In this document: piece after piece, positions 1-64,000 of the stretch | How the letters are laid out: every line of letters begins with the position of its first letter | How positions within the stretch are numbered: the stretch's first letter is position 1 | NCBI GenBank assembly: GCA_977020255.1 | Contig: CDROCS010001038.1 | Coordinates: forward strand, 1 to 64,000 | Direction: 5' to 3' | DNA: 64,000 nt | Source: Obrimoposthia wandeli | Lineage: Eukaryota | Notes under the pieces: model-generated | The model's database searches: none | Told to the model about the DNA's origin: nothing | What the model saw: only the letters and a program-made list of their open reading frames with translations | Made by a program: the position numbers and the translations under genes

Positions 1-434
1 AATGATGTGTCAGTTGTTCTATGGCATATTTATTGTAATAACACTCGCACAGTGAACAATCGATATGAAGTGTAAGTTCATTTACAGTTTTGATAAATGC
101 ACATAAAACCTTTAGTAATTCCTTGGTTTTCATTAAAAGCATATTCTCTAATTCGGACTCATTTTAGCTGCCATAGGATAATTATAGTGTCATGTCAATC
201 AATAGACTAAAATTCTCCATCAATTGAAATTCTACAGATTTTTAAAAACAAAATATACAAAATGTTAATAAATTTCAGCTTAAATTAAAAATATATCAAG
301 TTAAAAAGTACATTTTAAAATTATTTGATTACTTCATATCGTCAATTTTAACAGTGTACTAATTGGCTAAATCGATAACGGTGATATTATGAGATTTCGT
401 GTCAATGACATATTTACCGTCACTTTCACTGCAG

Positions 435-1278
435 ATGTCGGACGTACAATTTTCTTCTTTTGTCGCCGAATTCATCTTACGACCTGAAAAGGATAACGGA
501 ATAAGCGGACGATGCGCAGTTCAATGACCAAGAAACGCTTAGTGTCAACTCTGGATTATGCTCAAGAACAAGAAGACCCGGACTTTTTCTGTTTCCCAAC
601 TCTATGGCAAAGATGTTGGTATGAAGAACTGCTTTCTTAATGATGTGTTCCATTCGACATCGATCAAATCGATCCTTTCCTCACCGAAATTGTGAAGGAT
701 GTCAGAAGAATATTCTGCCGATAGAACAAAGATGCTCTTTCGAAACGCCGAATGTTTTTCCTGATGAACCAGAAATCAGCAGCGGTTTTTACAACTCCAA
801 TTATCTGCTGGAAGGCGAATTGATGCCGAAGAATTCAACTACTATAGTGATTCGAACAATGAAGCTTTCGACAATTCTGTGGACTCGACTCTGAATTCGA
901 CAGTATCGGTGGTGCTCCCTTTGTGACTAATACAAGCACCAATGGAATGGGCCGATTCTCAATGTTTTCTAGTATCAAGCATCACAAGAGATCAGCATTT
1001 TCTTGAGTCTGGAGGCAGAGAGAAGTTTGCTGTAGCGAACAAACCAGGTCAACACTTCTATCAGTACCACCAGCAACAAGAGCCGCCCAACAAGATGCGT
1101 GCAAAAGGACAACCTCGGCTATTTCTACGCCAGGCCAAAAACGCAGAGGAATACTGATGCCGCAGAAACAGAACAGTCGCTATGGTAATTGTATCGATGT
1201 GAAAGCCAGCGGTTTACTGGACCGAAGAAAACCAGGCATCACAAGATCCTCTGAATGAAAATGAACTTGACATACAAG
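435..1278 (+). pseudogene. Candidate upstream exon of the ETS locus, broken by several frame changes
   Basis: GC-richer block bounded by acceptor TGCAG|435 and donor AAG|GTGAG at 1278/1279. The final frame (NELDIQ, phase 1) joins in frame to the 2387 exon (AVVQNQR). No single ORF spans it and no domain is recognised with confidence. Confidence 0.35.
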
Positions 1279-2386
1279 GTGAGATTTGTAGAAATACAAA
1301 TACCCTCACAGAATTTTTAAAAATAATAATTACTTTTAAAAAATGATTATAACTCTAATTAAACTTGAAATAAAAAACTTGGGTTAACTATTTAAAATCT
1401 TGTTTATATTGCACCACCAAAGAAAATATTTCAAATTTGTTGTGAATTGTTTTTACTTAAACTTTCGTTAATTCTATGTCTCTCAATGTTGATACACTTG
1501 ATAAACCTCACTTCACGTTTGTCAAATTGAATGAAAGCAACATAATAAAGTGAAAATTATTATGAAATGTAATGAAATCATTTTCAGACAAATTCCGTCA
1601 AAGCGAAGAAACTGAGCGTAACTATAAGTTACGCACATTCACTTGCATTCACATTGGTATTATTTTGATTTCGTATTTATTATTTTGTTTAAAATTGTCT
1701 CAATTTATTTTTAGAATCTCAAACTTAGACTATTAGAAGTTTGTAGGTTAGAAACATAAACTGTATTTCTCTTTATTCGTACAAAACTAATTTAGGTTTA
1801 AAACATTATATTGAAGTTATTATAAAAGGTAATCAATTAATTAAGCAAAAACTATACAATTGAAGTAAATATTCAAAAATATATAGCAAAAAAATCAGAA
1901 ACAAAGGTTGGGGGAATTCCAGAAAATATTATAGAGTTTTAAAGAAAATCAAACCAAGCAGTTCCTCCTGTTTATGAAATGTACTTTTCAATTGAACCAA
2001 TTTTAAGTGTAAAAATTATCAGTTCGTTTCTCACGATATTCAGTTAATATGGTATTTTTATCTCGCTTAGGCATCGTATTGACTAAAGTAAACTAGATAA
2101 GTTAGATTTCAAAATGTACGACTTTCTGGGCAAACCAGACATTTACTCAACGTTTACATACCTACTGATCCAGATTCTCTGCCATAATACCTAGCCTCTG
2201 TTTGTAATACGTGCTGCAAACCCGTATTTGACCCAACTAGTAGTAGAAAATAAGATCAATTCAAAAACCCAATGCATATCATATTGTTATTATATTTGCT
2301 TGAAGTAGAATTCACTCACTTACAATTCCTTTAGCTATTTATTAAGCGAATGCTTCATGAATTGAGTGTCACTGAATGTTTTGCAG

Positions 2387-3104
2387 CGGTAGTCCAGAAC
2401 CAGAGGAGCCCCAAAATCATCAAGTCAGAGCCGTCCTCATGCCCGAGTCGTCAGCCAGGCCTCTGGTGCTCTACAACCAACAATCTGCTGCCACAGGCGA
2501 CCCCAGCCTCATCCTCCATCATGAGCAACAGTCGCCGTTACCACACCGCCTCCATAATCAACTACCGCGTGCCACCTTCCTCCCCCACCAGCGAATTCCT
2601 CTCCATCCGCAACTACCCCTGTCTCTTCTGAGCCTCCCCACAAGCGCACCACTCTCTACTACACTGAGACCCTCCTAAGCAACTGCAGTGCCAGCAACCG
2701 CAGCAGCCAATCAAGCAGGAGACAGAGATCCCAAAGTTCCTTACAGTCAAACCCACGCACCGTTTCCCGGTCCTTGCACACTCACTCATCGACTACAGCA
2801 TCCCTTGGTAGTGCTCATCACCACCACCACCGCACTGACGTCATTGACATGGCCAAGATCCCAGAGCCGCTGCGCATGGGACGCAAAGTCAGCAAGCGTG
2901 GCCAGCGGTTTTCGCTCTGGCAGTTCCTGATGTGTCTGCTCGACTCACACAAATACCGTGAGTATTCTGCCACTGGCATCCGCTGGGTCAACCGACCCAA
3001 CGGGGTGTTCCACATCGTGGACAGCAAGCAAGTGGCCACTCTGTGGGGCAGTATAAGGAACGCCGGGACAAGATGACCTATGACAGCCTCGCCAGATCTC
3101 TCAG
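2387..3104 (+). pseudogene. ETS-family transcription factor, main exon with N-terminal part of ETS domain (SPDEF/ELF-like); at least 4 indels
   Basis: LWQFLMCLLDSHKY...IRWVNRPNGVFHIVDSKQVATLWG, then after a 1-nt shift at GGGG 3045-3048, QYKERRDKMTYDSLARSLR. Acceptor TTGCAG|2387 and donor CAG|GTCAGA at 3104/3105. IKSE and IKQE segments lie in an alternating frame with high GC3. Confidence 0.9.
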
Positions 3105-4869
3105 GTCAGAATGTCATTTCGACCCCTCTAACCCTCTTAGATGGTCTAACCCATAAATTGATTTTTTAAATATATTTGAATAGTAGATTTTATTATTATT
3201 TTAAATAACGTAATATTACATTATTGAAATGGTCTTTTTCATTTTCTGGATTTATCAACAATTGATAATTTGTGAAAAATCATGCAAGTTGCATATGATC
3301 GTCGATATAAGCCAAAATATTCGAAATAAGCCCAAAGAATCAACAAATTCTAAAAGGAAATTCCTTAGCGTTACTTGAATGCTTTAGATGAAAAAGGAAT
3401 TGATTGAATGTTAGATTTATATTTGTAAATTACATTTAATTTTTGTTATATTAATTATATGTATATTAATATACACAAGATATATTAGCTCATTTTCATT
3501 TGTAAAAAAATGTAAATGAAATTTTAATAAATTTAACCTTATTTCTAAGTAAATATATTATTGACACTGTTTATTTAATATCACTTTAAATAAGTGTTAT
3601 ATGAAAAATAACATTGTGCACAAATTTGATGATTTGTGCCTTATGTGTTACTTAAAGTATGATATCTAAATGTTTTCTATTCTGTTATGTAATTCCTTGT
3701 TTAGAAATAAACATTTGTTGCGATATATTTTTAATTTTATCACACCTTAGTCTATGTTGAAAGCAATATGAAAAACTTCCTTTAAGCAACATTTAACTAC
3801 CCTCCAATTAACACAAAACACTGCTAGCAAAGAAATAAACGTGGGAAGGAACCATTACGAGAAATGCTGTTGTACATAGCATCGCGCTAGTGACATTGTT
3901 TCTCCTTGATCACAATACAATGCATTCATCGAAATAAAAATCTTTATTAATTGTTTGTGGGAATCTTGCCATTCACAGACATGTTTCGGTTTTTTCAGTA
4001 TGAAACAGGCTTGATAATTGGAGCTTAGTCAAAAAATAACCATAGAATTTTAAAATTTGAGATTTATTTTACAAAATTGAAACAATTGATGTCTTTTGAG
4101 CATTGGCTACAGCCTGCGACATTAAAATATGAGGGCAAATTTTATTCCTATAATGTCAAATATGAAATCACCAATGAAAATCGCAAATGAATATAATTTA
4201 CAAGAGTTATGAATTAAAAATTTAAATTGATTTCAAAATTATTATACATCAATAATTTCTAATTAAAAACAAAATTAATATAAATCTTTAGGTATATAGT
4301 TGAAAAAATAATAATTAATATGATTGTAGCTGGAATTTAATTATTTCATGGTTCCCAACATTAAACTCGTTATATACATAATACTTTTTGGTCATACTAT
4401 TAAGAGAGTCATACTATTTGACATTATCCGTTAGTTTTAAAACATTTACGAGCGTAGCTGTGATTTGATTCAGGTTCAAATCAACCAACTATATTTAAAA
4501 TAAGTTCCCAAATTCGTGTGGAATTCTATTTCAACACATTCAAACAGAATTTGAAGACTAACATTTCAAGAAGTTCTACAAAAGCTTTACAGAATTCATT
4601 CAGAGTAAATTAAGATATGTTATATTAAATATGTATTTAAAAAATATTCGTTTCTTTCTTTTACAAATTTTAAAGACACTTATAATCACACAATCAAACT
4701 CCTCAATTTAGGATACTAAATATCGTAAATTTAGTATCCTTCGATTAACTTTAACAGGAAAAGTGTAAGCTCCAAAAATTATTTTAATATAAATTTATTT
4801 TCAGTTGAGTTGCTGACTACTGATAGATTTGTAGTTGTCAACTCAATAAGATATCTGAGACCGTCAAGG

Positions 4870-5080
4870 TATCCTCATACACAGTTCTTTAAACTTCACT
4901 CCAGATACTTGATAACACATTCTGTGTTGAAATCGACATAACACAATGTTATTCAAACGTTCGTACTCGCCTTTGCTGTGAGGTCAAGTCTTGGTTCTTG
5001 ATGCTGATAAGTGATACCGACTGAGAATTGCGCCTGTTTATGAGTTCAAGTGTGAGTCAGTTAATCCGAACTCCCACATA
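4870..5080 (-). pseudogene. Possible LTR-retrotransposon integrase remnant inside the ETS intron
   Basis: Minus frame reads SASRTKT*PHSKGEYERLNNIV, resembling the Gypsy integrase motif SRTTPYHPxGNGxxERxN. Short and degenerate. Confidence 0.3.
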
Positions 5081-5824
5081 GCGATTAAGTAGAAATTTTC
5101 ATTGATTTACATCGATTAAATGTGACGAGCAGTTCTATTGTGCTTTATATTATGGCGTTCAACTTATTGACGCGCACACACATTATTTCACATACACCTA
5201 AAATAGTCTGAAAAATGATGTCACTGGAATACAGATGAAAAATGTTTGTTTACAATGAAAAACGGAACCATCTTGATTGTTGGAATTCATGACCGTTTAC
5301 AATTGTATTTTCAACGCAATTTCAGGAATATTACCTAAGTAGTGTGTATAGCACGATTGAGCGTGTCCATACATCACAACTGTCAAACAGTGCCAAAACA
5401 TTCACCATCTTTAACATATTTTATATTAATATGTATAGTTTTACCATATAAATTATTTTTAAAAGTGTATTCTAAATCTTTAGCATCGAAAAATTGCAAC
5501 TAAAATGAAGTAATACTTTAAAAAATAATTTTCAAATATCAATATTTATTTAGTTTGTACTATTAGGAAAAATACGAATCAAATACATTTTTGTTTTGAG
5601 TTTCTTTCCAGTATTTTATTGAAAATAGTTAACATATATGTGATGTGAATACTAAACTTCCAAGCTGACAATGAAAAACAAAATATATCTTAAAACTGAG
5701 TATATTCATTGAAACACACCCACACACATATATATTTATATATGTTACTTTTCAACATACTTCCATTTGTACTAACACACTTTTGCCATCTAACTAAAAG
5801 TGCTTTAAAAGCTGCGTAATATAA

Positions 5825-6380
5825 TCAGGAGTGGAGGTTTCCTTCAACAAACTCCTTTAACTGCTCTTTGTCATTAAACTTAACTCTTCAGAGTTTTTTC
5901 TTCATAAATCAGAATAAATAGAAAGCTGCTGTGTCAAATCTTGGATAAATGGGAGATAATCTAATTTTACTATATTCAAATTCTTTACAGTTACTTGCGT
6001 TCCATACGATGAATAAATTGGTACATTCATGCAAAAGCTAGCGTTGGAAAATTATCTCTTTCTCCTTAGATTTCTAGCTTGTAGAGTTTTTTGACATCTT
6101 TCTCGGTAAAATCTGTCATAGCCACACTATTGTAATCCCAAAATAGAATAAGCATGGAAGTTAGTCGTTATGAAGTACCAGAACTCATTTTTAAAGGAAA
6201 CTTCCACTCCATGCCTTCACCTTTTGATTCTGGGTGATACAAAATAGCCTCATACTCGAAGAAAATAATTATCATACTGCTCATTTAAAGCCATCAAACT
6301 TTTACGAAAACCTCTGGCAATAGTGCACCATTTCATCAGAAAGAAACCCTGAGACAAATTATGATGATTGTTTACGAATT
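5825..6380 (-). mobile_element. Decayed mariner transposase fragment in the ETS intron
   Basis: Minus-strand pieces YHPESKGEGMEWK, MLILFWDYNSV and (P)RFDTAAFYLF*FMKKKL..KFNDKEQLKEFV match the mariner motifs YxPExKxQSMEW, MxxVFWD and SPDLAPSDFYLF. Confidence 0.65.
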
Positions 6381-6891
6381 CAATTTAGTCAAGTAAAACA
6401 AGTTTTATTTCTCAACTATATGACCTAAATATCACATTGTGTGAAATGAAAATGTATTTCATGCTGAGTCCGAGTGCTTAAAGAAAATAACATATAATTG
6501 ATTATCTATAATAACGGTCTTTTGACATTAAATGATAACACTTCCAAGGACTCGATTTAATTTGGATTTGAAAAATTAGATAATTAACATGACTTTCGTT
6601 ATTTTCGCAATCTATTTTGTCGGGAAAATGCTTGGTAATTCAGGAAAGATGGCAAAACTAAAAACTGACACTTTTAAATTGTAGGGTATTTAAATAATAA
6701 GGTTGCAATTTAAAATAATACTTACAATCATCGGTGCTATAAATATATTTTTGTAGCTTTTTTGATTATTTAAAATTGTAATTTTTAAGCCTAAAATTTG
6801 CATATTGTTGATAATGTGAAGCTATAATTATACAATTATATATATGAAAATAACTTAAGCACGGGTAAATAATAATTTCCTCTTCGTCCAG

Positions 6892-7015
6892 ACATTACTA
6901 CAAGAAAAATTTGATGGCCAAGATCAACAATCGTCGCCTGGTCTACCAAATCGCTCAAGAATGTCTACAATGGTCCTCCGAGACCTTTGTCAAACGCATC
7001 AGTGCTCCAGAGTGA
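6892..7015 (+). CDS. ETS-family transcription factor, last coding exon (C-terminal ETS domain)
   Basis: After acceptor CCAG|6892 the phase-2 junction gives R-HYYKKNLMAKINNRRLVYQIAQECLQWSSETFVKRISAPE*, matching the ETS pattern RYYYKxxxxxKxxxRRLVYxF. Intron 3105-6891 is GT..AG. Confidence 0.88.
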
Positions 7016-9279
7016 TGACCTCAGAAAATAACTTGACTTATTTAAAATTCCCGTACCATTTCTTCTCACTGTACCTAAACCAGCCCTCTTCACTTTTCCC
7101 GACATATCTTCACGAAACCCAACTATCCTGTCTCTTTGCTTTATCACAGGATTTCCAGCCAATCATAACCTCTTGATTTTCTAGCTTTCCCTTGATTGGT
7201 TGACACATCTATTTTATTAGTGTAGTTTTACTATAACCTATTTCATTTCTACTTACTCTCTACACGACTATTTTTGTTTATCTTTTCTTGGACTTTTTGA
7301 AACCGGTGAATTTACAGCTGTAAAGAAAAACATGAAAAGCCACATATAAGATAAACCAAGATTCAACATATAATAAAATGTGTGTGTGTCAATGTGTTTG
7401 TTTGTGTTTATGGCATATCAAACTTTCTTTTTTCCAAGTATTTTAATGTTAACATTGAATTTGTTCTATATACATATTCTCCGATGCAAATAGTTAGTGT
7501 ATGTGGGTCAATTTTGTTTTAATGAAGTCAAGGCCAAGAAAGGTTTCAACAAAAAAGAGTATGTTAAAGAATATTTTAAAATGCCAAAATTATAAAGAAA
7601 AAACAATAGATTTTTATTACTATGAAATGGAGATTTAAAAACTTTGATCTTGACTTCACTTTGACAGAAATATGTGCCTTATCCACTGAAATTTCTATCA
7701 CACATTTACTCACTTCTTTTAAGACTTCTTTCGTTGGAAAAGGTATTTCTCTGTCACTCTACTACTACTTCGATCATTCCTGTTAGCCTTAACAGTGGCT
7801 GTGCTCATTTGTGATTGTGTTACCCGCCTTCTAAGCGGGCTGTTGCGACTACTATTACTATTTTTGTTATTATTTTATTGATTTTCTCTCACCTGTAATT
7901 ATGTCAAGTAAATACCGATCTACTTGTTTTTAACTCTGTCGTTTCGACAACCGCTGTCTGCTTCTTTTTCTGTACATAGTCAAAGTTTAGATGAGATTTG
8001 TAACCTTTTTGTTAGGTTTGACTGTGAATTACGAGTGAAATAAACTAAGCGTGACTTGAGGACAGTGTTGCATCTTCTATACCTTAAAATTTGAAGCATC
8101 TGGGTCACTAATAGAAACCTTGAGTTAACATCAAATATAAAAAGTATACATAACTTTTTAAAAGTCCTATAAAAAGTATTTATTATTTTAAAAATTCATT
8201 ATATATGATATAATACTGTTAAAACATAAACATCGATCCCTATATTCTTTATATTCAAATATAACAACTCTGACTTTACCGACAATAAAACTGATTCTGG
8301 CAATAAACTCTTTCAACCATCTGAATGTACAACTCTGAGCGCATTATTCATAGCATCACCTCTGGTACTATTTATCCATTCACGTCTGGCTATTATATAT
8401 ACATACATAAGCACGCCTGTGTGAGAACAAAGCTCTTAAAAGTGCAGGTTAACAAAAGTTCGGCATGATGGACCAATTTAATTTCAATTCATTACTAATT
8501 GATGATTGAAATTAAATTTAATTAGTCATCAATGACTACTTTGATTTATAAGTATTTTATCTACGCATATTCTAAATTTAACTTTTCAATATTTTGTATA
8601 AATTACAAAATCTGTTATACAAACGAAAAACAAGGTTAAGTCAATAAAAATTATTTTCTTAACTATGATTGTTGACAAATGCTTCTTTAAAGTATAGTTT
8701 TTTCAAATACATTTTTAAAAATTGTAAAACAATCAAACATTTTTTAAAAAATTATCACTCTTTTGACAATAAAATTAATTTTGGTTTTATAAGTAGTTTA
8801 ATAATTATTATTTATTCGCTGTAACCTTGCACATTTGATACCTCTAATATCGACTGTTTATGAATTATTGTCGTAATCCTTTTGGGTAATGTGAACTAAG
8901 TTTACACAATTAAGTTCAATGTCTCAAGTAAGAAACATTTATTATTTAATTTTTAAAAATAAGGCGTGAATCGGGCTTTTCAATAAAATTATTAGCGAAA
9001 AAACAAACAAAAAACATCAAATTTTATGTGGACCAACAAAATAGGCAATACATCAGATCGTTTTTGATTCCAATTCTTAAAATATCTTTATCTGATGAAT
9101 AAACATTCCTTAAATGAGCTCGTTTTTAATTTAAAGGAAAACATATAGCCAGGACCAGTCTGAAAAAAATCTTTCATATTCGTCAGGAGACAAAAGCTAT
9201 CTGTGGATCCAAATACCAAGAAACATATCGAGAAACAACTCCCAAAACCCAAAATCCAGCGTGGAGACAAGAGTGTGAA

Positions 9280-11660
9280 ACTCTACGTCACATGTTACTA
9301 CCATACAAGGGGCGCAGAGTGGGGTAAAACTCATACCGGATGTACGACTTCTCGCAATGAACATGTTTGACGATCACAAGGAAAATAACAAGTACCCTAC
9401 CTTCCTCATGTGGAGACCTACTTGATCTACACCTATGATGGATAGGGGATTGTCGCTCAAGACATTATGAGCGAGCAGCTGGAACGTGTACAAGAAAGTC
9501 CTGAGTGTCAGCAATGGTTATCAAAATATAATTTTGACATATGGAAGAAATCCTACGAGTGTGACCTTTTATTTAGAAAAATCAGGTACAATACTACGAA
9601 AGCCTGAAAACTACAACGAAGCCTATGGAAGAAATACTCTTTAAAATTGAGGAGGAGGCACCACGTCTCACGTCCTTACATTACAACCAGTACTCACATC
9701 TTCGGAGAATACAGTATTGGAGAAGGTTGGGGATGTTGTTGTTGTTGACATCCTCAATGTGCTGAGTAGTAACCTCTCCCCTAGTGAGACGACCGTGGAG
9801 AAATACTATTGACAAATAATACAAACCCCTAAATGCAGGCGCTGTCAAGGACTATGGTATTGCTAAATTTTATCGTGCTAATCCCAAAGAAGCAAGCAAT
9901 CATATTATGATCGAGAATATTGATATTCACAGTACGCCAGACATGGAAACAAACTTGGTTTCTTTGAGATTACGATGTCAGAACTATAACAACAGATTGG
10001 AGTACATTACCTGATGACTTTTTTCGGAGAGGAGAAAGTACCTTTAAGTGCGATATTGTTACTGAAAAGATGGTAAGTTTCATTCTCAGAATAGATCCTG
10101 CTGGGATAACATACTCCGACATCAGGAAATATGACCCAAATTGCAAAGAGATTAAGTCCTTGTTTAACAAGATACAGGAAGCCAGTATCATGCCTACTGC
10201 TTAGAGAACCTCCAGGACTAAGTTTATTCCTAAAGTGAGAAATGATTCTTATAACAACATTACGAGTTGCCTTTACAAAGTACTGGCAAATGTAATTGCT
10301 TCTGGCCATAATTGAAACTGACCAAGGAAAGAAGGACTTCTTCATCCATCCCAAAAAAAGTATCGGCTGTTTTGAAGGCTGTTTTAAGCACAACGCAGTA
10401 CTCAATCTCGTCATCAATGAGTGTCACATAAACAAAAGATCCTGTCATATAGCATTCCAGGATATTCTGATGTATTTGGGTCAGTGCCCATAGACTTCAT
10501 AATACGATTTATGGCCAGAGTTAACATTCCTGAGAAGATATGTAAACTTGTACACAGCATCTACGAGGAGAACAACTCCGATATCCAATGTGGAAAAACT
10601 AAGATTAAAGATAAATCCAATAGAAGGGGTACGCCAAGGTTGTAAATTTTCCATGATGATATTTAATCTCTGTATTATATCCTGTCATTGAGGCAGTGAA
10701 CAAGGTATCCAACGCTGGATTCAAACTCGATTCTTCACAATTTGCTACTCTGGCATATGTGGATGATCTTGTCTTACTCGCTGAGGACAAATCCGTACTG
10801 AAAACGATGGTGGATACTGAAGCAGATACTGCAGCAAAGATCTAATTGAGATTCAGACCCAGCAAATGTGAAATACTCAGAACTCCCTTCTGGAGCTGCA
10901 ATAACAAAGATATAAAGAAAGAAATTAATGAGATCTTACTCGACGAAGAACCTATACCTACAGTAACTTCGAACAGTCCCTACAGGTACCTTAGTATGAA
11001 CAGGAATGCGAATACAAAATACAAATTCGATTTTCTATTTGAAGAGAATCTCGACCCTCACCAGAAAATCTTGGCGTACAAAACCTTCGTACACTCCAAG
11101 TTTGTATTCAGTTTCAGACAAAACACGTCTTCTACGACAGATTCATCAATGATAGATGTACTAATAGAGCAAAAAAATATGCTTATGACCAGCAAGTGAG
11201 GAAACAACACCGGAGAATTGCAGCACTGCCTAAAAATACCCCTTGGAATCTTGAATGGTTATAAAGATCGTAGAGGATTCTGTATCCCAAGTATCACTGA
11301 TGAGTATAATATATAGACTATAATCTAAGAATTCAAAATGGCAAATTTAGGCGGTGGAGGATTACAACAAGCTTTTAGACTTGAACTTATCTCTTTAGTA
11401 AGTAAACGAATCTCAGAATTCAGAGACTTTTGGAGTTTCCTGGACCAAGCCGTAAATGAAAAAGTCATTCAGACAACGGACAGAAATGAGTGGGCAAGGT
11501 ATACTGAGGCTCACACAAAAAACCAAGAAGGAGATGAAACTCGAGATTATACTTTCTAGAGATGCTACAGATAGTGATATATCCATTTTCTGTAGAAACT
11601 CCTAGATATATTTGTAGCAAAGCATGTGCCAAATGCTGACAAGCTTCCAAGTTAACAGAC
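9280..11660 (+). mobile_element. Degenerate non-LTR retrotransposon (R2/NeSL-like reverse transcriptase)
   Basis: Fragments DPAGITYSDIRK..LFNKI..MPTA*RTSRTKFIPK, GCFEGCFKHNAVL, FGSVP, GVRQGC (10627-10643) and LAYVDDLVLLAED (about 10750-10790). Many stops and frameshifts. Confidence 0.85.
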
Positions 11661-13084
11661 TCGGAAATTAACAAAATTACTTAAAACTACAATAAGTTCA
11701 AAAATATTTTAGAGTGCTTAATAAAACATGTTCCTCCACGATTCATTTTATTTTCAAATATTAAATTCTGTGAATTTATAATGGTAAACACGGAGAAACA
11801 ATGTGGGAGCAAAATAGTTTTATTTTGTATTTTTCATCTGTCAAAGGCAAATAGGCAAGCCTGGTTATATTCCAATTTTTATATAGAAATAATCAATAAA
11901 TATATATTTAAAGTGAATAAATCTAACAGCTGCAAACTGATTCTCGGACAAGCTTGCATATTTAGACATTTGAAGCATATTTTCGAGGCATCTTCATGTA
12001 GACCTTCGACGAAAAATCTGAATATATTCTTTCATCTAGTATTGTTATTTATATTTCTCATTTTTAGTTTGTTTTTTATCTCCATTCTTTCATGAATCGA
12101 ATTCATTATGTATACATTATAAAATTATTGAATCAAATAAAATGAAAAATTTTCGCTAAAAATATATTTTTCTAATTTTAACTATTTTCTAATTTATTCT
12201 TTTTTGTCAACCAAGCTCCTTTACATGTACAGTCGTACTTGCACGTGTTTCAATGTTTAGAAACGCGTCCTCTATTTTGAATAATTTGAAATAATCAAGA
12301 AACATTGTATAAGCGAGAATTTTGAAAGTCTAATCTAGATGAAAATATCTTTCTAACTACATATTTATTCTATTAATCGTCTAAAAACGAACAATGACCA
12401 TAAAAGGGTTTTCTTTTATAACGATACACTTCATCAAAAGAGGAAAATATGAGACTGTCATTTTTGATTAAAAAAATTAAAAACAAAGAAAGTGTATGTG
12501 TAATAAAATGTATCCGGATCTTTATGATAAAAATGCTGACAATGTCCGATCAAATTTCCCAAAAAACAGCTGGAGAAATTCTAAAAAATGCAACTGCCCA
12601 AAAAATCGATCACCTTTGCACTGCGATATTTCCCACGACGGAAATGCCAAGCTTTAGGTATTTCTATTTTTAGCTCTTTTCTACCAGTTTTTAATCTATT
12701 TTTAGATAAATTGATTTTTCACCCGACAATTGGAACACTGAAAAAAGACTCTAACAGCTTTTATTATTGTAAAAATTGAAAATTTAAAGTCAGACTTTCT
12801 AGGGATTTTTGTCCAACAGTTGCTTTATATAGCAATTATACAAAATGTCACAAGATCCCGACAGCGATCTCTTCTCCTCCATCTCCGACCGCCACCGCCC
12901 ATATGCCAAATTGCACCACCAGCTCTCCTGCATCGGCGACCAAACATCCCACAGTGGGGCAATTTCTTTTGAAGCTGGATCCAGATAACAGCGCTACCAT
13001 CGCGCTGCCACAAGGAGACTGGTCGGAGAAAACCTGGGTGACTCTTGTAACGAGGTATTTTTTATTTTATTTTAAATTTTAACT

Positions 13085-13136
13085 GTCTTATCTTTTATTC
13101 CGCAGTAAATATTTATTGCGAAATAAAAGATAAGAC
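13085..13136. repeat. 52-bp near-perfect inverted repeat of the kind found at Penelope-like element ends
   Basis: GTCTTATCTTTTATT at 13085-13099 is the exact reverse complement of AATAAAAGATAAGAC at 13122-13136. The inner arms CCGCAGTAAAT/ATTTATTGCGA pair almost completely. Confidence 0.75.
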
Positions 13137-13142
13137 CTATTT

Positions 13143-13198
13143 GGCCGCCTGATGAGTCCGTAAGGACGAAACTGCCAAAAGTGCTAGTCGTCGCAGTC
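13143..13198 (+). ncRNA. Type I hammerhead ribozyme (Penelope-like pLTR context)
   Basis: Core CUGAUGA (13149-13155), stem II GUCC-GUAA-GGAC, then GAAAC. Stem III ACUGC can pair with GC(U)AGU ending at GUC 13187-13189 or with GCAGU ending at GUC 13196-13198. Stem I is imperfect. Confidence 0.75.
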
Positions 13199-14369
13199 TT
13201 CTTAGAACTTGCCGCTCAATCGTGAGCATTTTGATTTTAATTAACCAATTAATATTAATTGGATTTTTAATAACCGTATTTTTTCATTTCTTTTTCCCTC
13301 TCAAAAATTCAAACACACATTTATTCCCCTCGAGCTCAAAGAAACGAGCACTCACACATAATTCTCAACATATGATAAAAAGATAATTTCATTCCATGTT
13401 TCGAAAGTGAAGAAAATACATAGGGTCGATTAATTCCGAGAACAATGAAGTAAATAAAAATCATGTACAAACTAGGAAATTTGTGAAAGTGAAGAAGACA
13501 TGATAGTTGATGATCAAACATTTGAAGATATGGAAGACTAAATTTGACGAAGACAATGTAGAATGGGACAATTCTGATGAATCAAACTGAGATGATAAAA
13601 TATTACTTGTTATAAATATTGTTGTCTTCTTGCTGTGTTCTTAACTTTCTTTTTTTATTTATTTATTACATAGGTAAAAGTTTCTTATTATTAATAATTG
13701 CCTATCTTTCATTCATTCGTCAAAAATACAGAAATATCTGATTTGAAATGCATTTATCTTTACAGACATATTCTCTAAAATGAAAATTCATCAAACATCC
13801 TGACTTTTATTTGTTTTTTAATTTATAGAAGAATCAATTTTTCCAACATTTTCGCTTAAACTGCAACATTACATAAACTTATTTTCTGATTAAATATCTT
13901 TTAGAGACAACATTTAATAGAAAAATACACTCAAATGCATTGGTTACGGTAATTTTTTAAACTTTGGGTGAAATACATTGGCCATTTGTAACGGGGCTAG
14001 TTTAATTTTTTCTAATAAAAACTTTCAAATTCAGGTTCCTTTTTGTTAAAGAATTCTCTTAATCTATAAAAATTAAATTTTTTCTGTAAATGGTGATTTA
14101 AAAATTATTAAATATTTTATTTAATTATTTCTATTACAAAAATTTAGAAAGTGAAATATATTTTATTGCTTAAATAATCTTATATTTTTAGGATATTTGA
14201 TCGTATACATTTTTAATTTTTATTGTTCATTGAAATAGCGGCATTTATAAATAATACTAAAAGTAAGAATTTTTACCAAGTAGAATAATTTAATTTTTTA
14301 CATTTAGAATGATTAGAATATGCATCCAACACAGAATAAAAATTCTTGAATATTATTTAATGAAAGGAA

Positions 14370-14560
14370 TATGGCCGATAAATGTGAGGAAATTTTAGAA
14401 CGAAAAAGATAAGACAAGATAAGATGAAAATGATCCATTTAGAACGTCAACAGTAATAAAAATAGTAAAAAAGTTTTAAAAACGGGGAATTTAAATGATA
14501 AAAGTCAAGTGGTCGTCCAAAGATTTCCCAAAATGGTTGCCGAAGAAGTCCTAAACTAAT
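14370..14560 (+). mobile_element. Tc1/mariner transposase N-terminal HTH remnant
   Basis: Pieces STVIKIVKKF..TGNLNDK..SGRPK match the Tc1-type motif STVxxIVKKFxxTGSVxDxxRSGRPK. Frameshifted. Confidence 0.45.
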
Positions 14561-16287
14561 CACGAGAATATGAATATGGTTTAGTTAGTTCGACAAATGT
14601 GACTAGAACCTTGAATACGTACGAATCAAGCATAGCGAATGTACAAACATTTTAGTCAATAAACATTATATACATAAGTGTAGAAATGTTCTTCTATTAT
14701 TAGAACTGAAAATTGCGAGGATTGTTTGTGTGTTCGTGGTAAGTTGCATTTTGAAAGCTTCAAAAGAAGGCTTTGTGAGACTTTCAAACTAAAATCTTCA
14801 TCATTTTTCAACTTTACGTGTAAACTTGTTGTTCAAAAATACACTATATTGTAAATGTTTCGTGGAAATAATAAGGTTGAATGTAAAATTTGATTTTAAA
14901 CTAGAATCAGAAATTTTCTTAACGAATGTTTATAAGAATTTCTTTAATTGTATATATATATACATAATTATGTATCATCTAACTGAACATATTCTAAAAA
15001 ATAGGGGAACTACAATCTCAGAATATTCTCACGATTTTTTTAAAATATAAAGTTCAATATTCGTATAATGAATGATCAGAAAACCTTTTTTATTTAAATA
15101 TTATTTCTGGAACTTTTAAATAACAATTATTTAAAATGAAAACAGAATACACTAGTACAGGGAGTTAAAACTAGTAAGTGTCAATGGGTGCCGGATGCCA
15201 ATATCTTTCAAACCCAAATATTATACATGTTAAGGAACAGAAACAGACAATTTAATTAAACTTATGATATTAATGTGGCTTTATTTATAATTCTGATCAA
15301 AGATATTTAAGTGAAATTAAATAAAATTCACCAAACTGAAATCTAAAATTAAAAATAAAAAAAACACATAAAATTAAGTTGGAAAACGAATTGCCTGAGT
15401 AAGGTCACCTGATGTGGCTATAAATTAGTCATATCATCAGGTGATTATAACAAACGAGCACGAGAGTGGAAAAACAAACTTAGAAGCTCTACAATAATGA
15501 GCAGAGCGTCAGTAATAGAGTGATATAAAACTCGACAATTTGAAATTATCGACTCAGAAGTAAGTGAGAATTTCCACGAGAATATTCTCCACAAGAAGTC
15601 ACAACAGGAATAAACAAGGAATAAGTTCAAGAGAAATTTCCACGTGAGGAAGTTTGACGAAAAATAACAGCACCGGACCCAACGTAACCGATTTCGACAT
15701 ACTACAGAACAATTCTGATTCCAACTACTTGCAAGTGAATATGATATGACTGCTACATTCTAATAACTATTACGTAATTACATCATGATTTAGTATAAGT
15801 TTAGGTAAACTATTTTAGTAGCCTCTACCTGTTTCATATTTTGTAGAATAAAATTACTGACCAGTAACGGTTGTTGCTTGTTTAAATTATCTAAGCCCAC
15901 CAGTAGGCTAAGAATTGTATCTGTTATATTCTGAAGCTGTAATGCTATTTTTATAAACCACTAACTACTGAACAATGTTTTATCCTATATATATCAAATG
16001 ATTTAGTATTGCACAAATCAATTTGATCAATTTTTATTATAAGTAACCGTCTTTAGGGAATTATATATTATTGAAATAATTTTTGTCATGTACTTTTGAC
16101 CATTTAGCAAATGAAGTTGTAATTATACATTGAGGCATCTAACCACGAACAATAACACAATAATCGGTAGCGAACTAAACACAACCGTAGGTTACCATAA
16201 GATTTACAATACCCTTCAGAAGAATTTATACTTATCAGGATAGATCTTTCACACAAGTCCTATACTTCTTAAGAACTCATGCACTAG

Positions 16288-16314
16288 AGATAAGATAAGA
16301 TAAGATAAGATAAG
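16288..16314. repeat. (AGATA)n microsatellite
   Basis: About 5 tandem copies of AGATA are directly visible. Confidence 0.9.
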
Positions 16315-16449
16315 CAGCGAAACAAGTCTGATACTAACACACATAGTTTATAATAAAAAACAACAACACTCATTTCAATATATTTATTTTTCAAAATACT
16401 AATAAAAACTAATTTATCTAATACTAATTTTAATAAATATGAATTTTGA

Positions 16450-16950
16450 TTCTGTTTTACTTTGTTTATCAGTTGCCCCATGTCTGGCTCTAATTTGATT
16501 GTTGTGATCCGCGATCTCTTAATGATAACTTGACCCGTTCTCCAATGTTCTCTATTCTGCATGTCACAGATACTTCTCTTTTCTCGACACAGAATATCTA
16601 CAGCTGTCACCTGACAGTCCTTAAAAAATTCATCATCTGTAAATGGCTTCCTTTTCTTGGCCATAAAATAGTTGATTTCAAAACTTACTCTTGTGTTCTT
16701 TACTATTCTCTAATTTTATGTCTAGAATTCATTGGCTGCTTAGATATTTAGGCCAGTGTTCTCCAAGTAATTTGAATGCTTACTTTCATTCAATGTTGTT
16801 TCTAATAAAATTCTTCGTTGTCGGTAATTGTTTGTTGATATAAATAAAATACACATAGGCTTTCCTTTGTATTCAGTGAAGAAGTACTGCTCATTCGAAC
16901 ACTTCATGAATGTTCTCGGTTCTGAATGTACTTTTCACTTCTTGCTTGTA
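16450..16950 (-). mobile_element. hAT (SPIN/GTF2IRD2-like) transposase N-terminal remnant
   Basis: KVHSEPRTF..EQYFFTEYKGKPMC and AKKRKPFTDDEFFKDCQVTAVDILCREK match the SPIN-like motifs KVDSECRVF..EQYFF..GKPVC and KPFSDGEFxKxC..DILCPEK. Confidence 0.75.
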
Positions 16951-18820
16951 CAGGTTATCTTTTCTGAAAATTATTTAATTCATAAATAAATTTATTAGGG
17001 GGTATGTCTCTATATGTACAAGGCTCAATAAGAGGGAGCCCTCTCTACTGCAGAGTATAATTTCGTCAAATGTAGGCCAAATTTCTTCGAATAGTTGGAT
17101 CTTTGGTTAATCTATGGTCATTTAGAGAGAATAATTAATTTCAAACTATTGTCAATTAGTGAAAAGCTTTTTATTTAAATAAAACTCTCAGTTAAACGAT
17201 TTACTGGCATATAAAAATTGTTAATTTTTTTTGAAAATTTAACAATAATTAGTGTAATTTTAAGACTCTTTCAATAAACAAACACACCTGTTCTTATTGA
17301 TCGTATTTTAAAATTCACAAACTCTCTTATTGACAGCAGTTTAAAATTAATAAACCTCTTCTAATTGCACCTTTAGACCATGGAGGAAGTCTTGAAATAT
17401 CCAATGCCGATAACCGGATCTAACCTTATAAAATATCATGGAGTAACCCACGTAATATTCTAGGCCGCGTACTGCTTACCAATTATCGTATAAGAAACCA
17501 TGATAACAGAATTTCTAACTATATTTCCGAAAGACACGTTAAAATTGAACAAAATCTACCAAATAGAACTAAATTGAATGTATATCCAATTATTTGCATC
17601 GAAATTCGTCTTGTTCCGACACGCAGTAAAAATTACCGAAATCTCTCTGAAAATTAACCGAATATCCAACTATTCGAAGGAATTTTACCTACATTCGACG
17701 AAAACAAGCTCTGCGACGGAGGGGGCTTCCTAGTACTTTGCGTTGGTACGAAGGACACACATCCCCTACTAAATTTAAATCTATTACAATAAGGTAAAAT
17801 AAAACATAAAATATATGAAAATTTCAATGGTTGCAGGTCGATTTGCTCTGGTATAACATAAAGACAAATAGTAATATCAATGAAAGATTCGTGAAACTTC
17901 ATGTTTCCCTGCACGATTAAAATAATTTACCATTCCACATATAACTCCAATAACATTTTTCAATTCTTGATTAGTAACTTTAATTGTATTAGCTTATCTG
18001 CCTGCCAATTTCCATTGTACATAATTCATTGCAGAATTCTCCAAAAATCTCAAAATTAAATCTTCTACATGCTATCTTGGACAACTTTAGCGAATTTTGT
18101 CTTTCGATCCAAAAGTTATTGTTTTTGTTGTTACTTGAAATCTATTGTCAATTTAGCATAATATGCAGCAAAATTGTAATTGTTGGCTGAATAAAAATTT
18201 ATTATAATTTGACGACCATAAATTGACTTTGAAATTCGTTCCATATGTTAGAATTAGGAAACTAAAACTAAAATAAATAATAACAATTATGTATACAAAA
18301 AATTCTACCTTAAAAATCAAAGCTTAAAATAAATGAAATATTAAAAAAATTTAAATTAAAGGATTTTAAAACATATTAAATTAAATTATGACCTTGAAGA
18401 GGTCGTGTAGAAATGTATATAGGATGGGTTAAAACAGTGTTAAAACGCCCGCAAAGAAGATAAGTTGAACTTAAAAAGAAGTCAGAAATCGAAATATTCG
18501 CAGAAAATTAAAAATTAAGTTGGACATTTACTCGCTGAGAATTGGACAGACTGTGTGGAGGGAGAAAGTCCATTAGTCTACGATCGAAGGAGACTCTTAT
18601 GTGGAAGAAAATCCATTAGCAGACTAAGAAAGACTCAACTCGTGACTCCGTGAGCTACGGGAAGCAGAAGGTGTCTCCCACATCGCCCTCCGAAGAAAGT
18701 AAATTTTCTATATCAAGTAAATATTTCTAAAAACTGTTACAGAAAAAATATTAGAATAGCAGAAAAATATCAGAATTGGAGTTGCAGTTGCAGATAAGAG
18801 TCGTTTCAGTTTGGGCAAGG

Positions 18821-19345
18821 ATATTTGAAGTTGAAGAAAGTTATTTGAAGTTGAAGAAAGTTATTTGAAGTTGAACAAAGTTATTTGAAGTTGAAGAAAG
18901 TTATTTGAATTTGAACAAAGTTATTTGATTTTGAACAACGTTATTTGAAGTTGAACAAAGATATTTGATTTTGAACAAAGTTATTTGAATTTGAAGAAAG
19001 TTATTTGAATTTGAAGAAAGTTATTTGAATTTGAACAAAGATATTTGAAGTTGAAAAAAGTTATTTGAAGTCGAACAAAGATATTGAAGTTGAACAAAGT
19101 TATTTGAAGTTGAACAAAGTTATTTGATTTTGAACAAAGTTATTTGAAGTTGAACAAAGATATTTGATTTTGAATTAAGTTATTTGAAGTTGAAGAAAGT
19201 TATTTGAAGTTGAACAAAGATATTTGAAGTTGAACAAAGCTATTTGAATTTGAACAAAGATATTGAAGTTGAAGAAAATTATTTGAAGTTATACAAGTTA
19301 TTTGAAATTGAACAAAGTTATTTGAATTTGAACAAAGTTATTTGA
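18821..19345. repeat. 20-bp minisatellite (TTATTTGAAGTTGAACAAAG)n, about 26 copies
   Basis: Direct reading of the tandem array, with small substitutions and occasional 1-nt deletions. Confidence 0.95.
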
Positions 19346-19539
19346 GATGGAAGGTTTGAAGCTATAAATCGCCCAAATTGGAATTGGTGACTAAAATTAC
19401 ATTTTGAATTTAAAAGCTAACAAGTAAAAAACATATTTGAATTGTAAAGTAAGGAAGTTCTAATTGTGTTAAGGTAAATATAGTTATTATAGCGAAATCG
19501 ATCAAAAATTCATTCAGAGTAAACTCTTATGTGAAATTA

Positions 19540-20300
19540 GTGTGCACCCTAACATATAGGTTAGCCGAGGAACAACCCACGAGACAATACTCTACGTGCT
19601 GACAGATTCAGAGGGGTATTGTCTACGTCGATTTGTCCCGGCTCTGTTCCATTGATGTCGATTTTAGTGTTGCCTGACCCTACTGACATAAAAAGTTAAC
19701 ACAGCTGATAAACAATCCACCCTACGTTACATCACACAACACTATTTTTTGGGTCCCACTAGCTATTCTGTGAACATAACTCTTTGTATACACCACAAGA
19801 CAATAAGATACAAAAACCTTCAGATTTGAGACTAAAATTGAGTAAGAAAAGAACAGGTAGGCCCTATCCATATGTAAGCCCTATTGCTACAGAACTGACG
19901 TTGGGGGCCTCCATACGAGGATACGTAAATTAATCCATACGAAAATTAACCCTTTAAAAGAAATCAACAGTCTTAAACAATCACTTTGTTAACTAGCCTA
20001 TGTCTTGCAATATAAACCCAAAAACTCACCAGCGCAAACGTCACAACTTAATTTATATGAAACTAAAACACCATCACTCCCAATCAGTTAGTAACACATA
20101 TAATACTATCTCTTCCTTGTCGAACAGGTAGGCCACATCCATATGTAAGCCCTATTGCTACAGAACTGACGTTGGGGGCCTCCATACGAGGATCTACTTG
20201 AATAAGAGTTTCAATTAGAAACCCCAACACAGAATTTTCTTTCTGCCTACAAGTTATTGAAGTGAATGGAAGACCAGTATATGGGGACATACAATGTCAT
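19540..20300 (+). mobile_element. 3' fragment of a LINE-like element (C-terminal Zn-binding region plus 3' UTR), copy 1
   Basis: ETILYVLTDSEGYCLRRF..PTDIKS resembles the C-terminal ETxxHVLxxC..RR..PxDI region of I/Loa/R1-type LINEs. Clearly homologous to 23625-24035. Confidence 0.4.
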
Positions 20301-21910
20301 ATTATACTAAAGGCAGATTAGGCTAAAGCTTAGTAACCAACCAAAAGCAGGGGCCCATGTAGCCTTTTCCTTTTCCTTTAAGTGTTAAATGTTAATACTA
20401 TGGATTGAGTTGTCGGCAAACTCACCATACCGATAGACAGAACTGTATTCGGCCGTCGCTTCGTGATATCATATAAACCTCCCTATGTCAACTATCTGTT
20501 AAATTCGACATGGGAATTAACTCAAATTTCATATAAGGGAATCTTTTTCAATATATTTTGTATTATAAACATTGATTTGGCTGCTATTGGCTGCTATTTT
20601 GTTGTGTTACAAATAAATTTCGTGTTGAAAATTTGATGTAATGTAAAAATACAATTTATATATGTGTACATTTGAATTGAAAATATTTTAGTGTGTGGAA
20701 TTCGCATGAGGGGGAATTCACATATTGTTATGTCAAAGAACCTAAAGCAGCTTGAATCCTCCTGGGCCCTACCAGCACTGGAGACATGGGAGAATGATAA
20801 TGAGAAAAATACCAGTTGGTGATTATAAATGTAAGTATCTGATTATGTGACTTTAATGTCTAGTATCAGTTTAGTTTGATGTTTATACATTTTGTAAATA
20901 ATTGATATGCCTTACATAAAGACTATTAAACGTCATTAAAATTAAATTTTAAGTCATATCATGAAGAATTTTTCTTTCCTAATCACAATAAAAATATTTA
21001 AAACAGCATAAAGAACAATAATATATAATCAATTTCTTAAAACTTTGTTATGGAAAACGAAATTATGAAAGCATTTGATCAATTTATTGTAAAGATTTCG
21101 ATACTCGTAAATTAACCCTTTGAAAGAAATCAACAGTCTTAAACAATCACTTTGTTAACTAGCCTATGTCTTGCAATATAAACCCAAAAACTCACCAGCG
21201 CAAACGTCACAACTTAATTTATATGAAACTAAAACACCATCACTCCCAATCAGTTAGTAACACATGTAATACTATCTCTTCCTTGTCGAAGTATAGTCTT
21301 TAAATTTAAAAATGCATCTGATGAAAAAAATAATTTAACAATTATCTGAAACTAATTTCAAAAGTCTCTTAAAAATCATGCTAGAAATATACTGTTCGAT
21401 TTAAAATGCGACTGAACACTGTATTGAACAGTTTCATTTTTATCTCATGTTTACACTGTAGTGACAATTAAGTATAGTGATATAGTGTATTTCTCATTAT
21501 CAGCGAACTGGCATGGTTGCATATGTGCTATATTGTTTTCATACACAATGCAAAAGACAATCTCCATATATCTACATATTTATAAACATATCGATTCAAA
21601 AACATTCAACTTGCTTCATTTTATAGTTTTAACAATGAAGTATTAAAGGTCGTTTCTAATATTTGTTAATTTATTAAAATTAAAACAGATACAACTAGAC
21701 CTGTCTATTGTGAACACTAACATCCATAAAAATGTATGGGTTCATAATAGACTTAATATGAACATTTCATTATAAATGTGTCATAATAAAATATCAAAAA
21801 CACTTTTAATATGTTTAAGTAAATTAATTTTAATATTTGAAAATAATCAGTAATCTTAAAATGATATTTTTTATATTTCAATAATAAATTACCTATTAAT
21901 GTCGGATAGT

Positions 21911-22520
21911 TTACCTCACTTTATAAAAAGCTTCATATGTCTCAATATTCTTAGCATCTTTTAAAATGTCAATTTTATCTGGGTTATCAATATCTTCTAA
22001 AACTTCTTTTATGTATTCATCATCGTTGGTTACATTATTGTCAAAAGTGGGAAAATCATATATATCAATTTCATTCATGTTTTCATTTATAACAATATTT
22101 GAAAATGATTCAGCATTTTCAAAGGATTTTCTGAAACAGTCTTCAATAGTTTTTACCGAAATATTTTTATGCCAATACATATATATCCCAAATATTTTGT
22201 TTTAATTAGTTTTTTTATTTATCGAATTGTTTAATTCAAATAGAATTGATCTTGTAATTAATTTCTTATAGTGAGGTTTAAAGAATTTAATAATTTCATG
22301 ATAGATTGGCTGATTTTAGAAATAGTGTTAGGAGGAAAATAAAATAGCTCAATATTTGAAAGTTCAATACCTACGAGATGCATAAAAAATGCCTTGTAAA
22401 AAATTTCTTCTTCCATTTCTCATTGTTTCCGTAATTATAAAATTTATTTTTTATTTAACTCTAAGGTCATCCGGAATTAAATTTTTTTGAATTATTTGAA
22501 AGTCTTAGTTTTTCAAGATT
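21911..22520 (-). mobile_element. pogo/Tigger transposase remnant (DDE C-terminal part)
   Basis: LSNIELFYFPPNTISK.QP..HEIIKFFKPHYKKLI, followed by WHKNISVKTIEDCFRKSF, match the pogo motifs FxPPNTTSxLQPLDQGII and WxxVxxxTIxNCFxKA. Confidence 0.8.
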
Positions 22521-23624
22521 TATTATTTTTTTGGACTTACCATTTATGAATGAAATTAACTTTTGCCTAATCATATTAAAAGCCAATGATATTGTTAGAT
22601 TAAGGTAACTTGAATAAGATAAATAAATAAATTATTTATATAAAAAAAATGTTACCTTAAAATCTAGGGGCAAATGAATTTATGAATGAAAATAAAAAAT
22701 AAATAGATTTTAAAATAAAATATCGAATTAAAATAAATTATGATCTTGAAATTGTCGTGGGAAATGTGTGTGGAATGAGTAGAACAGTGCGAGAAGGGGC
22801 CGAGGAATATAAATCTAGTGGGGAAGGATGAGTGGATTTCAAAAAGGCAGTTGAGATTTAATTAAGTAAGAAGAACGGAAACCTATTAGTCGCGGAACTC
22901 AACTCAATTAATTTGAGAAGAAGCACTCAGACTCCATTAGTTTGCAAAGAAGCACTCAGACTCCATTAGTTCGTGAAGAAGCACTCAGACAGGAATACTC
23001 TGCATCCATTAGTTTGCGAAGAAGCACTCAGACAGGAATACTTCGAGACGCAGCCGCCATCTCCCATATTCAGAGGCCTTGAGAAGCGAGAAGTGAGAGG
23101 TGAGTAAATTTGATATATAAAGATAAATTAATTTTCGATTATTGCAGAAAAATAGCAGAATAGCAGAAAAATTCGGAACTACAGATATTCAAATTAGCAA
23201 ATTCGGAACAACAGATATTCAAATTAGCAAATTCAGAATTACTGATATTTAAATTGAACTGGTGAGCAAAAAACACAACTTACATAAGGTACATTTTTTG
23301 AATAAAGACGATTTGAATTTTTAAGTAGATTTTAAGTAAAAACGAATTTAATTGTAAGTACATTTCGAGTAAAACAACGTTATTGAATTAGTCGGCAATA
23401 ACATATTAAATTAAAGAGTTAGATAGATGGGTAGAAAGGCACGAGTAATAATTTGAAGGGTGATTATAGCAGGAAGTGTAGAAAAGTATACGCATAGAAA
23501 TGTGTCAACCCTATTGTGTATTCTATAGTAATTTTAGGAAGTTTTAAGTGTGCTAAGTTAAATTTAGTTATTTTAGCGTAATCGATAGAAGATTCATGCC
23601 AAATTAAATTCTTTGTGCAATTTG

Positions 23625-24035
23625 TGTACCCTTTAACATATAGATTGGCCGAGGGAAAACCAACGAAACAATATTCCACGTGCTGACAGATTCAGAGGAG
23701 TATTGTCTACATCGATTGGTTCCGGCTCTGTTACATCGATATTCGGTCTTGGTGTTGTCAGACCCTTCCGACATAAAAGCCAACTCAGCTGATAAACTAT
23801 CCGCCCTGCGTTACATCACACCAAACTAGCTTTGGGGTCCTACTAGCTATTGTGTGAACACAACTCCTTGAACACACCACAAAACAATAAGACACAAAAC
23901 CTTCAGATTGAGACTAGAATTAAGTAGGACACGAACAGTTAGGCAACATCTATCTGTAAGCCGTATCGCTACAGACCTCATGTTGAGGGCCTTCATACGA
24001 GGATCTAATTGAAGAGTTTCAAATAGAAACGCCAA
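23625..24035 (+). mobile_element. 3' fragment of a LINE-like element, copy 2
   Basis: ETIFHVLTDSEEYCLHRLVP..PSDIKA; diverged homolog of 19540-19930. Confidence 0.4.
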
Positions 24036-27000
24036 CAATATACTTACTGAATATTTTCTAAATTTATGACAGGTTTATCTTCTCAGGGTATTGTGATGGT
24101 TCGATTAGACTTACATTTAAAAATAATCTGCACTCATCGTAAATAAAAATGCTTTCTGAATTCTATTCTTAAATTTTTTCATAAGGTAATCTCTAAAATC
24201 CTTTATTATTTCTACTTGTACTAGATTTGTTTCCCTGTAAATTTTCTGACCACTAATAAAGTATTTTTAAAACTTTCTATCCATACATTAAAAGCTTTAA
24301 TATATTAAATTTTTAAACTTTTGATAGCTTTAAAGCCATGAATTTTATCATATCTTCAGATAACCAGATATTTTTACATTTTAATTTGAGTAATTTCATA
24401 AACTTTGTATATATTTTTGAGCTTTTTGCTAACAGACGTTTCTTATTACCTCATATTCATTTGCTTTCGTAATTTCCTTTTTCATTTTTTTATTATTGAG
24501 TTTTTTCAACCAAGCGATACCTTAAAATGAGTAGCTAAAGATTGCTGAGTGTTTTAAAAAAAATAGTAGTATTTAATGAATTTAATAATATATTGAATGG
24601 CTGGATTTCTCATTCAAACAATATCACATAGTAACATAAAATTTAGATTTTTTTTCTAGGTAGACAATGATCTGATGGCAGCCATTTATTTGTATGATAT
24701 TTGTAAATGCAAATAAAACCGGTTTGCTGCCTTTTCTTTATATCTGGGAATCTGACTTTTAAATATAATTATCCAATAATCGAATATCACTATTAACTTT
24801 ATATATAATTGATAGGTTTTCTTTCCACAATTAATTCAATCAGTAAAATCAGAATAACAAATGGTATGCTTGATAGGTTTGATATGCTTGCAAAAATTAT
24901 TAAAATATGATTTGTTGCTAAAACATTCAGATTTTAAATCTCGAATTTACTAATAGACTGAAGTCGGACGTTGCCAGAACTTTATTTATATTTATCTATA
25001 AAACAGCTGTTAAATTCAGTTACTTTCGGATATTTTACTAACCTACACGTTTATAATTTTTTTTCTTTCATTTATTAATTTACTTTATTTATATTAATTA
25101 TTCATTATTATTATTTAAGTAATAAATATATCTACAGGTTTTTTCTTTATCAATAAACTCTAAACTGTCATATTTGGTAAATCAAAGTATTAAAAAATAC
25201 TATATTTTTGAAGTTCTTCGCATGTTTACATATTATTTTTTTAATGTCATAATTAAACATAATTAGCTCTATAACAAAATATTGCAATATATTTCAATTA
25301 ATAATTATATTGACTCAAAACATAAACTAAGAAAGTTGGTGTATAAATTTTCATTATCTATAATTTGTTTTGCTTTTGTGACCAATATATTGAATTTTTA
25401 TATATATATTTTAGGTGAGAATCCAAATTGTTCTCATTAGGATGATTATTTCAATGGTGATTTATAAAAATAACAACAATAATATATTTAATATAGTTCA
25501 AATATCTAATAAATCGAAGGTAGATTATCTTTATTAATATTTTATGAATATTTATTTTCGCAATATTTTATGAATATTAAAGCATTTATTGAATTTGTCA
25601 ACATTGTTACAGTTTCTTAGATCCATTGGTAATTTGCAGTCAACGTTAAGAGCATCAATTTAAAATATTCCATCACTCTGTTTATTATTTGAGTTTTTTA
25701 AACAGTTTTTAAGTCATCATTGTTGCTCTTAAGATGCATATACATACTCACCGCACCAGCCTCGAGGAAATCATATACATATTTGGGTTTTGAGATAATA
25801 AAATTTTGTTGTTAAAATCAGTAGATATCTGAATTCAAATATAGCATTGATCGATAACCTATGCAGCTTCATAAATTGTTCAATTGTACTAGAACTTTTC
25901 TTTAATCTGAATATAGTTCAAACGGTTTTTTTAAAATTTTGTAGAATCGATTTTATTAATAAATTGGAATACTTTGAAAATGTAATTGGAAATTTTGTTA
26001 AAATTTTAATATGCAATTATAACGAAAATTCATGTTACTCAATGTCTAGGATATCGAAAGAAAGTAAATCGGCTATGATTGAAGGAATTCGAGAAAAACT
26101 CTCAGATGACAAAGATTCTTTAGGCACGCAGTCAATTTCTATGTGAGACTTACGAAGCTGAAACTATTGCAGCTCGCTGATTCCGAATGAACTTAAGAAA
26201 TTTAGTATCAACCATATAATGTATTAAATTTTTAGATTGATTTGATTAACTCAAACATAATATGCGAACTTTTTGACACTTGCGGTTTTAACACATTTTA
26301 AATTTAATTGAGATTAATTTTGTAAAATCAATATAGTTGTTTAAACTATATTGTAAGAAATATGCTGCAAAGCAAGGTAGTTTAAGTCATTTCAATCTGG
26401 CATACAACTATAAATCTATCAAGTAACCAGCATAAGAAATCTGCAGTTATAGAATATTACAAAGGCACCAGTGCAAAGAAATAAAGGGCTGACGAAAAAA
26501 CAATTGCTAAATTATTAGTGAAATACTGAACAAGTTTTCGTTGTAATAGTGTTGTAAACATGCTGCTCTTGTCACTGGTGTCAAACTTGAAACTGTGCGA
26601 AAATGTCTCAATACCCTGAAATATAATCGATATAAAATGCAAACCGTACAGTGACTAAGTGAAGAGGATCATTCTTGTCGAGTTGAAATTGCGTAATTGA
26701 AGGAATTGGAAAACATAAGGAACTCTATAAAACAATGAAAAGCCAATGCTAAATGTTAAGTTTCATAAAAATAAAATGATTTTTTCAAATTCGTTCTACA
26801 TTTTTTGATTTATTACAGTTTTTACATCTTTACCTTTAGAGTTGTCACCCTCTATATTGGAAGGTGTTAAGGTTACGGTTGTCCAAATTTGCTCTTTAGA
26901 CGGTTTTATTTTGAAAATGCTAGAAATTTTCATTACAGAGCTTTTTCTCACTTCTGAAATTTCATGTGTAAAAATGAAAAGTTAACATAACATTTAATTT

Positions 27001-30000
27001 ACCATGTCTAAGTCTCTTAATTCTTTATTTTTTACAATTTTATTCGTGTCTAATGAGATAGCAGTGTTTAAATATGTACTTTACGCCTGCTTTCAGTTAA
27101 AAATTAAGCCTTGTTTCTTGGATGCTGAAATTATAATGAATACATTTTGTCTGTAAAATATGGCATGTAAATACATGTATAGAAATCCATCGCGAAGTGG
27201 CGTATTTAAGTGATACATTGACAGAAGCTCGCAAAATATTTTTAAATTACTTTATTAAAATTACAATTGGTGCAAAAATTTATTTTTCAAGAGCGAGGTG
27301 TGATACAGTCTAAGCTACTATAGTTTATAAAAGTTTGATAAAAACCCGCTGGATTGATAAGTTTCGATTTTCAAAGTATAATTATTTTCTCAATATCTTG
27401 GATCAAATAAGTTTTGCCATAACACCAAAGAATTTTTATTTCTTCATATCATTATTGTACAGAAGTACCTGGGTTGACAGTCACTTACATGATCGAAATC
27501 AATCGATTCTAACACACTTGTAATAAAGCCAATATCCTACACTAGTTGAGGTCATGTGTCGGGGTTTTTTAAAAATGTAAATCATGGTTTCTTTGACTTA
27601 AGAATGTTTAAATTTAGGTTTAGAAAATGTTTAAGATTTAAACTGATATTATTTATTTAGGCTGAAGGCCTATGTTGCCATTACTTTGTTTATATTTATC
27701 AAAAAAAAACTGTAAAATTCATTTAATTTCGCTGTTTTTACTTACCTACATGTTTATAAATTTTATTATTTTAAAACATAGACTATTGAGTATTCGTAAG
27801 TAAACTATTGTATTACTTTATTACTTTTTAAATTATTAAATATTTTTAATATACTTCTTTAAATTATTTATTCATTATTTAATAAATACCGTAATTAAAA
27901 AACATTTATTAACAAAAAGTAAACATATATATATATTATAAACTTGTTAAGGATTTTTAATGTTTATTTAATTATTGATGTTGTATTATTTTATGTTTCT
28001 AATAATTTCCAAAATAAAATTCAAACGAACACCTAGACCAGTGATGATTGTGCAATAAGTGCGTCACAATATATTTTGGAAATTTTATTAACGAATTTTT
28101 TTTGTCACCTTATGAAAAGCGTAAAACAAAAATTACATTTGTACTAACAAAATATTTTAAAATTATAATTATAAGTATCCAATAATAATTTAAAGTGAAA
28201 CTTGTTTTGACACTCCGATGCTAAATGGTTTATTTGTGGTGAGTTTTAAATCGTATGAGTTTTAAAAATATGTTGTTTAAAAGTACAAGCAATTCGAACA
28301 TTTTACAAATGCTTAATAAAAATTTGCAATATTTTATGTCAATGCACCTAAAACATATTTAAATATTTTTGGCTGTGTGTGTCATGCGTTCGCCATCACT
28401 GACCTAGGCGCTGATTAGACCTAAATATGCTGTATTGAAGTAAATAATGGAATGTAGTGATTACTTAAATTAAGCTACATTTCAACAGATAATTTGATGA
28501 AAAATTCACAATGAATTTTTGTACTGACTCACTAATTAGACTCATTTGTTACTTTTATAAAGACAAGTTATCTAAATTTGGTGAAGTAAATAGAACCGAA
28601 AACAAACATTAGTGCTGAGTGCATAAGTTCAATTTAAAATAAATTCTCACGATTGCCAGATTGAAACCTGGTCTGTCGCGTTTCACGGGTATATTAAATG
28701 AAACTGAGAAGAACATTTTTCTTTAGTAAGATAGAAGTTTTTCTTTGCAGCTATTTGAATTTCATTGAAAAAAATTAACATTCATGTCAATCTACTTTTA
28801 TACACTTGGAAATTTACAAAATCCTTAATTTTGAAGATAATACTCTTATTTATTCTATTTACCATTTCGATGTTTATACTTTAAATAGAACTTAAATTGC
28901 GTGTAATATAATCTTGAAATGGTTAAAATAGGTCTCCCTAATTAATCTAAATGTGTAGAGCTTCTTCATCCTTGATTATGTAGTTGTTAATCTACAATTT
29001 CTTATTGAATTTCATACACAAATAGACTTATTTCGATCATTTTTAATTTAAGCCTCAACTAATTAAAAGGCTTGCTGTTTAAAAATAAATTTCCCTTCTC
29101 GATGTGCATAAGTAATAATATTTATGTTTTAAGACATGTTAAATGTGTTGTCTTAAGATGTGACTTTTTAAACCTTAAATCACTACAAAATCCCTTACGT
29201 TAAGGAAAACGTATTAAAATGACAATATTACAATATTTGTCATTGCTTCTTTAAAATCAAATGTGAATCTCTCAGTTGCTTACCGATGTAGTCGGCAGAA
29301 TATTCATTAATAATTATGTGTTTTCTTTCAGAAACGAAAGAGAAAAAAATGGAAGCTTGGACCAAATCTAGGACATTTGATCAATTTTAATCATACGATA
29401 AATGGACGGACATGAATATTATCCTATTCGAGGCGGATTAAACAAATCTTTTTAAAATGTATAAATTAATTAGTTAAAAGCCACTTCGGCCAAATACTTT
29501 TGTTTCGCAGTTGAGCCTTGGCAATGACCTAGTTATAAAGAGTGCTTTTGAGGCGGCTGAAACTCCTGGTAGCTGTTGTTCAAATGTATATTGATCAAGG
29601 TAAACATTAAACGAGTCCATTGAAAAATGAACTTCGTCTTACGCTTTCTTTTTCTCCTCAACTAATTTCCCTTTCCGTTTACTGGAATTGTTAAACGTTT
29701 CCTTCAGTCTTTGTCACTTCGGTGGCGTCTGTTCATTTGGTTTTGTTCCAGTTTAACATGTTGAATTTTCAAAGTCTAGATTTATTTCCTATTCCAGAGA
29801 AATTATCCCAGTGTCATTTTCATATTTCTTATCGGAAAAATGTTCTTCGTACCAATAAAGAGAAAAGAAGGCACCTACTAAATCAGACATATGTTGGTTT
29901 CTTTCGTCTCTTTCATGTTCTTTGTCAGCTTCCAATTCCAGAATAATTACTGTTTCTTCCGTATCTGCGATGTCATCTTCAGATATATAAGACTAATCAC

Positions 30001-30159
30001 CAACAGTTCCACAATTTGATTAAAAAAATATTTGAATCTATATATGTTTCAAAACAATTTGATTTCATAATATTAAAATTTTCTCCAACTTTTGATAAAT
30101 AAATTAATGCAATTTTCTGTAAGAAATTATCCCAGATTACATAATTAGTATTTTACTGC

Positions 30160-30300
30160 AGTAGGCGGATATGTACGGTCTAATACCCCCCACTAGGGAA
30201 GCTACCACTGTCCTTTTTAAAACGTGCATGTGTATGGTGTGAAATTTCGTGCACGTGTGTATGGAGGGAAATTTTATGGGTGTATAAAAATCTATACGTG
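30160..30300 (+). repeat. Polinton terminal inverted repeat homolog (element A)
   Basis: AGTAGG start plus CTGTCCTTTTTAAAACGTGCATGTG and GTGAAATTTCGTGCA blocks shared with 45583-45680. Confidence 0.8.
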
Positions 30301-30759
30301 TCCTGAGACATGTATACACCTTTCACCTGTACAAGTGCAGTTTACTGGCGGTGGATGGTACGGTGGTCAAGGTTGGGAAATTAAGTTGGAAAATTAAGCG
30401 CATAGGAATTGAATTCCATTAAGAGCGATATTGAGCTGGTCCCTGAGATTCTTGGCTTACCATTCAGCTTCTGAAATTCACCAATTTGTCCACAAGTGTT
30501 TCGACCGTACAATACCACTAAATCCCTATATATTACTTTATGAATTACGTAAAGTAACATGTAAGTGTTTTTTCCACCCCCTCACCCCAATATCCTAAAA
30601 TACTAATAAACCTCATTGAAGACCCCTTAAAACTGAAAATATCATAGTGCTCCCACAGAGTGAGGAAGTGCCTGAGAGGCCATCTAAGGGCCAACGCTTG
30701 TCATTTGGGCCCGTCAAGCAATATACATACAGTGGATTTTGTAACATATTTGGGTAATT

Positions 30760-31200
30760 ATGCAAGAATATATCATTGACCTAGATGCTTTCATTGACAA
30801 AAATGGAGATTATATTATAAAAGAATTATGAATTATGGATATATGCGACGTTTTTCATCCTTTGTATTTCATATTTTATGTAGATATCCTGTTTAGGTTT
30901 TTAGATTATAAGAAGAAATTTACTAATTTAATATCTCACTAAATATTTTCATTTATTAAAATGGAAAGAATGACATAAGGCTTTTGGTGAAATAGGTATT
31001 TTCGATACTATAAAATCTAATTTTGATATTGAAAATGGAATTTTTTATGTTTTACATGAAATGGATGGAAAAAAGTACAAGTAATAAAAAAATATTTTCC
31101 AAAATTGAGATTGAATACATTCTATATTTTACGTGATCATCCATTAAAATTTCCACGAAATATTGGTTGTCCATATAGCGATCATGGTGAACACTGGACA
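30760..31200 (+). pseudogene. Decayed Polinton accessory gene, DEDD/DnaQ-like
   Basis: MQEYIIDLDAFIDKNGDYIIKEL* resembles the hhDhxxF...hKELA N-terminus of DnaQ-like accessory proteins. Multiple stops downstream. Confidence 0.4.
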
Positions 31201-31383
31201 TATAAAAAGTGTACGTCTATCTTACTATTACTTGACATGCAGATAAACAATACTTCTAATTAGAGGAATACAATATATAAAAAATAATATTTTCAACCAA
31301 TAAGATCAGACCATGTGTGCATAAAATTTAGTATAAAAGCTCTCACTTTTTTCATTTCAATCCCGATTTTTGAAATAATGAAT

Positions 31384-32420
31384 ATGGTAAGAACCTTTAT
31401 TTTTTTATTCTTTATTAATATTTATTATTTTAGATTACTTGTAATCTGTTTCCAGCGTATTGTACTGCTTCGGCTCCACTAGGAGGAGAATCCTGCATAA
31501 CAACAATGTTCGCCTACTATCGGGCAAAGTCTTATGGGCAGGTGTACTACATCTGCCCATTCTGCAGAACTATGGAGGACAAGGAGTTTCCAGTCTTCTT
31601 CAATGAACATCGAGCTTACTTGTCCTGCTTCAGGGCCAACAACTGGAAGAAGAGTATCGTCCAATTGGTGTGCGATTCGCTGATTGATCCAGCACCTGTT
31701 CAAGTTGCAGCGATAGCCTTTCAGTCTGTTTATGGTTCTAAGATTGGTCCTTCCCTCGACGTTCCGGAATCTTCAGCTGCCTCATCCACTCAACTGACTA
31801 ACAATGAGCCCACGCCGAATTTTAGGACTTTGTGCCAGCTACCCAACTCTTGAATAATGACTGGATGGATCAAATCACTCAGTCTGATTTCGAGATGGAG
31901 CAGCCTCAGTAAAGCGACAACATCTGGTTGGACGGCATCGAAGAATCCGACTTCGTCGAGTTAACAGACGACAACTGGATAGATGCTGTCAATGAAGAAG
32001 ACTTCCAACCAGCTACAGTTGGATCTTCTTCATCAAGTATTTCTTTTTATGATTTTTAAATTTTTTTAATTAAATATACTATATCAATTATTTAATTTTT
32101 ATTTTAATCATGAAATTCCTTGAGACAATCGATACCGTTGTCCACTATGGCAGCTATGCCTCCTCCATCGCGAGACCCTATATCGATGTTCGCACGCCTT
32201 AGAGATAATAATTAAATATAATTTATTTAATATATTTCTTTCAGCAGATGCATCATCATTCACAACAGTCACTTCCCGATCTTCCCCATCAGCAATATCA
32301 CATTCTTCGACGGTGGCATCACGATCAACTTTAACCGGCTTAAGAGGTTAATTATAAATTATATAAAATATTTATTGATATTTTTAAAAGCTTACAATCA
32401 GTCGCCTCAACCACAGCAGC
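31384..32420 (+). pseudogene. Spliced N-terminal leader of pPolB (element A): Cys/His domain, acidic Trp repeats, S/T/A linker
   Basis: ATG 31384-31386, 47-nt GT-AG intron 31387-31433, then ITCNLFPAYC...YICPFCR...EHRAYLSC. Further AT-rich introns separate the GC-richer exons. Homologous to 58578-59244. Confidence 0.7.
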
Positions 32421-32453
32421 ACCATCAACAAATGGATTTTTAAATATATATAG

Positions 32454-33007
32454 TTGTCTTCCCATTCAATTAGGGCCGGTTTGTCAGCGACAGTAGGAAG
32501 AAAGACGAACGGCCAAATTCTTAATAAAGCCTCAACTAAAAAACGTAGGGAAAACAGTACTACTATAGAGTATCACCTAAATAATAAATACATTATAGTA
32601 AAGGTGCGATTAGGAAATAAATTTTTATTAAACGTACGTGTAGATGCAAATATTGAAAGTCTTTTAAAATCAGAAGTGACAAAATTAGGCCAGGCTAAAG
32701 TTCAGTTTTGTGCAGCAGTGCAGTTTAAAAATGTCAATGAGGAGACTAAAACTTGGGTAATTTCATATAAAGCAACTGTTTTCTATGATAATTTTGTAAC
32801 TGAAATTGGAAGAAACCTATATGAAAAAATGGCTAATTATAGCGAGGTAAGTAATGGATGGACTCTAGTTAGAATTCACGATGTTAGCTTTGTTCTAACA
32901 AAGTTCACTGACATGATATATCTTTCGGGGAGTTCATACATTCCTTCACCTAGATCTCTTCAACTTTCACGTTCCATTGTTAACGTACAAAACAGTGATA
33001 ATCCAAT
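32454..33007 (+). pseudogene. pPolB N-terminal (terminal-protein region) fragment, element A
   Basis: SNGWTLVRIHD..GSSYIPSPRSL..IVNVQNSDN, typical of the Polinton pPolB N-terminus. Ends at a foreign segment. Confidence 0.8.
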
Positions 33008-33169
33008 AACGAAACCGAGACCCCAAGCAGCTACTGTTACTGCTACCGAGGACCAGCAGCATATTGAGACCCGGACCTACGTAAAGTAGAAGAGGCCCCT
33101 ATGGGGCCTTTGAGAAATTGATTGCATTCACATTAATAAATGTTTGATAAATAAAACAAATATAATACT

Positions 33170-35508
33170 GATATCCCAGTTAATGTAACAGACGAAGAAA
33201 TTTTTAAAAATCCTTTTGTAGATGTAATTTATAGGAGCAAAAATGAGGGGACTCAGGTCAACTTAATTTTGCTCGAACATAATAAAAAATTCCATTATGC
33301 TGCAATTCCCAATTTAGATCGTCTTCTAAATTTAGATAATGGAACCTTACCGGTTAGGATAAGGTGTAAGTGGTGTCATAGATGTTTGCATGGGTTCCGA
33401 TCCGAGCTCTCTTACAGCAAACATCTGACATTATGTTCACTGAATCCTGATGACAATACGCTATATAGCATGCCTAAGGATAAGATTTAAAATTCAGGGA
33501 TTGGGCAAAATGCATACCCGTGGAATACAGGGTGTATGCAGATTTTGAGTCAATTCTAGCATTGCACGACTAGTATGAGAGTATTCACCTACCGGCTTCG
33601 GCAGGACTACTATTCTTAGGCCCCAATATTACACAGTATCATAAATTTTCCGGTCCAAATTGTATTTTAGATTTTATGTTAAGATTAGAGGAATTAGGAA
33701 CAACAATTGTCAAACCGTGGTATGATCTTAATGCTCATCAAGCAGTGATCATGACAGGCATAAACTGGGTTAATTTTAATTCTAGTAGATTATGTTATTT
33801 GTGTGGAACCCAGTCTAAGTTAGTCAGAGATCACGATCATGTTACGGGGCGATACTTAGGAGCGGCGTGCAACCTCTGTAACCTTGGCCGTCGTCTCCCT
33901 AAAAAACCACGAATTCCCATTGTGTTTCATAACCTCAAAGGATATGATTTGCATCATATACTTAAATATGCGTTGGGTACATTAAGCTCTTGGGAAATTT
34001 CATGTATACCTCAAACTTCAGAGAAATATTTATCTTTAACTGCATATACTGAATTCTGCAGTTTAAGATTCATAGATTCTCTGCAGTTTTTGAGTGGTTC
34101 TTTAAAAAATAAAATGGCATCTTTAAATGCAAGGCCAATTACACAGTCAGTGTTCCCAGCTTCGGTTAACGATAAGGGGATTTTTCCGTATAAATTTGCG
34201 AAAACTTTTGCAGATTTAGAAAATACAACTGAAATCCCACTTATAACTGAATATGAGGGTGTAAGTCTTCAAGACTATAATGATGCCCGTACATTTTGGG
34301 CAAATAATTGTCGAAATCTTTTAGAATATATGCTTTATTATATGAAGTTAGACATTTATCTTTTAGCTGATGTTTTTGAGTCCTTTCGTGTAAAATCTTT
34401 AGCAGAAGATGGGCTAGATCCCATGCATTTCTTTAGTTTACCTGGTCTTTCATGGGCAACAGCAATAAAAACTCTTAAAATTAATATCAAGTTACTGCAA
34501 GATCCCGCGATGTATCAAATGTATGATTATGGTATACGCGGTGGAATGACTTTTGTCAACAAACATCATGTTGTCAAAAATCAATCCACGGAGATTCTGT
34601 ACATCGATATTAATAATTTGTATGGGTGGGCGCTTACTCAACCTCTACCTCATGCCAACTTTAAGTGGGTTTATGATGTGGATCAGTTGAATAAGTTGAT
34701 GACAGATTTGGCTACTGTTGATACAGTTTCATCCGACGTTAGCTATTTGGTTGAGGTGGACATAAAAATCCCTCCCAATGTGCATGATAAATTAGATGAT
34801 CTTCCAGTAGCGCCTGTTCATCAATGCCTACCTAATTCAAAGGTTAAGAAATTATTGTTAACACATGCAGATGACTTGGTAGCAGTGTTATTACGAAAAC
34901 AGAGTATTTGTCTCGATCGACCGAGTTATATAGGTCAAACGGTTTTAGACATTTCTAAACTCAGAATGTATGAGCTTCAATACATAGAATTGGAGAAATA
35001 CCGACAAGAATTTAATTGTGAGATCAAAATCGCGGCAGGGGACACTGACTCTTTCTTTTTAGAATGTAAGAATGTTAGTTTAAATAATCAATTATTACCA
35101 GCAATGTTTAGGGACAACTTACTAGATACCCATAAATATCCCGCTAACCATCCTCTACACTCTATGAGTTTAAAAGACATTATCGGGAAATTTAAGGATG
35201 AAAGCGAGGGACAGGTTTCGTATTATGATTGTATTTTCCTACGCACTAAATGCTACAGTTTACATGCATCTAATAATACATGTTCAATGAGAGCAAAGGG
35301 TGTGAAAAGAAACAATCTTACACATGAGGCCTACCGGAAAGTTTATGATACTGGGTGTATTGAAACCGTTGAGCAAACTAGATTTATTTCAAGAGCCCAT
35401 CAACTGTATTCCCATAAATCAACCAAAATCGCTTTGAGTAGTAATTACGACAAGCGCTTTTGGGTAGAAAAGAACGCTAGCCTGGCTTATGGACACTTCA
35501 GAATTTAA
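33170..35508 (+). pseudogene. Protein-primed family B DNA polymerase, copy with in-frame deletion of motif B
   Basis: The 610-aa ORF at 33676 has RDHDHVTGRYLGAAC, FHNLKGYD, YIDINNLYG and AGDTDS but lacks the 106 aa EDKL...SFTI, including KLKSNSLFGK, that are present in the 716-aa copy. Confidence 0.92.
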
Positions 35509-35819
35509 ACGGTTTTCATTTTATTTGATTTTTTTAGTTTTTTAAAATTTTAGATCCCTATGGCACCTAGACTCTAACTTATATGTTATTTCAATACATT
35601 TTTTAGGATGAACCTTATCTTTGCTGACATATCTCATTGTGATGTTGTGATTAATAAATGTATTAAAAAATTTTGTCTTATGTCTTTTATTATTTTACCC
35701 TTATATTTTTAGAGATGTAAAAAATAATTCAAAATAAAACATTTAAAATATTTATTTTTACAACACACTAATTGTTTTGCAACGATAATCATAAAATACA
35801 TAAATGTCCACAGTTTCTC

Positions 35820-38555
35820 TGAGTATTAATGTATTCAAATATAATACTGATATCCCATTTAATGTAATAGACGAAGAAATTTTTAAAAATCCTTTTGTAG
35901 ATGTAATTTATAGGAGCAAAAATGAGGGGACTCAGGTCAACTTAATTTTGCTCGAACATAATAAAAAATTCCATTATGCTGCAATTCCCAATTTAGATCG
36001 TCTTCTAAATTTAGATAATGGAACCTTACCGGTTAGGATAAGGTGTAAGTGGTGTCATAGATGTTTGCATGGGTTCCGATCCGAGCTCTCTTACAGCAAA
36101 CATCTGACATTATGTTCACTGAATCCTGATGACAATACGCTATATAGCATGCCTAAGGATAAGGATTTAAAATTCAGGGATTGGGCAAAATGCATACCCG
36201 TGGAATTCAGGGTGTATGCATATTTTTAGTAAATTCTAGCTTTGCATGACCAGTATGAGAGTATTCACCTACCGGCTTCGGCAGGACTATTGTTCTTAGT
36301 CCCAATATAACTCATTATCATGAATTTTCCGGTCCAAATTGTATTTTAGATTTTATGTTAAAATAAGAGGAATTAGGAACCACTATTGTCAAACCGTGGT
36401 TTGATATTATTGCTCATCAAGCAATGATCATGACTGGCATAGATTGGATTAATTTTAATTCTAGTAGATCATGTTATTTGTGTTGTACTCAGTCTAGGTT
36501 AGTCAGAGATCACAATCATGTTACGGGGTTATACTTGGGAGCGGCGTGCAACCTTTGTAACCTTGGCCGTCGACTTCCTAAAAAACTACGCATTCCCATC
36601 GTGTTTCATAATCTCAAAGGATATGATTTGCATCATATACTTAAATACGCGTTGAGTACATTAAGCTCTTAGGAAATTTCGTGTATAGCTCAAACTTATG
36701 TTTAATATTTATCATTAACTGCATATACTGAATTTTGCAGTTTAAGATTTATAGATTCTCTGCAATTTTGAGTGGGTCTTTAAAAAAATTACCGTCATTT
36801 TTATATGCATGGCCAATTACACAGTCAGTGTTCCCTATGGTTCCCTATGGTTAATGATAAGACGATTTTACTTTATAAATTTGCGAAAACCTTTGCAGAT
36901 TTACAAAATGCAACAGAAATCCCGCCCATAACTGAATTCGTGAATGTAAGTTTTTAAAGACTATAATGAAGCACGTACATTTTCGGAGAGTAATCGTCAA
37001 AATCTTTTAAAGTAGATGCTTTATTATATGAAGTTAGATATTTATCTTTTAGCTGATGTGTTTGAGTACCTCCGTATACAATCTTTAGACGAAGATGGGC
37101 TAGATCCTATGCATATCTTTAGTTTACCTGGTCTTTCATGAGCAATGGCAATAAAAACTTTTCATATTAATGTCAAGTTACTGCAAGATCCCGCAATGTA
37201 TCAAATGTATGATTATGGTATACGCGGTGATATGACTTTTGTCAACAAACACAATATTTTCAAAAATAAATCCACGAAAATTCTTAACATCGACCTTAAT
37301 AATTTGTATGGGTGGGTGCTTACTCATTCTCTACATGCCAACTTTAAGTGGGTTTATGATGAGGAAGAGTTGAATAAGTTGATGACATATTTGGCTACTC
37401 TTGATTCAGTTTCATCAAACGTGATGAGGAAGAGTTGAATAAGTTGATGACATATTTGGCTACTCTTGATTCAGTTTCATCAAACGTCAGCTATTTGGTT
37501 GAGGTTGATTTAAAAAATCCTCCATATGTGCTTGATAAATTATATGATCTTCCAATAGCACCTGTCCATCAATGTCCTCCTAATTCAAAGGTTAAGAAAT
37601 TATTGTTAACACATGAAGACAAGTTGAATTATGTTGTGCATTGGCGGCTTCTTCAATTCTACTTAAAGCTGGGAGCGAAAGTTACTCGAATTCATCGTGC
37701 TATAAGCTTCAGTCAAAACTTTGTGTTTAAAGACTATATTGAGAAGAATTCTAGAAAACGTAATTTGGCCACTAGCAAATTCGATCTAGATTTTTACAAG
37801 TTAAAAAGTAATAGTCTCTTTGGAAAAACTGTAGAGGACTTGCGGAAACTTATTTGTCTACGGTTTTGCAATGATGAGCGTAAACTAATAACATATACTA
37901 GCAAGTACAAATTCAAGCGTAGTTTTACAATTGCAGATGACTTGGTAGCAGTGTTATTACGAAAACAGAGTATTTGTCTCGATCGACCGAGTTATATAGG
38001 TCAAACGGTTTTAGACATTTCTAAACTCAGAATGTATGAGCTGCAATATATAGAATTAGATAAATTGAGATCAAAAACGCAGCTGGGGACACTGACTCTT
38101 TCTTTTTAGAATGTAAACATGTTTATTTGCAAATTAAATTATTATCAGTAATATTTAGGACTAACTTACTTGATACCCATAGATATCCCGTTATCATTCT
38201 CTACACTCTATGAGTTTAAAGGACATTATCGGGAAATTTAAGGATGAAAGCGAGGGTCAGATTTTGTATGATGATAGTATTTTCCTACGCCCTAAATGCT
38301 ACAGTTTACATGCATCTAATAATACATGTTTTAATGAGAGCAAAGGGTGTGGGAAGAAACAATCTTACACATGAGACCTACCAGAATGTTTATGATACTG
38401 GGTGTATTGAAAGCGTTGAGCAAACTGGATTTATTTCAAGAGTCCATCAACTGAATTCCCATAAGTCAACAAAAATTGCTTTGAGTAGTAATGACGACAA
38501 GCGCTTTTGGGTAGAAAAGAACGCTAGCCAGGCTTATGGTCACTTTCAAATTTAA
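35820..38555 (+). pseudogene. Third, more decayed pPolB copy
   Basis: Same motifs (RDHNHVTG, IDLNNLYG, KLKSNSLFGK, GDTDS) split over several ORFs by stops and indels, including a 65-bp tandem duplication at 37357-37486. Confidence 0.9.
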
Positions 38556-38849
38556 ACGGTTTTCATTTTTTGATTTTATTTGTTTAGTGTTTTAAAATTT
38601 TAGATGCCTATTGCACCTTGACTCTAACTTTTTGTTATTTCGATACTTTTTTAGGTTGGGTCTTATCTTTGCTGACAGATCTCCATGTGATATTTTGCTG
38701 AATAAATGTATATAAAAATCTAGTCTTATGTCTTTTATTATGTTTCCCTTATATTTTGATCTTGTAGGGTTCTTTAAAAATATTTCAAAATAATACATGT
38801 TTTCAAAAAATATTTATTATTATAACACATTAACCTTTTTGCAACGATA

Positions 38850-39110
38850 ACCATAAAATACAAAAATGTCTACAGTTTCTCGTTGCTGAATCCTGATGTT
38901 GTACCTTGTTGTAAAATACTCTTCTTCGATTTTTTTAATAGTCAAAACAAGCTTGTGTGGATAATACGTTGCAAGTGGATCAAATACATGTATTGTCCAC
39001 TCTCTAACATAAATACCTATCCAATATTCTCCTGGTAAATTCGAAGTATGAGTATTGATAATGTAACCTAAAGGTTGAAAAATGGAAACATATCAATCAG
39101 ATAAACTCAA
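38850..39110 (-). pseudogene. Adenain-like protease remnant (element A)
   Basis: Reverse complement is homologous to 54430-54720 (INTHTSNLPGEYWI, FDPL, QDSATRNC). Confidence 0.8.
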
Positions 39111-39199
39111 TTGAATTTATCACCCAGAACCTTTTCTGGTGATTCTTGTACTGGTACTGAACTAAATTAAAATTAATAAATATAAATTTAAAAAATGTC

Positions 39200-40427
39200 T
39201 CACTTCATTCTACAATATGACAGTTCTGTTTTTGTTAATTTGTATTTCCGATTCAAATACTCCGCAAAAAAGCACTAGAGTAGGATGTGTTAAATCTGCA
39301 TTGAATTTAATTTCTAGTCGTAAATTTTGATCTTTTGGTAGTTGGCATTAGTTTATATCAAAGTCTGTCGCCAAAACAAATGTGAAGAACGGACAGCTGC
39401 CTTTAAACTCAGTGAAATAAATACCATTGTTTATATTTTTATCTAGTTGGCCCAAATTCTGAATAATAGATTGCGTATAAGCCAAAGCATAAGCGTTACT
39501 TCCGAAATCTGTTTATATGTTTCACAATAGTTGCTATTTCTTAAAAGTGTCACAGAACCTACATAAAGATTGTCAAATTTAGTTACATCTGTCGTATAAT
39601 TTCCTAGAAACTTTGCAGTTTTTTGAAAAGAAATTAAAACTAATTTCGGTAATCTTACATCACCAAAATTTTGATCCTTATTAAAAGCTTGTGTACTCGT
39701 ACCTAAAGAGTAGGTTTAGTTTCTCTAATAGGATAACAAGCATTGTTTTTTTCCATTCTTATATTATGTGCCATTAAAACTGATTGCTCGGTTTTAACTC
39801 TTCGGACATATAGTTTTGCATCCAAAATATCAAGTTTAGGTTTTAGAACGTCTGTACTTATCAAAGAAAAATTACAATTATTACGTTTCAAACGAAGATG
39901 TACATAACCACTTGGAATTAAATATTTCGTTTGTTCAAAGACGTTTAATCTCATAGACCCACATATTTCGTAAGTTTTAGATTCTGCAATCCATTCTTTG
40001 CGAGTTGCAGCCATTTTATCATAACCAATGGTTGACAAATTAGTATTTTGAGTATCAGTACTATAATTCAAAAGACTTTCAATCAAAGCTTTATGGGTAC
40101 AGAATTTCCATATTCATTTTTAACATTATTAAGAGTAACAATAGCATCACTAAATACAGAATTACAGAGATAACTAACAGGTGTTACATCGGCATTTTCC
40201 GCTAAATTAGTACCATCTCGATTTAATACTTTTATTTGAACATAAAGTGAAGTATCATTCAAATCTAAATAATCACTCTTGGAACCATTAATATTAAATT
40301 CTAAATCGATTAAAGTGATTCCTCAAACTGACTTAACTAGAAATATTTCTTCAAAGGAAGCATTATCTACAACTACTTGCGGAAAAGGTTTATCAAAAAT
40401 ACAAAATTCGGTTTTGGCACAACTCAT
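39200..40427 (-). pseudogene. Major capsid protein remnant (element A)
   Basis: Homologous to 53112-54340 (MSCAKTEFCIFDKP..., IESLLNYSTDTQNTNL). Fragmented. Confidence 0.88.
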
Positions 40428-40665
40428 TTTGCAAATATTGTTCCTTCAACTTTCTTAGATTTGTTTATATTAATTTTTTGCTTCTTTTTACGTTTAAATC
40501 CACCACCTTCTTTGCTTTCATCTGATTTACCTTTTCTAATAAAATTAGTAACGGCAGGTAAAACATTAAAAACATCAAGTTCATTAAGTGCATGCTTCTT
40601 AAAAGTTTGTATTAGTTTATTGTCTTTAGATGAAAGGTAGTCCTTTCCTAAATTTGATACAAATC
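40424..40665 (-). pseudogene. 3' part of the basic core-like protein gene (element A)
   Basis: GKDYLSSKDNKLIQTFKKHALNELD...EGGGFKRKKKQK, homologous to 52738-53115. Confidence 0.75.
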
Positions 40666-40667
40666 TC

Positions 40668-40865
40668 TAGAGTCTGGATAATCAAAATTTCTCAATCCCA
40701 ATATCATAACTTTACCACTGGAAAATATATTTACTCATAGCGGTTTAAACTTCAAATAACTGGGAGCAGGAAAGATTTCCGGTTCAAACATGCATTCTTC
40801 TTTTATTTTCTCTGAAATATTATAAAGATTTATTGGTTTTCCGAGATTAGCTGATATTGAGATAA
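40668..40865 (-). pseudogene. Second, diverged copy of the TBP-like gene (C-terminal repeat)
   Basis: SISANLGKPINLYNISEKIKEECMFEPEIFPAPSYLKFKPL*VNIFSSGKVMILGLRNFDYPD; one premature stop; fused to the core gene by a deletion. Confidence 0.85.
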
Positions 40866-40964
40866 ACCATATAACATTTTTGAAGGTTTGGACACTTGAA
40901 ATTTAACCCTCGAAGGTTTTACACCCTTTTGAGAGAATCACAATCGAATAACCATATTAAAGAA

Positions 40965-41095
40965 TCAAAGAATCACCTCAAAGAACCATCTCAAAGAACC
41001 AACTCAAAAAATCACATTTGAAGAACCTTAAAAGAATCATCTCAAAGAACCATCTCAAAGAACAAACTCAAAGAAGCAGTTCAAAGAAGTATATT
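40965..41095. repeat. 13-bp tandem repeat (CTCAAAGAACCAT)n, about 10 degenerate copies
   Basis: Direct reading of the units CTCAAAGAACCAT, CTCAAAGAACCAA, CTCAAAGAAGCAG and similar. Confidence 0.8.
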
Positions 41096-41899
41096 TTAAG
41101 AGTGAGCTCATAACCATGTGCTCATCAGATTAAAAGACTTAGGGTTTATTCATGTTCTAAGCATGTGAAAGTTCCCATAGAAAAAACAGCATAGAAGAAC
41201 AAAGGACATCACGTGCACTTATGTTGAAAATAGTTGCAAATACTTGCAAATCACACAAAGACATCACGTGACATTTTCTGTCTTGTCTGTGTGAGTGTGT
41301 GATTTTCTCTTCCCTGTGGCACACTCTGAAACAAGGCAGATATTTTCTCTCTCTCTAATCGGATTGTGTGTGCGACCAATTGAAACAATCGATGCCTGAA
41401 TTACATCAGTATTGTACGATGATGGATTTATTTGATGCAGTTATTGTTGTTGATGCAGTGTTCAAGTTAGTTTTTTGTTATTCTTCTTTACTGAATTTCG
41501 AATATATGTTTGAAAGACACAGGTAGTGGGACTTATATCTATTGACATAATTATCGTGTGTGTTTTGAGCAATAAACCTTTTATGGACATCACTATTGAT
41601 AGAGTACAGAATTTGAAATGTTACTGATTATTGTGTGATTCAAGCAATGTGTGTATACCTTTTGTGGACATCATATTTTGACTGTTGCTATGCTATTAGT
41701 TATTCAAATGATCACAGCAAAATTTGATGTTCAATGAAGGGAATATGGTGCCACGTCATACATACAAACACGAGAAAATATCGTGTTCTGATTGGCTGAT
41801 TTGATTGGAGTTGTGTCTTTCAGGGTAAAGGCTTGAACTCATAGTGAGCAAATGAACTCACGTGATGTGCAAAAATGCACTATAGTAGAACTAAGAACA

Positions 41900-42075
41900 T
41901 GAGTCAAAACCTTGACCTCATGATGACCTTGAGCACATGTGCACTATAATAGAACAAAGGATATAAGTCATCGATGACCTACATTTTTAGCTCATGTGAC
42001 CTTGTCCTCACATGATCTTGACTTACTTTTTGACCTTGACCTTACATGACCTAACGAGGTCATGACCTTAACTTG
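41900..42075. promoter_or_regulatory. Cluster of TGACCT (nuclear-receptor half-site-like) motifs
   Basis: At least 7 TGACCT hexamers in about 175 bp, including TGACCTTGA, TGACCTTGACCT and the palindrome AGGTCATGACCT. Function not shown. Confidence 0.4.
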
Positions 42076-42419
42076 TTATCATACTGCCTGAGAGGCTTTG
42101 TTCCAGAAGTGCCACATTCATACTTAAGTGCACTTTAATGACACTCTATAAAGATAGCTGACATGCACATAAGGTTAAACTCCATAATTGATCATTTTGA
42201 ATAAATTTTATATTTTGTGATAACTTTCATTAATTTTGTCTCCCTATTATTACCTTCCTATTTATATAATATGTTCTGCTTTTAATTTATTTTTAATTAC
42301 TGGATAACAAATAGTATGTCAGTAACCTTCAAATATGATGGGATTTCTCCTGCCTGTACTCTACGTATGTATCGATAGTTCTTTCCAGAACTACGTTTAG
42401 GAGAATCGAAGATTGAAAT

Positions 42420-43740
42420 ATCTGAAATAAGTTGTTATTCGAGAATTTAGAAATCGAACACAAATAAATAAAAATTTAGCCATTAATTTATTAAATCAAT
42501 TTTGTATCTCTGGCATTATAATTTTCAATAAAGAAACCTTTTTACGTATACATTTTGCGGGCGCATATTAAAAAATCAAATACCAACTTTGAGTAGAAAA
42601 TCTTTTATTTCTTTAAACTTTCTATCTAACTTTCTAAAACCTTGATTACTCAAATTCAAAATTCAATTACAACTGTACCTTGGCGATGTCCACGCCAACC
42701 ATAATCCATACAATTTGAAAAGATAAAATGACCTTGGTTATTTCATCTTTTCAAACAACCTTTTAATACAAATACTTTTTATTATGTGCGTGGTAGTTAT
42801 ATTTAATAACTAATTACATATATTAAAATAATGATTGGATCCTAAACAAACCTCTTGGCTCCTAGTGGTAGTGAAAGAATACATTTCATATGTAAATTGT
42901 TACAAAATGAATCTATTTTCAATTCCAGTTTCAAAAATATTTATTGGCATCATGGTGTTGGAGACGAACGCGGTTTAACTCAAACAGAAGTTTGCAAGTT
43001 GAAGGGAATAAAATTTATTAAAGGACTTGAAGCCTATTGGTGCAAAAGATTGATTTCTTTTTTAATAATTATTGATAATTTGTATCAGGACGTTAACAAT
43101 GAATCGAACTTTAATAATTTATTTACAAAAATTGAAAAACATCATGAAGTAACAGTTATATTTATCACTCAAAATCTTTTTCACCAAAGAAGTCATCATA
43201 GAACAAGATTAAAAAATTAATTTTCAGTGCATTTTAAGAAGTTGATAGAAAAGCGTAAATGCAAAGTAAAAGCAAAGCCTAAAAGATCGAGAAACAAAAA
43301 CACAAAGAAAAAATAAGTTAATAAAAGAATCAAGTATGTAGGTAAGCAAAAACTGAAATGGCTTTGAATATAAACAATTTTAAACATGATCAAATATATG
43401 TTTTAATTATGAAAGTACAAAGAAGCATATCCTATTTAAAAGCTTTGATCAAAGCTTATCCTGATAAGATAATGAGTATTCTTAAAGCATTTCCATCTTT
43501 TGTTGTAGATGATTTATTAGAAGTTTTGTATAATACAGTTTTGGGTCGAGTAAAAATTTTGAAAACGGAAGAATGTATTAAATAAATATAGAAAAACCTT
43601 TTTAGGTATTGCTAATGTAAAAAGTAAAAAAAAGAAAACGAAACATTATTCTTAAACAGAATGTAGGCTTCATAGGGTCTGTACCACCAGTTGTTGCTTC
43701 AGTTATTAGCAGTATTATAGCTGCGACAGGGACATAAATA
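42420..43740 (+). pseudogene. Decayed Polinton ATPase and small basic protein module
   Basis: APSGSERIHFICKLL..., IIIDNLYQ, IFITQNLF and QRSISYLKALIKA...GFIGSVPPVVAS, homologous to 49624-50765. Confidence 0.8.
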
Positions 43741-44435
43741 ATTATTTTATAAAAGTTACCAACATATATGAGAAACAGTATGTTTTATTATAACAATTAA
43801 TTATTAGGTACAATCTGTTACGGGAATATGAAATTCTTGCTGAACTGTTATGAATCCTCTAATGTGAGCACTTTTATTGACTAACAAAAAGAGCACATAT
43901 GTTTCCAAAATATTTAGTTATAAACTGATTAATTCATTCTGCTTTATTATGTCATATTTAATAGGGACTAAACGTTTTGACAGTCAAACATGTACTATTA
44001 CTTTTAAGTGTGAAAAGCTATTTTCTTTGATGTGATAATACTGACACTTTTTAGCTATAAGCTTCTGCAGATGAAATTTCTACTTTTACTTAATATATAA
44101 AAATACGTTTTTTAATTTTAAATAAAATTGAAAGAAACGAAAAATTTATCAGAACATTTTAACTTATTTTATTCGAAGTAAATTTAAATTTTCAAGATTT
44201 AAAAAAGCATTAATTTTTCCAATCTAATTTCTTATAAAATTATATGTTTTTAAAATAATAGAAGCCATTTTTACTAATCCGATACTTTAAACAAGGAAAT
44301 AGGATATATATAGATTTTTCTTTGCCATAGTGGTAAGTATGATAGCATGTTTCAATATTTATTTAAAAAAAAGAGGAAAAAAATTATCTTACATAAATTA
44401 AAATTATCATATATTTCATGTGCAAAGTCGCCCAG

Positions 44436-45095
44436 TTACAAAGCGGTGCCCCTTTCCAGATTTTCATTCAGCTCTGCAGTGAATCTTTCATAGCATTTCT
44501 CGAGCTGGTCATTGAATCTTTTGTTTTTCTCATTGACGTATGTCACCATTGAGTCGGGGTCAAATCTACTGCGGCGATTTTTGGCTTTCACTCTTCAGTT
44601 TCTGTTGTTTTATGTCCTCACTCAGTGCCTTTAATTTTTCCTTACTGTCCATCTTCCGAAAAGATAACATGGAACATCCTTGAATTTTACCGTACATTTT
44701 CAATTTCTCTTTTTCTCTATGATAAGCCTCCAAATTTGGCTTTATATTGGATGTTAGTCTCACATACTTCTTGTATGAAGAATACTCAAAATCCAGGGGA
44801 TTCTCAGCATTTTTTTTCTCTTGAGGTTCTGTTTCTTGTGAAATTTATTTGCAACATAAATCGGCATGTTGAGATTTCTAACTCGTTCTGGGTCAGCTCC
44901 CTTCTCTCTGCACTCATCCTTGAAGGTATCCTTTTCTTCTTCCCGCTGCAGTCTACGCCGCTTATTCTCTCAATTTTCTGGAAGATTCTTTTTCTTGTGA
45001 TCTTCAATTACGACTTTGTGGTTCAATGCTCTTGCCAAATTTAACTTCAATTCCAGTTCTCTTAATTTCTCCAGCTTCTCCTCTATGAAATTCAT
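44436..45095 (-). pseudogene. SYF2: Pre-mRNA splicing factor SYF2, intronless, with one nonsense codon and two frameshifts
   Basis: MNFIEEKLEKLRELE..ARALNHK..LPEN*ENK..; KYVRLTSNIKPNLEAY; C-terminus YVNEKNKRFNDQLEKCYERFTAELNENLERGTAL*, compared with SYF2 [34 protein letters not shown]. Both frameshifts fall in A-runs. Confidence 0.88.
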
Positions 45096-45582
45096 GATCA
45101 GTTTAATTTTTCAATTTAGATTATATAGAAAGGATTTTATAAACAAATTTGTTTAATGTTTAAAGTTTAGACTAAATGTCATTAAATTGTACCGTGCAAC
45201 AAAAATAAAATTAATTTTGTTTGTGAATAGTGGGATGTGATGACTTGAGAATTGAAATTGGTACCTTGGACATCTGTTTCGATTTTTTGGTGAATATTTT
45301 TGAGTTTTTTTTTAAAAAAGTTGAAAATATCTACTATTCAGATTGATCTTTCAACCCATCATCCCCACTGCCAAGGTAATTGTCAAGGTCATGTTAAGAT
45401 TAAAACTATCTACTCAATTTGAAATTTAAATTAAAATATTCAGCACATTTTCAAAATAATAATTTCATATTTTGTGATATTTTAAAATCAATTTCAAACC
45501 CCTATTTTACAGACTACTTTTTGTCCGCACATATATGCATAAGTTTACAATGTTTCAACAGATACTTATTAAATACACTGTC

Positions 45583-45680
45583 AGTAGGTGGATGTGTCCG
45601 GTCTAATTCACACCCCCTCCCACCCCCCTACTGTCCTTTAAAACCGTGCATGTGTGTGGAGTGAAATTTCGTGTAGGTGT
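45583..45680 (+). repeat. Left terminal inverted repeat of element B
   Basis: About 90-100 bp imperfect inverted match to 62815-62901. Confidence 0.92.
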
Positions 45681-46219
45681 GTGGAGTGAAATTTCGTGTA
45701 TGTGTGTCTCCATTCCACCCAAAGGGGGAAGGAAGGGGGCACCCCCCTACTGTCCTTTAAAACCGAACATGTGTGAGGAGTGAAAATTCGTGTATGTGTG
45801 TCTTCATCCCACCCAAAGGAAGGAGGAAGGGGGTACCCCCTCCCGCACCACACTTTTAAAAAATTTTACCACGAATCTCAAAAGTGGTTAGAGAAGACCA
45901 CGAGAATCCATATTGACCCCGGCGGCTTTTCGCAGACGAGATTTCAAATATTACTACTTTTTTTAAGAAAGATTTTAGATTAATAAATTACTACATGTTA
46001 AATATCTATGTCAGTTTTAGAATTTAGAGGAGAAAAATCGGTCAGATCTATATAATTTAGAGGAGAAAAAAACAAAATACGAGACAAAATTATTTTTCAA
46101 AATATTTATTAATCATAAAACAACATATTGGCTTCACTCAAAGTCCAGAGAGGCTGCATTTTCCAGTCATCAGAAATATCTATTGAGACGTATTGAGATA
46201 TTCCATAGTTCTTCATCTA

Positions 46220-47651
46220 TACCTTTTCAAATTCAATATGGGAATAGTCAAATTCAATATGGGAATAGTCAAATTCATTATGGGAATAGTCAAATTCATT
46301 ATGGGAATAGTAAAAGGCATTATGAAAATTTACAAAGGTATTATAAAAATAAAATTTAGTCCAGCTCAATTTATTAATATAAAAATAAAAATTAGTCCAG
46401 CTCAATTTATTAATATAAAAATAAAAATTAGTCCAGCTCAATTTATTAATAGGTCATGTTGACCATATTCAATGCATCCGGCAGTAATCTTTGAATAGAT
46501 GCAATGAAATTGTTGCAAACAAATGGAGTAATTTCAGCCAAAGCGGCAGAAACAAACCCTTCAAGCTTCTGAAGACGAAACTCGGTTGTTGTAAGAGCTC
46601 CTTGCCCATTTCCTCGTAAAATTCCGGGCATTTCAACGGCTAACCTCCTTTCCACAGATGCTTTAATTTTGAACCAAGCATGCTCTATGGGGTTTAACAT
46701 AGGACTATAAGGCGCCAGCCTTAAAATCACATTTCCCTCAAACTCGGCCTCGCCAAGAACATCCTGTATTCTGGAATGGCAAGGCGCATTGTCAATTACC
46801 AAGACAACCTTGCTTTGGTGTAATTGCATGCCTTTCCTTAAACACACCCTGATCCATTCATTAGCTGCGTCCATCCTGAACGATCCCCTTTTTATCTCAT
46901 GGTGTACCATGCCCAGTGGCCCTATACATCCTATTAGATGTACATTAGCCCCTCTCGACCCACTGGTGACCACTGTACACCTGGTTCCCCTCCTTGATCT
47001 TCCTTCTTTCCTGGAGATGTGAATATTAAAATTCGTTTCATCCATAAAAAGAATTGGAAGGGTACCTGACTGGTGGTTTAAAAGATCAACTGCGAACAGC
47101 CTTCTTTTTTCTTTATTCTCAAGACAATTCTCCCTTTCAGGTTCATAACGTATTGCCTTGAGAGTATAAAGATGTGCGTCAAGGTGTAGACGCACGCATT
47201 CTTTGGTAACTTCCAAATCATACTCACCTCTGAGAAGTGCTGTCAACTCCTCGAGGGAAACCCTGGGATTTTTTTCAATCTCATTTATCATAAATGATTC
47301 ATGAGTTTCAAAAATCTTTTGGACACGAACTCCCCCTCTTGCGTCTTGTACATCACCGGTTTTAATCCACCTATAATAGGTACTGGACTTTACACCTAAT
47401 GTTTCAGCCAAAGCCCTCCAATCCCCGCCGGATGCATAAACTGCAAGGATCTGTGCTCTCTTTTCCTTGGTCTCATCTTTCTTGATTCTAGGATTAGGCA
47501 TTTAAGGGTTTTTTTATATTTTTAATGATTTCTGATTAATAATTTATTTATATTTAAATAATGTTCCCATATTGAATTTGACTATTCCCATATTGAATTT
47601 GACTATTCCCATATTGAATTTGACTATTCCCATATTGAATTTGAAAAGGTA
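46220..47651 (-). mobile_element. Intact IS630-Tc1-mariner transposon, 1432 bp, TA duplication
   Basis: TIRs TACCTTTTCAAATTCAATATGGGAATAGTC at both ends, flanked by TA at 46218-46219 and 47652-47653. 21-bp subterminal repeats at both ends. Confidence 0.95.
46446..47501 (-). CDS. DD35E transposase, 351 aa
   Basis: N-terminal HTH, FMDETNF, VIDNAPCH, PYSPMLNPIE. 35 residues lie between the second D and the E. Uninterrupted ORF. Confidence 0.95.
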   Translation of the reverse strand: MPNPRIKKDETKEKRAQILAVYASGGDWRALAETLGVKSSTYYRWIKTGDVQDARGGVRVQKIFETHESFMINEIEKNPRVSLEELTALLRGEYDLEVTKECVRLHLDAHLYTLKAIRYEPERENCLENKEKRRLFAVDLLNHQSGTLPILFMDETNFNIHISRKEGRSRRGTRCTVVTSGSRGANVHLIGCIGPLGMVHHEIKRGSFRMDAANEWIRVCLRKGMQLHQSKVVLVIDNAPCHSRIQDVLGEAEFEGNVILRLAPYSPMLNPIEHAWFKIKASVERRLAVEMPGILRGNGQGALTTTEFRLQKLEGFVSAALAEITPFVCNNFIASIQRLLPDALNMVNMTY

Positions 47652-48063
47652 TAGAATTGGAGCAATCAAATATCCTAGATCATCTTTAAAATCCAGACCG
47701 GGATCAGTTTCAAGCTGGAAACAATTTCCTTCATATACATAATCAGGAATGTAAAATCCCAAAATATCTTTCAATTGATCAATATCAGTTGTTGTTAAAA
47801 TTTCGATGAGATATTTATTCTGCACTTTTGATATTTTCACAGGATTCATAACTCGTATAATTTGATGCCTCTTTAATATATTACATAGTTTTCCTTTTGA
47901 AATTCTTTCTGGATAATAAAAATTTGCTACACATCTAAGGAAACTGATTAAAAACAATGTTTATAAAAAAATACATATAAGATACAAATAAGATACAAAT
48001 AAAACTGATTATTAAATGAAAGAAACACAGTAAAACCGATTACAATTTATTACACGCAAAAAG

Positions 48064-48540
48064 TTAAAACATAGAAATATGAGCACGTTCAATTTTTCAC
48101 ATAGGCAACTTCGTTCCCATTTCATCTGTCTTGTAACCATAAAGTCGAATTGTTAGAGTCCATTGCTTCTTTTTCGGAAACGCATCAATATCAACATATC
48201 TTCCATAGTCATCTAGAAATGCTTCATCGGCTCCTCGGATATAAAATTCGTTCTTATTGAAAGTAAAATTCGGAACTGCCTTTTCAACTTTCTGTTTAAG
48301 ATATTGAAATTCAGGTTTTTGAATATTTGATAGATAGTAGCTGAACTTTCTTCTTTCAATTGTCACAGGATTTACTAAAGCAATCAGTTGAGCCTTCTTC
48401 AAGAATCTGACTTTGTATTTGAAATATTGTTTCACTTCTTCATACATATCCTTATACGATTCTTCAAATATTTCTTCGTCATCGCTTAATACCCGTAGGC
48501 TATCGTCCATCGTTGATAATTGTCTTTGATATGCATGCAT
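48064..48540 (-). CDS. Unknown Polinton gene B (147-aa ORF; probable true end at 48064 past a TGA in place of Trp)
   Basis: After LPM* the same frame continues KIERAHISMF*. TATAAAAG lies about 35 nt upstream. Aligns with gene A. Confidence 0.65.
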
Positions 48541-48789
48541 TTACTGTGATTTGTCCTCCAATGGCGCATTCTTTTATACTAATTTCTAACAAAGACATGA
48601 ATCTCATTGGTTAATATAACTAAAGCATTGAATTTGATTGGACTAAATCTATATTAAAAATCAAAATTGATTGGAAGAAATATATCATCCAATTATAATA
48701 GGTTTGCAAGATAATTACAAGAAACGTGCAATAAAAAAGCAGGTTCAGACATATATAAAGAAGATTTTACAGAATACAATTTCAGTCTA
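48541..48789. promoter_or_regulatory. Divergent promoter region with a TATA box in each direction and CCAAT boxes
   Basis: Minus-strand TATAAAAG at about 48571-48578; ATTGG at 48606, 48637 and 48670; CCAAT at 48689; plus-strand TATATAAAG at 48752-48760. Confidence 0.55.
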
Positions 48790-49300
48790 ATGAAACTCGT
48801 AAATATAAATTATAAAGGTAGAACAGAAGATGATGTTTCGTACTTACCATTCAATGAATGGAAGCCGAGACAATATGTGGAAAAGTTTGACAATTTTACA
48901 GTTGTTATTTTTCCTACAGGTTAGTTTTTTATTTTCATATTGAATTCTTTTTGGAAATTGTCGTGTTATGGGATGCAAAATACCAATACTTGGGTTCAAT
49001 TTACCATTTGGAATTCGAATCACTGCAATACAATCAATCACAATTTCGGCTAATCTTGGGAAACAGATAAATCTTTTAAAAACTGCAGATAAAATGAAAG
49101 AAGAATGCATGTTTGAACCAGAAATTTTTCCTGCTCTCAGTTATTTGAAGTTTAAACCGCTATGTGTAAATATATTTTCCAGTGGTAAAGTTATGATATT
49201 GGGATTGAAAAATTTTGATTATCCAGACATTGTTGATTTGATTTTAGAAAATATATCTTATTACATCTTGTTATCTTTTTCTATAAACAAACCCGTTTAA
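48790..49300 (+). CDS. TATA-binding-protein (TBP)-like protein, two exons (48790-48919, 48954-49300), about 158 aa
   Basis: Repeat 2: IQSITISANLG..FEPEIFPALSYLKFKPLCVNIFSSGKVMILGLK, compared with TBP [41 protein letters not shown]. Repeat 1: KLVNI..TVVIFPTGNCRVMGCK, joined in frame by a 34-nt GT-starting intron whose acceptor reads TG instead of AG. Confidence 0.85.
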
Positions 49301-49314
49301 ACTTATTGTTTCAA

Positions 49315-49494
49315 ATGAATAATACTATAAATAGAGACAATGAAGTGGATCGTCTCGCCGACGAAATATTTTCTGGAAAAATTAGGGGTAAAGAAATTTT
49401 ATCAGAATTAAAAAATAATGATATAACAAGAGATAACATTGAAATAACATTAGATCACACGTTATTCGAGAATTTAGAAATCGTACACAAATAA
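49315..49494 (+). CDS. Small unknown Polinton ORF (59 aa)
   Basis: MNNTINRDNEVDRLADEIFSGK...LFENLEIVHK. Its 3' end is conserved at about 42430-42465 and 63495-63525. Confidence 0.5.
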   Translation: MNNTINRDNEVDRLADEIFSGKIRGKEILSELKNNDITRDNIEITLDHTLFENLEIVHK

Positions 49495-49623
49495 ATAAAA
49501 TTATAGCCAAATATTCATTAATTAATTTTTGTATTTCATCTACAATAACTCTAACATTGTACATTTCAATAAGGAAACTTCTATGATAATATAAACAATA
49601 TTAAAAATAAAAGAGTATATGCA

Positions 49624-50258
49624 ATGGAGCTAAATAATAATGCTGTATTTCAAATAGTTGGCCCTAGTGGAAGGGGAAAGACACATTTCGTCTGTAAATT
49701 GTTGCAAAATGAATCTCTTTTCAAATATAGTTTCAAAAATATTTATTGGCATCATGGTGGAGGTTAACCAAAACAGAAGTTTGCAAGTTGAAGGGTATAA
49801 AATTTTTTGAAGGATTTGATGCAAATTGGTGTGAAAGATTGAAAAAAGAAGATGTAATAATAATTTATGATTTGTATGAGGAGGCTAACAAGGAATCGGA
49901 CTTTAATAATTTATTTACAAAGATTGCAAGACATCGTGAAGTAACAGTTATATTTATCACTCAAAATCTGTTTCACCAAGGAGGTCACCATAGAACAAGA
50001 AATCTTAATGTACATTACTTAGTTTTATTTAAAAATCCTAGAGATCAAACAGTTGTTGATTATGTGGCCAGACAGGCATTTCCTCAAAATAAGAACTTTC
50101 TAGTTGATTCATTCCACGATGCTGCTAAACAAGCACATGGGTATATATTTATTGACTTTACACAAGCTTGCCCAGATGATTTACGTGTTTTAACAGACAT
50201 ATTTAATTCTAAGGGAGTAACTGTTTATAAACAAATAGAGAACAATTATAAAAAATAA
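49624..50258 (+). pseudogene. FtsK/A32-like packaging ATPase, frameshifted near 49765
   Basis: Walker A GPSGRGKT, IIIYDL, IFITQNLF, RTRNLNVHYLVLFKNPRD. A short deletion relative to the 42855 and 63600 copies shifts the frame. Confidence 0.92.
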
Positions 50259-50389
50259 ATTCGCAATGCCTTTTACAAAGTTGATAGTAAAACGTAAAGT
50301 AAAATCTAAGAAATCAAAAAAAAGAATCATTAAGAAAAAAGAAGTAAAAAAATAATTCAAATCTGTAGTTAGAAATAAAAAAAATTTAA

Positions 50390-50765
50390 ATGGCTTCGAA
50401 TATAAACAATATTTAAATTGAACCTTTTTTATTAAAATGAAAAAAATACAAAGAAGCATACCCTATTTTAAAGCTTTAGTCAAAGCCTCTTCTAATAAGA
50501 GAATGATTATTCTTAAAGCTTTTCCATCTTTTGTTGTAGATGATTTATTGGAAGTTTTGTATAATATAGTTTTGGGTCGAGTAAAAGTTGGAAATCGGAA
50601 AAATATATTAAAGAAATATAGAAAAACTCTTCTAGATATTGCTAATGTAAAAAGTAAAAAAGGAAACGAAATATTATTCTTAAACAAAATGGTGGTTTCA
50701 TAGGGGCTGTTATTCCAGTTGTTGCTTCAATTATCAGTAGTATTATAGCTGCGACACATTCATAA
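50390..50765 (+). pseudogene. Conserved Polinton small basic protein with GGF-hydrophobic tail
   Basis: YFKALVKAS..DDLLEVLYNIVLGRV..LKKYRKTL, then after a frameshift GGFIGAVIPVVASIISSII. Confidence 0.7.
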
Positions 50766-50851
50766 ACAATTATTTCTAAAATCAGCTAAAGATATGGGTG
50801 CTAGCCCTTCTTTACCTAAACTTAAATTTTCTTTCTATTCAAATTGTTGTA

Positions 50852-51701
50852 ATGGAGAAGATATGGTTCAATCCAAAAGATCCAATTGGCTACACAGGAG
50901 TTTCAAAATTAGCAAAAAGAACAAAACAAAATTACAAGAAAACGCAGAAATGGCTGAGCGACCAGTTACCCTACAGTCTGAACAAGCCGATGAGAAGAAG
51001 GTTTCCAAATAGAGCTTACAAAACCAGCGGTCTTAATAATTTATGGCAAATGGATTTGATGGAGATGATCCCATATTCTTCCATTAATAAGGGATATCGA
51101 TATATTTTAACATGTATTGATGTATTTAGCAGGTACAATACAAAGCAGCAGTAGTAGAAAGATTTAATCGTACTCTAAGAGATCGAATAAAAATGTATTT
51201 CACAAAAGAAGGAAATAAAAAATGGATCCAAGTTTTATATAAAATAATACATGCATATAATCACTCTGAACATAGAGGTCTCAAGGGAATGAGACCTGTT
51301 GATGTTACTAATAAAAACTCTATGGACATTTGGATGAACAGGAATAAAAAAGATAAAATTAAAAAAGCTAAATATAAGAAAAACGAATATGTTCGAATTT
51401 CAAAAATTAGCTCTACTCCATTTATTAAAAACTTCGATCAGAATTGGAGCGATGAAATATTTTGTATAAGTAAAATTGATCAAAAGAGTAATCCAATAAT
51501 GTATACTATTAAAGATGCTGACAGTAATATCCTTCACGGTAAATTTTACGAGCAAGAACTACAAGTAATATCAAATAAACTTAGCGTTTTCCGTATTCAA
51601 AAAATATTAAATCTAAGGGTACAGGTAAACATAAACAATACTTTGTTAAATGGCATGGTTATTCAGACCCAACTTGGATATCAGCATCTAATATAATATG
51701 A
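50852..51701 (+). pseudogene. Retroviral-like integrase with C-terminal chromodomain; internal deletion
   Basis: WQMDL, IDVFSRY, AAVVERFNRTL, AYNHSEHR and chromodomain QYFVKWHGYSDPTW. The segment carrying the second catalytic Asp is missing at about 51135. Confidence 0.92.
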
Positions 51702-52760
51702 AGTCTATGTATATGGTTTTACCTAGTAACGGATGTCCGAAGACTCAACCAGATAATTACGCTAGTAGCTTTATTATCGATTGGGAAAATCCTATAAATC
51801 TCCAAGGAGAATGGAAAGCGGCTTTAACCGAATTTTCTTTTTATTATTCTCCAATTACTATCAGAAAAAACTCACATATTTCGTTTACAAAAGAAGTTGA
51901 TCATGAAAAAACAACTAAAGTTGTGATCGGGTTTGATAGTAAAGGAAAATTATTTTACAATTGTATAGATAAAGAAGTGAAAGTAATATATGAAAAAAAC
52001 AAAGTCAGATTTAAAAATCGATCAAAACATTTTCAACCTATTCAAATTATATTCGAATCTGGAAAAGAAGCTCTTCAATTCGGTTTTGATAGTGGACATG
52101 TAGTAGGTATGAAGAGATCTGATATTGTCTCATCTAAAATGTTTAAAAATGTTCCTAGTAGAGTAGTAAGAGTGTTGTTAGTTGAAACGAGACCAAAGAC
52201 TGTAGTGGAACTGAAAATGTTTTCAAAAGATTATAAAATAGATAGTGAAGTGAATTTCTGTAAATTACTACAGAAGGAATGTAGTGAATAATTGGATAAA
52301 TGTGAAACATTAAAAAAATGGTAAAATAACGTTTACAGTAATGAGCAATATAAAACGAGTTTCATTTGATGATAAACTCGCTAAAAACCTTGGTTTAAAC
52401 AGAAATACCTTTGAAACCCATACAATAAAAACCATAAAAGCTAAAAATAAGGCAAAACTTTTAAATGCTGTTAATCATTTATATATTTATACTAATTTAA
52501 TAGAACCAACGCTTGTTGGAGGACAACGAGTTCCACTTTTGAGAACAATATGGATATCTAAAAATGAAACTAAAGATGGTGACGCTGTCGGTATGTGTAT
52601 AGATCAACCAATGTATCTTCCAGTTGCTCTCTTTTCTATAAACAATATTGAAGTAAATATTAGAGATGATTCCGGACAACTCATAGATTTCACGTACGGG
52701 GCCAAGACAAGTTTAACAATACATTTAAGAAAACAAAATGGCGAATCTAGCAATAATTGA
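51698..52760 (+). pseudogene. Minor capsid (penton-like, PX) protein, frameshifted at about 52290-52320
   Basis: MYMVLPSN..PDNYASSF..L.GEWKAALTE and LYIYTNLIEPTLVGG..PLLRTI..IEVNIRDDSGQLIDF..LTIHLRK. Confidence 0.9.
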
Positions 52761-53115
52761 AGCTTATAGTCAAAGCCAACAAGGTGGAGAATTACCATAT
52801 TTTGTTGGCAAACAATATGGATCTGGCTGGCTTAGAACATTAGGTAGATTTGCCTTTCCTCTTTTAAAGAGACTCGGGCGATTTATATCAAAATTAGGAA
52901 AGGATTACCTTTCATCTTAGGACAACAATCTAATACCAACTTTTAAGAAGCATGCGCTTGATGAACTTGATAATGTTTTGCCTGAAGTTGCTAATTTGAT
53001 TAGAAAACGTAAATCAAATAAAGGCCAAGGAGGTAGTGGATTTAAAAGTAAAAAGAAGCTAAAAATTAATATAAACAAACGTAAGAAAGTTGAAGGAACA
53101 ATATTTGCAAAATGA
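52738..53115 (+). pseudogene. Basic core-like Polinton protein, premature TAG at 52918-52920
   Basis: QQGGELPYFVGKQYGSGWLRTLGRFAFPLLK, continuing past the stop to a Lys-rich tail. The element A copy has Lys at the stop position. Confidence 0.7.
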
Positions 53116-54340
53116 GTTGCGCCAAAACCGAATTGTGTATTTTTGATAAACCGCTTCCACAAGTAGTTGTAGATAATGCTTCCTTTGAAGAAATATTCCT
53201 AGTTAACTCAGTTTCAGGAACCACTTTAACCGATTTAGAATTTAATATTAATGGTTCCAATAGCGAGTATTTAGATTTGAATGATACTTTGCTTTATGTT
53301 CAAATAAAAGTATTACATCGGGATGGTACTAATTTAGATGAAAATGCCGATGTAACACCTGTAAATTATCTCTTTAATTCATTATTTAATGATGCCATTG
53401 TTACTCTTAATAATGTCAAAATTGAAGGTGGAAATTCTTCCTATGCTCATAAAGCTTTGATTGAAAGTCTTTTGAATTATAGTACTGATACTCAAAATAC
53501 TAATTTGGCAACCATTGGTTATGATAAAACTGTTGCAACTCGCAAAGAATGGATTGCAGGTTCTAAAGCTTACGAAATGTGTGGGTATTTGAGATTGAAT
53601 TTCTTTGAACAACCGAAATATTTAATTCTCGGTGTTAATGTACACCTTCGTTTGAAACGTAATAAATGGAATTTTTCTTTGATAAGCACAGACGTTCTAA
53701 AACCTAGACTTGATATTTTGGATGCAAAATTGTATGTCCGAAGAGTTAAAACCGAGCAATCAGTTTTAATGGCACATAATATGGGAATGGAAAAAACAAT
53801 GCTTGTTATCCTATTAGAGAAACTAAACTTATATCTTATTCTTTAGGTACGGGTACACAAGCTTTTAATAAGGATCACATTTTTGGTGATGTAAGATTAC
53901 CGAAATTCATTTTAATTTCTTTTCAAAAAACTGCAAAGTTTCTAGGAAATTATACGACAGATGCAACTCAATTTGACAATCTTAGTGTAGGTTCAGTGAC
54001 ACTTTCAAGAAATACTGATTATCGTGAAACATATAAAACAAATTTCGAAGGTAACACTTATGCTTTGGCTTATACCCAATTTATTATTCGTAATTTGGGT
54101 CAACTAGATAAAAATATAAACAATGGTATTTCTTTCACTGAGTTTAAAAGTAGCTGCCCGTTCTTCACATTCGTTTTGGCACCAGACTTTGATATAAACC
54201 AATGCCAACTACCAAATGATGGAAATTTACGACTAGAAATTAAGTTCAATGCAGCTTTAACACATTCTACTACGGTGCTTATTTACGGAGTATTTGATTC
54301 GGAAATACAAATCAATAAAAACAGAACTGTCATATTATAG
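53112..54340 (+). pseudogene. Major capsid protein (double jelly-roll, PY), frameshifted near 53800
   Basis: CAKTELCIFDKP..LEFNI.G..EYLDLNDTLLY..; ILDAKLYVRRV; GNLRLEIKF..L..STTVLIYGVFD..IQINKNR. Confidence 0.92.
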
Positions 54341-54341
54341 A

Positions 54342-54725
54342 ATGGAGTAAGACATATTTTAAAATTATATTTATTAATTTTTATGTAGTTCAAAACAAGT
54401 AAAAGAATCAGCAGACAAGGTCCTGGGTGATAAATTCAATAGAGTTTATCCTATTGATATGATTCCATTTTTTCAATCTGGAGGTTACATTATCAATACC
54501 CATACTTCGAATTTACCAGGAGAACATTGGATAGCTATTTATGTTAGAGAGTGGACAATACATGTATTTGATCCACTTGCAATGTATTATCCACACAAAC
54601 TTGTTTCGACTATTCAAAAAGGACGAAGAAGATTATTTTACAACAAGATACAATATCAGGATCCTGCGACGAGAAACTGTGGACATTTATGTATTTTATG
54701 ATTATCGTTGCAAAACAATTAGTGT
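54342..54725 (+). CDS. Adenain-like cysteine protease, two exons (intron 54347-54388), TGA at 54699-54701 just after the catalytic region
   Basis: MD|SKQVKES..NTHTSNLPGEHWIAI..FDPL..QYQDPATRNCGHLC, giving a His/Asp/Cys triad and the oxyanion Gln. Confidence 0.88.
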
Positions 54726-54981
54726 GTTGTAAAAATAAATATTTTAAATGTTTTATTTTGAATTATTTTTTACATCTCTAAAAATATAAGGGTAAAATAA
54801 TAAAAGACATAAGACAAAATTTTTTAATACATTTATTAATCACAACATCACAATGAGATATGTCAGCAAAGATAAGGTTCATCCTAAAAAATGTATTGAA
54901 ATAACATATAAGTTAGAGTCTAGGTGCCATAGGGATCTAAAATTTTAAAAAACTAAAAAAATCAAATAAAATGAAAACCGT

Positions 54982-57132
54982 TTAAATTCTGAAGTGTCCA
55001 TAAGCCAGGCTAGCGTTCTTTTCTACCCAAAAGCGCTTGTCGTAATTACTACTCAAAGCGATTTTGGTTGATTTATGGGAATACAGTTGATGGGCTCTTG
55101 AAATAAATCTAGTTTGCTCAACGGTTTCAATACACCCAGTATCATAAACTTTCCGGTAGGCCTCATGTGTAAGATTGTTTCTTTTCACACCCTTTGCTCT
55201 CATTGAACATGTATTATTAGATGCATGTAAACTGTAGCATTTAGTGCGTAGGAAAATACAATCATAATACGAAACCTGTCCCTCGCTTTCATCCTTAAAT
55301 TTCCCGATAATGTCTTTTAAACTCATAGAGTGTAGAGGATGGTTAGCGGGATATTTATGGGTATCTAGTAAGTTGTCCCTAAACATTGCTGGTAATAATT
55401 GATTATTTAAACTAACATTCTTACATTCTAAAAAGAAAGAGTCAGTGTCCCCTGCCGCGATTTTGATCTCACAATTAAATTCTTGTCGGTATTTCTCCAA
55501 TTCTATGTATTGAAGCTCATACATTCTGAGTTTAGAAATGTCTAAAACCGTTTGACCTATATAACTCGGTCGATCGAGACAAATACTCTGTTTTCGTAAT
55601 AACACTGCTACCAAGTCATCTGCAATTGTAAAACTACGCTTGAATTTGTACTTGCTAGTATATGTTATTAGTTTACACTCATCATTGCAAAACCGTAGAC
55701 AAATAAGTTTCCGCAAGTCCTCTACAGTTTTTCCAAAGAGACTATTACTTTTTAACTTGTAAAAATCTAGATCGAATTTGCTAGTGGCCAAATTACGTTT
55801 TCTAGAATTCTTCTCAATATAGTCTTTAAACACAAAGTTTTGACTGAAGCTTATAGCACGATGAATTCGAGTAACTTTCGCTCCCAGCTTTAAGTAGAAT
55901 TGAAGAAGCCGCCAATGCACAACATAATTCAACTTGTCTTCATGGGTTAACAATAATTTCTTAACCTTTGAATTAGGTAGGCATTGATGAACAGGCGCTA
56001 CTGGAAGATCATCTAATTTATCATGCACATTGGGAGGGATTTTTATGTCCACCTCAACCAAATAGCTAACGTCGGATGAAACTGTATCAACAGTAGCCAA
56101 ATCTGTCATCAACTTATTCAACTGATCCACATCATAAACCCACTTAAAGTTGGCATGAGGTAGAGGTTGAGTAAGCGCCCACCCATACAAATTATTAATA
56201 TCGATGTACAGAATCTCCGTGGATTGATTTTTGACAACATGATGTTTGTTGACAAAAGTCATTCCACCGCGTATACCATAATCATACATTTGATACATCG
56301 CGGGATCTTGCAGTAACTTGATATTAATTTTAAGAGTTTTTATTGCTGTTGCCCATGAAAGACCAGGTAAACTAAAGAAATGCATGGGATCTAGCCCATC
56401 TTCTGCTAAAGATTTTACACGAAAGGACTCAAAAACATCAGCTAAAAGATAAATGTCTAACTTCATATAATAAAGCATATATTCTAAAAGATTTCGACAA
56501 TTATTTGCCCAAAATGTACGGGCATCATTATAGTCTTGAAGACTTACACCCTCATATTCAGTTATAAGTGGGATTTCAGTTGTATTTTCTAAATCTGCAA
56601 AAGTTTTCGCAAATTTATACGGAAAAATCCCCTTATCGTTAACCGAAGCTGGGAACACTGACTGTGTAATTGGCCTTGCATTTAAAGATGCCATTTTATT
56701 TTTTAAAGAACCACTCAAAAACTGCAGAGAATCTATGAATCTTAAACTGCAGAATTCAGTATATGCAGTTAAAGATAAATATTTCTCTGAAGTTTGAGGT
56801 ATACATGAAATTTCCCAAGAGCTTAATGTACCCAACGCATATTTAAGTATATGATGCAAATCATATCCTTTGAGGTTATGAAACACAATGGGAATTCGTG
56901 GTTTTTTAGGGAGACGACGGCCAAGGTTACAGAGGTTGCACGCCGCTCCTAAGTATCGCCCCGTAACATGATCGTGATCTCTGACTAACTTAGACTGGGT
57001 TCCACACAAATAACATAATCTACTAGAATTAAAATTAACCCAGTTTATGCCTGTCATGATCACTGCTTGATGAGCATTAAGATCATACCACGGTTTGACA
57101 ATTGTTGTTCCTAATTCCTCTAATCTTAACAT
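54982..57132 (-). CDS. Protein-primed family B DNA polymerase, 716-aa uninterrupted C-terminal part
   Basis: Endonuclease VII-like RDHDHVTGRYLGAACNLCNL, exonuclease motifs FHNLKGYD and FIDSL, polymerase motifs YIDINNLYG, KLKSNSLFGK and AGDTDS. Confidence 0.96.
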   Translation of the reverse strand: MLRLEELGTTIVKPWYDLNAHQAVIMTGINWVNFNSSRLCYLCGTQSKLVRDHDHVTGRYLGAACNLCNLGRRLPKKPRIPIVFHNLKGYDLHHILKYALGTLSSWEISCIPQTSEKYLSLTAYTEFCSLRFIDSLQFLSGSLKNKMASLNARPITQSVFPASVNDKGIFPYKFAKTFADLENTTEIPLITEYEGVSLQDYNDARTFWANNCRNLLEYMLYYMKLDIYLLADVFESFRVKSLAEDGLDPMHFFSLPGLSWATAIKTLKINIKLLQDPAMYQMYDYGIRGGMTFVNKHHVVKNQSTEILYIDINNLYGWALTQPLPHANFKWVYDVDQLNKLMTDLATVDTVSSDVSYLVEVDIKIPPNVHDKLDDLPVAPVHQCLPNSKVKKLLLTHEDKLNYVVHWRLLQFYLKLGAKVTRIHRAISFSQNFVFKDYIEKNSRKRNLATSKFDLDFYKLKSNSLFGKTVEDLRKLICLRFCNDECKLITYTSKYKFKRSFTIADDLVAVLLRKQSICLDRPSYIGQTVLDISKLRMYELQYIELEKYRQEFNCEIKIAAGDTDSFFLECKNVSLNNQLLPAMFRDNLLDTHKYPANHPLHSMSLKDIIGKFKDESEGQVSYYDCIFLRTKCYSLHASNNTCSMRAKGVKRNNLTHEAYRKVYDTGCIETVEQTRFISRAHQLYSHKSTKIALSSNYDKRFWVEKNASLAYGHFRI

Positions 57133-58578
57133 AAAATCTAAAATACAATTTGGACCGGAAAATTTATGATACTGTGTAATATTGGGGCCTAAGAATAGTA
57201 GTCCTGCCGAAGCCGGTAGGTGAATACTCTCATACTAGTCGTGCAATGCTAAAATTGACTCAAAATCTGCATACACCCTGTATTCCACGGGTATGCATTT
57301 TGCCCAATCCCTGAATTTTAAATCTTATCCTTAGGCATGCTATATAGCGTATTGTCATCAGGATTCAGTGAACATAATGTCAGATGTTTGCTGTAAGAGA
57401 GCTCGGATCGGAACCCATGCAAACATCTATGACACCACTTACACCTTATCCTAACCGGTAAGGTTCCATTATCTAAATTTAGAAGACGATCTAAATTGGG
57501 AATTGCAGCATAATGGAATTTTTTATTATGTTCGAGCAAAATTAAGTTGACCTGAGTCCCCTCATTTTTGCTCCTATAAATTACATCTACAAAAGGATTT
57601 TTAAAAATTTCTTCGTCTATTACATTAAATGGGATATCAGTATTATATTTGAATACATTAATACTCAAGTTATTAAGATGTTCAAATCTTGATATCGCAG
57701 TTAATTTAACAGGAAAATCTATTCCATGATACTGCAATTCATTTTAAAAAGGGGTATATTTACTGACACGCTCTCTATGCTCAGTAATTACATCCCTTTT
57801 GAGGATGGCCAACACGCTATACAGAAAGCAAAGGTTATCACTGTTTTGTACGTTAACAATGGAACGTGAAAGTTGAAGAGATCTAGGTGAAGGAATGTAT
57901 GAACTCCCCGAAAGATATATCATGTCAGTGAACTTTGTTAGAACAAAGCTAACATCGTGAATTCTAACTAGAGTCCATCCACTACTTAACTCGCTATAAT
58001 TAGCAATTTTTTCATCCAGGTTTCTTCCAATTTCAGTTACAAATTATCATAAAAAACAGTTGCTTTATGTGAAATTACCCAAGTTTTAGTTTCCTCATTG
58101 ACATTTTTAAACTGCACTGTTGCGCAAAATTGAACCTTAGCCTGTCCTAATTTAGTCACTTCTGATTTTTAAAGATTTTCAATATTTGAATCTACACCTA
58201 CGTTTAATAAAATTTCATTTCCTAATGGCACCTTAACTATAATATATTTATTATTTAGGTGATACTCTATAGTAGCACCGTTTTCTCTACATTTTTTTGG
58301 TGGGACCTTATTAAGAAATTGGCCTCGCCTCTTTCTTCCGTTTGTCGCTGACAAACCTCCCCCTAATTGAACGGGAAGACAACTAGTTATATTAATCGCA
58401 GCTGAGGTTGAAGGTGCTGCTATTGGTGATGCTGCCGATGTTGAGGCAACCGTAGCTGATGTTGAAGGGGCTACTGTAGCAGGTGCTGCCGATGTTGATG
58501 AGACAGTGGCAGTTGTAGAGGCTGCATTTGAAGCTGACCTTGCCGATGAAGAAGCGGCTGTTGTAGAGGTTAGTGCTG
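57133..58578 (-). pseudogene. N-terminal part of pPolB (S/T/A linker, LGGG, terminal-protein region), several frameshifts
   Basis: ALTSTTAASS...VQLGGGL..SGWTLVRI..GSSYIP..CFLYSVLA..GIDFP..SINVF..YADF. Confidence 0.85.
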
Positions 58579-58625
58579 CTGAAATAAATATATTAAAAAA
58601 TAAATATATTTTTAAAAATTATTAC

Positions 58626-59244
58626 CTCTAAGGCGTGCTAACATCGATGTAGGCGCTCGCGATGGTGGAGGCATATCTGTTGTAGCAGTTGTTATCGCTC
58701 CACTGAGGCTGCTCCATCTCTAAATCTGACTGGGTGATATTTTCCATCCAGTCATTGTTTGAGAATTGGGTTGCTGGTGCCAACTCCTCAAAATTTTCTT
58801 AGGAGATGTCGTTCATCCACTCATTGTTAGACATTTGAGTGGATGGGGCAGCAGCAGAATCAGGAGCAGGGAGAGAAGGACCAATGGCAGGACCGTAAAA
58901 GGGTTGATCGACTGCAACTGAAATTGGAGGTGGAACTGGAGCGGCCTGCGAATCGCGCACCAATTGCATGATATCCCTCTTCTTGTTGTTGGCCGTGAAA
59001 CACGATAGATGAGCTCGATGTTCACCGAAGAAGTCTCGAAATTCCTTCTCCTCCATTGTTTTTCAGAATGGGCAAACGAAGAAGTGAAGACCGCGAGACT
59101 TTGTCCGATAGTATGCAAACATTGTCTCCATGCAGGTCTCTCCTCCATGCGGAGCCGAAGCACCACAATATGCGGGAAACAGGATACAAGTAATCTGAAA
59201 TAATAAATATTAATAAGGAAATAATAAATATAGATTCTTACCAT
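58626..59244 (-). pseudogene. Spliced leader exons upstream of pPolB (element B)
   Basis: ATG 59244-59242, 47-nt intron 59241-59195, exon 59194-58626, 47-nt intron 58625-58579, all GT-AG. Two premature stops and one frame change. Confidence 0.75.
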
Positions 59245-59345
59245 AGGCAATATTTCAAATTGTCGGGGATTTAAATGAAGAAAGTGTTTGCTTATATACT
59301 AAAATTTATGCACACATGCTCTTTTCCAATTGGATTAAAAAATTG

Positions 59346-59470
59346 AATTTATTCCTCCAATGAGAAGGATTGTTTATCAGTTATTGGTTGAAAAAAAAAT
59401 TTATTCCTCCAATTAAAGAGAAGGATTGTTTATCTGTTATTGGTTGAAAAAATAATTTTATTCCTCCAAT
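59346..59470. repeat. About 55-bp direct repeat (2 full copies and 1 partial) containing CCAAT and ATTGG
   Basis: The unit AATTTATTCCTCCAAT..GAGAAGGATTGTTTATC.GTTATTGGTTGAAAAA is repeated upstream of the leader/pPolB gene. Confidence 0.8.
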
Positions 59471-59516
59471 CAAAAGGCTTATTTGTAAATATTTGTAAAT
59501 AATTCAGTCTTTCACG

Positions 59517-59726
59517 TTAAGATTGGTATATATTGTCAATTCTCCTATGAATATTAAAATTAATTATATTAAATGTAAACATACCTAAATATTTCAAAAT
59601 TAAATTACATATTGTATATCCAATGGTATCCGTACTATCATTTACTGAAAAGTAAATTTTTTTATAATCTTCCATTAAATCTGGAGATAATTTTATGAAT
59701 AATTTATTCCAATTTTTATTATCCAT
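59517..59726 (-). CDS. Small unknown Polinton ORF (69 aa)
   Basis: ATG-initiated ORF between the other minus-strand accessory genes. No recognisable motif. Confidence 0.4.
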   Translation of the reverse strand: MDNKNWNKLFIKLSPDLMEDYKKIYFSVNDSTDTIGYTICNLILKYLGMFTFNIINFNIHRRIDNIYQS

Positions 59727-59810
59727 TTTACAAAAAAACTTTATATTTAAATTTGTTTATATTTAGACAATTTTATAACATAATGAATAAAGACAAAGTA
59801 ATCAATAAAA

Positions 59811-60134
59811 TTAATTTTTTTTTGTGGAAGGACCCTCTTCCGGTTTAATCTGAAGGATTCGCTTTCTTGCTGCTCGTCGAACATCCTCCGTCTCTTCTCT
59901 TCTTTTTTCCTCCACCTTCTTTTTTTCCATTTCGATTTTCTTGTTCCACTCCACGACCCGACGTCGTTCTGCTAGCCGCCTGTCCTGAATCTCCATCCGA
60001 CGATTCCACTCGGTCGCGACAGCAGTATACAAATTCTGGTTGAGGATCCTCTTTCGTAAGTCTCCTTTCTTCTCATTTATTCTTATGTTTGCCTCGATCA
60101 TCGTCACCAAACTTTGCAATTTAATAAATTCCAT
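59811..60134 (-). CDS. Charged coiled-coil-like Polinton protein (107 aa)
   Basis: Intact GC-richer ORF rich in E/K/R, with a TATATATA box about 35 nt upstream. Confidence 0.65.
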   Translation of the reverse strand: MEFIKLQSLVTMIEANIRINEKKGDLRKRILNQNLYTAVATEWNRRMEIQDRRLAERRRVVEWNKKIEMEKKKVEEKRREETEDVRRAARKRILQIKPEEGPSTKKN

Positions 60135-60425
60135 TTTTTAATTATGAATATGTTAATAAATTTGAACCTATATATATATAAATTTAAGATATTTTTAATC
60201 CAATCATAAGCAATTAAAATATATTTATCAAATGAAAGTTTAATAAATATATAACTAATCATTGCATTTATATTTAATGCTAAAAAATTTTAATTATTCC
60301 TTAATAATCCAATCACATTCGAATAAGTTAACTTTATTTTTAATCTTGTTATTTTAATAAACTTAAGGAGGATATTTTAATATTACTAAATTCTAAAATA
60401 AATAATAAAAAGACAACACAAGAAA

Positions 60426-62435
60426 CTAATTTTTGTAAATTATATTTTTAAACATTTTTACGAAGTCATCATTGGGATCATCCGGGTCGTATTCCCTCCG
60501 ACTAAGTATAATTGGAGAAAGCGGTACTGGTTCCTTCTTCTTTGGCCTGCCCGGTTTCTTTTTCGGCTTCACCGGTTGCTGTACAGCATTTGTCCTTCCC
60601 TCAGGTTTTGGCAATAGTTGCCGCAATATTTTGGGAGGAGGTGCAGCCGATGTTGATGGCCCCGACATAGAAGCAGTAGCCTTCCTCTTCCGCGGAGCTT
60701 TCTTCTGTTTCTCCTCCTTCTCACGCTGAAGCTGGCGTGAGACCGCATCCTGTTGCCCACGCGAATCTGGAAGCATTACCGGTGTATCCAGTTCCGCCAG
60801 GAATTCGTCCAAACCAGCGTCATCCCAGGCCCTCTTCAAGTTCTGGCTGGTAGTTGGACGAGGAGAAGCAGTCTCATGCAGACGTGGTTGACTCGAGGGC
60901 GGACTTATCTCGATCGGCGAGACTGGGATCCTCTCGTATAAAATTGGACCGTCGTCCACTGGAGATGGGAGAATCTCCTGCTGGCCAATCACCGCCTCAG
61001 AATAATGGCCAATTGAGGTGCGAATTTTTCTCGAGCGCTTCGTCTTTTTCACCTCTGCCCGCTTTGTCCTTTTCTTAGGGAAAGGAGTAACTTCTCCCCA
61101 AGTCTCCTCAATTATCCGGACAGGTTCCTGCAAATGTAAACATTAATAAAATTTCAAATAAATTTTATTTAATTAAAAAAATATTTAAAATACCAAAAAA
61201 TTACCTCAATACTCATATACGGAAGTTTTTCCTGCCGCTCAATCGTTACTTCGCTCGATTTGAGCAGACAGGATTTCGCCTTTCTAAGACGCCGTGTCTT
61301 CCGTACAGCAGCCCGCCTCGTTCGCTTCTGTGGGAAAGGAGAAATTTTGGCCTATGTCTCCTCAGTTAATTGTATTGGTTCCTGCAACAACAAAAACATT
61401 AATAAAATTTAAACATATAAATAATTTACCTCTATGACGGGCAGATTAGCCTGTTTCACCAACTTGGCCTTCTTCCGATGGACCGTATTGGTTTTGACCC
61501 GGTGGCGTCGAGGTTTCTTAATCGCCGCTTGCTTCCTATCGACGGGTAGTCTCCGAGTTGCCTCCTCCCAAATTTCCTCCACCAATTCAGCTTCCTATTT
61601 GAATAATTAAATAAATTTACTAATTTATAATAAAATACCTCAAATTTAGCCGGAATCGGTAGGTAACGCTGATCACTCCTGGGATCATCCTGGCTACATT
61701 GACTCGCCAAGTACTGCGGTTCAATTAGACTCTCAATCGTGGTCACTGACGGTGCCAAATCCAGTTGCAGTTTCTGAAAATAAAATTAAAAAACATTTTA
61801 AATAAATGATGTCTAACCTCATTCGTCGCCTTTATTCTCCTAACAGGACGTATCGGAGATTGTGGTCTTCTGAATGGATCAGGCACTGCATTGTCGGGTA
61901 TTGGAGTCGGAGTTGTAGAGGGAGTGAGACCATCCCATTCGTCGGTGAACAGATGCCACTCATCTTAATCCAATTCTGCAACCATGGACTCGTTGGCTCC
62001 TGGGACTCCGATACTTGGCTGTATCCATTCCTCCCCATCCGACGAAAAGTCATCAGTAAACCGCTCCTCGTCTGAGTATGGTGCCAGTATTATCTCCGGT
62101 TGAGACAGCAGGATCAATTTCCAGGGGCATTTGATTGCCGCCTCAAAATTGTCGAAGAGATTGGATCTCCTTGCTGCTACTGCTGAAGTTGCCGGACGAT
62201 TGGCTTCTGTGTTCAGCCTGGGAGTACAGTCTTCCCAATTCTCTATCGAATCCTGACTAGTCAGATCGATATATTGGGATCTCTGTACCCCACCTCGTAC
62301 GCTCATTGGTTCTTCTCTTGGAGTTGAGCTGGCCAATGGTGCTTCTTCTTGTAACAGCTCCGCTCTTGCTGCTGCTTCTCCTTCGTCTCCTTAGCTCACC
62401 ACCGACGAGTCTTGACTAAGTAAGTCAATGTACAT
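60426..62435 (-). pseudogene. Five-exon, about 598-codon disordered Polinton protein, 3 premature stops, no frameshift
   Basis: Exons 62435-61818, 61773-61639, 61594-61430, 61381-61205 and 61127-60426, all multiples of 3. Four GT-AG introns (44, 44, 48, 77 nt), each after GAG. Confidence 0.85.
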
Positions 62436-62814
62436 TTAAGGTCATGATGACTAATTTGATGATTCACCAAATAAAAATGAAAATTATTTCGAATTTATGT
62501 AGTTGATTATTTAAAATCTTTTGCGACCCTATATATGTATCTTTCTTATAAATTCTTATAAAGAAAATTTTTTTTACGACCTTGTATATATGTATGGATA
62601 TAAATTTTCTCGCGTATAATTTTTCGCGAGCCTGTATGTATTACTCGTTGATCCACTGCGGGCCCGGAGGGCACGCTTTGGCCAAATTTACGGCCTCTCA
62701 GGACCTTAATCAAAATTTTGGGAGCATTATGAGATTTTTAAATTTAAAGGGTGTTATATGGAGTTAATTTTTTTTGAGTGTTTGGGAGGGGGGGTGTAGA
62801 ACATTTTTCTACAA

Positions 62815-62901
62815 ACCTGCACGAAATTTCACTCCACACACATGCACGGTTTTAAAGGACAGTAAGGGGGGTGTGGATTAGACCGGACACATCCACCTAC
62901 T
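62815..62901 (-). repeat. Right terminal inverted repeat of element B
   Basis: Reverse complement reads AGTAGGTGGATGTGTCCGGTCTAATCCACACCCCCC..CTGTCCTTTAAAACCGTGCATGTGTGTGGAGTGAAATTTCGTG. Confidence 0.92.
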
Positions 62902-63194
62902 ACTGTCAACAAAAACCGAAAAAAAGAATCTAATCTGCGGACTTTCTTTAATGTTGTCTTTAAACTAGACGCTGGTCACCTATGAGACCCGATGTTGATA
63001 TGGTTATGGATAGACACAGGTCGAGATTTATGACTGCTGACTCAGATTTACAAGGTCCATAGAGAGTGCGGTTCTTTTAACATGAGAAGATAATTCAGTG
63101 TATGTAGCTCCACAAATATGATAGGGCTCAGTGGGACCCATTCAAAACGTTTAAGTTCCATGACAGTTTTATTCTCTTTGTGAAATTAGCGAGT

Positions 63195-64000
63195 AAGTGC
63201 ACTTTAATGACACTTTATAAAGATAGCTGACATGCACTTAAGGTTAAACCCAATAATTGATCATTTTGAATAATTTTTATATTTTGTGATAATTTTAATT
63301 AATTTTGTCTCCCAATTATTACCTTCCTATTTATATAATATGTTCTGCTTTTAATTTATTTTTAATTATTGAATAACAAATAGTATATTCAAACATGATG
63401 GGATTTCTCCTGTCAGTAAACTACATATGTATCGATAATTCTTTCCAGAACTACGTTTATGAGAATCGAAGATTGAAATATCTGAAATAAGTTGTTATTC
63501 GAGAATTTAGAAATCGAACACAAATAAATAAAAATATAGCCTTTTATTTATAAAATAATTTTTGGATCTCATCTGGAATTATAATTTTCAAAAAGGAAAC
63601 CTCTTGGCTCCAGTGGAAGTGGAAAATACATTTCATATGTAAATTGTTACAAAATGAAACTATTTTCAATTTCAGTTTCAAAAATATTTATTGGCATCAT
63701 GGTATAGGAGACAAACGCGGTTTAACTCAAACATAAGTTTGCAAGTTGAAGGGAATAAAATTTATTAAAGGACTTGAAGCCTATTGATGCAAATGATTGA
63801 AAAAAGAAAATGTAATAATTATTGATAATTTGTATCAGGAAGTTAACAAAGAATCGAACTTTAATAATTTACTTTTTACATTAGCAATATCTAGAAGAGT
63901 TTTTCTATATTTATTTAATACATTTTTCCGTTTTAAAACTTTTTTCTAGACCCAAAAGGTCTAATAAATCATCTACAACAAAATATGGAAATGCTTTAAG
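63195..64000 (+). mobile_element. Decayed Polinton-derived segment, direct homolog of 42125-43140, with an inverted basic-protein fragment at the end
   Basis: Shared start TAAGTGCACTTTAATGACAC; ATPase remnant APVEVENTFHM/IIIDNLYQE; 63865-64000 is the reverse complement of the 50520-50660 gene region. Confidence 0.8.

Follow-up and report, generated by a model that had tools for sequence, protein, structure and literature searches.

The window, a 64,000-nucleotide stretch from the AT-rich, 1.35-Gb genome of Obrimoposthia wandeli, contains two decayed Maverick/Polinton copies, denoted A and B, in opposite orientations. Element B (positions 45583..62901) is bounded by terminal inverted repeats with AGT ends (AGTAGG), and an identical 6-mer on either flank constitutes a 6-bp target duplication. 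Its ORFs comprise decayed pPolB, PRO, capsid-like, integrase-like and ATPase-like genes. Pfam matches to rve (E 3e-4) and DJR (E 0.014) are weak and lie under the Pfam cut-offs, and the ATPase and PRO, for which Pfam gave no match, were recognised by eye from their motifs. PRO (54342..54701, plus strand) carries His, Asp and Cys motifs and, on the strength of these family motifs, is taken here to be an adenain-like protease. The polymerase is a protein-primed PolB with an N-terminal OTU domain, as in Mavericks/Polintons of the Alpha adintovirus type, and the accessible texts on Alpha adintoviruses and Mavericks describe a set of OTU-bearing PolB, adenain, rve integrase, ATPase and capsid genes, with terminal repeats and a 6-bp target duplication (PMC8502044, PMC8097293, 10.1101/2022.07.12.499685). 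Element B is very probably an Alpha-type Maverick/adintovirus, judging from its sequence, and the copy in the window is dead. It also contains a TBP-like domain (48944-49300, plus strand; PF00352, E 4e-12) and, inserted near its left end, a DDE_3 (Tc1/IS630-like) transposase frame with 351 open codons (46446-47501, minus strand). Near its right end, upstream of the polymerase leader, GC-richer ORF pieces (59811-62390, minus strand) resemble further spliced accessory genes; three ORFs of this region had no Pfam match.

The pPolB gene lies on the minus strand and begins its conserved part with a terminal-protein (TP, D1) domain at 57910..58290, followed by a vOTU cysteine protease domain (57490..57909) and by a Cys/His finger, an exonuclease with an endonuclease-VII-like insertion and the polymerase domain (54982..57445). 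In the window copy the TP is interrupted by a stop at 58171 and a frame break near 58040, and the frame breaks again near 57320. Pfam families PF03175 and PF02945 were found on the homolog P0003 (47% identical), PF03175 being absent from the window ORF itself. The predicted TP fold corresponds to that of PRD1-like terminal proteins, with a four- or five-stranded sheet, two helices and a Ser/Tyr between alpha2 and beta4 beside Gly/Pro; the predicted linking Ser, invariant among homologs, falls near 57981-57983. The vOTU has a predicted OTU fold and conserved catalytic Cys (~57830) and His (~57515), and is apparently active. A Gly at the TP/vOTU boundary (~57908; position 155 of alignment A1) is kept in 40/42 homologs and is a candidate vOTU cut site, although it may be structural instead. 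The available text of the Polinton pPolB study by Krupovic et al. (10.1101/2024.03.18.585575) describes the same TP-vOTU-Exo-Palm order in one chain, with a little-finger-like D1, whose linking Ser lies between alpha2 and beta4, and an active-looking vOTU, and it proposes that the vOTU processes pPolB and frees the TP, some pPolBs remaining unprocessed.

Upstream of the TP, element B retains a damaged leader, also on the minus strand. A TATA-like box (59291..59298) precedes the start codon by about 50 nt, and among the 75 anchored siblings 67 have a TATA[TA]A sequence at a distance of 45-65 nt from the ATG on the upstream side, a count made without a control against an AT-rich background. The coding part of exon 1 is a lone ATG with a phase-0 donor (59242..59244), separated by a predicted 47-nt GT..AG intron (59195..59241) from exon 2, which encodes a Cys/His module of about 80 aa (58955..59194) and acidic Trp repeats (58692..58830), four in siblings and shortened in this copy. 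Downstream lie a remnant of exon 3 (58626..58684), a further predicted 47-nt GT..AG intron (58579..58625) and the start of exon 4, an S/T/A-rich linker of variable, in-phase length (58370..58578) that leads into QLGGG (58355..58369, within VQLGGGL, the Q at 58369). A basic stretch resembling a nuclear localisation signal follows on the TP side (58292..58336). Element A carries an A-type leader (31384..32500, plus strand), decayed, with one extra linker intron and its GG motif frame-broken; this leader likewise opens with an ATG exon (31384-31386) and a 47-nt intron. These features bear out what a sequence-only reading had proposed for the start of the gene in both elements, and for the second 47-nt intron, linker and VQLGGGL of element B. 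The exon pattern that it gave, C-x6-C...CPFC...H-x-x-(H/Y)-x-x-C, is found in element A (as H-x-x-Y-x-x-C), but in element B a stop (59065) succeeds CPF, so that the full CPFC is lacking there.

The same reading had the leader of element B running in phase into the linker. This does not hold for the window copy, whose leader frame is closed by stops at 59065, 58801 and 58630: the stretch between its two 47-nt introns measures 569 nt (2 mod 3), which rules out an in-phase product. The cause is a deletion at 58684..58692, where about 200 nt present in siblings are gone. Thirty of 39 siblings carry 105-261 additional nt at this junction, and in the siblings read across it this stretch takes in the last part of exon 2, the whole of an AT-rich intron and the opening of a short exon 3. 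The supposed second intron of element B is accordingly the third of the family, one intron and one exon having been overlooked.

The family gene structure was reconstructed from these siblings. A DNA search of the genome with the B leader gave 1,427 first-look candidates and therefore points to a large family. Neighbourhoods of 39 B-type and 38 A-type copies were read (4/38 A-type not anchorable); chosen as the best matches and descended from few masters, these copies do not provide counts of independent events. In the B type the ATG is followed by three introns that alternate with exons 2, 3 and 4, at phases 0, 1 and 1. Intron 1 is GT..AG in 36/39 B-type and 28/34 anchored A-type siblings, intron 2 (54-124 nt) in 31/32 B-type copies and intron 3 in 28/29 measurable ones. 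Of the 33 B-type copies in which exon 2 could be measured, 24 keep it in phase, at four different lengths (526, 532, 568 and 619). Exon 3 measures 87 nt and is in phase in all 31 measurable copies (93 nt in most A-type siblings), and both of its other frames, considered as alternatives, contain majority stops. From the start of exon 4 to the Q, 23/25 copies are in phase despite seven lengths between 167 and 275. All three junctions with GT-AG, kept phase and stop-free exons 2-3 coexist in 13/39 B-type siblings. The A-type copies, which are older, are noisier (exon 2 in phase in 11/21, exon 3 in 13/16, exon 4-to-Q in 4/8; none of 34 complete). Where the site could be located, QLGGG is kept in 20/25 B-type and 3/9 A-type siblings. 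Some A-type copies, including L046, L051 and L054 and the one in the window (at about 32348-32391), have a fourth intron of 44 nt within the linker, so intron number varies within the family. The PRO gene also seems to open with a micro-exon, here followed by a GT..AG intron of 42 nt (54342-54388, plus strand), and start-codon micro-exons may thus be a habit of the family.

Eighteen of the 39 B-type siblings span from QLGGG to the end of the polymerase. Across their 1,130 codon columns there is one majority stop, which is the last column, and other in-frame stops are confined to one or two copies each; no stop that would part the linker from the polymerase is conserved among them. One frame thus runs from QLGGG to the polymerase stop, and the commonest class of precursor would comprise about 328 + 1,129 residues. 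In one sibling exon 4 has no Met ahead of the end of the TP domain, and the TP therefore needs the upstream exons. When the leader exons were pooled, synonymous changes made up a larger share of the common variants than of the private variants (53 S/96 N versus 60/198; Fisher p=0.008), and the TP showed the same excess (p=1e-4). The signal is weak when exon 2 is restricted to its first 270 nt (p=0.07, with much the same N/S ratio in another frame), and six common in-frame stop variants fall within its last 180 nt. Contigs from four runs of one study, of unknown kind and DNA-like, cover the introns, and none of the joints listed for them falls on a predicted splice site, which is evidence neither way. 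The leader pattern is far beyond chance at the family level, and we regard the predicted four-exon spliced structure as very probable.

Homologs from other organisms point to the same continuity between leader and polymerase. Six long homologs were found, among which P0003 (1,235 aa), P0004 and P0006 are intact, unspliced single ORFs in which one, two or three N-terminal module copies are fused to the polymerase. The earlier proposal of a leader-TP-polymerase polyprotein is thereby well supported, as a single spliced precursor, given the sibling phases, the stop-free downstream frame and these fused homologs; what it missed is the vOTU inside the precursor. For the wider comparison, 59 representatives of the TP were collected, of which 26 were dropped as too short and 33 had at least 30 residues upstream. 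A Cys/His pattern precedes the TP in 15 of these 33, judged by eye to be module-like in 13 and ordinary C2H2 fingers in two; P0004, P0006, P0023, P0044, P0051 and P0055 have two or three tandem modules ahead of the TP. Outside module stretches (n=11) align with exon 2 at 19-33% identity, with invariant Tyr, Cys, Phe and His.

The module probably binds zinc. Pfam returned no family at a meaningful level for exon 2, and no finger. The structural model has medium confidence (pLDDT 68), its Foldseek rows being weak ones to Kaiso fingers (E 0.65, 35 columns), and Foldseek against the PDB gave no match at E<=0.001 for either model; a PDB sequence search had no match. Used singly as a query sequence, the exon-2 module had no match among longer proteins, and a module profile search retrieved seven proteins, six of which were its own inputs. 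The best ESM Atlas score was an uninformative 0.80, and a phage collection gave no match; a metagenome locus scan produced 147 pattern matches, none confirmed.

Ahead of the TP, the sequence QLGGG belongs to a class of glycine motifs, [Q/M]-x-G-(G or x-G). Within 45 residues before the TP this motif occurs in 14/33 homologs, compared with a mean of 0.52 and a maximum of 4 in 2,000 shuffles, a comparison that is post hoc because the pattern was chosen after viewing the homolog sequences. It occurs in 1/191 downstream windows. The strict adenain consensus precedes the TP in 4/33 homologs (shuffle mean 0.94). QLGGG itself suits the adenain substrate form in both registers, (M/I/L)xGG/X and (M/I/L)xGX/G, with Gln tolerated at P4. 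The sequence-only reading had placed a cleavage site at LGGG; a glycine motif does stand at that place, but the homologs favour a register with Gln at P4 (Q-L-G-G/G). The same motif recurs in genes at 50685..53040 (plus strand), as Q-N-G-G at 50685, Q-Q-G-G at 52777, Q-Y-G-S-G at 52813 and Q-G-G-S-G near 53026; only in-frame, in-gene cases were weighed, since a six-frame scan gives many chance matches. We take these genes to be putative core-protein genes, a label that comes from their layout and not from a database match.

Cleavage of Q-L-G-G/G by PRO is likely the best reading of the site. Precedents are given in the accessible texts: adenain takes Gln at P4, it cuts the HAdV-E4 pTP at QRGF/G, leaving the C-terminal TP on the DNA (PMC4246237), and adomavirus core proteins bear adenain motifs and appear cleaved (10.1101/341131). 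We consequently favour, with a probability of roughly 55%, a four-exon precursor of about 1,450 residues from which the leader would be trimmed off the TP at Q-L-G-G/G by the adenain-like PRO. The precursor would comprise, in order, the Cys/His module, acidic repeats, flexible linker, QLGGG, TP, vOTU and polymerase. The basic stretch after the site would bring the precursor into the nucleus, and, if the proposal of Krupovic et al. applies, the vOTU would release leader-TP from the polymerase near the conserved boundary Gly. The leader-TP could then behave like adenoviral pTP, as primer on new 5' ends, and PRO would take the leader off, probably during particle maturation alongside the core proteins with the same motif. 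As for the leader's own job, our guess is DNA or protein binding by the Cys/His module and recruitment of host factors by the acidic repeats.

The same spliced precursor might instead be cut by its built-in vOTU, the main rival enzyme for this site, or by a host SUMO/ubiquitin-type protease. Di-glycine is the recognition end of OTU/Ulp enzymes, and L-G-G-G also suits the LxGG ends that OTU enzymes cut. Cleavage at L-G-G-G or Q-L-G-G would then occur soon after synthesis, and the leader, freed early, would be no substrate of maturation. The conserved catalytic residues and OTU fold of the domain agree with this, as does the published proposal that the vOTU processes pPolB, but many homolog motifs are Q-x-G-x-G and lack the di-glycine, and the motif is common to separate putative core proteins whose adenoviral counterparts are adenain substrates. 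We regard early release as unlikely.

Somewhat less probable still is a spliced precursor that keeps its leader, in which case the glycine motif would be a relic or serve as a flexible hinge. Most homologs (19/33) lack the motif within 45 residues of the TP, among them 6/13 module bearers and the fused P0004 and P0006, in which the module is present, and certain pPolBs are reported to remain unprocessed; against this, the fixed Q/M at P4 and the fixed place just before the basic patch and TP, far above shuffles, exceed what a hinge needs. Finally, the leader exons could mainly encode a separate small regulator through intron retention or early polyadenylation, with the polymerase starting elsewhere, e.g. 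at an exon 3 Met, as a stop a few codons into a retained intron 2 and an in-frame Met in exon 3 of many siblings would allow, but phase is maintained over all three junctions and the module is fused to the polymerase in unspliced homologs, making this a remote prospect.

Processing of the leader by PRO would find its closest parallel in adenovirus, where, in the text available, adenain/AVP cuts the N-terminal part off the TP precursor at glycine motifs, among them one with Gln at P4, and the C-terminal TP stays attached to the DNA (PMC4246237). In contrast to the fused precursor described here, adenoviral pTP is a separate protein and the vOTU on the adenoviral polymerase is inactive; the proposed parallel is one of processing. 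The pTP ORF of THEV is described as spliced in the accessible part of its report (PMC11304566). The TP-vOTU-polymerase core is already published; the predicted spliced leader and the glycine motif before the TP appear to be new. Unlike our precursor, the pPolB in the available text of Krupovic et al. is described with two domains, D1 and D2, and with no leader module, glycine site or introns before the TP, and "zinc" and "intron" have no occurrence in that text, SI figures apart. Among openly readable texts, supplements apart, a literature search turned up no description of a leader on a Polinton polymerase or of a motif at which it is cleaved, which does not establish absence from print. The strings "QxGG" and "QxGxG" were absent among the matches listed, and substrates of the animal Maverick protease had no description in the literature searched. 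Introns also set the family apart: core genes of vertebrate and nematode Mavericks are intronless in the texts at hand (PMC8097293, 10.1101/2022.07.12.499685), a usual but not defining trait, whereas here polymerase and PRO have predicted spliceosomal introns, those of the polymerase kept in phase across siblings. Introners occur within dinoflagellate polinton-like elements, according to the available text of PMC12166617.

The motif common to the polymerase precursor and the putative core proteins is testable and offers a peptide assay for the Maverick protease, and it is relevant to the question of particle formation and maturation by animal Mavericks. Where a Maverick polymerase gene has introns, annotation that relies on ORFs overlooks both its true start and the entire TP. 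More speculatively, and in our estimate with the odds against it, a widespread animal Maverick clade might make a true "pre-terminal protein" within its polymerase precursor, whose uncatalogued zinc module and acidic, activator-like leader would be removed by the virion protease at the core-protein motif. If so, this would be the first defined recognition rule for a Polinton protease, it would imply TP-capped genomes matured inside particles, and it would serve as a living model for how a TP fused to the Polinton polymerase became the pTP of adenoviruses.

Over 1,722 nt of the polymerase gene (33157-34878 and 55930-57651), elements A and B show 100% identity, a common frame break included, while their leaders are only about 76% alike. 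This points to recent recombination, to gene conversion or to an effect of the assembly. In element A a second copy of the polymerase, about 90% identical, lies in tandem at about 35800-38570.

Follow-up and report, generated by a model that had tools for sequence, protein, structure and literature searches.

The core genes described so far in Polintons (Mavericks) are replicative or structural. A locus near the end of the window, by which we mean the whole 64,000-nucleotide stretch of Obrimoposthia wandeli DNA analysed here, bears on how such elements begin gene expression and evade silencing. A sequence-only reading had proposed a five-exon gene at this place, encoding a disordered immediate-early-type regulator with SUMO-interaction-like (SIM-like), acidic and AT-hook-like motifs. 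Is this a real gene, to what does it belong, and what might its product do? The evidence set out below points to a real accessory gene, maintained by selection, in a Polinton that has been massively amplified, with a putative function assigned from its motifs.

The host element

The locus lies within a Polinton/Maverick of 17.3 kb that spans positions 45583-62901. Its left (45583-45685, plus strand) and right (62808-62901, minus strand) terminal inverted repeats are 86% identical over 103 bases, and the 6-bp target duplication ACTGTC is present on both sides (45577-45582 and 62902-62907). The plus strand carries a two-exon TBP-like gene (48790-49300) and the Polinton core genes (49731-54701), namely a packaging ATPase, an integrase, minor and major capsid candidates and an Ulp1-like protease, all of which are broken in the window copy. 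The profile matches of the core genes are weak, with rve and DJR-like below the cut-off and Peptidase_C48 weak, and Pox_A32 was seen on contig L209, which carries the same core genes in the same order. The gene on the minus strand at 54982-57234 is, by its motifs, what we take to be a protein-primed B-family polymerase with an endonuclease-VII-like insert; the only profile match of this region is to endonuclease VII, and a PDB search with the polymerase gave no match. The TBP-like gene is matched by Pfam (4e-12) and by TBPs in the PDB (down to 6e-13), and has eight protein matches; its alignment had no match among viral contigs. A GT-AG intron of 35-40 nt is found in 19 of the 20 other copies read, and is validated by the fact that, once it is taken out, the gene is again colinear with homologs that are uninterrupted. 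TBP-like genes have been noted in MELD viruses (PMC8502044), and we found them at 24 loci in related Polinton-like contigs elsewhere, in three cases (L202, L209 and L213) alongside core genes.

Counted from the right end of the Polinton, the gene under study comes first, approximately 0.6-1.0 kb inside that end, on the same strand as the polymerase gene, which lies downstream. It thus belongs to the polymerase-side block, apart from the capsid genes and opposite to them in orientation. The element end is found directly upstream of the gene in 18 of 20 family-A copies. Furthermore, in a sample of 28 donor sites at listed places on contigs C2-C11, which was not chosen by similarity, the exact element end lies 1.1-2.0 kb upstream of 17 and downstream of none. 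A TATA-like box precedes the ATG by about 40-60 bases in all four subfamilies of the gene described below. In coming first from the terminus, the gene resembles an immediate-early gene, the type of regulator suggested earlier.

The abundance of the element was estimated with exact probes. The probe for the first donor site of the terminal gene has 7,805 matches in the genome (control 7), that for the TBP-like donor 7,209 (control 1), and that for the element end 22,309 (control 0), a figure that includes both ends and mini-elements. The abundance of this Polinton family far exceeds the values given in the cited literature, which reports at most 287 Mavericks in one vertebrate genome (PMC8097293) and, for Trichomonas, 388 copies of the polymerase (PMC10748475), although both were counted by methods other than exact probes.

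Within this one genome the terminal gene forms four subfamilies, A to D, with exon DNA that is 67-88% identical, which limits how sharply motifs can stand out. Subfamilies B, C and D were reached through divergent matches. The near-complete copies that were aligned come from 18 of 29 loci in A plus the window, 20 of 30 in B, 15 of 20 in C and 15 of 20 in D; copies bearing large deletions or insertions were excluded, and the loci represent best matches rather than a random sample.

A dead copy of a probably spliced gene

On the minus strand, the window copy consists of the surviving part of exon 1 (61818-62433), exon 2 (61639-61773), exon 3 (61430-61594), exon 4 (61205-61381) and exon 5 (60426-61127, 233 codons and a stop), separated by four phase-0 GT-AG introns of 44 nt (61817-61774), 44 nt (61638-61595), 48 nt (61429-61382) and 77 nt (61204-61128). 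Every one of the four introns is preceded by GAG, and GC content is 9-17% in the introns and 47-53% in the exons. The splice sites are all in place as the sequence-only reading had them, and junctions 1-3 are kept across the four subfamilies. The single frame of about 598 codons that it derived has the right length (598 codons and a stop when the exons are joined), but it is not open, as it is interrupted by in-frame stops at 62393 (TAA, 62391-62393), 61967 (TAA, 61965-61967) and 61354 (TAG, 61352-61354, in exon 4). The other family-A copies have sense codons at these places in 18/18, 18/18 and 16/18 cases, respectively.

The ATG at 62435, which had been taken as the start, had to be abandoned. 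When 20 other copies were compared, with 10 kb of context each, most lost their match to the window at 62433 and regained it further upstream, and 14 of the 20, those with both anchors found, carry 535-749 extra bases at 62433/62434. The segment missing from the window copy holds the TATA-like box, the real start ATG and approximately 33 codons, and the ATG at 62435 is an artefact made by the deletion junction (62433-62434). Having three in-frame stops and having lost its real start, the window copy is a dead pseudogene. Intact copies, which would encode about 631 amino acids, were looked for in other family members, as had been proposed, and the frame is open throughout in 2 of the 9 assessable A copies, 4 of the 16 B copies and none of the 4 C copies.

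The five-exon structure holds for subfamilies A and C, whereas B and D have four exons and lack exon 4, which duplicates the beginning of exon 5 (73% over 112 bases); accordingly, intron 4 is found in A and C only. Introns 1-3 occupy the same positions in all four subfamilies. Their modal lengths shift freely in A/B/C/D, being 44/44/46/39 nt for intron 1, 44/38/44/39 nt for intron 2 and 47/41/43/43 nt for intron 3, while exon 2 is modally 135 nt throughout and the basic exon 3 changes by whole codons (165/147/165/150 nt). The GT donor of intron 1 is kept in 19/19, 20/20, 14/15 and 14/14 copies of A, B, C and D, and the other introns are similar. Of the 29 shared exon indels, defined as those present in at least half of one subfamily, 26 have a length divisible by three, compared to 56 of 186 single-copy indels; of the three shared ones that do not, two cancel one another out and the third reflects a shifted alignment at an acceptor. 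Host introns are of like size, with 36-40 nt in the SUMO gene and 42 nt in a Ubl-array gene. The gene thus has the traits of one with spliceosomal introns, that is GT-AG ends, host-like intron size and an exon frame kept across divergent copies, and on these grounds it is very likely spliced. Two junction probes found no intron-less DNA copies (0 and 0 matches). Four read runs of unspecified kind, covering exon 5 only, gave a pattern like genomic DNA of many copies, and are thereby uninformative on splicing.

The coding frame is under purifying selection, and in one frame only. Net dN/dS is 0.27 (0.19-0.37) between A and B, 0.28 between A and C and 0.23 (0.17-0.29) between A and D, while the two shifted frames give 0.9-2.1, and synonymous divergence among the subfamilies reaches 0.98. 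Net dN/dS is below 1 in every exon, being 0.17-0.27 in exon 1 and least clear in exon 2 (0.40-0.72). CpG mutation was considered as the source of these low values and was rejected, since 0.26-0.36 persists without CpG codons.

SIM-like cores and SQ sites

Both SIM-like motifs, four SQ sites and an acidic-aromatic patch lie in what survives of exon 1. Motif 1 (YIDLLSQDS, 62406-62432, minus strand) ranks within the top 1% of windows for cross-family identity and motif 2 (SQYIDLTSQDS, 62247-62279, minus strand, with SQ on either side) in the top 8%. The core [YFVIL][IV]DL is kept in 15/16, 16/19, 8/8 and 12/15 copies of A, B, C and D for motif 1, and in 16/18, 19/20, 7/11 and 9/15 for motif 2. 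In subfamily D, in-frame deletions have shortened the spacer between the IDL cores, and both cores are retained. The canonical DLT ending is found only in motif 2 of A-C, where YIDLT conforms to the PIAS-type SIM (two hydrophobic residues, D, L and T, with a Ser or acidic flank and conservation); motif 1 has the SIM core with a variable fifth residue.

S/T-Q is the consensus of the kinases ATM and ATR. The window copy has eight SQ sites, where exon-wise shuffling yields 2.5 (P 0.0015, SQ being one of the 12 patterns examined), although three of the eight lie in one internal repeat and are not independent. Among 54 dipeptides SQ ranks first for enrichment and second for conservation, while the reverse dipeptide QS occurs once, and the remaining genes of the Polinton have one SQ in 2,043 residues. 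The SQ directly after the core is kept in 17/17, 19/19, 8/9 and 13/15 copies of A, B, C and D for motif 1, and in 18/18, 20/20, 11/11 and 12/15 for motif 2. Two further SQ sites are in exon 2. Outside the SIM repeats, five SQ sites have a mean conservation of 0.86 compared to 0.69, and the Q of SQ is more conserved than other Q residues (P 0.0003). S/T-Q clusters have been defined as at least three S/T-Q within 50 residues (strict) or 100 residues (loose), and the loose definition is satisfied by a quarter of yeast proteins (PMC3564818). By the loose definition, 16 of 18 family-A copies have a cluster, with three sites within 55 residues, while a strict cluster is present in 8/20 copies of B and 11/13 of D, but in 1/18 of A.

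Taken together, the SIM-like cores that had been pointed out earlier and the SQ sites that flank them appear, from the comparison of the four subfamilies, to be conserved under selection, and the SQ sites suggest a predicted ATM/ATR-type control. The host genome encodes SUMO and an ATR homolog (5e-54). A complex prediction of motif 1 with the SUMO exon (64 residues, with the last strand missing, and run without an alignment) scored 0.09, and carries no weight for or against binding. The sequence-only reading had overlooked the conserved SQ sites that surround these cores, as well as the pseudogene status of the copy and its very-high-copy Polinton host.

Other motifs and the predicted product

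All the motifs quoted in the earlier reading are present in the window copy, and their conservation varies. The strongest cross-family identity after same-length ranking is that of SQNLKRAW (top 0.5%), the first eight residues of an amphipathic segment, SQNLKRAW...LAELD (60786-60848, minus strand), followed, motif 1 and motif 2 apart, by PWKLILLSQPE (top 3%), SPVDDGPILYERIP (top 5%) and KKKPGRPKKK (top 11%). The acidic-aromatic patches, including DEWHLFTDEWDG (61929-61964, minus strand), exist as described, but their conservation is moderate, with 28-30% of same-length windows equal or better. KKKPGRPKKK (60534-60563, minus strand) is a candidate nuclear-localisation or nucleic-acid-binding motif. 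AT-hooks typically have a GRP core with basic flanks, in which the central RGR is important and enters the minor groove (PMC11354804). The AT-hook-like label is apt as regards the GRP core and the Lys/Arg flanks, with GRP present in 14/18 copies of A, 19/20 of B and 7/15 of C, but Pro rather than Arg precedes the Gly in all four subfamilies, and Pfam AT_hook, a short model and thus a weak test, gave no match at E 10. In subfamily D the GRP has decayed, with Gly in 5 of the 15 readable copies among 30 loci. An Asp replacing this glycine, seen in 3/4 copies of D, was dropped as a candidate feature, as the 15 readable copies show mixed decay with Gly the commonest. The exons of the window copy contain no RGRP, LxCxE, CxxC or consensus SUMO-acceptor lysine. 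The many SP/TP sites that had been listed are mildly enriched (14 compared to 8.6, P 0.03), but are not conserved beyond the protein average (0.69 and 0.69).

The protein is acidic in its N-terminal half and basic in its C-terminal half, with Lys/Arg-rich stretches in exons 3-5 and a net charge near zero. By charge and hydropathy, 82% of 51-residue windows are predicted to be unfolded. Single-sequence AlphaFold2, which is weak without alignments, returned no fold for exon 1 (pTM 0.13) and four isolated helices without a globular fold for exon 5 (pTM 0.18), in agreement with the disorder proposed from the sequence. The product is likely a disordered nuclear protein.

No homolog was found outside the host genome in protein, metagenome and profile searches. 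Exon 5 matched 0 of 1,938 candidates among longer proteins and none of 1.84 billion representatives, while exon 1 of another copy matched 0 of 583 near-length proteins and 0 of 596 metagenome-contig stretches. Pfam and PHROGs gave nothing significant, with one sub-threshold match on exon 3, and the ESM Atlas gave an unnamed best match with a score of 0.77 and no named homolog. A single viral-contig match was rejected as a chance antisense match inside an unrelated gene.

Comparison with known systems

The closest functional parallel may be adenovirus E1A, which is the first gene to be transcribed, is spliced, and binds Ubc9 through EVIDLT (PMC5030357). In both cases the gene nearest one end of a linear dsDNA genome with protein-primed replication carries an IDLT-type motif linked to the SUMO system. 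E1A is spliced and is a disordered phosphoprotein hub; the terminal gene is very likely spliced, and its product would be such a hub. They share no detectable sequence similarity, the terminal gene lacks LxCxE and CxxC, and its product has about 631 residues, with two tandem SQ-flanked IDL motifs, in contrast to 243/289 residues for E1A. By this analogy the product would work like E1A without being a member of the E1A family. Similarly, the Oncoids of adintoviruses are defined by LxCxE/CK2, CR1-like and CxxC motifs (PMC8502044), and the terminal gene resembles them in being an accessory gene of an animal Polinton that precedes PolB and is recognized by motifs instead of by homology. It differs in lacking LxCxE and CxxC, while the accessible text on Oncoids mentions neither SIMs nor SQ clusters nor splicing (PMC8502044). 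Like E1A, the gene comes first from its terminus, like the Oncoids it lies upstream of PolB, and its product is predicted to be disordered.

RNF4 is a tandem multi-SIM protein. In PML, Daxx and PIAS1, phosphorylation next to SIMs tunes SUMO binding (PMC4276917), and the SIM of PIAS2 reads VDVIDLTIESS (PMC9071424). The terminal gene shares with PIAS, PML and Daxx a hydrophobic IDL core that has Ser and acidic residues directly behind it, as well as the tandem arrangement (PMC4276917, PMC9071424). However, phospho-SIM proteins mainly have CK2 sites, whereas the flanks here are SQ, of the ATM/ATR/DNA-PK type, and the gene belongs to a mobile element, with no RING or other domain detected.

Vertebrate Mavericks have in common with this Polinton the terminal repeats, the 6-bp target duplication, an organization in two gene blocks, purifying selection and mostly decayed copies, but their genes are described as intronless and the elements as numbering at most 287 copies per genome (PMC8097293), in contrast to the putatively spliced genes and more than 7,000 exact probe matches found here, with the caveat that the counting methods differ. 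Polinton introns as such are not new, since nematode Maverick cargo genes contain them (10.1101/2022.07.12.499685) and introners are present in dinoflagellate elements (PMC12166617). In the literature covered, as far as its accessible texts go, neither SIMs nor SQ clusters are reported for any Polinton protein, and no such gene is described in the accessible parts of PMC4495600, PMC11161782, PMC11071296 and PMC11512509.

Possible functions of the terminal gene

The explanation that we favor, with moderate confidence, is that the terminal gene of this very high-copy Polinton encodes a disordered nuclear hub, which would bind SUMO via its two tandem motifs and be tuned by ATM/ATR. The gene would be expressed first, from a TATA promoter read by the host approximately 1 kb inside the terminus, and its product may enter the nucleus via the basic stretches. 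There, it would sense the damage response expected to be set off by the Polinton's free linear ends or by its integration, as ATM/ATR-type kinases would then phosphorylate the SQ sites. Phosphorylation would put negative charge beside the SIM cores and could lead to tighter binding of SUMO or of the SUMO machinery, whereby SUMOylated silencing or repair factors may be drawn away from the Polinton, while the short amphipathic and acidic helices might recruit more host factors. As an outcome, Polinton DNA would stay transcribed and replicating. Since the IDLT motif of E1A binds Ubc9 and not SUMO, the partner of the motifs may differ.

A possible but rather doubtful alternative is that the protein is a dedicated activator of the Polinton's own genes and partners the TBP-like protein, with acidic-aromatic helices contacting TBP/Mediator and the GRP motif gripping AT-rich promoters. 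The TBP-like gene is in the same Polinton at a similar copy number (7,209 and 7,805 exact probe matches), recurs amid Polinton core genes elsewhere (L202, L209 and L213), and the division into an acidic and a basic half with predicted amphipathic helices would suit an activator. Yet the acidic patches lie outside the most conserved parts, RGRP and an AT-hook Pfam match are missing, and the terminal gene is in none of the 24 short contigs with a TBP-like gene, although these measure at most 7.2 kb and would not reach the far end. Such a TBP-partnered role would be compatible with the SUMO-binding hub, and what points to it directly is the co-occurrence of the two genes. It is improbable that the gene is instead cargo of host origin located next to the terminal repeat, as known from nematode Mavericks, with effects directed at the host (for instance those of a selfish or stress gene) and not at the element. 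GC-rich exons and host-type introns next to the terminus do match the cargo regions reported for nematodes (10.1101/2022.07.12.499685), where wasp and krma are GC-rich, intron-containing genes adjoining the terminal repeat, and the intron sizes are like those of host genes (36-42 nt). However, wasp and krma are exchangeable enzymes with ubiquitin-like domains (10.1101/2022.07.12.499685), whereas the terminal gene is predicted to lack a fold and has a fixed position that is common to the four subfamilies, across synonymous divergences as high as 0.98. Moreover, the TBP-like gene of the Polinton appears to be likewise spliced, and profile and protein searches found no catalytic domain and no cellular homolog. 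A host paralog free of the element could lie beyond the best 150 scored matches.

A virion-core structural or DNA-packaging protein, which would condense the genome, be cut by the Ulp1-like protease and use its SIM-like motifs only after entry, is at least as hard to accept. The Lys/Arg-rich stretches of exons 3-5 are in its favor, as is a VRGG site (62289-62300) that family A has in the spacer from one SIM-like motif to the other, and which resembles the Gly-Gly sites at which Ulp1-like proteases cut. This site is absent from subfamily D, though, the net charge is near zero, and the gene is located in the polymerase-side block, remote from and opposite to the capsid genes. Splicing and the presence of a separate TATA box suit an early gene better. 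Finally, the introns or the frame could be a chance reading of decayed repeat DNA, which seems highly implausible. The lack of intron-less copies for the two junction probes (0 and 0) and an intron substitution divergence that is not above that of the exons (0.674 compared to 0.665 between A and D) would fit it, but the selection is specific to one frame overall, with net dN/dS below 1 in each exon, the frame is kept by shared indels far more often than by single-copy ones, and the TBP-like gene has a same-sized intron validated by colinearity.

Returning to the SUMO-binding hub, a fixed and selected terminal gene with two SIM-like cores, SQ sites and an amphipathic helix offers a concrete candidate for an early regulator of Polintons. 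A bolder version, which is speculative and which we consider unlikely as a whole, holds that E1A-like immediate-early genes, concealed from ORF scans by tiny introns, can be carried by animal Polintons, that the product links ATM/ATR signalling with SUMO binding by way of SQ-gated tandem SIMs, and that this anti-silencing hub, switched by DNA damage, together with the TBP-like gene at the other end, helped the lineage exceed 7,000 copies. Introns of 38-48 nt can conceal such genes from ORF-based annotation.

Gene content and lesions of the main Polinton

The TBP-like gene of the main element, which encodes about 154 aa in two exons (48790-49300), is present in more than 7,000 copies, and relatives with 36-63% identity are also found in metagenome contigs. 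Some of these relatives adjoin Polinton ATPase, integrase and capsid genes (contigs L202, L209 and L213), which makes the TBP-like gene a marker of a wider Polinton clade.

In subfamily A of the SIM/SQ gene, a VRGG sequence (62289-62300) lies between the two SIM-like motifs and resembles the Gly-Gly sites of Ulp1/adenain proteases. RGG is also present in subfamily B and in some subfamily C copies, while the site is missing from subfamily D.

Compared with other family-A copies, the window copy has also lost about 600 bases at 59499-59502, and this second deletion removes most of one gene, the translation of which appears to resemble a DEDD-type nuclease. Sequence related to this gene also occurs at 30738-31282. 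In addition, an open Tc1/DDE_3 transposase of 351 aa is inserted in the Polinton at 46446-47501.

Other Polinton sequences

A partial second Polinton starts at 30160 (region compared, 30160-43600). Its polymerase stretches at 33157-34878 and 34858-35819 are 100% complementary to their main-element counterparts (within 54671-57651) and their flanks lack such a match, and the identity reflects either a recent conversion or an assembly artefact.

Searching the host genome with the element end revealed inverted pairs of Polinton ends separated by about 180 bases at several sites, including C1:72187-72369, C3:194845-195027 and C4:429239-429415, among others. These are likely MITE-like mini-Polintons built from two termini, which are apparently common in the host genome.

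Host genes and repeats

Three loci (L259, L260 and L261) hold near-identical frames of 270-330 aa. Each frame terminates with a FATC motif, and none of them includes a kinase domain; a PDB search with two of them returned only a single weak match. Arrays of 270-bp units, each comprising a divergent ubiquitin-like domain and a 42-nt intron (as read in locus L256), occur on many host contigs, including C2050, C1456, C4682 and C1351. The window itself contains an exon of a host Ets-domain gene (2376-3105; Pfam 1.5e-9) and an array in which a 20-bp unit occurs 26 times in tandem (18822-19345).
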